NCBI RefSeq assembly: GCF_009834535.1
Contig: NC_045696.1
Location: 79,982,001-80,046,000, forward strand
Origin: Camelus ferus
Taxonomy: Eukaryota
Length of the DNA stretch: 64,000 bases
Reading direction: 5' to 3'
Position 1 is the first letter of the stretch. The number at the start of each line of letters is the position of its first letter. Shown here piece after piece: positions 1 through 64,000 of the stretch. The translations under genes and the position numbers were made by a program. The notes below the pieces were generated by a model that made no database searches, was not told the origin of the DNA, and was given only the letters and a program-made list of their open reading frames with translations.

Positions 1-110
1 GAATATGAAAAAGATTACGTATATATGTATAACTGGATCACTATGCTATACACCAGAAATCAACACATTGTAAAATCAACTATACTTCAATTAAAAAGAA
101 AAGAAAGCAT
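1..110 (+). mobile_element. LINE-1 3' end (lineage-specific family), cut by the window edge
   Basis: ...CTATGCTATACACCAGAAATCAACACATTGTAAAATCAACTATACTTCAAT plus an A-rich tail. The same 3' UTR recurs at ~4.2, 16.0, 37.1, 42.3 and 49.9 kb. Confidence 0.85.
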
Positions 111-567
111 ATCAAACTGAGAAGCATTGAGATAATAAGCATAAAACTTCATATATATTGTATCTGTAAATATTTGGGGGATGTGAATATTTATCTTGAT
201 CATCCCTGAAGAACTCCAGTTTGAAAAAGATAATGAAAAACGTATGTGAGAACAAAAGCTCCAACAAACAAGACTCTTCCAGGGTATAAGCTAAGCACCT
301 TGGAGAGTGCACCACCTACGTTGTTCCCTAGGACATAGCTAAGGAAATAATTTTTCTTACACCCAAGGTCACCCAAGTTCACTAGAAGAATTGAATCTCG
401 CAAGGTACTTAAGTCACTGTTAAGAGTCTTTTATAAACAGGAAAAATTTAGCTCAAAGCATTCAGTGTACTTAAGAAATCTACAAGGTCACAGATCCCTA
501 TGACTATTACCTCCCGTTTGGCTTTTTCATCTCACCGTCAATATCAATTCTAACAACATTTTACATT

Positions 568-1475
568 TGCAATATTGTGATTCATAAGAAATATATAGTT
601 GGTCTTCATCCACAGTTCCTGGCTTAAAGCTTCCAAAATCCTTGGAATTTCCTAAATGTGGAGAGTGATAAAGGTGTCTTTTTTTATATTAATGAGGTGA
701 CGTATGGAAAGCACCAAAGGATGGGGCTGGTTGCCAAAGTAGCAAACAATGTGATTCAAGGGTTGGAACTTTCAATTCCACCCCTTGACTTTCAGGGACG
801 GGGAAGGGACTGGAGGTTGAATCAATCACCAATGGCCAATGATTTAATCAATCATGTCTGTGTAATGGTGCATCCTTAAAAAACCAAAAAGGATGGGGTT
901 CACAGAGCTTTGGGGTCGATGAACACATAGGGATTTGGGAGAGTGGTGAGCCTGCAGAGGGCATGGAAGCACCTCACCCTTTCCCCATGCCCTGCCCTAG
1001 TGTCTCTTCCATCAGGTTCTTCCTGAGTTATATCCTTTTATAACAAAATGATAACCTAGTAAATTCTGTGAGTCACTCCAGAAAATTAATCAATCCCAAG
1101 GAGGGGATCTCGGGAAACTCTGATTTATAGCCAGTTGGTCAGCTGGTAACAACCTGGATTTGTGACTAGTGTCTGAATTAAGTTGTCAAGGAGGGGATCA
1201 TTGGAACTTCTAATTTTTAGATAATCAACAGCTGGCTGATCAGAAGTGCAGGTAACAACCTGGGTTGCAACTGGCATCTGAAGATGTAGGGGGTAGTCTT
1301 ATAGTACTGAACGCTTCACCTGTGGAATCTGATTCCATCTCCAAGCAGACAATGTCAGAATTTAGTTAACTGTAGGACACCCAGCTGGTGTCGAAAACAT
1401 TGTTTGTTGGTGTGGGGAACTCCTGCCCCAACACACACACACACACACATGTTGGAATTGGTCTCAGAACACCAT
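568..1475 (+). mobile_element. Solo LTR, MER21-like
   Basis: ATATTGTGATTCATAAGAAATATATAGTTGGTCTTC...CCTTGGAATTTCC and CACCAATGGCCAATGATTTAATCAATCATG match my recollection of the MER21B/C consensus. Ends approximate. Confidence 0.75.
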
Positions 1476-3589
1476 TTTAACAAATATTAAATTTTCAAGT
1501 AAAAGCTGGTCTTAGTTCCCAAAGCACCTTCATACACATCAGCTCCTTTGATCTTCAACACAACCCCAACTATACGTAGTGCAGTTATTTTCCAGATGAG
1601 AAAACAGTCTCGGAGAAGGAAGGTCAAAAGCACATTGAAGATAAAAATCCAAGTCTTCTGGATCCAAACCTACTTCATCTCCCACTTGCATTTCAAACTG
1701 CATAACAATCCTGAGAATTGTTCAATTCTCTGAGAAAGAGCAAAACTCTTGGCAAGTGCTCCTAAATTTCTTTAGAGCCCCTTGGAGGATTCAGTGCTGC
1801 ATTTTAATCCCTGGGAGGGGAAGAGACGGGTGGGCTGAACTTCTCCTGCGTGAGGCATTAGCAACAGGCTCAGGCTGCAGATGGGTAGAGGGAGGGGAGA
1901 CCAGGGTGCAACGCTCCAAGCAGGGATTAAACATCTAAATCAGAAAGAGAACAGCTGTAGCCCCTTTACGTTAGAGTTTTAAAATTCTGAGCATGCAAAG
2001 AACTATAAAAATCACAAGTAGGCCCTGGATCATAACAGATGAATAAGGGATTTATAATCTTTAAACTGCAAGGAGAATGGCTTACATTGGTACCATTTCC
2101 TATTTTGATTACAATCATTGTCCTGAGAGCAGATTCATGTTGTGCCTTTTCTGGTTCCTTTTGCAATTCATCACAAGGACACAACTGAATGGTGAGGCCA
2201 CTGCACATTCTCTGAAAGTCAATAAAAGCCTATGTGTAACTTCAGATCTCTTTTTTCTTTTTTTTTTTTTTTTTTTGGTTGGTTGGTTTGTCATAATTTG
2301 ATTGGGCAGTTGTTTTCCATTGTGGCCTGTTAGCCATCTCATTAACCTAGAAGGGTGAGATGGTCTGGACAATTAGCTTCCAGAAAATTAAAAAGGTTAA
2401 AGCCAAAAGACTGCTACTCAGTGCTTTTCATAAACTAGCTGGGTTATTAAATTCTGATATCTTGTGCCAGGGTCCCGGACTATAATCGTAAGAAATAGCA
2501 CAAAGCAAGGCTCTTCCCAAATCATTTTCAAACGATCTTCTTCAAAGACTTTCTGGCCATATGTAGTTTATATGTCAATAAGCCTGGGGAAAATACCCAC
2601 CCCACCACTTCCCCACAACATCATTCTACAATAGAATGTCCTTTATTCCTTAGAAGGGACTTTTTTCAGCTCAGTCTGTCTTCCTTTGTATTACAGGAAC
2701 TTCTATAAAATAGGTAAGAACCTCTATAACAACCAAAATTCTCTATTTTTCTAGCAATTCATGAAATGCAGTGTGATGATATCAAAACTCACATGCAAAG
2801 AAACAAATGCAAAAGTTTTGGAACCAGTGCCTCTGGGCTCTAGCCTGGCTATTAACCATTATGTCCTATAGCAGAGCCATCACGGTGTGCACCTACCTGT
2901 ATTATTGTGCTGTATGTGCAACCATCTGGAAAACTATAGCTGCACCAACACAAGAAAAGTGAAAAAAGACAGACATGGATTACGTTACATTTTTCAAATG
3001 TTACTCAAATCCCACCGTTGGGTAAATGCAAGGAGGACATAAAAATCCAGTAATTTCTAAATTTAAAAGGAAACATTAGTTTCTCCTCTCTGTGCTGATT
3101 ATTTTTCTCATTCTTGATCCAGCTAGACTGCCTAGCCTTTTATGGCAAAGAAAATCTATCGAGCATAAGAAACTAGTAGCATGCCCCTCAGCTGACCTAA
3201 CTTTATGGAATTGCACTCCTATCCCTATCACATATATTACACTCCAACTTCTCCTGGGTGCCTTTTATACAAGGTGACATTTGGGATCTGTGGGGAGTTT
3301 CCCCTTGCAGGCTGCAAAGCTTGGGGTAAATTCTACCACATGAGGCTTATCTAGGAGCTCATTAAAGCATTTCCACACATTGCTTTATGATGCATATGGA
3401 AGCCTCAGGAATTCCAGTTGGATATATAAACAGCCTCTTGTTTGTTATTCTAATTGTGGTCATTATACAAATGTACACGAAATGTACACTCTACTCTTCA
3501 TTTGCATGTAAATTGGGCAAGCAGTATTTGAAAAAAACCTCATGTCGCCCACTTCTTTTATCAGTCACTACTCATCCCAGACAACCAAT

Positions 3590-3960
3590 GAACTCATTCA
3601 TTCATCCATTCATTTACTCTGCAAACATGTTCTCTACATCTACTGTGCACTAGGCAGTGTGAGAGGGTAACAGGCGTGGGATATACAAAAGTGATAAATA
3701 GACAGTCCCTCCCCTCAAGGAGCATATTCTAGTGGGGAGAAAAATATAAAGAGATAAATTACAAGTCCTATTTGTTTATTCAGTGGTGGAATTCAGGTAC
3801 AAATAAAATTCTACATCGAGACCCAAGCAGGCAGGTTTAATGGAAATGTTATTTGAGTTGGATTTTGAGGAATGAGTAGGTCATTTCCAAATGGAGACAG
3901 CTTAAAGGACACACTTGACAGGGGAAAGAGCAAAGGCAGAGAGAAAATGTGTGTCAACAG
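3590..3960 (-). mobile_element. L2 3' fragment
   Basis: CATTCATTCATCCATTCATTT tail followed by typical decayed antisense L2 sequence. A second such tail starts near 4300. Confidence 0.55.
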
Positions 3961-3976
3961 AATGCAGTTTTAGAGA

Positions 3977-4267
3977 GACAGACTCATAGACATAGAAAAC
4001 AAACTTACGGTCATCGGGAGGAAAGAGGGCGAGAAGGGATAAATTTGGAGTTTGAGATTTGAAAATATTAACTACTATTTATAAAAATAGATTAAAAAAA
4101 CAAATCTCTTCTGTATAGCACAGGGAACTGTATTCAATATCTTGTAACCTTTAATGAGGAAGAATATGAAAAGGAATATACGTATGTATATGTATGACTG
4201 AAACATTAAGCTGCACACCAGAAACTGACACAACATTGTAAACTGACTATACTTCAATAAAAAAAAA
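3977..4267 (+). mobile_element. 5'-truncated young LINE-1 (3' UTR only)
   Basis: ACAGACTCATAGACATAGAAAACAAACTTACGG...TATAGCACAGGGAACT...ACTGACTATACTTCAATAAAAAAAAA. Confidence 0.85.
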
Positions 4268-5807
4268 GGCTCTGGCTAAGAACATACGGCGACTATCCTT
4301 TACTCACTCATTCATTCATTTATTCACTTAGCAAACATTGGTTCAGCAACTATTATTGTGTTGAGTTAAGTGCTTCATGTGGAAACACAAAATGAAATAA
4401 AACTTGGTCTCTGCTTTTAGAGTCTGATTGAGAAGGAAAAGTAAAACAATAATGGTGCAATGCCTTGAATTCTTTGACTATACATGCACAGGGAGCCTTG
4501 GGAGCCCAGAGGCAAGTCAGAGAAGGCGCAAGGAAGAGAGGGGAGCTGAGGGGTCATTCAGAGCACTGTAGGATTCATGCAAGTTTAGCTGGGCAGCTGT
4601 AAAGTGGAAGGAAAAACATTCCTTAGGCAAGAAAGGGAACAGGTACAAAGATCCAAGGCACCACTGAGGAAAGTCAAAAGTAAAAATCTGTAATAAGGAC
4701 GTTCCAGAGATGTCAGAGAATATGTTAGGAAACTTGTGTGTCTGTGTTGCATACACCCCACCACAGTTGGCCGGGCACGGAACCAGAAAACCTGCAAGAA
4801 TGCAACACCTAGTTCAGAGTCTTCTGAGGAGTTCCAGGCAACTCCCTGCAATTTGTTTTAAATAGGGACAATAGATGTCTGTTATCAACATTCCAGAAGC
4901 AAACTAAAAATTGAACAAATGGCACTGCAAATGTATATGCTCAATATGATTGTGAGGTTCTATGACAGTTACTCAAAATTACAGTATTTTCAAACCAAAG
5001 GCTAGATGTTTAAGGTCAGGATGTCTTGCTTATAAAATAGAACTTTCTGTATCAACTCAGAAAACTCTTTGCTAAAACATTTTTGGCAACAGTAGCAGAA
5101 TTACATTTACCTGGGTTGCTGCCCTTTGACTTTAAGATGACAGGGAAGGTTCCCTCCTTGCCTACATCTCCACGTTTATCCCCAACCAAACATTCACACA
5201 TTCCAGTCCACTGAGCTCCAGTCATAGTAAATGACTTGTGGTTCCTGAAATACAGAGCTGCAGTTTCGTATCTTTTCATATCTTTGCACATATGGTTCCC
5301 AGAACACACTAATTTCTACCTGACCAACTCAGCTCAAGTGCAACTTCCTTGGGGAAGCCTCCCCGTCACCCCTACTCTCCATCTGGGTGGGTGCTACTCT
5401 CATGTGCTCCCACAGCCCCCAGGGAATACCTCTACCACAGCTTTTTCTTCCGTTTACTTGTCATCTTCTCCCACAAGACTGTTAACTCCTAGTGGACAAA
5501 GGTTTTTGTTCTTTGTTTTTTTAATTCCTATATCCCAGCACCCATTCAAGTGCTCAATCAGTGATTGATAAATAGATGAATGACTGAAACAATCAATTTG
5601 TCCTTAGAACAAAACGATTCAGGTTGGAAAAGTTATTGTCATGCATAATTTGAATAGAGAAGACAGTTTTGACTAATCAATAAATTTTTTTTTTGAGTAA
5701 CTCATGGTTAAGGATATCAAGGGTTTTGACTAATTTAAAGAGGCAGATTTTGGCTCAAAGTAGAACTTTCTAACGCCTAGGGCTGTCCCACAAAAGAATG
5801 GCCTATC

Positions 5808-5960
5808 TAGGGGGTAGGTAAATTATGTATGCCTTTGGGCCAAATTCAGCCCACCATCTGTTTTTGTAAATAAAAGTTATGCTGCAGCAGATCCACACCA
5901 CTTGTTCACACATTGTCCACAGCTGCTTTCATACACAAAGGCAGAGCTGAGGAGTGCAGG
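5808..5960 (+). mobile_element. MER58A-like hAT-Charlie MITE fragment
   Basis: GGGCCAAATTCAGCCCACCATCTGTTTTTGTAAATAAAAGTT...GCTGCTTTC...GGCAGAGCTGAG resembles the MER58A consensus. Confidence 0.65.
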
Positions 5961-7819
5961 TCTATGATGACAGATGTACTTTTCTATGACAAAAACACAT
6001 CATACGTTAATTTGTCTTTGACTGATAGTCCTATAATGGGCAGTAATGCTAGCTGTAGAAAAGGAAATCGTCACCTATATAGCCATAGTTTAGGTAATGC
6101 TCAACTTCTAAATACAGTTTATATTCTGAATAATGAAGGAAATACAGTTTCGGTTTCAAGCATCATCAGGGCACTATCATCGGAAGAAGTAAGGAAAGGT
6201 TCAACAGAAGCCAAGGAGACAGTAACCTGACCTGTTGCTGACTCTGCATTTCCCAGCAGACTTCAAATGAGGCTCTCCCTCTGGACCACAGGTATTAATC
6301 AGGGGGCAGTCCTTCATCCTTTGCTGTTCCTTATGAGGCTAAGTGGTCGTAGTGGGAAGTGAGCCTCCTATGAGAAGACCCCTTCGGCTTGCTTTATTCT
6401 CACTGACTCAGCACTGCTGGAGGTCAAGTCTCCAAGGCTGTTGTCCATCCTTTAGCAGGTTTATCTACTAGGAATGAAAAATTCTCAAACTAAAGCACTC
6501 TGGATGAAAAAGAATTCCTTTTCAGAAATTATTCCATTTCATATATTAAAATGACACACCGTGAAACATGTTTGATGTTGAAGTAAAGCCACATGTACAC
6601 ATCCATTTGGTGTTTATTAGGAGAGTTGAAATGTTCACATGCTTCCACGCTTTCACTTCCAGAGGATGCCCCTGTGGGTAGATGAAGGAAGGAGCTGCCA
6701 TATCAGGAAGAGAGAAGGCCTTCCTGCCTCCTGCTACACTGAAGAAGGTATGGCTGCAGGAAATTGGCCAAGAAAGGCAGGTTTGGGGCCAAGACATGCA
6801 TTTACTCCTGCCACGCCATCAGCAAAGCTCAGCAGTCATCTCAGCACATTTCTGGCATTGCCGGGTACCTTGTCCTACAAATAAAGGAGGAACAGGGGCA
6901 AGTCCTAAAAATCCCCATTGTAAAGTGGTTACACAGGTTATCTCCAAAGACATTTACCATCTCTTCTTCAATTATCTCCTCACCAACTCTATCAAGTCCC
7001 AAAGATGCTCAAACATGCAGGCAGCTGGAAAGACCCCAAAATACTTGTGGAGGAAATTATTGATAGCTGCTGTTTACTTTCCAGTGGTCTCATTTATAGG
7101 TTTCTTGTAAATCCTCCTTTCCCTCCTGTTTCTTTATGAAGAGATTCTCTCTCCTTGTTTAGCATGGCTGCTATGCCAGGGAGCTGCACTCTTGCTCAAA
7201 GATTTCTCTTGTTATCAGTCTGGAGGAATTGGCTGCTTTAGGAGGAAAGGGAAGAAATCTCTCCAGCATTATGTAATATAAAGGGAGGATCCTATAAGTT
7301 ACAGCTGCCTCGGCCACTTTGTACAGATATTTGGCGTTTATTCTTTCCTTCCTTCTCCCCCCGCCTTGCCCCTGTGCTGGAGGATACCTGCTGTAATAAA
7401 CAAAAATAATAGAGGAAATTTGTTCCCATGCAGCCTTACTAGAATGCCCCACTGGAAGGAGTGACTGTAGGGCAGGAAGGGAAACATTCGGTCAATGGGA
7501 CTCAGAGTGATGTTCCCTCTTCTGAACTCCCGTGGCACCAACTAGCTGAACCAGTCTCTGGCATTTATCAAATCCTGTTCTGCTCTGGTGCCTGCATATG
7601 ACTGTCTCATCCACTTGAAAAGGGTGTAAAAATTCTTTAAAGTCTGTATAATCCCATATGCTCTCTTTTGGACCACCAATAGCTCCCAGCCCAGGGCCTT
7701 GAATCCTCAAGTCATTTGACGAAAAAAAAAATGGCATGTTAATTTTGAAGCCTGTAAAGTTTTAAGAGTAATCAGAACACAGAAGAAAAGGGGGCAGATT
7801 TTTAAATACTTCCTCACCG

Positions 7820-8315
7820 AGACAGGCAGAATGGTATTACCCTCAAAGATGACCAAGTCCTAATTCCCAGAACCTGATGAATATGTTATGTTACATAGCA
7901 AGGTTACACTAAAAGTTGCAGATGGAATTAAGGTTACTAATCAATTGACCTTAAAATAGGGAGATTTTCCTGGATTATTTAGGCAAACCTAATATAATCA
8001 CAAAAGTCCTTAAAAGTGAAAGCAGGAAACAGAAAGGTTAGTGCCAGAGTGATGCTAAGAAAGAAAGGCTCTTCCAGCTATCACTGGCTTTGAAGATAGA
8101 ATAAGGCACACACTAAGCAATGTAGGTAGCCTCTAGAAGCTATAAAAGACAAGAAAACAGGTATTCTTGGACCTCCAGAAAAAAATGCAGTCCTTCTGAC
8201 TCCTTGCTTTTAGCTCAGTTCTGACTTCCAGAATTGTAAGACAGTAAGTTTGTATTGTTTGAAGCCACTAAATTAATAAAAATTTGTTACAGAAGCCATA
8301 AAAAAATACTAATAG
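7820..8315 (+). mobile_element. MaLR solo LTR (MLT1D/E-like)
   Basis: AGGCAGAAT...CAAAGATG...CCTAATTCCCAGAACCTG...GAATATGTTATGTTACAT...GCAGATGGAATTAAGGTT and terminal AATTTGTTACAG...ACTAATA. Confidence 0.75.
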
Positions 8316-11300
8316 ATTCAACTACATAAGACTTACACAAAAGGAAGGAAAGCTTAATATGGAGGCATTTTCTTCCTGAGAGTTTCTGCCTTTAAGAGGG
8401 CCTTCAACCCTGTTTGACCAGAAAGTTTCTAAGTGACAGGGACTAAGGAGTCAAGTGCCCATAAGGCAAAATCTTTGGCCTCTGAGGCCCTTGTATGTTT
8501 CTGGTAATACCGATTGTGGAAGGCAGAGCTAGCCCCACTCCTATAGGAATTGAGCAGTTGCTTCTGCAGTGTTATTTCAGGGGGAAGGATGAGGTTCCCC
8601 AACTTACTTCCCCCAAAATGTCTTTCCCACTTCCCCACTGGGCCAGGAAAATAGGTAAAGTAATATCACAGCCAGTTGAATAGGGTGCCATTCCTTGCTT
8701 TCTGTAAGGAAATCTTATGTCTATGGATATCAGGGGTCTAGTTTTCACAATGGAAATCACTTGCTACAGTGCCTGCACAATAAAAATGTCACTTGAAAGT
8801 GGTGTCACTAAACCTAATAAGCAGTGGATATTGCCAATCGAGATAGACTCAGAGCCAATGGTACTGGCTGGAAACACAGAGGATGCATGGAGACACAAGT
8901 ATTTTCCAAGCCAGGGGGGGAAATTGAGAGAACTGGGCTCTAAGACAATCTTTGCTAAGATCACAATTTTGCTTACTTTCAACACTTATAGGGGCAGGCT
9001 CCCCAATTCAGTCTTTATCAAGTTGATTAGCCTGGAAGGGCTGCAAAGGCTGCCTCTATTACATCCTCTGAGTGAAACAGGAACCTCCAGGGTTCTTGTA
9101 ATCGTTCAGTACCGAGGTTCAAGTTGAATACATTTATGGGAGTTGGCCTCTAGCCCACTTCTTATGAATACACATAAACACACCTTTTATTGCTCAATAA
9201 TGTTTTCCCTTTTGCAACTTTTTATGAAACACTAAAAAAAAATGGGGCTTGTATTTTAATTTTTTAAGAGAAGAAACCATAGAAATACCAAATCTTCCAA
9301 ATGGGAACTTTTCTTGCCTGCTGCCCCAATCAAAAATTATTTGTCAAGGGGATGGTCAAAGCTTCAACATCAACAACTCAAGGTATTAATTTGGTCCAAA
9401 TCCAACTAACTTGCTCTCCAGACTGAGTTTCTGCATTTCTCTTTACGAGCCCAACCTCTCTCTCTAGGGTGCTTAAGGTGCAATGCAGCAGAATTCATCA
9501 GCTCTACATGCCTATGGGATGTGCTCCCCACCAACTCTGTTACAAATCAGCATTCTCTCATCTTGGCTCTTGTCCAGGAGAACAAGGAGCTCTTTCACAC
9601 ATGCACACCTTTTCATTGCCACCTCTACATCATAAGTCCAGGCCTTCATGACACCCTACCACCCTACCTGGACCATTGCAAGACTTCCAAACTAGTCAAC
9701 CTGCCTCCAATATCCACATTGTCCAATTTGCATAAGCACACTGCTGTCATATTAATCTTGAAGGAGAGATACAATTATACTACCCCACCTTAAATGCTCC
9801 AATAGTTCTCCATTTTTCACCAAGTGAAGCTTAATCTCCTTAACCTTGCATTCAACCTCATACAACCAGGCTCCAATTCTTTCTGATGTACCTCTCACTT
9901 CTCTCTTTCGTGCATTCTGCACTGCGGATGGTCTGGACTGTCTGACACTCTGCAGTGCCCCACCCCCACATGCCTTTATTCTTGTCACTTTGAGTTCTTT
10001 GTTGCAAGCCACAAAAACTGACTTTGACTACCTTAGGAACAAGGGGATGTGCTGGAAGGATGTGTTGAAGTTCACAGAACCTGAAGAGCAAGGCACAGAA
10101 AGGACAGGAAACAGGGTTGTTCAGGGGGATGCTCAGGAGAAGGAACTATTGGACAGTCTCTTTAGGGCACAGCCAAAGTGAATAGCTGAGCCCTAGACTT
10201 TTTAGGTTTTTTTTATTATTTGGGATTTTTTTTTGCCACTTTGCTCAGATTCCGGTTTCAAAGAGCATCAAATTGACTTGGCTTTGATTAAAGGCCATCA
10301 GAGCACTTGATAGATAATTTTACAAACGTTAGCCAATGAGAGAAGAGAATTCTCCAAAAGTAAATTAGAGTGTTAGTACCAAAAGAATAAATAATAGTGG
10401 TTGGGCAATGAAAAGCAACAAATATCTATGACATTATCTCCACCTCGAATATTCATTTTCTGCCTACCATTCTCTGCCCATCATTCAAGACCCAGTTTAG
10501 ACATCATTTTGAAGCCTGAACTCATCTCTCTTGTTGCCAGTTTCTGGTTGACCTCCTTACTTTCTTTCTTCTTTTATAGTTTTAATGCCTTATCCCCTTC
10601 CTCTGTAGCTTTGTAATGAGAGTCATAGCTCCTCCATATGCTCCAGTTTCTGGATCTACAAAAAAAAGATAATAACTATTTCACAAAATCATTGTGAGTA
10701 GGATTAGTATCTGTATGTAATGGAATTAGTTTAGTACCTGAGACATAGTAAGCCCTCAGTATACGCTGTTATTGTTGTTATTTCCATTAGCCTGTTGTTA
10801 GTTTCATCATCATTATCAGTATATAACTCTTTTAGTCTGCTAACCATGATTCATTCATCTTTATAGACTCCAGTCAAATATTTTACACACAAAACTATTT
10901 GCTACTTCTGGTAAATGAATGACTCAATAAAGTCATCAATCAGTGAAGGAAGAAAAAATTTGGAAGTTAAAATTGAAACAGGGATTTCAGTAGGCCTAGC
11001 CTTTCTACTTTTACTATCCAATAAGAAGACCCCAACTGTAGGAGCAAGGATTATCATAGATGTTCCAAAAAGTAGACAGGAAAAGAGCTTTCTACTGAAG
11101 ATTCTGTGGTTCTGTGGTAGTTGGAAATATAGCCCCAGTTCTGTTCTTTGGCAGTGTCTTCAGGAGATTTTTAAATAGATAATGAAAATAAGGAAGGAAG
11201 GAAAGGAGGAAGGCAGTGGGAAAGCATTAATAAGAAACTTAGGGTGACCCATGGTGATAGGAAACAGATACCCTAACCCCTGACCTAGTTTACCAACTAT

Positions 11301-13034
11301 ATCAGTGGTCCCCCTCAGGAGCCATTCTTGGTGATGCTACTCTGTGCAATAGTTAGGAATGCTCCTCAGGCATTCATATCTCCTTTGGTTACCATCATGG
11401 GTCTGTCATCTATGAATTTATCTAAACTTTCTTCATATATGTCTGTATTTTTAATCTTTGCCACGTTCCACTTGTATTGAAGCTTTGCTTTAAATCTCAC
11501 AAAGATGACTAGGGAAAAACAAGGAAAAAAACTCATCCTTCCAACAGAGAACTGAAGAAAGTTCTATTTAAATCTTACCTGTGCCACCCACTCAACAGCC
11601 TAGGCCAGGTGTTTGCCCTCCCCACTTCACTTTGATCCATTTAAAACTGATGGAATAATCTTCAGATTAGTGCATTAAAGGTTAATTAGATTTTAACTTT
11701 TTCATGCCACTCAGAATATGAAGGAGATTATATAAATGTCACATCTTATTATAGATTCTGGATAAGAAGCCTTTCCTAATTTGACTAAATTAGTATCCTT
11801 CCCAATCACTCCTTTGTCCTCCACAGCATCATATTTTTTACACATTTTATATAATCCCTGTGTTAGCAGAACTTGTGGATGTATAGATTACGCATTTCAC
11901 TACTCTAAGAGGCAACTGACATTCATGTTTCTCATTCATTATGCAAATTTCCAGACAAATATCAGTAAAGTGTCTTGAGGAAGGGGTACCTTTTTCTACT
12001 TCACGTAAAGATATTAAGAAGACATTATGGTTGGATTTGAGATATTAGTATGTCTTCCCTACTTTATCCTTGAGCCTTTTAATAAACTTCCATTTATTAG
12101 GTAGATTCAAGACAGCTGACATGTATTGCAAATATAATACAGATGTACACAAATATAATACACCTCCTGCATCAGACTTCCCACTCACAGCATATAGTCC
12201 TTCGATCTGAGCTCTTCCTCATGTAGCTGGTTTTTGAGGCCTAGTACTTCCTCTTCCAGCCCTGGTTCTGGGTCCATAAGATACATACTTTAATGCAGGT
12301 TTATAAATTAACCAGGCTTGAATGTCTTTGCACCAGATCCCCCATGTCTGACTTCAAAATCTGTCTCAGGTTGAGTGAGAGGATGCCAGACAAATCTGCA
12401 GAGAAGGACTAAATGTTGTTCCCATGAACAATATCCTTTATTTTCTCCTCAAAAGGAGGTTGCCCACCCACTGGATTTGGCTCCTTTGAGGCACTGAAAA
12501 GTACATTCTTAACCCTCAGAGTACCGCCAAAAATAAATTTGTTTCTAGATTTAGTATTTCCTGGTGGAGTTACAAAAACCACTATTAGTCTGCTCCAGGT
12601 ATGTGTGTGTATGCAGATCATCAATGTAAAACAAGATTTAACCATTCTTCCAAGAATTGTTGTCATTTCACAGATTTGGGAGTCACAAGTCTTGGGATGA
12701 TACAAGAAATCATCTATCAAGTATTTAATGAGCTTTTACTTAAAACTCAGCTTTTGTGGAAAACATAGTGGAGACAAAATCCTTGCCCCAGGATGGGAAT
12801 CGAAAGACGTCAAGTTACTTATTCTACTATACCTCATTTTTCTAATCTAAAATGATAATAATAATACCTACACCACAGACCATTAGTTAATTGAAACAAT
12901 AAACATGAAATCTTCTAAGTAGGTAATATTCAACAAATGCCTATGGAAAACCTACTGCACTAATTAAAAAGAGAAGCATTGTTCCTGCCTTCGTGGAGTT
13001 TTAATGTTTACAGGGTCTTGAGCAAGGAAGCAAC

Positions 13035-13250
13035 CAATGGTGGGCTAGAGGCAGGGTATACAGGCCTGTAGGAGCCAATTATTAAAAATTCAGAACTAGT
13101 TGCTAAACCACTGATAGCCTGAAAAGTGAACTGGTTGTTAAACCATTGGTAGCTTGAAATATGGGAGTTTTTACACCACAGAAATTGCCAAGCACTATAA
13201 ATCAGGCTTTTTTCACCCCCCAGAAAGCCAGCTGTCTAGCACACCTTTGA
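13035..13250 (+). mobile_element. MER63A-like hAT-Blackjack MITE
   Basis: GGTTGTTAAACCATTGGTAGCTTGAAAT...TTTACACCACAGAAATTG...AAATCAGGCTTTT, with a decayed terminal AGCACACCTTTG. Confidence 0.7.
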
Positions 13251-13421
13251 AAAATATTAAAGTACGAGGAATATAGTGTAGTAGTTAAGAACAGAGATCT
13301 GGAAATGGGGAGAGTTGGATTAAAATCCTAACTTTACAATCTACAAGCTGTGAGCAAGTCATTTGAATACTTTAAGCCTCATTATCCTCATTCATAAAAT
13401 GGAATAGTATTATAATCTACC

Positions 13422-13810
13422 TGTGTTAGTCTGTTCAGGCTGCCATAATAAACACAGACTGGGTGGCTTGAACAATAGTTTTCTCACAGTTCTGGAGGCT
13501 GCAAGTCCAAGATTAAGTTGCTAGCATAGTCAGTTTTAGGGAGGGCTCTTTTTCGGGCTTGCAGATGGCCACATTCTCATGGTTGTCTCCACACTGCCCT
13601 TTCCCCAGTGCGTGTGCATGGAGAGAGTGAGCAAGCTGTCTAATGTCTCTTCTCGTATGGACATTAATGCTACCAGATCAAGGGTCCAACCTTCAGACTT
13701 CATTTAACCTTAATTACCGACTTAAAGGCACTGTCTCCAAATAAAGTCACCTTAGGGATAGGACTTCAACATATGAATTTTGAGGGGACACAAATATTCA
13801 ATCCATAACA
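13422..13810 (-). mobile_element. MaLR solo LTR (MLT1A-like) inserted into a MIR
   Basis: TG...CA termini. The minus strand starts TGTTATGGATTGAATATTTGTGTCCCCTCAAAATTCATATGTTGAAG. 5-bp TSD CTACC/CTATC. MIR sequence lies on both sides (~13270-13420 and ~13815-13900). Confidence 0.8.
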
Positions 13811-14729
13811 CTATCTCATAGGTTTCTTGGGAAAATTAAATGAGACAGTATGTAAATGCAATGTCTGGTCCTTCTAAAGTGCTCAATAAATATTAGCTAC
13901 TATTACTTGTTAGAAGTCTGGCTTTGTCAGATGGTGGGAAAGGAAACTATAGAGAGGGAAAGTCTACAGTCAAGAATACTGCTGGAAAACATCAGATAAT
14001 TAGAGTCTAGACAAAGACATATCCCATTAAATGGAAAATTAATAAGATCTAGAAACTGACTAGACATGGAGGTGACAGGAAGAAATGATCAGATTTAGCT
14101 CCAAGCAGCCTAGGTGGAAAGGAACTGATGGAAGAAAGACACCATAAGATGAGAATCAGTTTTAGATGAACTGAAACAATTGAGAATTTAAGATAATAGC
14201 CAAAAATATCCAAAATCCCCAATTTCAAATTCTGACAGTATGCCTTCATTGACCAAATATTTCTTGAGCTTTTACTATATGCAAGACACTGTAAGGGATA
14301 CAAAAATGGTCAGGATATGGTCCCCATTTTTTGTATGCCTATGGTTCATTATGAAGAGGACATAGAAAGAAACTTGTCACACAAGCTTGAAAGAGATTCA
14401 TATTAGGTGCAATAAATTTTCAAAAGAAAGGGAGATGGCTTCTTGCTGGGGATAAATTAGGATTTCATGGAGGCAGAAGAATGGAGCATGAAGGATAGAT
14501 TGGATTTAAATAGGAAAATGTGGATGAGGGTGGAGAAAGGCTTCCTCACAGAGGTGTTCCTCTACCATAAGAAAAAGCATTCAGCTGAGAAAAGGTATTC
14601 AGGGGACAGTTCAGTTTAGTCAAAGCATAGACAGTGAATTAGAGAAAAGTAGGAAATTAAGCTAGAGAGATCTTTAAAGACCAAACCACAGAGGATCTTA
14701 AAATCTAGGTTAAAGAATTTGAACTTGGT

Positions 14730-16700
14730 AAAACAGTGATAAAGGAAATTAAAGAGAACACAGATAAGCTGAAAGATATCCCATGTTACTAGATTGGAGG
14801 AATTAACATTGTTAAAATTGTCCACATAACCCAAAGTGATTCCCAGAATCAATGCAATCCCTGTTGAAATCCCAATCTCATTTTCTACAGAAAAAAAAAA
14901 ATCCTAAAATTCATATGGAACCATAAAAGATCCCTAATAGCCAAAGCATCTTGAGCAAGAAAACAAAGCTAGAGGCATCACACTTCCCCATTTCAAAATG
15001 TATTGCAAAGCTACAGTAATCAAAAGCGTATAGTTCTGGCAGAAAAACACACATGGAGACCAATGGAATAGAATAGAGAGTTCAGAAATAAACCTACAGT
15101 CAGCTGATCATCAACAAGGATGGCAAGAACATCCAATGGAGGAAGGATATTCTCTTTAATATACGGTGCTGGGAAAACAAGATATCCTTGTGCAAAAAAG
15201 TGAAATTAGACCTTTACCTTACACCACATAAAAGTCAACTTAAAATGTATTAAAGACTTAAAAGAAAGACATGAAACCATAAAACTCCTAGAAGAAAACA
15301 GGGAAAAAATTTTTGACAGTGGCCTGAGCAATAATTTTTTGGATACAACACCAAAAGCACAAGCAAGCAAAAATAAGTAAATGGAATTGCATTAAACTAA
15401 AAGGCTTCTGCACAGCAAAGAAAACAATCAACAGAGTGAAAACGCAACTTTTCTTGGAAGGAAATATTTGTAAGCCATATATCTGATAAGGGGTTAATAT
15501 CTATAACATATTAGGAATTCATACAGTGTAATAGCAAAAAAAACCAAATAACCCAATTTAAAAATGGACAAAGGACCAGAACAGACATTACTCAAAAGAA
15601 GACATACATATGACCAACAGGTATATAAAAAGATGCTCAACTTCACTAATCACCAGAGAAATGCAAATCAAAACCACAAATCTGTTAGAATGGTCATTAT
15701 CAGAAACAATAGGAATTGGTGAGCATATGGGAAAAAAAGAAAATCTTTGAAGTAGTGTCAGGGATGTAAATTGATGTAGCCGTTATGGAAAATGGTATGA
15801 AGTTTCCTCAAAAAATTAAAAATAGAGCTACCATATGATCCAGCAAGTCCACTACTGGGTATATATCCAAATAAATGAAATAAGTATCTCAAAAAAAAAA
15901 AAAAAAACCTGCATTCTCTTGTTCATTACAACATTATCACAATAACCAAAATGTGGAAACAACCTAAGTGTCCATTTATATTCAGTATCTTATAGTAATC
16001 TATGAAGAAAAAGAATATATGTATGTATATGTATGACTGAACTATTATGCTGTACACCAGAAATTGAGACAATATTGTAAACTGACTATACTTCAATTTA
16101 AAGAAATAAATAAAGTGAAAATGCAGAAAAAAGAAAAAAAAAGAAAGAAAAAAAGAAAATGTAGCATAAACTCCATACAGTGGAATATTACTCAGCCACA
16201 TAAAAGAAATCCTGCCATTTGCAACAACATGGAATGAACCTGGGGGACATGATGTTAAGTGAGATAAGCCAGACACAGAAACACAAATACTGTATGATCT
16301 CACTTATATGCAGAATGTCAAATACTCAGCAAACTCACAGAAGCAAAGAGTATAAATGGTGGTTACCAGGGGTAGGGGGAAGTGGGGAATGGGGAAGTGT
16401 TGGTCAGAGGGTACAAAGTTTCAGTTATACATAATGAATGAGCTTTGGAGATCTAATGTACAACAATGCGACTATAGTTAATAATTCTCTGTTGAATACT
16501 TGAAATTTGCTGAGAGAGTGGATCTTAAGTGCTCTCACTACAAAAAGAAAATGGTAACTATGCAAGATGACGGGTATGTTAACTAACTTGATTTTGGTGA
16601 TTATTTCATAATGTGTATGTATATCACATTATCAAGTTGTACACCTTAAATATATACAATTTTTAATTGTCTTTTATATCTCAAAAAAGCTGGAAAATTT
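14730..16700 (+). mobile_element. Old LINE-1 (L1MA-like): ORF2 3' part plus 3' UTR, degenerate
   Basis: Decayed ORF2 motifs (KEIKE...KDIPC...INIVK; DQWNRIE; ELPYDPA) with stops and frameshifts. Ends CTCAAAAAAGCTGGAAAA. Confidence 0.85.
15977..16155 (+). mobile_element. Young L1 3' fragment nested inside the older L1
   Basis: Interrupts the host L1 right after CCTAAGTGTCCATT. Contains TATGTATGACTGAAC...TGTACACCAGAAATTG...ACTATACTTCAAT and an A-rich tail. Confidence 0.75.
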
Positions 16701-17124
16701 TTAAATAGAAACTGCCTCCCCCAAAAGAATATAACTTGATTTAGCAGAAAGTGGTGAACTGAATCACTACAAACATTGCTCAAATATAAGCATCTTTCAC
16801 CCCATCCACAAATAATTTACTCAGACCCTTACCTTCTCCAAGTCTCTAAATAAATAAACTTTTATCAGCTATTCTGACTTTTAAGGTGCCTAATTCCTGG
16901 CATTAACCCTCTTGCAATTCCCTCAGCAACCTGTTCATGGTCCTAGAACTCGTCCTAATCTCTGGAAATCTAAACCACCTCCAGCTTTTAACTACCTTAG
17001 CTTTTAGTTACCTTAGCTTTTAATTTCAGAATTTCCTCAAAAAGAATAAACAGACAAGTCTGCTATTCTCACTTCTGGACGTATTCTTATGTTAAGTGTC
17101 GTCTGTGACACTCCACGTACAGTC

Positions 17125-17847
17125 TGTAACAGTTATTAAGCAAAATAAAGAAGAAAAGCTGAAACAGCCAGGCTACTTACCAAGGACCTTTAGAAGGTCT
17201 CCTCTAAATCCCTACTCTTCTTTCTGTCCTCACCAAGAGGATGTGGGAAGACGAATTAGAGGAAGAGAGCGGAAGCCGAAGACTGTGAGGCTCCAGACCA
17301 CGTACACACTTGCACCTCACAAGCACTTGCACCTGCGCCTCACAAGCACTTGCACCTGCGCCTCCCGCGACCTGCTCGTGAGCGGCGCCCCGAGACTGCG
17401 CATGTCTGCGGAGCATGCCCAGTTCCTTGCACCGGATGTGGGCGGATCACGGAGAGGATGCGCCTGCGGGCTGACCTGTGGGCTGGACCCGGGCAAGGGA
17501 AGCTCCTCACCCTTCCCTGTTCTTGGATTGTGCGCTCTGCCCACTGTTCCCTAGCCGTTTTCAAGGACGCAGGCTTGAGAGAGCGGTGTGGTGTTGAGAC
17601 CATCTGGACAGTGTACGTGACTGAACCCAGGTAAGGCCTCTGTAAGAACTGAGAATTTGGCGGGCAGGGACGGAGATCTCGTTGTGCAGCCGCCAAAGCA
17701 AGCCTCCTTTGTAAGCTTCCTTGCTCGTTAAACTCGCTACCTGCCAACCTGCAGTGATCTCCTCTTTTTTTTCGGTCTCTCTCTGCCCTCCGTGTATGGG
17801 GGCCAGTTTCAAATATCACAGGGGAAATTTGAGGTTGTGAACCAACA
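17125..17847 (+). promoter_or_regulatory. ERV 5' LTR, CpG-island-like
   Basis: About 30 CpGs by hand count in 17300-17800. Shares TGTTGAGACCATCTGGACAGT and CTGAACCCAGGTAA with the 3' LTR. Ends CA at 17846-17847, just before the PBS. Start approximate. Confidence 0.75.
17307..17363 (+). repeat. 23-bp tandem repeat in the LTR U3 (about 2.5 copies)
   Basis: CACAAGCACTTGCACCTGCGCCT exact at 17318-17340 and 17341-17363, with partial CACTTGCACCT at 17307-17317. Confidence 0.9.
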
Positions 17848-17849
17848 AT

Positions 17850-17867
17850 TGGTGAGTCAGCCAGGGG
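17850..17867 (+). other. Retroviral primer-binding site, tRNA-Arg type
   Basis: TGGTGAGTCAGCCAGGGG, 2 nt after the LTR end. 15/18 match to TGGCGAGCCAGCCAGGAG, the complement of the tRNA-Arg(ACG) 3' end as I recall it. Confidence 0.7.
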
Positions 17868-17876
17868 TCGGAAGAA

Positions 17877-20800
17877 ATGGGCCTTGGGAAAGAGGCATGG
17901 GGTGCGTAGGGGGGGGGGGGGTCTGAGATGGTCATTTATCTCTATGTGGGGAAGGGAGGCCTGTATGTTAGATGTTTGTGCACCGCCAAGTACCAGGACT
18001 CCGGGAAAAAGCCAGCTGCTTTCACGCATTTGATGAACTGCGCAAAGCGCACTGCAGTAAAGAAGGGAAATGAACGCTGCTGCCGTGGGCTGGCCACCGA
18101 TGACCAGCTAGAGGCTGAAGCTCAGGTTAGAAAGTTGGAAGAATAGATGAGGTTAGAAAAGGATGTGAAGTGTCCACTGCTCTGCTAGCTTCTGGGCTGG
18201 CAGACAAGGTGGATGAGCCAGATAGTAATTTGGAGACCTTAACACGCAGTTATCTGAAGCTAGGAAGTCTGAGCACTAATAACAGAGCCTGATTGGGACA
18301 CCAGAGGTAGAATCTCTGAGAAAGTGAGGAGTGCAAAAGGAGGATTTTGTGGCGATTGACAGTGAAACGGACAGAACGCCTCGTGCTGTCCAACCCCTAA
18401 AACAAAGGAAGCTGAAACCACAGCAACACGACCAGCCAGCAGTCCCCAGTTTGGGAAATGATGGGAGAGTATTCTCCCACTGAGTTTATTGGAATAGCTA
18501 CTAAGTTCTACCAAAAGGCCAGGGAAACTATCCAGGAATGGTTAGTGGGGCTCTGTTATATACAGGGGACAATGGCATTTCTCTGGGCAGGAGGAAGAGA
18601 AAATGAGCAACATCACAACAGACCCTGCCCTCCAGCAGCGCTGGCAAGGTGCTAGTTCAAGGAATTCATTCCTTGGACTATTGTAGTCTGCAGGGAGGTT
18701 TGGTCCAATGAAAGGGATCTCCCTAGGCATGTGGGACCCTAGAAATCTATAGAGGAGGTACAACAAATTCTCAGGGATTTGAGACAAGCCATCTACAACC
18801 CTGTCTTTGAAGGTCTTGATTGGGCCACATTCACTGCAGGAATCAAAGTCAAGATATTCCCATCCACCCCAGTACCTAGTATGGGAAACTGGTATCTATG
18901 TTGAGCCCAGTCATGGGAGGAGACATTTATGATATTGGGCGATCCATCACTGGTCTGGGGGAAACTGACATATCCTGGGAACAGGTACGGGTTGTGGGAA
19001 AGACTCAAGACAGGGAACTCAAGAAGCCAAAAAGCTTTTACAATCACCCGTAAAGGGTTTGGTAAAAGTAACCTAGAAACAAATGTGGTTTGGACTTGTT
19101 GCTGCAGGGGCTTCCCCTTAAAAGACAGGCAGGCAGCCCAACACTGTGTTGATCAGTGTGTTGAAAGCTTTAAACCCGAACAGTTCAAACCTGCCTCACC
19201 TGCCCCTACTATCTCTGATGCCCTGCTTACTCCAGCAGAAGCTTCAGGGATTCACACACCACCACCCCCCACTAACCCCAACCCCGGTATAAGATGCAAG
19301 CTAAGATTGCCTCCAGGTGAGGGCCATTGGTGCTGATCAAAGGAAGGCCTCATGTTGAGCTCCGATTGAGTGTTCCTCAGAAATAAACAAAAGATGATGG
19401 CTCTGGTTGACACTGGAACAAAATGTAATATAATGGTAACCCTCAGAAGTGGCCATTGATGGTTATGGAGGACAAATGGTTATGGTCAGAAAGATCCCTT
19501 TGGCACTGCAAATTGGGTGTTCTCTGCACTGGAATACAAGGGTTTTAATTTCTTCAATATCAGAGAACATATTGGACATTGGTAACCTACAAGGTCAAAT
19601 TCTGAAAACGTCTATCAGTGAATTCTACCTTCAGGTAGAGTAATCAAGCCAGTGCTGAGGGGAAATGCCAACTAAGAACCAGCTAGTCTACTGCCCCCTC
19701 TTAGAGTGGAAACTCGTACAATATAAATTACCAAGGACAGAAATTAAATAGGAGAAACTATCCAAGAACTGCACTGAGTGGGTATTGTATGTCCTCCCCA
19801 TAGTGCTTTCAACAGCCCAGTATGGCAGGTGTAAAAGGCAGATGGCTCATGGAGGGGTGACCAGGGACTACCAAGAATTGAACAAGGTAGTGCCCCCCCC
19901 CCCATCCATGCAGCTATGCTCAGCATTGCCACCATCTTAGATACCTTGGCCACTGCCATGCTGTACCAGACTTAGCAGATGCTTTTTTCAGTATAACCCT
20001 GGCCACTGAGTCACAAGATCATTTTGCCTTCATATGGGAAGGGTGACAATGGACCTTTAAGGAGCTTCCCCAAAATGACCAGCATAGCCCCACCAAATGT
20101 CATGGGATGGTAACTCGAGATCTGTCACTGTTACCTTTTTATGCATCAGTAAAATAAGCCCATTACCTTGATGATATAGTGTTAATGTGAATATTTGCCT
20201 CTGCCGCAGAATGCTCTGCAGGCTTCGCTGGAACATCTGCAAGGGAGAGGATGGCCAACAAACTCAGTGAAAATTCAAGGCCCAGACACCACCACCAAGT
20301 TTTGGGGAGTCGTTTAGCGGGATAAGACGTGACTTGTCCCAAAAGCTGTAATTGATAATGTGCAAACCTGTCTAACCCCTAAGAACAGAAATACAAGCAT
20401 TTAGGGCTTTAGGGGTTTGGGAAGACTTTTACTTCCCACCTGGCACAGTTCCTCTATCCCTTATACAACCTGGTAAGGAAAGGACGCATGTGAGACAGAG
20501 GATCAGAGCAGCAAGCTGCTGTTGAGAAGGCAACAATGCTAGTGAAAAAGATTTAAAGCCCTGGGCATCGTCTCCCACCGCTGGAGTTAGATGTGTCTGT
20601 GACTCCGTAAGGTGTGGGTTGGGTACTATGGCAGAGACAGTGGAAGGAGAGAGTAACCTGAAGATTTTGGTCCCAGCTCTGGGAGGAGGCAGAGACCTGA
20701 TAGACCCCAAAGAGCAAAAGCTACTGACAGTGTACACAGAGCTTCTCCAATTAGAGCCTCTTGCAGAGGAACAGCATATCATGGAAAAAATTTCTCTTCC

Positions 20801-21825
20801 TATTAGGGGGTGGGTTGAGAATATGGTCCATTGACCCACCTCTGCCATGGCTCAAACTCCCAGTTTGACTAAGTGACATGCTTATTTGCAGCAGAGGAAC
20901 TGTCTGCAGCCCACTGTCTCTAGAAATGCAGGTGCTAGTAGGCCCCATAGAGTATGTAGATCCTCTAAATGCCCCTGCCCCTGTTCTGGTGGCAGTCCTG
21001 CAGCCTGTAGGGAGGGAGGGGGGAAATTCCCACTGATGTCTGGTATACTGACGGGTCTAAAAGGGGCAAACAACTCATGCACATGGACTGCAGTCACTAT
21101 TCAACCCAACACTGACACCATCTCGATGAAAACAGGAATAAAATGCAGCAGCCAGTGGGCTAAATGCAGAGCTGTTTGGTGATCACTCAGGAGCCCTGAC
21201 TGTTGACTCTGCAGATGGTTGGGCTGTTCTAAAGGGATTAACCCTATGGCTTGGACAGTGGGACAATGAGGGGTGAATAATCATGAATAAGCCCTCACAG
21301 GGTCGGGATATGTGGGAAGACATTTGGGTTTGCTTCCAAGAGCCTAAGCTGTCCTGTCTCCCACTTCCCAGCTCATAAAGCACTTGACACTCCCTGGCAA
21401 TCAGGAAGCTGATTTCCTAGCTGGGATACAAGCCCTAGCAACTGACCCTTCAGTAGATACAGCAGACTGGGTATGGCCTGTTGCCAAGGATGCTGTATTG
21501 CTCCTGAAATACAGTGACTTGGTTAATGCAGTAACAGCATGTCCTGTGTGTTCTAAGCAATGCCTAAGGCAACTGCCAAAGGAGTCTGGGGCTGTCTACT
21601 GGGATCCTCAACTGGTGAGGGATGGGCAAACTGGTTACATTGACCCCCTCCCTCTGAGTGGTGGTTCTAAATATGCTTTGGATCTGTGTGGACACTGTGT
21701 CTGAGCTAATTTAAACTTTCCCCTGCCACTGCACAAACCAGGCTGCCACTGTTAGGGGATTAGAGAAATCGAGTAGCTTGTATGGGTACCATCATCGAAT
21801 AGAAAGTCACATTTCAAGGGTCATG
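17877..21825 (+). pseudogene. ERV gag-pro-pol, multiply disrupted
   Basis: Putative Gag start ATG-GGC (MG) at 17877. Protease ALVDTG 19400-19417. RT FNSPVW 19808-19825, DLADAFFSI from 19969, HYLDDI 20161-20178. RNase H WYTDGS 21041-21058. Integrase CPVC ~21540, YIDPLP ~21635, SHFKGHEV ~21807-21830. Many stops and frameshifts. Confidence 0.9.
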
Positions 21826-22222
21826 AGGTCATTGAGAGGATGTGACTGCTGTTGGACTTTTGAGCTGAACCCAGGAGTTAAAGGCTCCTCATCTCCTCCC
21901 CTGTCTTAGGGATGTACTTTTGCCTGCCATTTTCACAACCAGAACTGTTTTCAAGGACACAGCCTTGAGAGAGCACTGTGCTGTTGAGACCATCTGGACA
22001 GTACGCATTCCTGAACCCAGGTAAAGCCTCTATATAAAGTTTTAAGACTGGTGGGTGGGTGTGGAGACCTACTTGTCTTGAGGCCACCCAAGCTTGCTTA
22101 TTAAACTCACCACCTACCAGTCTGGAGTGACCTGCTTCCTTCTTTAGTCTCTCCTTGCCCTTGGTGTCCAGGGCCCAGTGTCTGATTTCACTCGGGGAAA
22201 TTACCAAGTTTACAGAACAACA
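21826..22222 (+). mobile_element. ERV 3' LTR, 5'-truncated
   Basis: Colinear with 17445-17847. TATATAAA at 22031-22038, ATTAAA at 22100-22105, terminal CA at 22221-22222. Confidence 0.85.
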
Positions 22223-25200
22223 CCCCAGCACCTGACTTTGGGGCTGACACAAAATAGGCACTCAATGAATGGTGGCTGAAGGAAGGGATGGAGAGAAGGA
22301 GAAAAGGGGAGGGGGAGAGGGGCAGCAAGACGGCAGGGCACTGACACCTGCCAGGCTCTGTGACTTGGGTGCAAGTTTGCCTCCACTTCTAGATTTTGAG
22401 CTTAAGAACAAAAACCATAATCTAGAATTATTTTGATACTCTCCCCACCAAAATGCCTAACACAGAATCAAACACATAGTGACCATTCAATAAATGTTCA
22501 CTAAATTGAATTTCTTCAGTGAAGTTAGACTGCTTTCTTCTTTCACTTTTAGGAAGGCTAATGTGTAGGTTACCAAACTTTTTAAAACCCACAGATTTTT
22601 GTAGATGGGTAACTTTTAAATTCAAAATTATAATGATTTCAGTAGTAGTAGTAGCACTATTCCTATTACTACTGCTACTGTTCCTACCTCTTTTGCCCCC
22701 TTAAAGATTCCCATGGGTAAAGAAGACTGAAGTCTTTCAAAGACCCATAGCTAAGGCAACCAGCCTTCACCTTCTCTCTAGCGCACCAGCAAGAACTAAT
22801 TCCCTACCTAGGGGCGGTGAACAGAAGCATTATCCCATCTAGAATGAGAAAACCGGGCCCTCGGGACGCAGAGGGCTTCGAAGCTGAGCCCGCTGAGGTA
22901 CATCAATTTGAGGAAGATTTAGATGCTCTACCCTGTGCTCTCTCTCTGTCAGAAATGCATCACACTGAGATGAGAAGGGAGCCTAGCAATGACAGCAAGC
23001 ATCGGGCATGAGGTCAGTTGGCATAATCTGTCCTAGATAATGTGAAGTATCAAGATGGCAACCAGGTCTCTGGAGCTGGCACACCTTATTAAGAACAAGA
23101 GATTAGAAAGAAGCTTTGCATTTAAAAACAGGTGGATTTCTCTTAATTTCTAGGGAAATTAGGAATGCCCAGATGCTGCTGCTAATCGAATTGACTTTCC
23201 TTACCTCGCGTACTGCAAGGTTGATGCTGTGTCATTTGTGCTTTATAAAACTCCAGAATCCTTCAGCTCTCTGATCAGTAACAGCCCAAGTAAACTGGAG
23301 CTGAAGAAGCTCCTTTGTCCACATATCCCACCATCGTCCACTTCCCCTCTTCTGCTCTGCACTGAGCACTCTCTGACTGAAAGGCAGTCATCCATAGAGT
23401 CCAGAAGGCCAACATGGGTAATGTGTTGTCTCCCTTTGCAAAATGAATGGAATCGCAAGCTATTACCCAATCTAGCAGCAAGCAGTTTTAAAGATCTTCA
23501 GCCAGCCTCCTAGGTGATAATCAATGCAAAGAATTCATTGATTAATTCAACAAACTTTCCCTAAGCATCCACGTTATATCAGGGATTAAGCTTTCAGAAG
23601 TGATGGACAGTTCATCACCAAGAGTTTATGATAAGAGGCCATGGGCCTGGAACTCCCATTCACTGAGGCCAGCAAAGTAGTTCTGTCAAAGGTAGGCTGT
23701 GCTATCTTCCTTCTCACACTGGCAAGACAGAAAGAGGATGCTCTGCAAAATGCCTGTAATGGACTTTGAAATAAGGTTTTCTAAATCTTGTGACTATCGT
23801 GTGAAAAGCCTATTCATATTTTGTTTTAATTTAGAATTAATTGATCATAGACAGATAGACACATATTTTTAATATTGTACAATTGTTAACCCTATTCTAG
23901 CATTTCTCCATTTGTAAATATACTGGATGCCTCAAAATGTAGAAATGGCTCTGGCATCTCTGAGAGTACAAATATTAAAGATAGGGTGAAACCATGGAAA
24001 TGACATCATCGTTTTCTAGCACTTAAATCATCACAAAATAACTACCCTTTACTTTTAAATCTCCACTAAAGGTTTCTTATTGACTCTCTTTATAATGGCA
24101 TGATGGCATTTCACTGTGGTTTGAAATTGTATTCTGCTGCACTTTAATCTAAATCCCTCCTGCATCAATTTCACTCCATTCTTTCTTGACCTATTGGTGT
24201 AAATAGAAAAAAAAAATCATTTACCATCTCTCATACTGGCTGTTCCTTACCTTTTTCGCAGTGTATGTGGACAAAGTACTTTGCTTAGCACAGATGCTGA
24301 ACAAATATTGCTCAGATTTAACCAATGAAATCAAGTGCATTTATATACCAAAAAAAAAAAAAAAATACATTGGCTATTGAGCAAACTACTTCTTCCAAGA
24401 CACTTTATGTATATTACTTTACAACATTCCTGTAAACTTGTTTTTATTATCCCCATTTACACAGCTGAAAAAACTGAGTCCTAGAGAGGCTCAGTATCTT
24501 GCCCTAGGTCACACAGCTAGTGAATTTTAGAATTGAGACTTTTGCCCAAGTCTGTCTGGCCTGAAAGCCCTGGTGTTGGCTTCAGGCTAGTAGGTCACGT
24601 CTCACCTTTGGTCCCAGGGTTGGATTTGACTGCTTTTAATTGCCGAGAGACTCCACATGCGCTTTCTAATTAAAACAGTTCTTAACCAGGAACAACTCTG
24701 CAGAGAATTTGAAAAAAACGAAGAGGAAATCTGGAGAGGTCAGAGCTTTGAAATGTTTTCTCATCATATTTCTTGAAAGTAATTGCTCAGAAAGATAAGG
24801 TAGTACTTACTTCCAGTAAAACTGTGACAGTCCCAGAAATGCTGACTCACTTGTAATGGGACATCATTCCTGGAACCATGACCCATATAAAGGGGCCTGT
24901 CAGAGCTCTAGCAGACATGAAAGGGCCTCTGTGATCCTGGAACCTCTTCTCCTTCACTTCAGTCAGAGTGTGCACAGGACACCATCTGTCAGCTTAAAGC
25001 TCACGTGAAACTGTAGTAGAGAACCCAGCATTACTCAGGTTGTCTCCTAAAATGTGTAGCTACCAGGACATTTTTTTCTTTAAAATGAACGAAATTTGAA
25101 ATGTGTCCTTTACTATTTTCATATTTCCTTTTTTGGATTATTTTACCCTGCTTCATTTCCCAGCAAGTCATTGTTACAGAGTTCTGCCCTAGATTAGAGC

Positions 25201-28200
25201 AGGAAGCAGAGCTCTGGCCCTCTCTTTCCAAAACCCTTGCCATGTAATTTCTAATATTGCTCTGGCCAAGCCTTTTAAAGTTTCATTTCCACTCTATCAC
25301 TTCTCATGCTCTCTTCAGTACTCAGCCTTCAACCCACTATTCCCCTCACTACAGGAAAATGGACTCATTCATGCACCTCCAAAGAGTCGTGTTGCATGGA
25401 TGTTTGCATTCCTTATTTATTTGATCGCTGCAATACGTGATACCATTCACCATTCCCTCCTTGAAACTTTTCTATCCCTGGACTTCCTTGGTATAATTGT
25501 CTTCTCTTTTTGTTTTCCTCCTATTTGTCCAATCTTCCTCATTTTCATTCATATAAATGCTTTCATACCACTCATCCTTCTTCTTTCTGCACCTTAAATG
25601 TTAATCATTCATGGGATTCTGCTTCTGCACTTTTAACTACACTCTTCCTAGGTGATCTCATCCTCAAGACTTCAGATGTGCCCGTTATACTATGTCTGCC
25701 AAATACTATAATCACAGTGAAGGCAAGGATCACACCAATCTTGGCCTGGAGAACAGAAACTAATTCATAGGTGTTTGTTGAATGCATTAAGTATCTGTCT
25801 CCAGCCCAGGTCGTCCTCCTGAGCCCCAGACAATAAATATGTGTATATGTGCATGTAGGTATACAGATTATATACCTCCGGTAGGGCTACTCCACCTGAA
25901 TGTCCTACAGGCATCTCATATTTATCTTATTCAAAAATAGCTATTCTTGACTGGCCCCCAACCTCTTCCTTACCTTTCATTCTCTATTTTAGTAAATGGC
26001 ACCATGCAAATCAGACACCCTGGAGATTGTCTTTATGACTCCCTTTTCACCTCACCCCATACCTAATTATTCATCAAACCCATTTAATTTTCTCATGTAA
26101 ATCTATCAATGCTATCCTTTCTGTTCCATCCACTCACCCTGCCATAACCTTAGTTCAGCCCTTCAACGTTATGCAGCTACCATGGCCTCCCTCTCTTGCT
26201 CTCTCTTCAGCCCCTGAACACCTCAGTGCCGCCTGTACACTGCTGTGAGAATGTTTTTTTCAAAAACAAACCCAATCACATGCAGTTACATATCCAATAT
26301 TAAAAGCCCACGAATTTTTCCTTTCTCTGTGCTTAAAAGCGCTGCAACAGGCACCTTTCGTGAAGGACTCACTCAGGGCAGTCGCAGCCGCGCCCTGTGA
26401 CAGGATTCAGCCGACCTCCTCTAATGGGGATCAGAGCCCTGGGTCAAGAGTGGCCTGGATTCTCAACGCTTTGTTCATGCTCGGGCAGTGGTGCCTGAGC
26501 CACAATCCTTGCCAATATATTTATCTTGAGTAGTGCTTATTTCACTACTTAAAAATTATTGCTAGGATCCCTCAGGCTAGTTAAAATGAACCTTCTAGTG
26601 CTAAGTGAGATGGCTGAGAGTTAAATGTTCGCAGAGCTACCTGAGTAGTGTCTTTCAAATGCTTATGAACCTCGTGTGGAGTGTGTATGTCTGGTATTAG
26701 CAGCCTGCCCCTGGAGGTATGCGCCTGGAGGTAAAAGGCACACGTATGTTTTACGCTTTCTATATTGAATCATTTTAATCTAAATTACAGACAATATAAC
26801 GCCCTATTTTGTGGGGCCTTACATGCATGCCTAATTTGCCTACCGTCTAATTAAGTAGAATCAGTACATACTCAACCCTTGGCATTCTTGCCTTAATGCT
26901 CAAGACAAGAATGGATATGCAACAAATGTTTTGTTAATGAATCAGTGAGTGACTTTACTAAACCATTAGTTATAAGGGCAAAAGTTTTGGATGGGAACTC
27001 AGAATTCATTTCATCTATCCAGGTGTCAATCTTCCATTTCTCTGATAGGAGCTGAACCATATGAAAATGCCATCTTCAATGTTGAAAAACGCACAAGCTC
27101 TGGCAATTTTATGTGGTCCAGTCTCCCATGATGCTTCCAATACACCTTCAGATAAACAGAGGGAAACTAGTTTAAAGCACTTTCAAGAATCAAGTTCTAT
27201 TCAAATGCGTAATTGCGAGGTCCCAGGAGGAGCAGATCCTTACTTCAGTGCTGCCCGTGCCTCCATCCGCCTTAATATTCTCTTTTTTTTTTTTTTTGAA
27301 GTATAGTTGATTTACAATGTTGTATTAGTTTCTGGTATTCGGTAGGGCCCTGCAGTTGCCATGAAGTTGTCACAGATCAATTAAATCCTGAGCGCTTCTG
27401 AGGTGACATTCAGATTAGTGGGAGGGTGAAAGAAAATCAATTCTTCCTTTTCAGTCTGCAGGTGCCGGCGGATTTCCTGGTGTGAGGAGTGAACTCTCAT
27501 TTCAAACACAAAGACAAAGATGGCCTCTCCTTTCAGGGCCACTAGCTGATTGCTGAGGTGATGCAGGAAAGAATAGAAACCCCAGGGGTCTTGCCTTACT
27601 GTTAAGGGCACTGACACAAAAAGACCTCTTTAGGAGTTAGAAAGGGGAGAGGACAGAATTCCTATTTCACCAATCCTTAAAGTAAAATTACCTTGCGAAT
27701 TTGGGCTTCAAACAGGGATAAGAGCACCAGTCTTTATTATCTGGCCTACACGTGAAGGAAAGAAATGTATTTTGAGAAAAAGTGTCACCATGGAGTGGGG
27801 AGGGGAAAGAAAGACGAGACAGGGTGAGGCGAAGTGAATTCCTCCGTTTAATTAGCAATCACCCCTGACCTGCCAGACGCAGCTAATGTTATTCCTGAAT
27901 GGTTGAGTCAAAGCAAAAGAGCAGGTAATTGGACAGCATGCACCGGAGCATTGCGAAGCATTGCATTTCCAGGGTTTGCACTGAGAGCAAACTGGATATA
28001 TGGGCTATGCTTTTAATACATTCTGCTTTCTAATTAGCAATCAGGGCTGATTTGTCAGTCATTCTACCTATAATGCATAAAGCACTGGAAAGCAGAGGGG
28101 GGAAAAAGCAAGTTCAGAAAATCAATTATGCTTATATTTATATCCCCTCAAGACTGAGGCGTTGCAAAAACTGCCGAAATATTATCTTCTCTTTACAAAG

Positions 28201-28645
28201 GAGCAGAAAGGAAGGGTGAGATTGGAATTCAATGTAATGAATAAATCTTTGGCTGTTTGGGGAACAGTACAATAGCTGAATATTTATGAGACTGATGATG
28301 AGAAATGCATTTCATATGGTCAGCAATTGTGGAAATTTTCTACCATTTTTACAGGGCATAGGAACAAGTACACGTTCAAGAAATATGGAGTCATTTTTTA
28401 CATGCGAGGAGTTAACAGAAAATGTTTTAAAATCTAGCGTTTTTATTGATAGTTGGCAAAATGGGAATTTCTCATCTATCTCAAAAAGCCAGGAGTGTAA
28501 CACTTATAAGAGGTGAAACCAAATCCCCCTAAAACCTACTTCCCCTGCCAAGTTTATGATAAATCCTCTACCCAATGCTTTATTCTCTTTCTTGCCCCAC
28601 CCCTGTTTCCCTCAGGATTGAGGAATATCAAAGAAAAGGGGGGAT

Positions 28646-29380
28646 TGAAACCAAGCAGGATCCTGCAGAGACCTCCCAGGTACAGAAGTCCCTACATGTC
28701 CCCCATTTTTTGTTTGAAAAAGGCTTTGGGGAGGGGAGTGGGTATAGCTCAGTGGTAGAGCACATGCCTTGCATGCATGAGGTGCTGGGTTCAATCCCCA
28801 GTACCTCCATTTCAAAAAAAAGGAAAGAAAAAAAAAGGCTTTTGTCTCCTAGGCCTTCCCTGAGTTCCAAAGAGCAGGCTTAAGCAGTTACTAATTAAGT
28901 AATAGAAGGCAGAAACAATGGAAAAGCAGTCAAGCAAGAACAGTAATGGTAGCTTAAACAATAGTTCAGATATAAAACAGACCTAGTTCCTCCTCAGGGG
29001 ATATACATAACAATCTGATGCATATTTCTGAGTTATTCTGCAGAAACTAAGACCATCACCCCACCCCCCAACTCCACTCCCTCGTCAGCCCAGGTGGAGT
29101 AGACCCCAGACTGATTGGAACCAGAAGGATGATGATTAAGATTTCTGAAACATTGGTAGTGTTACCTCACTTCCAGCCAATTAAAAGAAAGTTCACAGCT
29201 GCAACCCTCACCCTAAAAGTTGCCTTTAAAAACCCTTCTCTGAAAGCCATCAGGGAGTTTGGGTCTTTCAAGCACCAGCTGCCTATTCTCCTTGCTTGGC
29301 ACCTTCCTGTGCTTTCCTTCACCACAGCCTGGTGTCAGTAGATTGGCTTTGCGAGCAGACCCAAGTTTGGTTCAGTAATA
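28646..29380 (+). mobile_element. ERV1-type LTR preceded by its polypurine tract
   Basis: PPT AAAGAAAAGGGGGGA (28630-28644), then TGAAACCAAGC... ending ...TTTGGTTCAGTAATA. Internal TTTAAAAACCC TATA-like region. Interrupted by a SINE. Confidence 0.65.
28728..28836 (+). mobile_element. tRNA-derived SINE (camelid vic-1 type)
   Basis: Box A TAGCTCAGTGG, box B GGTTCAATCC, A-rich tail. TSD AAAAAGGCTTT at 28717-28727 and 28832-28842. Confidence 0.85.
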
Positions 29381-29999
29381 AAGCTAATATATAGTTTCCT
29401 TCCAGCGTTTTAAAGAGGGTAGTCTAAACTCATTCAGTGTCCTCCCTTCCTCAGCTCATATTCAGTCCTCAGCCAAAACATCTGCCTCCCATTACCACCA
29501 TCCATCAGAACTAGCCCTGCCAAGGCCACCAGTGACTTCTTAATTTCCAATTCAGTGAGTACTCACCTGGAGTCATCTTAACGGACTGCCCTATAGTCAT
29601 TGCCATGACTTCTCCCCTCTTTTTTGAAAGCTCTCATCCTTGGTTTTTGTGATGCCTAACTCTTGATTCTCCTGTCTCCCTGGTCATCCTGTTTCTGTCT
29701 CTTGTCCGAACTTCTCTTTATCTGCATGTGTCTTAAATATTGGTGCTCCCTGCTTCACCCTGCACAGGCGAGTTTTCTCTGAATATTATTTGCTTCCAAC
29801 CTTATGGTTTTAATTACCATTGGCAAGCTGAAGATACCTAAATCTCTTGTTCTGATCCTATGCCTGAACCTTAGGTTCAACATCTAATTTCCATCTAATT
29901 CACCAACACTTTATACTCAAAATGCTGAAGTAGAACTGGTTATCATTTCAGCTTCCAGCCCTGCTCCTCCTCTTGCCCTCCCAGTTGCTGTGCGGTGTT

Positions 30000-30400
30000 T
30001 GTGGCAGGCAGCCTCCCCCGCAGGTGCCAATGACTTCCACTTCCTGGTCATGCCCTAGTGGCACCCGCTTCTCTTGAGTGTGGGCTAGTGACTTGCTTAT
30101 AACACATGGAATATGGAGAAGAGCACTTTCAGGATTAGGTGGCAAAAGAAGATAGTGACTTCCTTCCTGCTTGTTCTCTCTTTCTCTCTCCTTGACTTGC
30201 TCTGAGAGAAGCCAGCTGCGGTGTTGTGAACTGGCCTACAGAGGAGCTCACAAGACCAAGGATGTGACCAGACAGCAGCCAAGGAGTACCTGAGTCTGCC
30301 CACAGCCTGAGTGAGACTGTTAGCGGCTTCTCCCCAGGTTGAGCCTTGAGATGGGTCAGCTCCTTACACCTTGATTGTAACTTTGCAGAGCTTGATCCAA
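30000..30400 (+). mobile_element. MaLR LTR (MLT1F-like)
   Basis: TGTGGCAGGCAGCCTC...CAATGACTTCCACTTCCTGGT...TTGAGTGTGGGCTAGTGACTTGCTT...GAAGCCAGCTGC. Confidence 0.65.
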
Positions 30401-30799
30401 CTCATATACCACATGAATTCACTGTGTACTAGATTAAACAATAGATTATTTGGGAAAAATATACACGTGGTGAAACTGTAAAAAAAAGACGAAGAGGGAA
30501 ATGATTAATACAATATTAGGAGAAGTGGTTACCTTGGTAGAAGAATACAGGGGATAAAATCAAGGAAGGGATCAGGGATTTCTGAGGTGTTGGTACTTAA
30601 TATTTAAGCTTGATGGCAAGAAGTGATTATTTGTTTTATTATCCTTTAAATTTTATCTGTGCTTTGTATGTATTTCTGCCTATATACATAGACAAATATA
30701 TTATACCAAAGATATATAGATACATATGTGTATCTATATATCTTTGAACACATGATACATTTCACAAATGCTCGGTTTGGTTTTTAACTCGTATTTTCT

Positions 30800-33410
30800 C
30801 ATGATTAGATTGACCTTAAGGCTTCTGGGTGAGAGTACCACACAAAGTAGTGTTTGTCCTTAGTGCATATCAGAGGGTCAGACCTTATTCCAGGTGATAC
30901 TAAGCTTGAACATGAGCTAAGGTGGTATCTGTGAAATTTTTCCTCTCTAAAGTTACTGTTATTCCATTTGTAATTAATGTAAGTGGTTTGAGACTGTGCT
31001 AATATCCTGTTTCTCCTCAAATTTTTGCTGAAAGATGTTAGCATGTATCTTAGTGGGTCTTAATACTAGATTTGCCTTGTAATGATTTGTATTGCCTTCA
31101 TTCTTTCAACTCTTTTTTTTTTTTAATTGGTTGTTTTTATAGTGTTATTTTTTTTAACTGAAGTACAGTCAGTTATAGTGTGTCAATTTCTGGTGTACAG
31201 TCAATGCTTTTTAATTGGAATTTTTCTGTAGAGAAGAGCAGTCCCTTCTCATTTATTAATTTCATTATGTATTTATATCAGTACTCACTCAAGGATACTT
31301 ATTTTATTCTATTGGTTATAATCCAATATTATTTTTATGTATTTTATTTCAAATCATTCCACTTTTGGCCATTGGGAGTTCCACCTTAGCTCCTGTGTCT
31401 TGTGACATGCTGTCATCCCTTTTTTGAGTACTTCTCTATTTTTTGACACCACAAGATATTCCAGTCTCATCTTTTATTTTTTCTGCCCCAACTTTTCCAA
31501 GGAGCTCTGGTTTCTTCTACAGGAGAAGTGAATTTATAAACCAAGATTTTGCCACTAGGGGTACTCATGGCTACTGAAGTATCATTACTCCTAGGCTCTC
31601 TCAATGAACAAAGATGAGAAATAAAGATCAATACTAACCCACATATACACACATCTATATTTATTTCTACATCTATCCATCTGCGTATATATATTAAAAA
31701 TTGTAAATTTCCACATTCATAAATCATACCCATGATTCCAGTCCAACACCATGAGGTTCATTTCAGCCTTCTCCCTTTATTTATCTGTAACTTTTCTGCA
31801 ACAGTGAGAGATCCAGCTCTTGTTTTCTACAGTATGTTCACTTGTTTGTTCGATACTAGTATACACATAGAGTAGTTACATAATTGCTCATCTATACTCT
31901 CATAAGAAACAGATTTACTAACTAAAGTAGTTGCACACGGTTCTTTTTATCTTTAGCCTCACAGTATCCTGTCAAAATATTATTTTCCAAAGTAATTTAG
32001 GTTAGTTCTTTTCTGTCCATTCACTTCAGTGCAGTTAGGTCATCCATTTGTAAGACAGGTTCATTTGTTACTGATTACATTCCATTTTGGATTTCCCGCA
32101 CTTCCTGGTTGATTTTAAGTATCAACTGGGAGGAAGGGATGTATGTGAAACATTACTATGGTTCTAAAAGTCAAACTTCTTTTAAAAAGTACTCAGAAGA
32201 GTGTTTTTGTCCCTTTTCATCCCTATTAACCTGTCCCCATTCACTCCTTCCTGCACGTTTCCTACCAAACACTGTAGATAACCAATCTCTTTAGTTTCTC
32301 ATTTATCTTCCCCATATTTCTTTTGCATAAATGTGCAGATACATATGTATTTTCTTTCTCACATAAAAAGGTAGCATGATATATATATATATTCTGTTTT
32401 CCTTTTCCTTTTTACTTACTGATAAATATGCCCTGGAAATCACTCCATGTCAGTACATAGAGACCTTCCTCATTCTTTTTTACAGTAGCAGAGTACTCCA
32501 TTTTCTAGGTGTACTATCATTTATCTAATCACTCCCCTTCGAGTTAGAATTTAGGTTGTTTTCAATATTTTGTAATTACAAACAATGCTGTCTTAAATAA
32601 CCTTGGCATATGTATTTTGTATATATTAGAAATATATCTTCAGGGTAGATTCCTGTAAGTGGGATTTCTGAGCCAGAAAGCAAGTGCATGTGTAGTTTTG
32701 TTAGGTATTCCCCACTTCCCCTCGAGAAGAGCTGTGCTGGTGCACGTTGTCTGCAGGAACTTACTAGGCAGTGTCTGTGTCCTCACTGCCTTACCAACAA
32801 AAGATGTTGATACGCTGTTTTTATTTTTGCCAGTCTGATCGTGAGAAATTATGCTTCAGTATTGTTTTAATGTACATTTATATAATTATAAGTGAATCTG
32901 AACATCTTTTCATATGTTTGAGTGCTACTTATATATTTTTGTGTCTGTTCATGATTTTTTTCCCATTTTTCTAATAGGTTTCAGTCCTTTGTCTCTCGAT
33001 TTCTGCTTATGCTATATTTGTCTGTGGTGTACGTTACAGATATTTTCTCCTGTTTGTCAGTTGTCTGTTGGTTTTGTTTATAATGTGGTGGGGGTGGAGG
33101 TTATCATGAAAGCTTTTTAAAACTTTTCATGCAGTCAGATTCAGATTTCTTAATCTTTACTTTTATTGATCCTGGATTTTGAGTCACAGAGAGTCTTTCC
33201 CTACATCTTTAATAATGTTAGAGAGGAATTTTCCCATGTTTTCTTCACATACGTGTATGTTTTATTTTTTTACATTTAGATCCCTAATTGCTTTGGAGTG
33301 TAATCTTGTCTATAATGTGAGATGTGGATCTAATTTCATCTTCTAAATGATTATCCAGTTATGCAGCACCATTAAAAAGTCCAGCTTTACCCCAGTGATT
33401 GGAGATGCCA
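30800..33410 (-). mobile_element. Old LINE-1 (L1MC-like) 3' UTR and ORF2 end
   Basis: Antisense L1MC-type 3' UTR grading into antisense ORF2 remnants at ~32400-33400. Strongly diverged. Confidence 0.6.
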
Positions 33411-36400
33411 TCTAATAAATTAATTTCTCAATCTGCAACAATGAAGAGATTATGAAAACCATCAACAGACAAAAGACATTTCACAAAATTATTTACTACA
33501 GAAAGCAGATAAAAGATCATGGACAGATGCATGTGGGCTGAGGAAGTTCACACAGGGGAAGGACATTTTATAAGGATTTTTAAAAAGCCAATTCATCGAG
33601 AATACATAACCATCTTAAATGTGCATAACTGTAAAGTGTCTCTTGACTGATTTTCTAATCTAACAAAATGCTATGGCTCTCATTTAACACAAAAGTTGAG
33701 TTGAAAAATCATTTCTTTGTTTGTTCCTCTGAAATCGTTTTCCATTTCACCCCACAGAGCCAGAGGCATAATGAGGAGTTCCAGCCACATCTACGATAAC
33801 ATCTTGACTTCCTAACATCCTTTAGGTCCTTGGGAAACAGCTGGATATAGTATTCATTCAATTCTTCCAGCTGTGAGGTTTTTATCTTTTGCTTTTGGCT
33901 TTTTAAAATTTTACCAGTTCATTTCCATTCTCCTAGGAAAGCTTCAGATAATAAAAACATCAATTTGTTTTAAAGGGAGTGGTTCTGGGATAGGACTTTC
34001 TATTCTCAAAGAACATGAAAAGCCAAGCAGAGCCACTCTTGGCTACATCACACAGGCCATCCAACTCTGTGTTAGATGTGAGTACTGATCTGCTTCCCAT
34101 CCTGCTAAAGCACTGAGATGAGTCATCTAATTTCATAAATACTTGGTGTTAATTACAAAGTAGGTGAGGAATTTTGCTGTAAGTAGGATCAGTCTGACAT
34201 TTTGGAAGCTCTCCAGAATCCAGCTTTAAGATGTGCCTGAGGAGGGTAGACTAAGTAGCTAGGATTCATACCAAAAGATTTATCCATGTCTCTGAGCTGT
34301 TAGATTCTATGAGTCAGCTAAAGTCTTCACTTCATGTTTATGAAATGTCTTTCCTCCAGGGAGTTCTCCTCACATTCATTATCTCTTTAATCATCCACCT
34401 ATTCCCTTGGAGAGAGCAAAGTGAGAAAGCCCGGGTGAAGTTAGCTCTTTTAAATCCCAGGAGGGATTATTAAGGCTCAGAGAGAACAAATAATGATTCA
34501 AATCCATGAAGAAAAAAAAAAATGCAGGCCTAAGGAATTTTTGGAGTAATCATATAGATTTTGTCTTTTTCAATCCCTGAAATGTATACTGAGAATAGGG
34601 GGTGAACTCTGCCTGATGAGCATCATTAGTGCTAACTGATAATTTAATGTGAAAAAACTTCAGGGCACCGTGACAGTAATGAGGGTCAGAATTTTCACAT
34701 GATACGCAAACCTATTAGATTCTTTTCTGGCCAAGCTGCTGAAAGTCCTCTTTCCTTGCCCACGCTATGAGGATTTATGAGATCTGTCTCAGTTAGGGAT
34801 AAATCACTGAATTTCCTTGTCTGTAAAATGAGGCCGCTGGTCCAGCCCATGCCTTTTGCCCTAGGTACTTGGTGAGAATGAAAGATTCGAAAAGTTCCTT
34901 ATTCCTTGGGAAAGAACAATTACATATGGCTAGTCAGGCAAATTTTACAGATTGAATGCCCCAAGACTTAAAGAGAAACAAGGACTTTATGACATATGAC
35001 CTGAGTGAGGATTTTAATAAAAATGAAAATACATACAAGTGCCTGTTGCTGTTTCGCAGCTCCTGACATTTATTTCTGGTGAATTGTGGTTATGATCTTA
35101 ACCAATGAGGCTTTTATAGGTTGGTCACCATTTGCAGATATTGATATGTCTATTACACATACGAGGGAATGAAAGTAACATTTTGGGGATACTGCATGCA
35201 TAATTTTAATTATTCCTGATAACAACCAAAAGAAGAAAGCATTATTATCCTCAGTTTACAAATAAAATGGAGAGATAGATAAAATTACAACAGAAACTAA
35301 CTCAGGATATCACAACCAGTAGGTGGTAGAGTTGAGCTTTGAATTCAGGTTCTTTGATTTTTAAATACATGTTCTTTCCAATACATGGAATGTTTGCCAG
35401 CAATGGCATGTTTCATCTTAATTTGAATTATTCCAATATTTTAAATTATGTAATTCACAAAATAGAGATGTGATCTATATTCGTTGTTTTGAAACTGTAG
35501 GGCTTCTGGACAAAATAGGAGCTAACTCAACTCTCATGTGTGGAAGAGGGATAAATGGTGTCCCTCTCTGGAAGAGGCCTCCCTGGGAAGTCTGCAGCAC
35601 TAGGGACTCTCTGCACGATGCTCCATGAGTGCTTCATGACCTGGGAAGGAAGTACTAAGGGCATTTTTTAAACATATGACAAAATGATAATGTTCAAGGC
35701 TAAAATTATTCCTGCCACATACTGTGGCATTCGTTTTCAACTTGTCCCAACATCCCTATGGGATGCAATACACCGATATCAGTAACAGTGGTGTGGTTCT
35801 CTGCTCCACCAGGTCACAGTCACGTGGGCAGCTTGTCTGAGTACCTTAGGGTACTGCAGAAGTTTGGAAATTTGGAAAAGGCCCCTTACTTGGATGATCA
35901 GCTGTGAGAGGTGGAGGAGGTAGGGAGAGCCATATTCCCACCACTGAATAAATTCAATCCTCATTATAACAGACCATGCCTTAAAGCAAGTTATTAGAAA
36001 TATAACTTAAAAAATTACAAACAAGTTCGCCTTCCTCCAGACTGATGTAGCTCCATGCCAGGGCATGTGGTTTGATAAGTACAAGGCTGTTCTTCCGTCC
36101 TGACTCTCCTCTCAGGGCTAGTTGGAACATGATCTCCACAGCCACAGGCAGTGACCCTTCTCAGGGACTATGAAAGGACCAGTCTCCACATTCCACTAGA
36201 AACACAGAATGGCTCTAATGACCTGTCAGAAGATTAAAACCTCAATCTCCTTCCCCTTCAGTAATTACCAACAGTTCAGTTTACTTACTTAAAAAAAAAA
36301 AAAGAAGAAAGAAAACATACGTACAAAAAGAAGTTTAGCCTAACCAGAAATTAAAGAAACGCAAACTAAAATCATTTTTCACTTCAGGAAATTTGGTTTA

Positions 36401-37056
36401 AAATGGAAGTTTTTAGCTTTTCTTGAAAATCTAAAGATTCGGGCTGTACTTAGTCTTTATTTCTGGATGGTGAGAGTTGGCAAACGCTGAGTACCGGCCT
36501 CCCCCCGAGATGGGGCTTGCTGTCTCCAGTGAACCCCTCTTGCCTCATGGGTCTGCCTGCTCACTTGCCCGGCTTCTGAGTTTGCAACCCTGAGGAAGCA
36601 CCCTTCTCTGCTCCAGTCATTTGTGACCTGAGAGGTGGAGTCAGGTGACAGGAAACAATTCCCTATTTGTAAAAGATGATGTGGTCCTGCTCCCTCAGCA
36701 GAGGGCCATGGATATAGAAAACCTTCACAGGGAGCTCTGGGGTGGGGCAGACTTTCTGAAGCTTGGCTTATGCATTGCACAAACAGGACAAAATCATATT
36801 TTGTAAATATCAATATAGACCTTTTATTTATGTAGAGCTATGGTCACAAGTCAGTGAAAAAGCAGGTTCAAATCTATAAGATAGTGTCCCATTTTGAATA
36901 AAAAACATTTATATACAAGCATTGCTTGTTTTTTGAATCCATTCCCTTCCTGGTTTGAAATGTTGGATATCAAAGTTGAAATAGTGGGAGAATGAGCAAT
37001 ATGTCTGTTTCAAGTCTGTCCAAAAGCCCCAATCAATTTTCCAAAATTTAGCTCTG

Positions 37057-37367
37057 TTTTTTTTTTTAATTGGAAGTATAGTCAGTTTACAATGTTATGT
37101 CAATTTCTGGCGTACAGCATAATGTTTCTGTCATCCATTTACATACATATATTCCTTTTCATATTCCCTTTCATTATAGGTTACTACAAGATATTGAATA
37201 TATAGTTCCCTGTGCTATACAGTAGAAACTTGTTTATTTTATATGTAGTAGTTAGTATCTGCAAAGCTCGAACTCCCAATTTAACCCTTTCCACCCCCCT
37301 CCACCCAGTAACCATAAGTTTGTTCTCTATGTCTGTGAATCTGTTTCTGTTTTGTAAATAAGTTCAC
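37057..37367 (-). mobile_element. 5'-truncated young LINE-1 with TSD
   Basis: Poly-T followed by antisense L1 3' UTR. Flanked by CCAAAATTTAGCTCT (37041) and CCAAAATTTAATTCT (37368). Confidence 0.85.
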
Positions 37368-37849
37368 CAAAATTTAATTCTTAAACACCTATATAGTAAT
37401 AACCCTGAGGATTTCTGCATAAATCTATTATTAAGAAGTCAACTACATAATTATTTAATGGGCTTTTTAGTGGATATATTTTGATGTAATATTGAATAAT
37501 ACAGTGGAAATTTGTTCTTCTATACTACAAGCATATACTGTGATGTAAACTAAAAACTATTATATAGTTTAAAGTTATGCAGTGAATACAAATAGCACTG
37601 AGTTAAATAAGCAAAAATGAAAATTTTTAAAAATGCTTACTTACCAAACAAGGAGTGCTTTATGGAGAGGAGGATGGAGCCTCAGTTAGGTAGACACTGA
37701 TGCCCTGCAGGGGTGGGTGGAGGTGCAGGAGTGAGCTAGCAGAGAGCAAGAGGAACAGCACTCCTGCAGTTCGCCTACCTTCAAGTCCAAGGACCTTGTG
37801 GACAGTCATCTCTTTTTGGCAGTTGAGTCTGAGAAGTGGATGGCTATGA

Positions 37850-38900
37850 ACCATTATCTGATATGGTAGCTAACCAAGGACCAGAACAAACAACTTGCAA
37901 AAGCAATCATTTTATCTACATAATTCCACGTTTTCTGAAGAGCCAGCAACAGGCATTTATGGCTCCTCTTCTTTCTCTTGCTTTGACCTACAATGAACAT
38001 CAAGTTGAACAAGTTCCTTGGTTGTAAGTTCTTTGTACCATCCCCTTCACTAAATCTAACCTCCTTCAAAAGATTTAGGATTTTTACTTTGCGTTAATCA
38101 CTTCCTTGAAACCTTGGAAGTCAGCAACAATTACGGGACCAGTTTTTCCCATACTCCATTCATTGTTTGTTATGATACATGCCAAACCCAGTTGATAAAT
38201 TTGAAGACCTTCTAAATGTCAAAACTCTTCCATAAATCCTTGATCGATGCAGTGTTGCCTGCATCCCCAGACGATATGTCAGCATATAAGGGCCGCATAC
38301 TACATCACCGTCTGTAAACAGTATGCCTTGAAGGCTGCAGGACTCTGAGAGGCTACAATAAGACATAATAATGCTGGGAGGCATAAGACTACTGATATTG
38401 TCTCCGTAATTGTCAACACTAGAGGGACATGTGGGAGCATTGTCTATTATCAAAAAAGCGTCGTTTGCAAGTTTTTCATCTTTGTGTACCCTTTGATGAA
38501 TAGGCAGTTCCTCATGTAATCACTGAACACTGCCTTGGTCACCCAATCTTTATGAGTTGAATATCACATAACAGACAATTCACTCTTCAGTAGTCCCTAA
38601 AAGGCACTGGGGTTTCTGAAGTGATACACCGGTGGAGGTTACAGCTTAACATCACGTTCACTTTAAAGCAGTGTTAGCTTATTTTGGATTGGTTTGTGTT
38701 CTGGCACTTTTGTCTCCTTTCTGAAATGAACATACAGGATAATATTTGTTTCCAAAATAGCCCAATTTCATCCACATTAAAAATTTGCTCTGCAGTTCAG
38801 TCACCTTTGTCAGTAGTTCTCTGCAATTCGTGGGCTCATCTAGTTTCTTCACAGGCTTTCCAGTATTCTTAGAAGGCATTTTCATGCAATGATGTGGGGC
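37850..38900 (-). mobile_element. Tigger/pogo-family DDE transposase fossil
   Basis: Minus-strand remnants EQIFNVDEIGLFWKQ (~38745-38790), VYHFRNPSAF...DWVTKAVFSD (~38520-38630) and IIDNAP (~38435-38450) follow the Tigger transposase motif order. Stops and frameshifts present; TIRs not located. Confidence 0.75.
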
Positions 38901-39808
38901 GTCTGAGGAGATAATGCACCACGTGTGTAAACTGTGCAGGCACAGGATTCAGTGTTGCCCAAAGAAGAGCTGAGAATCTGCTGCTGCACTTTGTCTATTT
39001 TCTCTCCTGAATTTGTACACAAATCAGTTTTGTTGCTGTGACAATGTGAATTTGTTGTAACAAGTTTTCCTTTCAGATGGTTAGGAAAAAAATTTATATG
39101 TCGTTTGAACAACACTCAGTTGGCAAGAATTATCCATTATAAGACTATACAAGGATATAAACCAAGGTTAAGAATAACTATCCCCAAAAGATGGGGCAAA
39201 GTAATTTTAATGATTTTTCTTTTTGTTCATCAGTGCTTCTAACCTGCTGAAAATAAATATGTATCAATTTTATAGTTAAATGGAGAAAACAGATAAATCA
39301 GTAGAATAACATGCCATCTACCTGGCTTAGCAGAGTACAGTCCCACCTGAACCACACCTTGTTTTGGTCCTCCAACCAGAAAGGCACTTTAACAATATTT
39401 CCAATCCGCTTCTACTGCAAAACTTTATTTAAAATGTAACAAGATACTAAAATGGAACTCAGTTTTGAATCAGTTTCAGCAGAAGCCACCACAAAGCTGA
39501 GAGCCAAACAATAGATGACAAAGGAGACTCACAAAGGAGGTGTCAGAAAACTGGTTTTTCAGCCTTTAGTTGAACCCCATGTCAAAGGTTATAAAAAGGT
39601 TTTGTAGAAGAGGTGGGAAAGAAAACTTGCAGTGTTGTGACATTTTCCCTTTTCCCACCTTTGGGAGGAAGAAGGGTGTTTCCTGCAGCTTTACCTCAGC
39701 TTGGAGAAAGGGGCTTGAAGGAGAACATTTAGAGAACGTAGGATGTTGAGACACAGGGGACTGGGGTCTGGCACATCCTGAAGAATCCACCACCTGAAGT
39801 AGAAGAGC

Positions 39809-39827
39809 CAGGCAGCAGGGGGCGCTA
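39809..39827 (+). promoter_or_regulatory. Candidate CTCF binding site
   Basis: CAGGCAGCAGGGGGCGCTA. The core CAGCAGGGGGCGCTA matches the CTCF consensus and retains its CpG. Confidence 0.6.
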
Positions 39828-41046
39828 GCTGCGCTTGTCCAGCTAGCCAGGGCACAGCACCACCAGGCAAGCAGCCGAGTGAGATGCTTCCCGACGCTGA
39901 CTTCTGTCTTCCCCGCAGCAGAGAAATCCAGGGTAACTGAGTCATAGAGATCGGGAGGGCGCAGTCAGGAAGGAAAGAGAATTTCAAAACCTGGAAAGAA
40001 GCACGATACAAGACCTTGTCCTTTTACCACCACAGACATACAGCCCGATCTGAAAGGAGGAGGAAAGTTCAACTTCAAATGAAGTTCGGAGTTTTGATTA
40101 TTTTAGTGGACTGAACATAATAAAGACCAAGAGGAGAGTATTCTTGTGACTAAAAGTGAGTGGAAATGTTTCATCTTCTGCGAATGTTAAGCAAATCCCA
40201 GGGACCTGTCCTAAATTTCATGAAAAGAGTGGGGAAAATCATCAGGCAGTAAATGATGGTGGCGTGACAGTGGGAGCTGAAGTTGCTTATTTCCATTTGC
40301 TCGTGTTACTAAAGCTCCCACGTGTCCTGCTGCTACCTTCACTGTGAAGAGGGTACGGCGTACTTCATACTCTACACTAAGCGTCTTCTTTACGAGGGCC
40401 CACAGGAAATCATTTGCCCCAGCCCTTGTACCACCAGTAGCTCTCCTCCACAGCAGAGTGTTTGTTTTTATATTATGCTCACTGGGAATCAAGGAACTGG
40501 TCCTGCTGGCAGTGGAACTGGTTCTTGTTCAGCTGTTCGAGCGTTCAGAATAAAACCTGTGGTCGCGTGTGGTGCACTTCTAAGTACCGACCTCAGTCCT
40601 AGCTTCAACTTACCATTCCCACTCTTTTCCCCATGGTTTTCTTTTACCTTTTTGTGTAGTATGCTTTTATGCAAACCACCTCAAATCCTTTCTGTAATAT
40701 GGTAGAGCAATAAATACATTTGTCACAAACGTCTACAGATCTAGCTTAAAATACTTTGCACTAAAGTTAATCTTGAACATAATTTAACTTCATTCTGATA
40801 GTTCTGAAGGTGCTTTGGTATCTTGCATTGCCTTAAGGACATCAATATGAGCATCAGTTATTATTGTGCTATAAGTGTGATTAAGCTGATAAGGAATCTA
40901 ATTAATAGTGGGTCCAATAATGGAGTTTTCTCTGTATTACTAGCCTGGGATAGGTGGAAGGTGGAGAATCATATTCTGAAATCATCTTCTTTAATTTTTA
41001 GGTATTTATAAGCTAACATGCATCTATATCAGTGGCATTTAGTTCT

Positions 41047-44000
41047 TTTTTCTTTCAGTTTTATTGAAATGTAATCGGCATACAGCACTATGTAAGTTTA
41101 AGGTATACAGCATAATGCTTTGACTTACATACATGATGAAGTAATTATCACAATAAGTTTAGTGAATATCCATCATCTTGTATAGGTCAAAATTAAAGAA
41201 GAAAAAAATTTTGTGTGTGTGACAAGAATTCTTAGAATTTATTCTCTTAACCTTCATACGCAACATATAGGACTGTGAATTATATTTATCATGTTGTACA
41301 TTACATCCCTAGTAATTATTCAGCTTATAACTGGAAGACTGTACCTTTTGACTCATTTTGCCCAATTTGCCCTCCCCACTCCAACCGCCCCTGGTAACTA
41401 CAAATCTGGTATCTCTTCCTATGAGTTTCTTTTTCTCTCTGTTTTTGAAGCATAGTTGACCCATAACACTGTGCTAGTTCCTGTTACACAATGTAGTAAT
41501 TTGGTAGTTCTGTACATTTCAAAATGATCACCACTATAAGTCTAGTTACAATATGTCACCTAACAAAAACATTACATAGTTATTGGAACTATATTCCCTT
41601 ACACCGTACATTTCATACCTGTGGCTCATTTATTTTGCAGCTAAAAATGTGTACCTCTTAATCTCCGTTACTTTTTCTTTCTTTTCCCCACCCACTCCCC
41701 TCTTGCAACCCCTTCTTTGTTTTCTGTATCTATGATGCTGTTTCTGCTTTGTTATGTTTATTCATTTGTGTTGTTTTTTAGATTCATGTATAAGTGAAAT
41801 CATACAGTATTTGCCTCTGTCTGACTTACTTCACTGAGCATAATAGGCCCATCCGTGTTGTTGCAAATGTCAAGATTTCATTTTTTATGGCTGAGTAATA
41901 TTCTGTTGTGAATATATACCACATCTTCTTTATCCATTTATCTCTTAATGGGCACTTGGGTTGCTTCCATATCTTGGCTATTGTAATGAATGCTGCAGTG
42001 AACATTGGTGTTCGTATATATTTACAATTGTTACATCATCCTGGATTGATCTCTTAATCATTATATGATGTCTTTCGTTGTCTCTTGTTACAGTCTTTCT
42101 TTTAAAGTTATTTTGTCTGATACAAGTATTGCAACCTCAGCTTTCTTTTCATTTTCACAGAATACTTTTTCTGTTCCTCGACTTTCAGTTTGTGTGTCTT
42201 TAGATCTGAAGTGAGTCTCTTGTAAACAGCATATGTATGTGTCTTGTTTTTGTTTCCATTCAGCCACTCTGTCTTCTTTTTCATTTTAATTTTGCAGTTT
42301 TCCTCAGATACTTTTTTAATTGAAGTATAGTCAGTTTACGAATGTTCTGTCAATTTCCAGTGTACGGCATAATGTTTTAGTCATACATATATGTACATAT
42401 ATTCCTTTTCATATTCTTTTTCATTACAGGTTATAAGACATTGACTATATAGTTCCCTGTGCTATACTGAAGAAACTTGTTGTTTATCTATTTTATATAT
42501 AGTAGTTAGCATCTGCAATTCTCGAACTCCCAATTTATCCCCTTCCATGTCTATTCCCCCCTGGTAACCATAAGATTATTTTCTATGTCTGTGATTCTGT
42601 TTCTGTTTTGTCAATAAGTTCATTTGTCTTTTTTTTTTTTTTTTAGATTCCCCATATAAGTGATATCATGTGGAATTTTTCTTTCACTATCTGGCTTACT
42701 TCACTTAGAATGACAATCTCTAGGTCCATACATATTGCTGCAAATGGCATTATTTTATTCTTCTTTATGGCTGAGTAGTAGTCCATTGTATAAATATACC
42801 ACTTCTTCTTTATCCAGTCATCTGTTGATGGACATTTAGGTTGTTTCCTTGTCTTGGCTATTGTAAATAGTGCTGCTATGAACATTGGGGTGCATGTATC
42901 TTTTCAAATTAGAGTTCCCTCCAGATACATGCCCAAGAGTGGGATTCCTGGATCATATGGTAAGTCTATTTTTAGTTTTTTGAGACATCTCCATACTGTT
43001 TTCCATAATGGCTGCACCAAACTACATTCCCACCCGCAGTGTAGGAGGGTTCCCTTTTCTCTACAGCCTCTCTAGCATTTATCATTTGTGGACTTTTAAA
43101 TGATGGCCATTCTGACTGGTGTGAGGTGATACCTCATTGTGGTTTTGATTTGTATTTCTATGATAATTAGTGATATTGAGCATTTTTTCATGTGCCTCTT
43201 GGCCATTTGTATGTCTTCATTAGAGAATTGCTTGTTTAGGTCTTCTGCCCATTTTTGGATTGGGTTGTTTATTTTTTTTATTAAATTATATGAGCTGTTT
43301 ATATATTCTGGAAATTAAGCCTTTGTCAGTCTCATCTTTTGCAAATGTTAGATTGCTTTGGGTAGCGTGGCCATTTTAACTATTAATTCTTCCAATCTAA
43401 GAACATGGGGTATCTATCTATTTCTCTAAGTCATCTTTAATTTCCTTAATAAAGATTTTGTAGTTCTCTGCATATATGTCTTTCACCTCCTTGATCATCA
43501 GATTTATTCCTAAGTATTTTATTGTTTTGGATGTGATTTTAAAAGGGATTGTTTCTATACTTTTCTGATAATTTGTTGTTAGTGTAAAGAAATGCAGCTG
43601 ATTTCTGTACGTTAGTCTTGTATCCTGCTACCTTGCCGAATTCTTTTATCAACTCTAGTAGTTTTTGTGTAGAGCCTTTAGGGTTTTCTGTATATAGTAT
43701 CATGTCATCCACATATAGTGACAATTTTACTTTGTCTCTTCCAATTTGGATCCCTTTCTTTTCTTTTTCTTCCCTGATTACTACACTCAGGACTTTCAAT
43801 ACTATGTTGAATAGAAGTGGTGAGAGTGGGCATCCTTGTCTTTTTCCAGATTTTAGTGGGAAGGCTTTCAACTTTTCACTGTTGAGTACAATGCTGGCTG
43901 TAGGTTTGTCATATATAGCTTTTATTATGTTGAGATATGTTCCCTCTATACCCAATTTGGTAAGAGTTTTTATCATAAAGGGTGTTGAATTTTATCAAAT

Positions 44001-45356
44001 GCTTTTTCTGATTATGTGATTTTTGTTCTTTTGTTGATGTGGTGAATCACATTGATTGATTCACATATGTTGAACCATCCTTGTGTCCCTGGAATAAACC
44101 CAACTTGATCATAGTGTATAATCTTTTTTATGTGTTGTTGAATTCTGTTTGCTAATATATTGTTGAAGATTTTTGCATCTGTGTTCATCAACGATACTGG
44201 CATGTAGTTTTCTTTTTTGGTAGTGTCTTTGTCTGGCTTTGGTATCAGGGTAATGGTGGCTTCATAGAATGAGTTTGGGAGTATTCCCTACTCTTTAATC
44301 TTTTGGAAGAGTTTGAGAAGGATCGGTATGAGCTTTTCTTTGTATGTTTGATAGAATTCTCTAGTGAAGCCATCTGGTCCTGAACTTTTGTTTGCAGGGA
44401 GGTTTTTTAATTGCTGATTCTATTTCACTTCTAGTGATTGGGTCTGTTCAGGTGATCTGTTTCTTGATTCAGTTTTGGTGGACTGCATATTTCTAGAAAC
44501 TTGTGCATCTCTTCTAGGTTGTCCAGTTTGTTGCCATATGGTTGTTCATACATTTTTTTTTTTTTTTTGTATTTCTGTAGTGTTGGTTGTAATTTCTCCA
44601 TTTTCCTTTCTTATTTTGTTCATTTGTGTCCTCTCTGTTTTCTTCTTGGTGAGCCTGGCCAGAGGTTTATCAATTTTGCTTACTCTTTCAAAAAACCAGC
44701 TCTTGGTTTGATTGATTTTTCAATTTTTTTAATCTCTATTTTATTCCCTCCCTGATCTTTATTATTTCTTTCCTTCTGCTAGCTTTAGATTTTGTTGTTC
44801 TTCTTTTTCTAATTCTTTTAGGTGATAAGTTAGGTTGTTTATTTGAGATTGTTCTTGTTTTTTGAGGAAAGCCTCTGTGCAGTCAGCCCCAGTCCTCTTC
44901 CTGGGCTGTCAGAAGCCCGAGCTTCAGTGGCCTAAGCCGGCCTGCCCCCGCCAGCTTCCATCTCAGGCCAGGGATCGCAGGGACCCTCTGTGCTCATTTC
45001 TCTCAGTTCTGTCTGCCAGGCAGCTACTGAGTTCTCTTCTGAGCCTCTGTAGCTCCCTTTTTGACCACGCTGACCTCCTCACTGAAGAGAGAGGGCTTCC
45101 CAGGGTGAGGGTGCTTTTCCTCCTCTGCCACTCCTTCCTGGGGGACAGATCACACACCGATTTCCTTTTTCTTTCTTTTCTTCTCCTACCTCGTTTTGTG
45201 AGAATTTTCTTGTATTTCCGAAGTGAGAGATATTCTGCCAAAGTTCAGCCGCTATTCTGTGTGAATTAATCCGTTTTTTAGATGTAAATTTTTGGTGTAT
45301 TCGTGGGAGAGGGAGAGCTATGCATCCTTCTACTCTGCCCTCTGAGAACCTCCCCC
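41047..45356 (-). mobile_element. Composite LINE-1 block bounded by one TSD
   Basis: Element order: L1 5' UTR (45356-44873), ORF2 RT region (44872-~43348), ORF2 end and 3' UTR (~43347-42312), older ORF2 endonuclease piece (~42280-42030), older L1 3' end (~42020-41047). GGCATTTAGTT at 41034-41044 and 45360-45370. Confidence 0.85.
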
Positions 45357-46030
45357 AAAGGCATTTAGTTTTAAAGAAACAAATGTTGTTTTTGTCTGAC
45401 AATGCAATTTGTACTTTTAAGATTTATATATACATATCGCGTTGACTATTACATTTATTATGTGGACCAAGTATGATTTCTAGTTCAAAATGCAGCTTAA
45501 GCACAAATGATTACCCAGTGAAGACTCCAAAAAGAGTGAAGAAATGATGTAATGAAAGGGGGCAGAAGGGAAAACATCAGTAGAGGAGATGTTTAACACA
45601 TTTCTAAAGAATGGAAAGAGAACAAAAGCCTGTTAAAGGATAAAACAAACTGAGGAAGCAGAGACCCAGACAGAATTCGTAGAAGGAAGAAAAGCAGCAA
45701 AAAGGAGGCTGTTAACCTTGAACTCTGAGGGCAGAACCCTGGAGAGACTCCAAATTCAAGGTCAGAGGTAAGGGGACAGATAAAAGATAGTGGCTGAAAA
45801 GAGATTAATTAAAATTATTCTATAAACACCACTCTGGGAAGTGGCCGTGGTGAGGGGTTGTGTTTGTGGGGACAGGTGAGGGGAAGGAACCTTACAAGAA
45901 AGTCATGTCCCATCAGAAAGCTTGGGGAGAAAGAGCAACAAGAGGGAAAACAAACTTGCCGAGTGAGGCATGACAAGTGTAAGGAAGAAATAGAGAGAAG
46001 GGCAGAAAGATCAAGAGAATAGAGAGGAGC

Positions 46031-46033
<3 letters not shown>

Positions 46034-46062
<29 letters not shown>
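46034..46062. repeat. (AG)n microsatellite
   Basis: Perfect AG run. Confidence 0.95.
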
Positions 46063-46066
<4 letters not shown>

Positions 46067-49000
46067 GGGAGCTAGCTATACAGAATGAGAGAGTGGGACA
46101 CAGTAGAGAAGACAGAGGGGGTGGCCCCAGTGAGCAGTGAGTTGTTTGGATATGGATGGTTAAGTTGTGACATACTGATTTGTGGCTGTAAAAATTCTAA
46201 ATTTGTTTAAATTATACAAATGAGGTAGAGAATTGAAAAATTACTGTGTGGAAGGCATGTGCATTTTAAAAGTATTTGTAACAGAAGCTGGAGCCTAGAC
46301 CTGTGCACAAGCGCAGGCCTACCATCAGCACCACCTCTCCTACCCCCAGTGCCAGGATTCTCACTTCGGGGACCTATGTACGGGAAGAAAGAAGAGTGTG
46401 TTCGCTGAAGGAGAAGAGCCACAGAGGGAAAAGAAGGAAGATAACTTCCACTCTAGAAAGTAAACATGATTTTTGTGGGGAGTGAAAAGGGAAAAAGAAT
46501 TGTTAGATGCAGGGGAGTCGAAAGACACATGGTTTCTAATAGCTTCCTGGGTGGGGAACTGTAGCGCATAGTAATTAACAGCACAGATAGTAGAGCCACC
46601 CCAGCTCTACCAGTTATCAACTGGTAACCTTGCACAGGGTATGCAACTGCTCAGTGCCTCCATGTCTTAAAAATGGGGATAATAATCTCTATTTCATAGG
46701 GCCAATGTCAGGATTAATGAGTTAATAGATAAGTGTTTAGAACAGTTCCTGGCATACAGTAAACACTCAATAAATGTTTAATGTTTAATGTTATCTGACA
46801 TCATTTGGAGTTATGAGATGCCATCTCGGTAAAATTAAAAAAAAATAACAGTTGTTTTAAATTGGAGGTGGAAGGGAAGGAGAGAAAGTGTAGCTTAAGC
46901 AGACTCAATACTTTTTAGCTTCTCAGAGGTTCAGCTAATAAATAATGCCTGAAGTCGACAGTTGAAAAAAACAGTGCTGTTTTGTATTATTTAAAGTTAG
47001 AAAGGCAACCATGAGAAACACTAAAACCAGAAATAGTTATAAGCACTTATTATTTTTCTAATCAAGTAAAGAATTATATAATTATTCATTTAAAAAATAA
47101 AGCTATAGTATATTTGGCACAAATTAATTCTATGAAAGCTGAACCACAAAAGCCAGACAAACCAAGCTGAATCTATTCTTTTGCAAATGAATTCAGCCTG
47201 GCAGATTTATTTGGAAGTGAAAAATAATCTCTCAGGCTACAATATTTTTCCCAGGTCTTTGCCACACTTTCCAGGGTTATAGCAATGCCACACCTCTTGG
47301 AAGCGAGGCTCAAATCCTGGGGAGGTACAATATTAGTGCCGTATGTCACATTTTCGAACTCTACAAAGGTTATCCTGGCCCACAGCCCAATTTCATCCAG
47401 ACTCGTGTGGCAGCTTTGCCAGTTCCAGTGTAGGGGTGCAACACATCTAGAGGGCTGAAACACCTCCTCTCGTAGACTGTTACACCGGTTATCAGTTTTC
47501 ATGCTTCTTGAAGGCAGGTGATCTGCAAAGCGGTGTTTCCATCAGCAATACGAAGACTGCTCTTTGGACCACTCTGGCAGGTCAGCGCTGCCACCTCTCA
47601 TCTCTCCACCTAACACTCCATGCAGTGCTTGAAGTCTGCGTTCTTCCTACGGCACATCTGACAGGCACACGTTAGATTAACACCTTCTGAGAAAAACTGA
47701 AACCTCAAAGGCATTTTAGACATACACTGAATGTGGTTATTCTTCATTTCAGTGATATAGTTGCTTCACTTTCCCTGATACACAGATTTTGGAACAATTT
47801 CAACAGTTATCGAGCACTTATTTTGCACTAGGAGTTGACAATCTAGTTTAACAGATATATTAGACCCCCCAAAATGAAACAATATAGTAAGTTCTACGAT
47901 GAAGTTAAACACAGGTTGCTGCTGGAACATGTAGGAGGGGAACTAACCCAGCCTGGGAAGAAGAGGAGAGTCAAATAAGGTTTCTTGAAGGAGAGACTAG
48001 TTAAGCAAAAAAGGAGAGGAAGGGCATTCTAGGGAGAGGGTACAGCATAGATAAGGAGCCAGAATAAGAGTTGGGCATGTTTTGGGAAGGGTTTATATAG
48101 GGAAGTGGTGAGGGATGGTTCTGGGGAGGTAAGAAGGACCCAGATCAAAAAGGGAAGGCCTTTACCATATGCTAAGGAACGTGTATTTATCTGCAATTCT
48201 CTAGCAGAGACACTGAAACATTTTAAGCAGAAAAATAACAAAGTGGTAGAGATTACTCTGCCTCTAATGATTGGATTTCAGAAGGAGGACAGGAATATCA
48301 GTTACAAGGTAAATCAGACACTTGCCGTGGGCGACGTGAAACCCCTTCAGCCCTACCCACCCCCTTACTGCAGCAGTCTACTCACCTTCTGCACCAGGGA
48401 TTTCTGAGGCTTTGGGGTGTCAGAATCGTTGGGCATCACGCCAGATACAGCCTGGAATTGCTGGGGACTTGATGTTCACGTCCAGCGCACCACCCTCAAA
48501 CAGCTGGAATGGAAACTGAGAAATCGACGCTTCCTCCCTTCACACAAAAGACGGAAAATTCCCACAGGACTGAGCAAGCGTGGTTTCTGGTGACGGCCAG
48601 CTTGGTGAAACAGGCTGTGCTGGCTTTCCCTCCTCCTCTCATTCTTCATTCCTACTCCCCAGGGTAAACTACCCAAATAATCCTGAACACAGGCCTCTGT
48701 TCCAGATTGTGCTTTTGTAGAACTCAGGCTAAGACTAAAGACTACCACATAAATCCAGGAGAAAGTCATGGGTGCCTGAAAGAAAGCATGGCAGTGGGAA
48801 TGGAGACAAGGAAGTGGACTCGTTCATAAGAGCTTACGGATGTAGGATCAGCAGCCTGGCCGGGAGGAATGAGGGAAAGAGCCAAGCCCAGGCATAGGGT
48901 GGTTCCCAGGAGTCTGGTTCTGGTGGTAGGGTGGATGGTGATACCATTCACAGAAAGCTGTAGAGAAAATAAACAGTATTGGAGGCGTGAAGGAAGGAGA

Positions 49001-49409
49001 AGAGACTTCAGATCTAAATATACAAAGTGTGAGATGGTTTTAAATCATCCAGTGGATAACATCCTGCAGGCAGTTCTATAAATAGATATATATAGATATA
49101 CAGATATGATATAGAGAGATACAGAGACATAGAGATAATGACATACATACATGCATAAAATAGTGTGAGTATGTAAAATGCAAAGAAATGAGGAACAAAG
49201 GTGGACATTCGGGTATATTTACATATAAGGGGTAGGAGATGATTCTCTATATATTCAACTATATATACCGAGGTGTAATTCAATAGGTAGGGGAAAAAAA
49301 GTGACACAGAATCCAAAAGAGGAAAGAGTTTTTAAAAGGAGGGGATGATTTATAGGAACAAAACCAGAGGGCCAATGGATAAGAACTGAAAAGTGTAAGA
49401 TTTTTTTTA

Positions 49410-49531
49410 ATAACTTTTTTTTTCCTTTTTAAGGTTTATTTAATTATTTACTTTTTCTAGAGGAGGTACTGGGGATTGAACACAGGACATTATGCATGCT
49501 AAGTATGCACTCTACCACTTTGACCTAACCC
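49410..49531 (-). mobile_element. tRNA-derived SINE (vic-1 type), diverged copy
   Basis: T-rich tail, then GGAGGTACTGGGGATTGAAC...GCATGC...CTCTACCACT, an antisense homolog of 28728-28836. Confidence 0.8.
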
Positions 49532-50418
49532 TTCTTCATATTAGATTTGACAAACGGAAAGTCACAGGTGACCTTGGGAAACAAGCTTCAGTGGAAAGAT
49601 AAGTGCAAAAGCCAAATAGTGGGTTACAGGGTGATTGGGAGAGCCTTAGAATCAGAAAAAATAACAATTCTCTCCTCTCCTCCACCATCCGGGATATAGA
49701 TAAATGATAGATGGTTGGGTAGATGGATGGATGGATAGATCTGCTCTGTCTATATGATAGACAGATCATCTGTTCATTATTTCAAAATTCAGACAATAGA
49801 GAATAAATAATTTTTTAAAAAGGAATCTGAAAGAATATATATATGTATGTGTATGTATAACTGAATCACTTTGCTCTATACCTAAAACTAACACATTATA
49901 AATCAAGTACACTCCCATAAAAATTTTTTTTAAATCACTTTTAGTTCTATTCATAGATAATAATTACTATTATTTTGGTATGTCTCTCTCTAGACTTTTT
50001 CCTATTCCTATATAATACTTTAAGCAAAAAATGTGATCGTATTCTATACCATTTTATAACCTGTTTTCTTCATATAACAAGAGGTAATGAACGTCTTTCC
50101 ATGTTCATAAATAAATCTAAAACATCATTTTAAATGACTATGTCATATTCCATTGCATGACTGTATCACAGTTTACATGACCAATTCCCTATTAAAGGAC
50201 ATAAAACATTTTTGTATTGACAGTCCTGAAATACAGCTACACATGCTTGCCTATTTGCTTATGAACAACTTGTGAAAGGAGTTTGACTCTATCAAAAGAG
50301 GTTTGCTTTTTTCAGAAGATTCTGATAGAACTATGCACCAAAAAGTTTATACCACAAGTGCTCCATGAAAGCACTATTCCCACATACCCTTGAGAATAGT
50401 GCGTCATTCTTTTTAATA

Positions 50419-52622
50419 CAGGCCTACCTCACTTTATTACCCTTGACTTTACTGAGCTTCGCAGACACTGCATTTTTCACAAATTGAAGGTTTGTGCCAA
50501 CCCAGCATCAAGCAAGTCTATCAGCGCCATTTTTCCAACGGCACTTGCTCACTTTGTGTCTCTGTCACATGTTGGTAATTCTCACATTTCAAGCTTTCTC
50601 ATTATTATATTTGTCATGGTTATCTGTGACCAGAGATCTGTGTTACTATTGTAATTGTTTGGGGGCACCACAGATCACACTCATATAAGACAAGGAACTT
50701 TATCTGTAAGTGCTTAAGTTCAGACTGCTCCACTGACCTGACATTTCCCCACCTCCCTCTCTCCCTTCAGGCCTCTGTTCTCTGAGACACAACAAACATT
50801 AACATTAGGCCAGTTAATAACCCTACAGTGGCCTCTAAATGTTTGAGTGAAATGAAGAGTTGCATGTCTCTCACTTAAAATCAAAAACTAGAAAGGATTA
50901 AGCTCAGTGAGGAAGGCGTGTCAAAAGCTGAGACAGGACAAAAGCTAGGCCTCTTGCACCAAATGGTTAGCCACGCTGTGATGCAAAGGAAAAGCTCTTG
51001 ACGGAAATTGAAGTGCTCTGGTGAAAGGGATAAGAAAGCAAACAGCCTTACTGCTGAAATGGACAAAGCCTGAGTGATCTGGACAGAAGATCAAACCAGC
51101 CATAACATTCTCTTAAGCCAAAGCCTAATCCAGAGCAAGACCCTAAGTCTGTGAAGGCTGAGAGAGGTGAGGCAGCCCCAGAAGAGAAGTATGAAGTTAG
51201 CAGAGGCTGGTTAACGAAGTTTAAGGAAAGAAGTCATCTCCGTAACAAGAAGTGCAAGGTAAAGCAGCATGTACTGATGCAGCAGCTGCAGCAAGTAGTC
51301 CGGAAGATCTAGATAATTAATGAAGGTGGTTCTACTAAACAAAGATTTTCAGTCTACATAAAACAGGAAGAAGATGCCATCTAGGACTTCCATAGTTAGA
51401 GAGGAGAAATCAATACCTGACGTTTCCATGCTTCAAAGGACAGGCTGACTTTCTTGTTAGGGGCTAATACAGCTTATGACTCTTAAGTTGAAGCCAATGC
51501 TCATTATGTTCCAAAAACCCTAGGGCCCTTAAGAATTATGCTAAATTTCCTTTGCCTGTGCTCTCTAAATGGAGCAACAAAGCCTGGGTGACAGCACATC
51601 TGTTTACAACATGGTTTACTGAATATTTTCAGCCCGCTGAAAACTGCTCCTCAGGAAAAAAAAAATTTCTTTCAAAATATTACTGCTTATTGACAATGCA
51701 GCTTGTCACCCAAAAGCTCTAATGGAGATATACAATGAGATTGATGTTGTTTTCATGCCTGCTAACACAACATCCATTCTGCAGCCCATGGATCAAGGAG
51801 CAATTTTGACTTTCAAGTCTTAAGGGAAAAGAACAAAATACCAACATTAACAGGAGCTTGGAAAAAGCTGTTTCCAACCCTCATGGATGACTTTAAGGGG
51901 TTCAAGACTTCAGTGAAGGAAGTAACTACAGTTGTGGTAGAAATAGCAAGAGAAGTAGAATTAGAAGTGGAGCCTTAAGGTGTGACTGAATTGCTGCCAT
52001 CTCATGATAAAACTTGATGACTGAGTTGTTTCTTATGGATGAGCAAAGAAAGTGTTTTTTGGTTTTTTGTTTTGTTTTGTTTTTTGAGATGGAATTTACT
52101 GGTAAAGATGCTGTGAAGATTGTTGAAATGAGAATAGAGGATTTACATAAACTTAGTTGATAAGCAGCACTGGGTTTGAGAGGATCGACTCCAATTTTGT
52201 AAGTTCTGTGGGTAAAATACTATCAAACAGCATTGCATGCTGCAGAGAAATCATTCCCGAAAGGAAGAGTCAATCGATGTGGCAAACTTCATTGTTGTCT
52301 TATTTTAGGAAATTACCAGTCACCTTACCCTGATCAGTCACCAGCCACCAACTCGAGGCAAGACTCTCCACCAGCAAAAAGATTGACTGAAGGCTCAGAT
52401 GATGGTTAACACTTTTTAGCAATAAAGGATTTTTAATTAAGGTATGTACATTATTTTTTTAGACATAATGCTATTAATGCACACTTAATAGACTACAGTA
52501 TCACGTAAATGCAACTTCTATATGCACTGGGAAACCAAAACATTTGTGACTTGCCTTATTTCAATACTTGCTTTATTGTGGTGGTCTGGGACCAAACTCG
52601 CAATATCTCCAAGGTGTACCTG
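50419..52622 (+). mobile_element. Tigger1 DNA transposon, near full length, inactive
   Basis: TA|CAGGCCTACCTC...CAATATCTCCAAGGTGTACCTG|TA gives TIRs with a TA target duplication. Transposase remnants include KMPSRT, NPRALKNYAK, LLLIDNA and SILQPMDQG, with stops and deletions. Confidence 0.92.
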
Positions 52623-52789
52623 TACCTGAAAATTTTCATCATTTACAAACAGCTTATCCTTATAAAGTAAAACATGTCTAACTTCATGTTTTTGGCTTTT
52701 TTCCCCACACACTGAGGTTATTCAAATATTTCCCTAAATTTTATTATATGTTTTACTGCTTTTTTATTTTAAAACAACTTATTTTCAAA

Positions 52790-54883
52790 ATGAGCTGATC
52801 TTGAAGGGAATGCTTTCAACATTTCATCATTAAGGATGTTTGCTGTAGGTTTTCTTGGTGAAAGTCTTTTATTACCTTAAGGAAGTGCTTTTCTGTGCAT
52901 TATTAAATTTTTCAAATACTTTTTATTTATTGAGATGATCCTATGACTTTCCCCTTTATCTATTAATGCGGTGAAATACATTAATTGATTTTGTATTGTT
53001 AAACAACCTTGCATTCCAGAGATAAACTCAACTTAATGATGCATAACCTTTTTCATGCAATGCTGAATTCACTTTGCTAATACAATATTAGCAATTTTAG
53101 AATTTTTCCATTGATAGTCTTGAATGAGATTAGACTATATAATTTTCCTTTCCTTTTCTCTTTGTTTTCATATCAAGGTATGTGAAACTCATGAAAAAAA
53201 TGGAAAATGTTCTCTCTTCAATCTGTTTCTTGAATTTGGAGTGTTCTTACCGTAAAACTAGTCCAAGCATTTTCTTTGTAAGAAAGAATTTTAATTTTGG
53301 GCTCTATTCTTTAATATTACAGAACCAAGCAGCTTTTTTTTTCTTATTAAGCCAGTTTTATTCATTTGTATTTTCTTCAAAATTTATTAGTTTCAATTAA
53401 CTTTTCAATTTGGCAGAAAGTTGTTCATAGTATCATATAGCATGTGTCTAGATTATAACACATCTAACATTTTATATTAGCTCCCCCCCCCTCAACCTTG
53501 ACAGATGTTTGTCGTTACTGGTCTTCTCAAAATATTAAAACAGTAAATTACTACTATGAAGTGACAACCACATAAATAATATACAGCTTAAGAAACAGAA
53601 CATTGCTAGAAGTAGGAAGGTTCCCATGTGCCCCTTCCTCATTTTCACCCAGAGGTTATACTATGTTGGTTTTTAGAATAATCATTTTTCTTGCTTGCTT
53701 TTAAACTTGTACTAGGTAACTTTGCAACCTGAAGTATTACTTTGCCAATTTTTAAACTTTATATAAATGGAATCATAGAATAGTTATTCTTTTATATGTT
53801 TTCTTTCATTGAATACTTTCAAAGTTTATCCAGGCTGTTGCATGTTGATTCAGTGCATGACGGTAACACAGAATATTCATATATTGTAATGTTGATGTAA
53901 ATTTCTGATTTTTCATTTTCAGGCTATTACATATAATGATGCAGCTATGAACATTCTTTTGTACATGGATTCTGGTATTCATATGCCTATATTTTTCTGA
54001 AATAAATATCTGGAATCACAATTACTTGGTTTTAAGGTATGTGTACCTTAATCTTTATTGGTTAATGCCCAAGCATCTTGTAAAAATGGTTATACAATTT
54101 ATACTCCTACAAGCAGTGGAAGAGACCTCTGCTTCCCATTTGTGCTAAGCAAATATGGTGTATGTGCAAGGGTGTCTTTTTGCATTTTCTGCATTATGAA
54201 TGAGAAATGTTTCTTAATAAGCGTATTAGCCATTTGGATTTCCTCACTTGTAAAATACCTGGTTTTCTATAAGGATGTCTGATTTTTCAGATTTTTTTTT
54301 AGTGATTTACATCTTCTGGACATGTCAGTTCCATAAATTGCAAACATCTACTCTTTGACTTTAATGATGTCTTTTCATGACGAGAAGTTCTTAATTTTTA
54401 TGCAGATTTATCTGTCCTTCCCACTATAATTAATTATCTTAAACATGGTAACATGTTTAAGCAATCTTTTCCAACCCAAAAGAGTAAGATCCTCTCGTAT
54501 ACTATCTAGTAACATCTTTATAGTTTTACATTTCATATTTAGGCCTATAATTCCTTTGAAATTCATTTTTGTACAGCATGTTAGAAATTTCCTTCTCTTC
54601 TGTTTTAAATAAAGATACCCATTTTTTCCCAGCACCATTTGTTGAACAGACTATCTTTTTGTCAGTTTTAAAGTGCCACTTTTGTCTGTTTGTGGATTTT
54701 CAATCATAATCCATTAATTTATCTGTGCTCAGTACACCAAGACTTCTAACATCTCACTGTCTTGATTACTACACCTTTAGAATAAACCTTGTTTCTGATA
54801 AAGCAAGTCCTCTCACTTCTTCAACTTACCTCTTAGTCTTAACTCTTGTATTTCCACATATATTTTGGAAATAATTTGTCATG

Positions 54884-54940
<57 letters not shown>

Positions 54941-56040
54941 CTTGATCGGCTCAATTTGGGGGAAACTTATTTTTCAAAATTGAAGTAACTAATCCATGAC
55001 AATGGTACAATATCTCCATTAAGGTCTTTAATTGATATAAATTAAGTCCCATAGTCTTCCCTGTAAGATCTTGTACATCTTTTGTTGTATTTATTATTAA
55101 GTACTTCAGTGGGTTTTATGCTGTTGTCACAGGTATCTTTTAAGAAAAAGTATTCTCAACCTGTTTGTGGCTGGTGTTAAGAAATACAATTGATATTTAT
55201 ACATTAATTTTGTATCAGAATTTAACCTAGTAACTTATCTGTATATTCTTTAGGATTTCCTATCTACACAATCATATCATCTGTGAATAATAACAGCATT
55301 GGTTTTTCCTTTCTAATTTTTATACCATTTCCTTTTCTTAACAATCCTGCATTGGGGAAGGGGAACTACAGTAAAATGTTGATTAAAGGTGGTGAAGTGA
55401 GCACTCCTCTCCTTTCTGATCACAAAGAAGACGTTGCCAAGGCTTCATCATTAAGTATGACATTTGTTATGGGTTTTTTGATAGATAACCTTTATCAGTT
55501 TAAGTATGTTCCATTCTACTCCTAATTTGCAAAAAGTATAATAATAGACACATTTATCAGATTTTTTCTGAAAATACAGCGGTAATATAATTTTTCTGCC
55601 TTACCCTATTAAAGTAGAAGATACACTGATAAATTATCTAAAAACAACCTCATGTGCCTGGTATAAAGCAAACCTGGTTATGATATATAATTTTTTACAT
55701 ATTAAAATGAAATATTTTATTTTAAAATTTTACACGTACTTTCACAAATAAGACTAACCTTTCTTAAAATGTCCAAGGTTATCTAGGACTCATAAAATGA
55801 GTTGGGAAGTATTTCTTTTCTCTATTCTCCTTAAGAATTTGTGTAAGATTGGTTAATTCTTCATTAAATGTTGAATAGCATTCATTATCCAGTGAAGCCA
55901 TCTGGGCCCAATTTCTTTCTAGTAATGATTTTAAATTTGGATTCCTTTTCTTTAGTGTTTATAGGAACATTTATGTTTTCTATTTTTTCCTATATCAGTA
56001 TTAATAAGTTATATATTTCTAAAAATATCTGTGAGAATTG
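52790..56040 (-). mobile_element. Ancient LINE-1 (L1M/L1ME-like) ORF2 fragments
   Basis: T-rich antisense ORF2 remnants (e.g. CCCAGCACCATTTGTTGAA, CCAGTGAAGCCATCTGGGCC). Probably several pieces. Confidence 0.6.
54886..54936. repeat. (CA)~25 microsatellite
   Basis: Perfect AC run. Confidence 0.95.
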
Positions 56041-56569
56041 TGGTATTCTGTGGGAGTAATGAGTTCCAGTTTGCTCACATCCTTCTGCATCCACACACCC
56101 CTGGGCTGTAGTACCTTTCCACATTTTAAAGCTCCCTTTAAAATTAGAATTAACTACCTGCTATATTTTGCCAGTGAACATCCAATACATTCCAACCTCA
56201 CACAACCTTATCTCATGTTATTTCCTCTCCCTGGAAAACCTACACTTTCGGAGGAGATCACAGCTCCATCCCCCCAATAAAGCGATAGAAGTGCATCTTC
56301 TGCCAGAAAAATGCACACATACATGCAAATAAAATATATTTTATATATTTTATATAAACTATGATAGGATTCACTACCTCCATTGTGCAGTAGATTCCAG
56401 ATTAAAGACTCCTAACCTACACATAGCCCAGTATATAAATGCTCAAAAGCATTAATGGAGGAAGGAATAAGCAAATAAATATGTAAGTAGATAACAGAGC
56501 AGAGACTGGTATATGCATTCACAGTGGCCTATGAAAATTTGTCTAAAAGAACTATTTAAAACATGAAAC

Positions 56570-57750
56570 GTAAAATACTTGAGTTTTAAGTATTTATTTA
56601 CAAAGTTCTTCCTAATACAACTGCTTTTAAAATATAGCAATAATGGGTCATTTACTATTTAAAAGTGGCACATATGTGGCATAGGAAAAAAAATCTATAG
56701 TCAAACTATTATAACGAATAACTGAAAATTGTTAAACGACAATTAAACATTTGCAGTATTTTGTATTACTGACTATAAAAAGAAAACTACTGTGAAAGAT
56801 AATATCAGGGTTTGAAAAATATTTTACAACAGCAAATAAATGTATTTCAATTTTACATTTAATTATGAGTCTACAATAAAAATCTGACCATATACAGTAT
56901 CTATGTATTTAATAGATTAGTAAAACTGATGCCAACTTTAAAATTATTTCATAAAGAGTATAAACAATCCTTACCACAATTTCCACATGGTCTTATCCTT
57001 CAAAATTAAATTCTACACACTATCAAGCTAAGTCAAGATTTGCTAGTGCCTAAAATCACCATAAGTATATTGTCTCTGAAACAGCTATGTGTATACACCA
57101 ATATCACATTTGTGCAAGGTATACATTATTTTTTAATCATTCTGTTCTTATCTCAGTTTGCAAGTATGTTTTGAAACCATCTCCTTTAACTGTTATTCTT
57201 GTTAATGGGGGAAATCTTTTTAAATCCACATGCTATTATATCTTTATTTATTATAAAATAAACTTCAAAAGGAGCAATTAAATAACTACTTCAAACAACG
57301 CATGTGAAGCAAGATCCCAGTACTCAGAGATCTATGTGATATTTAATCTCTGCACAAATCGAGATACACATATATTTGTTTTGAAAAATTCATTCAGACA
57401 CTACACAAAGAGATTCACAGCACTATTTGGCATCCACCAATAAAATTTATTTACTGTATCATGTTGCAAAGTTACTAATATCATGAATAACTTAAATTAT
57501 TGATCTTCAATTAGACTCAAGCAAAAAGAAATATTACATCAAAATCAATATAATTTTTTACATGAATTAACTCAAAAAATGTATGAGGTTAACCTTACTC
57601 TTTCAAGAAGAAAATAAAAGGGCATAGTTTAGTGTTACCTTCTTTCCAGCTTTCACCAAGTGCTAATGACAAGTACCATTTAAGTCAGTTTCTTATTTGA
57701 ATATGAGGTGTTCATAAGTTTCTACAAATTAAGATTTTTTTTTTAAAACT
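56570..57750 (-). other. ECT2: ECT2 3' UTR (distal end approximate)
   Basis: Repeat-free AT-rich sequence following the stop codon. Minus-strand AATAAA at 56593-56598, with others at 57243-57248 and 57446-57451. Confidence 0.65.
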
Positions 57751-57840
57751 TCATATTAAATGAGTTGTAGATCTACTTAAAGTATGACTTCTCCTTTCAA
57801 AGAAAGAAGGAAGGCTGACAAGGGAGGGAGATGGAATGCC
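57751..57840 (-). CDS. ECT2: ECT2 RhoGEF, canonical last coding exon
   Basis: Acceptor TCTTGTCTTTACAG| followed by GIPSPSLVSLPSFFERRSHTLSRSTTHLI-TGA, the known ECT2 C-terminus. Phase 0. Confidence 0.97.
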   Translation of the reverse strand, partial: GIPSPSLVSLPSFFERRSHTLSRSTTHLI

Positions 57841-59087
57841 CTGTAAAGACAAGAGAAATATTTTATATTTAGTATTTTTCTTTTAAAAAATTGTAGCATA
57901 CAGTTTAGCATCATGTGTATCACTTTTGCACTTAATAAATTATCATAACAGTTAAGACATCTGAAACATCTAAACTCTTTAAGTAAATAAAAACTAAAAA
58001 TTAAAGGGAGGGCTGGGGAGGACACATAATTAAAACTATTTTAGCATTAAGTCTGAAAACAAGTGACAAATGGATAACTAGTTTACTACATATTAACTCA
58101 ATTGAAATAGATATTGGCTTACTGCTAGTAGAGATATTAAGGATTTAGATTTTCAGGTTACTTTTTAAAATTATAATTTAATAAATAAATTTTTGAGGCA
58201 AAAAGACAAACCTTAGTGATTTCTTCTTAATCATAAAGTAGAATTAAGAGGAGTGAAATTACTTGATGGGAAATAATTTTCTAAATTAAAAGTAATACGC
58301 TCCAAGAGTTCTTGTATTATGTGCAACGCATATGTATATATATGTATGTATGTGTCATGTTTATGTATAATTTTGCTCCATATAAATGCTGAACAAAATA
58401 GCATATCTGATAATAGAGATTATTAATATACTAAGCTATCTAAACTTGTTTTAGAGTGTCAAAGTTAAATATCATCAGAATTTCTAATTACAAAGAAATA
58501 AGCACAAGAATACCAAAAACTCAAGAGGGGGTAAAAACATAAAACAAATTATAAAGAAAGCTACTGTTTAATTTTAACAGACATGAATGGCTAACTGTAA
58601 CTAAATTTAGAGCCAGCAAGGTAGCTGGCTATTAAGTTTTAATCAACAAGATAGTAAATAAAATGAAATATTTAAAGAGCTGGGTTGATAAAGTATTACC
58701 ATTCAAGTCATAGCAAAGCAATGATTTAAATAGCATAAAATTTTATATTTTCCTCAGGTAAAACTTTTATGATTTGCCATATTAAAAGCATAAATTTTAT
58801 ATAAATGCCATAAATCTAAGATTAAGAATCAGATCTGGAATATAAACATACTTCACATGACAATTATTACTATTTTTTAAACAATCATTTTCATAAATAA
58901 GAAAATTTCTGATAGGACTGATTTTTTTCTGGACTTATGAGTAAGTCCATAAGCCTAAGTTGTTGTGAATTCAAGCGGTTATAAAGTTGTGAATTCAAAA
59001 GTCCCCACCCACCTAATAAGTGATTCAGTGGAGAAAAATACTTTCTTTTTTCACAAATAAAAATTTCAAACAGCTAATAAGCTCACA

Positions 59088-59354
59088 TTAAACTTCACGA
59101 GGCTTGTTTCCGTTACTGGTTGGCATATCTCCTAATTCTTCACAAATTTCAAAGATGACTTGGATAGAACTTTTTTTTGAATTTGAAAAATCAGTATTTC
59201 CTTCTAGCATCTCTGAATAACTAGCCTGTGAGGCAGAATGACGTATAGATCGAAACCAGGAGTTTTGAAAGCGCCCACCAGTAGAGTTTGAGCGCTGAAC
59301 ATAAAGATGCTTAGTAAATCCAATTATACTGCTTGTGAAAACAGAATGGGTAAT
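59088..59354 (-). CDS. ECT2: ECT2 alternative C-terminal exon
   Basis: Acceptor TTTCTGTTCTAACAG|, phase 0, 88 open codons: ITHSVFTSSIIGFTKHLYVQRSNSTGGRFQNSWFRSIRHSASQASYSEMLEGNTDFSNSKKSSIQVIFEICEELGDMPTSNGNKPREV*. The first ~60 aa resemble a human ECT2 alternative C-terminus as I recall it. Confidence 0.75.
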   Translation of the reverse strand: MTHSVFTSSIIGFTKHLYVQRSNSTGGRFQNSWFRSIRHSASQASYSEMLEGNTDFSNSKKSSIQVIFEICEELGDMPTSNGNKPREV

Positions 59355-60119
59355 CTGTTAGAACAGAAATAGGTAATTGAGAAGAGGACATGAATGTCTT
59401 AAAGATATTTTAGGTACTTCTTATTTATACTGTCTACATAAAATTAATAAATATATGTATATTCATTTTCTAAAATTTTTCTTATCTAATTATCTAATTA
59501 TATTCATTTGAAAAGCAATAATGTTTATAATAGTTACTATAGATGCAGGAAATAAATAAGAGATAGTACTCTGGCCTTCAGAAAGCCTACAATTTGATTT
59601 TAAGAAGTGAATGCTTACTATATTTTTGTCAATTTCAATACATTTTTAACTGATCAAATTTCTTCACATAAATTTATATTATCTTCTAAGTGTAACTTCC
59701 CTCCCATTGGAAGGTTAACTTTGATTAAAAGTCTGTATAAACACACTCATAAATTTAGCTATAACTCTGATGTAATATTCACTAAAGACTTCACTTTTAA
59801 AAAATAAGTTGTTGAACATTATGTGCCTTGTCTGTATAAATTTTATATAATAAACAGTAACATTTATAAAACACCAGAGCACTCTCCCTGTGCCAAGTAC
59901 TGTTCACAGCACTTTGTGTATATTAATTGATTTAATCCTTACAACTTCTACTTTAGATTATTTTACAGATAGTGAAGTTAAAACAGAAAGATCTTTAATA
60001 AGTTGCCAAAAGTCATACAGCTAGTAAATAGCAGAGCCGGGATTTGAACATGTGAGTTCCAGAGTTCACACTCTTAACCTCTACTCAACTGTCTCTGAGT
60101 ATATTTCAGTATATAACTG

Positions 60120-60158
60120 TGAGAGAGAGAGAGAGAGAGAGTGTGTGTGTGTGTGTGT
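60120..60158. repeat. Compound (GA)n(GT)n microsatellite in an ECT2 intron
   Basis: GA run directly followed by a GT run. Confidence 0.95.
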
Positions 60159-60858
60159 ATTTAGTCCTTACAATAATACTACATGGTAAGCACTGTTGAT
60201 CTCTTTTCTCTCATCTGCAAAAATGGGTATAAGAAAGAATAAGATAATTGCTGAAGTACATACAGCTAAGAAGTGACAGTCACTTGCTTTTCTTGACCTT
60301 AGTTGGTAAGTAATAATTTTTGCAAACAACAGATACATCACTCATATACTTAGTGACTGTAATAAATGTTAGAAATGGCCTAATATTGTCTAATAATTCT
60401 GAAACATTTGAGATTGCTCAGAAAACATTTAAAAATATACGCATGAATTCAGAACTCATATCACCCTCCAAGATTCACAGCTTCAGAGATTATACATTCA
60501 TCACAGAAATATAATGAAAGAAAGCTCAGTCTCTGCTGTATTATTGGAGCTAATCTGTATAAACAAGACCATCACTGTTTGCATTAGTAACGTGATGGGC
60601 CAGATTGAAACATGTTTTCTTTGAGATTAACATCTCAATCTGAATAAAATTTCCTATCAGATAAACTACACATTAAGCAAGTAGTTCATTAAGTGAGGTT
60701 TTCTCAGTTACCTTTACCCAATAAAGAGGTTAGAGGTTTAGATACATCAAAATAATTGATGGAGATGTTAAGATTTCCATCTTTAAAAGTTAACAAATTC
60801 CACACCAACTCCCATAACATGAATAAGCCATTTAGCCCATTAAATCAAAATAACTTAC

Positions 60859-61005
60859 TGCTAATGACGATGTGCTAGACAGACGACTCATTACGTGCTT
60901 TTCATTGCTAGAAGGACTTCTTCCCTCCACTGAACCTTGGGATGTCATAAGAGCTCTTCGTAGAGCCCTTTTTGGAGTTTTGGAGAAAGAAAATGCTCTT
61001 GTAAC
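60859..61005 (-). CDS. ECT2: ECT2 penultimate coding exon (polybasic C-terminal region)
   Basis: TTCTAG| ... |GTAAGT, 147 nt, VTRAFSFSKTPKRALRRALMTSQGSVEGRSPSSNEKHVMSRLSSTSSLA. Confidence 0.97.
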
Positions 61006-61998
61006 CTAGAATTAAAATGAGTTACAATTAATTAACAAACCTAGACAAATTTAATAACAACTGGTAAGAACAACTATGTGTAAACAAAGCCAAATAAACT
61101 TCAAAAGGTTTTCTACAAAAAAAAAGTTTTTCTGCATTTTCTATATGGCAGAATTAGGATCTCTTTGGACAAAGCAGTGAGGAAATGTAGTACACTGTAA
61201 ACTATTCCAGCCTGCATTCACTGAGCACTACAGTCCAAGGGGAAAAGGTGGAAGGGAAAATTAGGCATGAGAGAAGAAACCTCGGTGTTACCTGATTCTA
61301 TGACAATTTAGTTGTGAGATCTTTGATCCAAAGCCACTTGAACCTCAATTTCTTTCATTGAAAAAGTGAAGTTCATTTGAAGTCATTTTTAACATACTTA
61401 TCTACTATACACCACACATGTTAAATGCAGAGATACAGCGATGATTAAATAAAACACAAGGTCTCCTCTCAAAGGCAAAGTAAACAAGAACAAAATACTT
61501 GTAAACCTAACAGTAGACTCTGGTTGCAAATTTTATGTGTAATAATAAAATTCTGGTTCTACTTTTTAAAAAGCCCTATTAGCAACATTCTTATGTAGTC
61601 CTCAGCAACTCTGATAAGTAGGGAAGGTATTTATTAGAAGACTGAAACATACTTGTGGTCAAGAATAGATTCCAGGTCTCCTGACTCTTTCATGTGCCCT
61701 TTGCTGAAAAATATCTGAGGCAGTTTCTAAGATGAATGCACACGTATCTATATTTAAAATACCATCAGTACCTTTCTACTCAAGTATAGCCCATAGAAGT
61801 ATCACTGTAACAAGAATGAGGATAACAAGTTGTCATATAATTATTGTGCCAAAGAAGTCACAGAACTAAACTATTACCTCTGTGGGCCATTTCCTAGAAC
61901 CAAAAAACAGCTTTGTTTTATATACACCTTTACACTGACACTTAGGGCAGTATTATTTTAATATACTCTGAAAAATACATTTTGGAGATATGCTGAAT

Positions 61999-62590
61999 TT
62001 TAATATTTTCTCCTTATCCTTAATGGTTGTCAGTTTGATGACTATGTGCCTTGGTGTGTTCCTCTTTGGGTTGATTCTGTGTGGTACTCTCTGCGCTTCC
62101 AGGACTTGGGTGACTATTTCCTTTCCCAACTTGGGGAAATTTTCGGTTATTATCTCCAAAAATTTTCTCAGGTCCTCTCTCTCTCTCTTCTCTTTCTGGG
62201 ACCCCTATAATGAGAATATTAGAGTGCTTCATGTTGTCCCAGCATTCTCTTAAACTATCCCCATTCCTTTTTATTCTTTTTTCTGTTCTAAAGTAGTGAT
62301 TTCCACTAATCTGTCTTTTAACTCACTGATCCATTCTTCTGCCTCATTTAGTCTATTCTTGGTTCCTTCTAGGGCATTGTTCATTTCAGTGACCTTATTC
62401 TTCAACTCCGTTTGGGTATTCTTTATATTTTCCAATTCTTTGCTAAAAACTTCACTCTGTGCACCCTATACTCCTCTTGGGTTCTCTGAACATCTAGGGC
62501 ATCATTATTTTAAACTCTTTCTCAGATAAATTACCTATCTCCTCATCACATGTCTTCTTCTGGGATTTTATCTTGTGCCTTGGCATGGAG
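61999..62590 (-). mobile_element. LINE-1 ORF1 internal fragment in an ECT2 intron, sense to ECT2
   Basis: ORF1 peptides EEIGNLSEKEFKIMM, NILIIGVPE, ENFPKLGKE and RINPKRNTPRHIVIKL. Flanked by GAGATATGCTGAAT (61985-61998) and GAAATCTGCTGAAT (62591-62604). Confidence 0.85.
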
Positions 62591-62622
62591 GAAATCTGCT
62601 GAATAATTTCACTAAGACTCAC

Positions 62623-62730
62623 CTTTTTTGAAGTCTTTTTTATTGCTCTAGATGCTCTACTCAATGTACTGTCCATATCTTTTGTATTTACTTCAAAGGA
62701 TTCTGGATCAGCAGTATAAATAAGATTCTC
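62623..62730 (-). CDS. ECT2: ECT2 internal coding exon (the gene continues beyond the right edge of the window)
   Basis: TTTCCAACAG| ... |GTGAGT, 108 nt, ENLIYTADPESFEVNTKDMDSTLSRASRAIKKTSKK. Splices in frame to 61005. Confidence 0.97.
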
Positions 62731-63052
62731 CTGTTGGAAATAAATATTTTTATTATTTTAAAATAAATCAATTAAAAAACATAACTGTGCCTAAAATCAA
62801 ACCTTTAAGCACTAATATGCATACATAGGGAGTGTGTATACATGAAGCTGCTCAAGATTCTTGATGCATTTGACATCATTTCTACTCTGAAATACATTCA
62901 TTTAAGGATACTGGAAAATAAGCACTCAGGCCATAAATTGGCAAGTTGCCTTACTACTCTAGCATAAGACTATCCTCCAGCACTACCATTTTGTGGCTAG
63001 AGAAACAATGTGCTAAATATCATACTCTACAATTATAAATGCTTGCTTTGTA

Positions 63053-63195
63053 CATAGAAAACAAACTTATGGTTACCAAAGGGGGAGGGGAGGGATAAAT
63101 TAGGATTTTGAGATTTACAGATACATACTACTATATATAAAACAGATTTTTTTTTTAAAAAGGCCTACTATAAAGCACAGGGAACTATATTTTTA
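63053..63195 (+). mobile_element. L1 3' UTR fragment (intronic)
   Basis: CATAGAAAACAAACTTATGGTTACCAAAGGGG...GGGATAAATTAGG...AGCACAGGGAACTATATT. Confidence 0.75.
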
Positions 63196-63809
63196 CATAT
63201 TTATGTTTTATTTGGCTACTTAACTGTTATAAGTACTAATAGTTCTCAATTGGTTCTTGTTAATTATCCAGACAAAAATTTACAAAACAACTGTGAATAG
63301 TTAACATCTCTCACCAATCTATGAGAGACAAAGTAGTGAGGACTGTAATCCAAGCTCTGCCTATCCCGGAGTATCCTGGCATCCCCATACACATACACCT
63401 ACAAGGTTTTTCATTAAGATTTCCTACATCTCAGAGGGATCAATTTTCCTGACACGGCTGTACTTCTGACACCATAAACTAAGCACAGCTTAGTTTTATG
63501 AACTTAATTTTGTTTTTATTCATTCTATCTTCAATTTTAATTTCATTTAATTTCATTTCAACCTGGATTTCATTCAGTCAACAAATATATATTGCTGGCC
63601 TTCTATTTGACAAGCATTTTTTTTAATGTTCCTAAATACAGAGGCAAATTTAACAAAAGGATGTTTTGACACTTATATTTTCCTCCATTTAAACATATTT
63701 TCCTTCATTATGCTTTGTTTTCAAACTCAATGTTCATTCTGAACTGGTGAATTTAAGACTTTTTAAAAACTGAAAATCTGAAAAAAATCCAGTAAGAATT
63801 AGGCATAAA

Positions 63810-64000
63810 ACAATTAGAAACGTTAAGAAAGCGAATTTAATAAAACTGACTGGGTACAAAATCAACATACGTATATCAAAGATTCACCTATATACAGAAC
63901 AACTAGAAAACAACTTAAACATTTGAAATATCTCATTTATGATACTATTACAAAAATAAAATTACTTAGGAAAAAAATCTAACAAGAAATGCAAGTCTGC
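63810..64000 (+). mobile_element. Ancient L1 ORF2 fragment, running off the window edge
   Basis: GGGTACAAAATCAACATAC (GYKINI) ... TACTTAGGAAAAAATCTAACAAGA (YLGKNLTR). Confidence 0.7.

What the first reader, a model, noticed from the sequence alone, without database searches (positions are those of the whole stretch)
17280..17847. Twin LTRs with opposite fates: the 5' LTR looks like a CpG-island promoter
Seen: over the alignable ~400 bp the 5' LTR has about 17 CpGs (hand count) and the 3' LTR (21826-22222) only 2. Paired sites include GATGCGCC/GATGTGAC, GGACGCAG/GGACACAG, TGGCGGG/TGGTGGG and AACTCGC/AACTCAC. The 3' LTR keeps TATATAAA (22031) and ATTAAA (22100); the 5' LTR reads TGTAAGAA (17641) and GTTAAA (17727) at those positions. 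An NRF1-like TGCGCATG lies at 17397-17404. Established: LTRs are identical at integration and methylated CpGs decay quickly. Inference: this LTR has long been unmethylated in the germline and may be a co-opted TATA-less promoter or enhancer. GC-biased gene conversion is an alternative, since some differences look like A-to-G gains.
Basis: partly seen in the sequence, partly recalled or inferred. Interest (0 to 1): 0.72.

Follow-up and report, generated by a model that had tools for sequence, protein, structure and literature searches.

The report
Old retroviral LTR stayed CpG island
The front-end repeat of an ancient, broken endogenous retrovirus has kept its CpG sites while its rear twin lost nearly all of them, most likely because the front end stayed largely unmethylated in the germ line; this fits a known kind of repeat-derived CpG island, and any promoter activity is untested.

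Summary
The asymmetry is real. Over about 400 alignable bases the 5' LTR has 17 CpG and the 3' LTR 2; CpG faces TpG/CpA 10 times one way and never the other (p=0.002).

Two corrections. The 3' LTR is cut short: integrase codons run straight into it at about 21830. So the most CpG-rich 214 bases (17233-17446, with the NRF1-like cluster) have no twin, and the paired part alone misses the CpG-island threshold (o/e 0.56).

CpG retention slopes about 600 bases into the leader and broken gag start. There is no AT-to-GC excess at other sites (19:15), and the left flank has background GC. Simulations favour reduced CpG decay over GC-biased gene conversion alone by about 3-10 to 1; equal decay never fits.

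Best reading: an old LTR that stayed largely unmethylated in the germ line and now forms an orphan CpG island. Promoter activity, co-option and a target gene are not shown: no reads were laid and no host exon was found. Old hypomethylated LTRs are already described in cattle sperm. A new, cleanly controlled member of a known kind.

The parts
17233..17446 (+). CpG-rich block with no counterpart in the 3' LTR (16 CpG, GC 0.62, o/e 0.79); likely the upstream U3 part of the 5' LTR. Left edge uncertain: TG starts at 17242 and 17437
   Evidence: composition; GC step from 0.38 to 0.62; no second copy in the window; LTR origin inferred
17307..17364 (+). 23-base tandem repeat, 2.5 copies, 94% matches; duplicates an NRF1-like half site
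17328..17470 (.). Cluster of 7 NRF1-like matches (up to 3 mismatches to a recalled 12-base motif), including TGCGCATG at 17397; about 5 after collapsing tandem and overlapping hits; none is a perfect site
   Evidence: 7 of 16 window matches lie here; mean 0.8 in local shuffles, 0 of 1000 reach 7
17447..17848 (+). 5' LTR, part alignable to the 3' LTR (70-79% identity by setting); 17 CpG, o/e 0.56; reads TGTAAGAA and GTTAAA where the twin has TATA and poly(A)-like words; ends in AACA
17631..17636 (+). Candidate splice donor inside the LTR (CAG|GTAAGG); untested
   Evidence: scored with a recalled weight table
17851..17868 (+). Primer-binding-site position (TGG two bases after the LTR end); overlaps a candidate donor TTG|GTGAGT at 17852; tRNA not identified
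   Evidence: sequence
17175..17180 (-). Candidate splice donor on the minus strand in the left flank (TTG|GTAAGT); untested
17849..18450 (+). Leader and start of a gag-like region with sloping CpG retention (o/e 0.51, then 0.33, then 0.06 beyond); all three plus frames are broken by stops
   Evidence: CpG:GpC 16:42 vs 24:169 in the rest of the interior, p=0.013; 11/11/14 stops in 17900-18500
17877..21830 (+). Decayed gag-pro-pol remnant with many stops and frame changes; RT around 19950-20230; RNase H and the first part of integrase up to 21830; the rest of integrase and anything downstream is missing. gag and protease assigned by position only
   Evidence: RVT_1 E=0.0017, below cut-off; MLV RT E=3e-5
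21829..22222 (+). 3' LTR, cut at its 5' end and joined directly to integrase codons; 2 CpG, o/e 0.09; TATATAAA at 22031, ATTAAA at 22100
17228..17232 (+). Possible left target-site duplication (4 of 5 bases match 22223-22227); not discriminating
   Evidence: one search lists 12 such near-matches between 17150 and 17460; flank test not significant (12% of random places score as well)

Best explanation
The 5' end of an ancient, broken provirus has kept its CpG sites across about 1.2 kb (17233-18450) while its truncated 3' LTR and interior decayed to background, most likely because this end stayed largely unmethylated in the germ line, which would make it a repeat-derived orphan CpG island. Steps. 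(1) Shown: twin LTR homology, one-sided CpG loss, a peak in the unpaired upstream block and a slope into the leader. (2) Shown: the 3' LTR lacks that upstream block and abuts integrase codons. (3) Inferred: the block is the LTR's own U3, and the 3' copy lost it after insertion, since a provirus copies its 5' U3 from the RNA's 3' end (textbook). (4) Inferred from simulation: CpG transitions in the 5' LTR ran about 2.5 times the ordinary rate (90% range 1-5.6) against about 17 times in the 3' LTR, so protection was partial or began after insertion. (5) Inferred: factors binding the upstream block (NRF1-like and ETS-like words) keep the chromatin open; NRF1 is itself blocked by methylation, so it may be a result as much as a cause. 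(6) Untested: weak TATA-less transcription from the island, perhaps both ways; I put this at about 40%, and selected host function at about 15%. Modest gene conversion on top of low methylation is compatible with the data.
For: CpG vs TG/CA 10:0, and 9:0 and 8:0 under other settings. The 3' LTR matches the interior's decayed level (p=1.0) while the 5' core (p=0.0003), upstream block (p=0.0001) and leader (p=0.013) exceed it. Two other LTR-like repeats of the window are decayed, o/e 0.14 and 0.11 (their LTR nature judged by eye). Slope 0.79/0.51/0.62/0.51/0.33/0.06 resembles the 'sloping shores' of hypomethylated islands (PMC4509998, passages). Simulations, all numbers matched: slowed decay 134 and 152 of 20000, conversion alone 13 and 50, both 32 and 94, equal decay 0. 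The element is old: K2P 0.29-0.33 outside CpG (0.20-0.36 over settings). Takai-Jones thresholds are met in 219 windows of 500 bases spanning 17058-17865. NRF1-like cluster 7 vs 0.8 expected. In cattle, hypomethylated LTR elements were old and enriched near start sites (PMC5928411, passages).
Against: No methylation, chromatin or start-site data were seen. No reads were laid, so RNA start, strand and splicing are open. No host coding exon turned up among 249 stop-free stretches of 60 codons or more; only L1 and DDE transposase families passed cut-offs, though short exons would be missed. No third DNA copy was found (-58/68), so substitutions are not polarised. The advantage over conversion alone drops to about 3:1 with a narrower prior, and the combined model fits nearly as well. 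CpG:GpC between the twins alone is only p=0.066. The paired core alone is below the island threshold (o/e 0.56). The upstream block is not proven to be LTR. The left flank shows no clear shore (3 CpG in 233 bases). At least one 5' CpG (17726, facing TA in the twin's ATTAAA) is probably a gain.
Confidence: 0.6

Rival explanations
1. The block 17233-17446 is not this element's U3 but a separate CpG-rich piece (a host element or another repeat). It is the true unmethylated centre; the provirus starts near 17437 and its 5' LTR and leader are only the island's shore.
For: The block has no twin. A TG start at 17437 fits an LTR of about 410 bases. CpG density peaks in the block and falls away through the LTR. 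TSD tests do not fix the left edge. Hypomethylated repeats in cattle overlapped or lay near islands (PMC5928411, passage).
Against: The 3' LTR is demonstrably cut at its 5' end, so the 5' LTR must extend left of 17447 by some length. GC steps sharply at 17233 with an AT-rich flank beyond. The starts at 17242 and 17437 resemble each other (72% over 25 bases), which suggests repeat origin. No host gene was found nearby.
Confidence: 0.18
2. GC-biased gene conversion at a recombination hotspot kept and created CpGs in a normally methylated 5' LTR.
For: GC is 0.55 vs 0.48 between the twins; all strong/weak counts lean the 5' way (38:28, 19:15); the TATA and poly(A)-like words differ by A-to-G. 13-50 of 20000 conversion-only simulations match. 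Conversion is stronger in hypomethylated regions in many mammals (PMC11161765, passages; no camelid word found in its main text).
Against: No count is significant (p 0.19-1.0). Conversion-only runs that match the CpG numbers predict a median strong/weak excess of 17-18 against 4 seen. Left-flank GC is 0.377 against a window median of 0.383.
Confidence: 0.14
3. The element is a chimera: the 5' LTR and leader came by recombination or conversion from a younger copy, so they simply had less time to decay.
For: Two sequences alone cannot tell 'unmethylated for a while' from 'arrived later' (inference). One 88-base block is 85% identical against about 72% overall. Recombinant ERVs are common (PMC5753468, passage).
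Against: The CpG-keeping zone is itself broken: stops in all three frames, TATA and poly(A)-like words absent, 6 doubly decayed sites. Retention fades gradually. No long intact relative appeared among 90 protein hits; the three longest are unrelated, a PKD-domain, a PAN-domain and a Wolbachia protein.
Confidence: 0.06

Closest known systems
Old hypomethylated LTR elements in cattle sperm and soma (PMC5928411; passages seen)
   Same: Old LTR-class repeats that are hypomethylated and CpG-rich; NRF1 sites enriched in sperm low-methylated regions.
   Different: Those were measured by bisulfite sequencing and are enriched near annotated start sites. Here methylation is inferred from sequence, no gene is known nearby, and the twin LTR serves as an internal control.
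Repeat-associated CpG islands with sloping shores (PMC4509998; passages seen)
   Same: An island seeded by a retrotransposon, with a graded effect on flanking CpGs; LTR elements are involved in 8% of human repeat islands.
   Different: That work measures present methylation, mostly for L1-carried and Alu islands; here the slope is a record of CpG loss over tens of millions of years, and is clear on one side only.
Orphan CpG islands (PMC11170920, passages; PMC12582260, parts 1-2 of 6)
   Same: An island with no known start site; transposons and gene conversion are both named as possible origins.
   Different: PMC11170920 masked repeats, so such sites were left out. PMC12582260 finds LTRs make up only 1.3% of island bases (0.2% in islands with start sites) and treats repeat islands as mostly young; this one is old.
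Unequal rates of 5' and 3' LTRs (PMC3048862; passages seen)
   Same: 3' LTRs evolve slightly faster than 5' LTRs.
   Different: That paper's main text has no occurrence of 'CpG' or 'methylat'; here the difference is almost wholly CpG.
NRF1 at unmethylated retrotransposon promoters (PMC12420836; abstract and outline seen)
   Same: A methylation-sensitive factor acting at unmethylated retroelement promoters in the male germ line.
   Different: Young, active mouse elements under methylation defects; here a dead element with imperfect sites and no binding data.

Membership tests
CpG island | At least 200 bases, GC over 0.5, o/e over 0.6 (Gardiner-Garden) | tested here: met
   17179-17870 and 17887-18183; three other short stretches of the window also pass
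CpG island | At least 500 bases, GC 0.55, o/e 0.65 (Takai-Jones, thresholds recalled) | tested here: met
   219 windows within 17058-17865, best o/e 0.71; needs the unpaired upstream block
CpG island | Unmethylated in the germ line | not testable with these tools
   inferred from CpG retention only
Endogenous retrovirus (provirus remnant) | Two LTRs in direct orientation | tested here: met
   (E=2e-41); the 3' copy is truncated
Endogenous retrovirus (provirus remnant) | Retroviral pol between the LTRs | tested here: met
   RT matches MLV RT at E=3e-5; RVT_1 weak; integrase-type motifs read
Endogenous retrovirus (provirus remnant) | Polypurine tract and intact TG start before the 3' LTR | tested here: not met
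   integrase homology runs to 21830, where LTR homology begins: a deletion
Endogenous retrovirus (provirus remnant) | Target-site duplication | tested here: inconclusive
   12 near-matches; flank test not significant
ERV3 / ERVL-type class | Class III pol and a named LTR family | tested here: inconclusive
   The resemblance is recalled. Best solved-structure match is MLV RT, foamy-type entries weaker; no repeat library is at hand; PMC5753468 lists candidate families but no sequences were seen
Exapted LTR promoter | Transcription start inside the LTR | not tested
   no reads laid; run list only
Exapted LTR promoter | Splicing into a host gene or defined RNA | tested here: inconclusive
   candidate donors at 17631, 17852 and 17180; no host coding exon found; no predicted protein from two LTR-overlapping frames
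Exapted LTR promoter | Sequence constraint across species | not testable with these tools
   no orthologous DNA obtained
GC-biased gene conversion tract | Excess of AT-to-GC changes outside CpG | tested here: not met
   19:15, 19:16, 13:12 at non-CpG-prone sites; unpolarised and low power
GC-biased gene conversion tract | Raised GC spilling into flanking DNA | tested here: not met
   left flank 0.377 vs window median 0.383

The most novel reading that the evidence does not exclude
The LTR's upstream U3 block, with its locally duplicated NRF1-like sites, is itself the signal that has kept this spot unmethylated for 50-100 million years, and the twin that lost the block is a natural deletion control. 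The island now drives an unannotated spliced RNA in one or both directions (donors sit on both sides) and is shared with other even-toed ungulates, a selected LTR-born CpG-island promoter, which human surveys find to be rare.
Probability: 0.15. Interest if true: 0.62.

Novelty: new member of a known kind. Interest (0 to 1): 0.36.

Why it matters
Twin LTRs start identical, so the pair records germline methylation history with a built-in control. The case shows that an old LTR can hold island-level CpG, against the usual assumption that repeat islands are young. It also warns that LTR-divergence dating is skewed when only one end loses CpG. If the upstream block is what protects the site, it is a compact test case for how orphan islands arise. 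Without RNA, methylation or a target gene it remains one locus of a described class.

Tried and rejected
Third DNA copies: no genome is held. The metagenome scan gave 10 loci, none with LTR homology. The viral scan gave 6 loci matching at the seed only. Protein-guided scans confirmed none of 17 viral and none of 287 genome candidates.

RNA: 8 rows on record as RNA, from 2 studies, hold 24-55% of the words of 17240-17900. In one study the contig sets are 780-939 million letters against 1717-1942 in rows holding everything, so shares of 0.39-0.47 are about what genomic background would give (my reading of that column). In the other study (178-242 million letters, shares 0.24-0.55) they exceed background, but these are top-ranked rows and the species label differs from the full holders. 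Counted as a lead only; the rows flagged 'small share' are ignored.

Protein searches with the RT piece and two LTR-overlapping frames found nothing. Rfam found nothing in 16500-23000.

A local alignment that ran left into integrase gave a spurious strong/weak excess of 53:30, p=0.015; it vanished on the true homologous part and is rejected. The single ETS-like word is common in local shuffles (106-299 of 1000) and TGCGCATG alone appears in 22 of 100 whole-window shuffles. The test of L2-type flank continuity was not significant.

Literature: three searches returned no paper, and searches listed none on this locus. One search's terms could not match primed LTR names, so it is weak. No supplements were read.

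Full report
Observation. The two LTR-like repeats align over 17447-17848 and about 21829-22222 at 70-79% identity depending on gap settings. The 5' copy has 17 CpG and the 3' copy 2. In the main alignment 16 of the 17 are aligned: 10 face TG or CA, 2 face TA, 4 face other pairs. Neither 3' CpG faces TG or CA (sign test p=0.002; 9:0 and 8:0 with two other settings). This is the CpG-densest 600 bases of the window: 33 against a median of 4 and a next best of 19. Normalised to GpC, the twin-to-twin contrast alone is weaker (p=0.066).

Anatomy. Between the repeats lies a decayed gag-pro-pol. The RT piece matches MLV RT (E=3e-5) and Pfam RVT_1 weakly. A stop-free RNase H/integrase stretch found 90 protein hits, nearly all short unnamed fragments. 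Laid on the window, 2 of the 94 stored proteins match up to 21830, and one of them continues for 37 residues with no window match. LTR homology starts at that point. So the 3' LTR is cut at its 5' end, and the rest of integrase and the polypurine tract are gone. The 214 bases left of the alignable part (17233-17446) are the CpG peak (16 CpG, o/e 0.79), hold a 23-base tandem repeat and have no second copy in the window. I infer they are the U3 part that the 3' copy lost. The left edge is not fixed: 12 near-matches to a target-site duplication exist, and a flank test was not significant. The family name was not determined; a class III resemblance is recalled only.

Age. Divergence outside CpG is K2P 0.29-0.33 (0.20-0.36 over settings). 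With recalled rates of 1.5-2.2e-9 per site per year this is roughly 50-120 million years. One of 12 aligned relatives, P0001 (84% identical, on 15 contigs), shares a gap at the RNase H-integrase junction that the other 11 lack. It may be this insertion in another species; no DNA for it was available.

Extent. CpG o/e runs 0.12, 0.38 | 0.79, 0.51, 0.62 | 0.51, 0.33 | 0.06, 0.14, 0.18, 0.12, 0.07 | 0.09 from the left flank through the 5' LTR, leader, interior and 3' LTR. The upstream block, the core and the leader each exceed the interior (p=0.0001, 0.0003, 0.013); the 3' LTR does not (p=1.0). Retention therefore covers about 1.2 kb and fades inside a gag-like region broken by stops in all three frames. 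The region meets both common island definitions, but the paired core alone (o/e 0.56) does not.

Cause. At sites that cannot be or become CpG, strong-over-weak differences are 19:15, 19:16 and 13:12, none significant, and the left flank has background GC. I simulated twin pairs from random start sequences. All summary numbers were matched by slowed CpG decay in 134 of 20000 runs, by conversion alone in 13, by both in 32 and by equal decay in 0. With a narrower conversion prior the counts were 152, 50 and 94. Matching runs put the 5' CpG rate at about 2.5-fold and the 3' at about 17-fold the ordinary transition rate. Rates and priors were my choices, so the odds are rough. Six TG/CA-discordant pairs show that the 5' LTR also lost CpGs, and the CpG at 17726 is probably a gain if the twin's ATTAAA is the older state. 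Low methylation and mild conversion can go together (PMC11161765, passages).

Promoter question. Seven NRF1-like matches cluster in 17328-17470, against 0.8 in local shuffles, with 0 of 1000 reaching 7. About five are independent, none is perfect, and the motif was chosen after the fact. Candidate donors lie at 17631 and 17852 on plus and 17180 on minus. No host coding exon appeared among 249 stop-free stretches. I read 1-7800 and 9000-42200 by eye and saw no clear gene; the rest was only scanned. RNA runs hold part of the stretch, but no reads were laid, so start, strand and splicing are open. Promoter activity is plausible and unshown; co-option is further away.

Comparison. Old hypomethylated LTR elements are reported in cattle (PMC5928411, passages). 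Repeat islands with sloping shores are reported in human and mouse (PMC4509998, passages). Germline methylation history is read from CpG o/e in PMC5793779 (passages). LTRs are rare within human islands (PMC12582260, parts 1-2 of 6). Unequal 5' and 3' rates are noted without CpG analysis in PMC3048862 (passages). My searches listed no paper on this locus or on one-sided CpG retention between twin LTRs; the library is partial and supplements were not read. Earlier notes of this scan describe similar islands in an L1 and a retrocopy of the same genome; they are unchecked AI notes and not support.

Verdict. A real, internally controlled case of an old LTR end that escaped most CpG decay, best explained by low germline methylation (0.6). 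It is a new member of a known kind. Interest 0.36; about 0.6 if the block proves to be a conserved, active promoter.

Noticed in passing
window 39813-39825: A strong CTCF-like word (motif recalled) inside a short CpG-rich stretch, 39856-40073 passing the 200-base island test; the second CpG-densest part of the window.
   Followed up: partly
window 21348-21701 and protein P0001: P0001 (84% identical) shares a gap at the RNase H-integrase junction absent from 11 other relatives: a possible orthologue of this insertion in another species.
   Followed up: partly
window 17557-17644 vs 21947-22034: An 88-base block is 85% identical between the LTRs against about 72% overall; chance, old conversion or constraint.
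   Followed up: no
window 17239-17263 vs 17434-17458: Two similar TG-bearing starts, 72% over 25 bases, 195 apart; may mark an internal U3 duplication or two nested LTR starts.
   Followed up: partly
window 580-1470 and 29050-29380: Two other LTR-like repeats (judged by eye), CpG-poor (o/e 0.14, 0.11); used as in-window controls.
   Followed up: partly
window 28738-28809: tRNA-Ala call by ARAGORN followed by an A-rich tail; looks like a tRNA-derived SINE.
   Followed up: no
window 26269-26498 and 48396-48626: Two more short stretches pass the 200-base island test.
   Followed up: no
window 43542-44287, 51492-51820, 61956-62322: L1 RT, DDE_1 transposase and L1 ORF1 remnants are the only Pfam hits above cut-off among the 249 stop-free stretches.
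   Followed up: no
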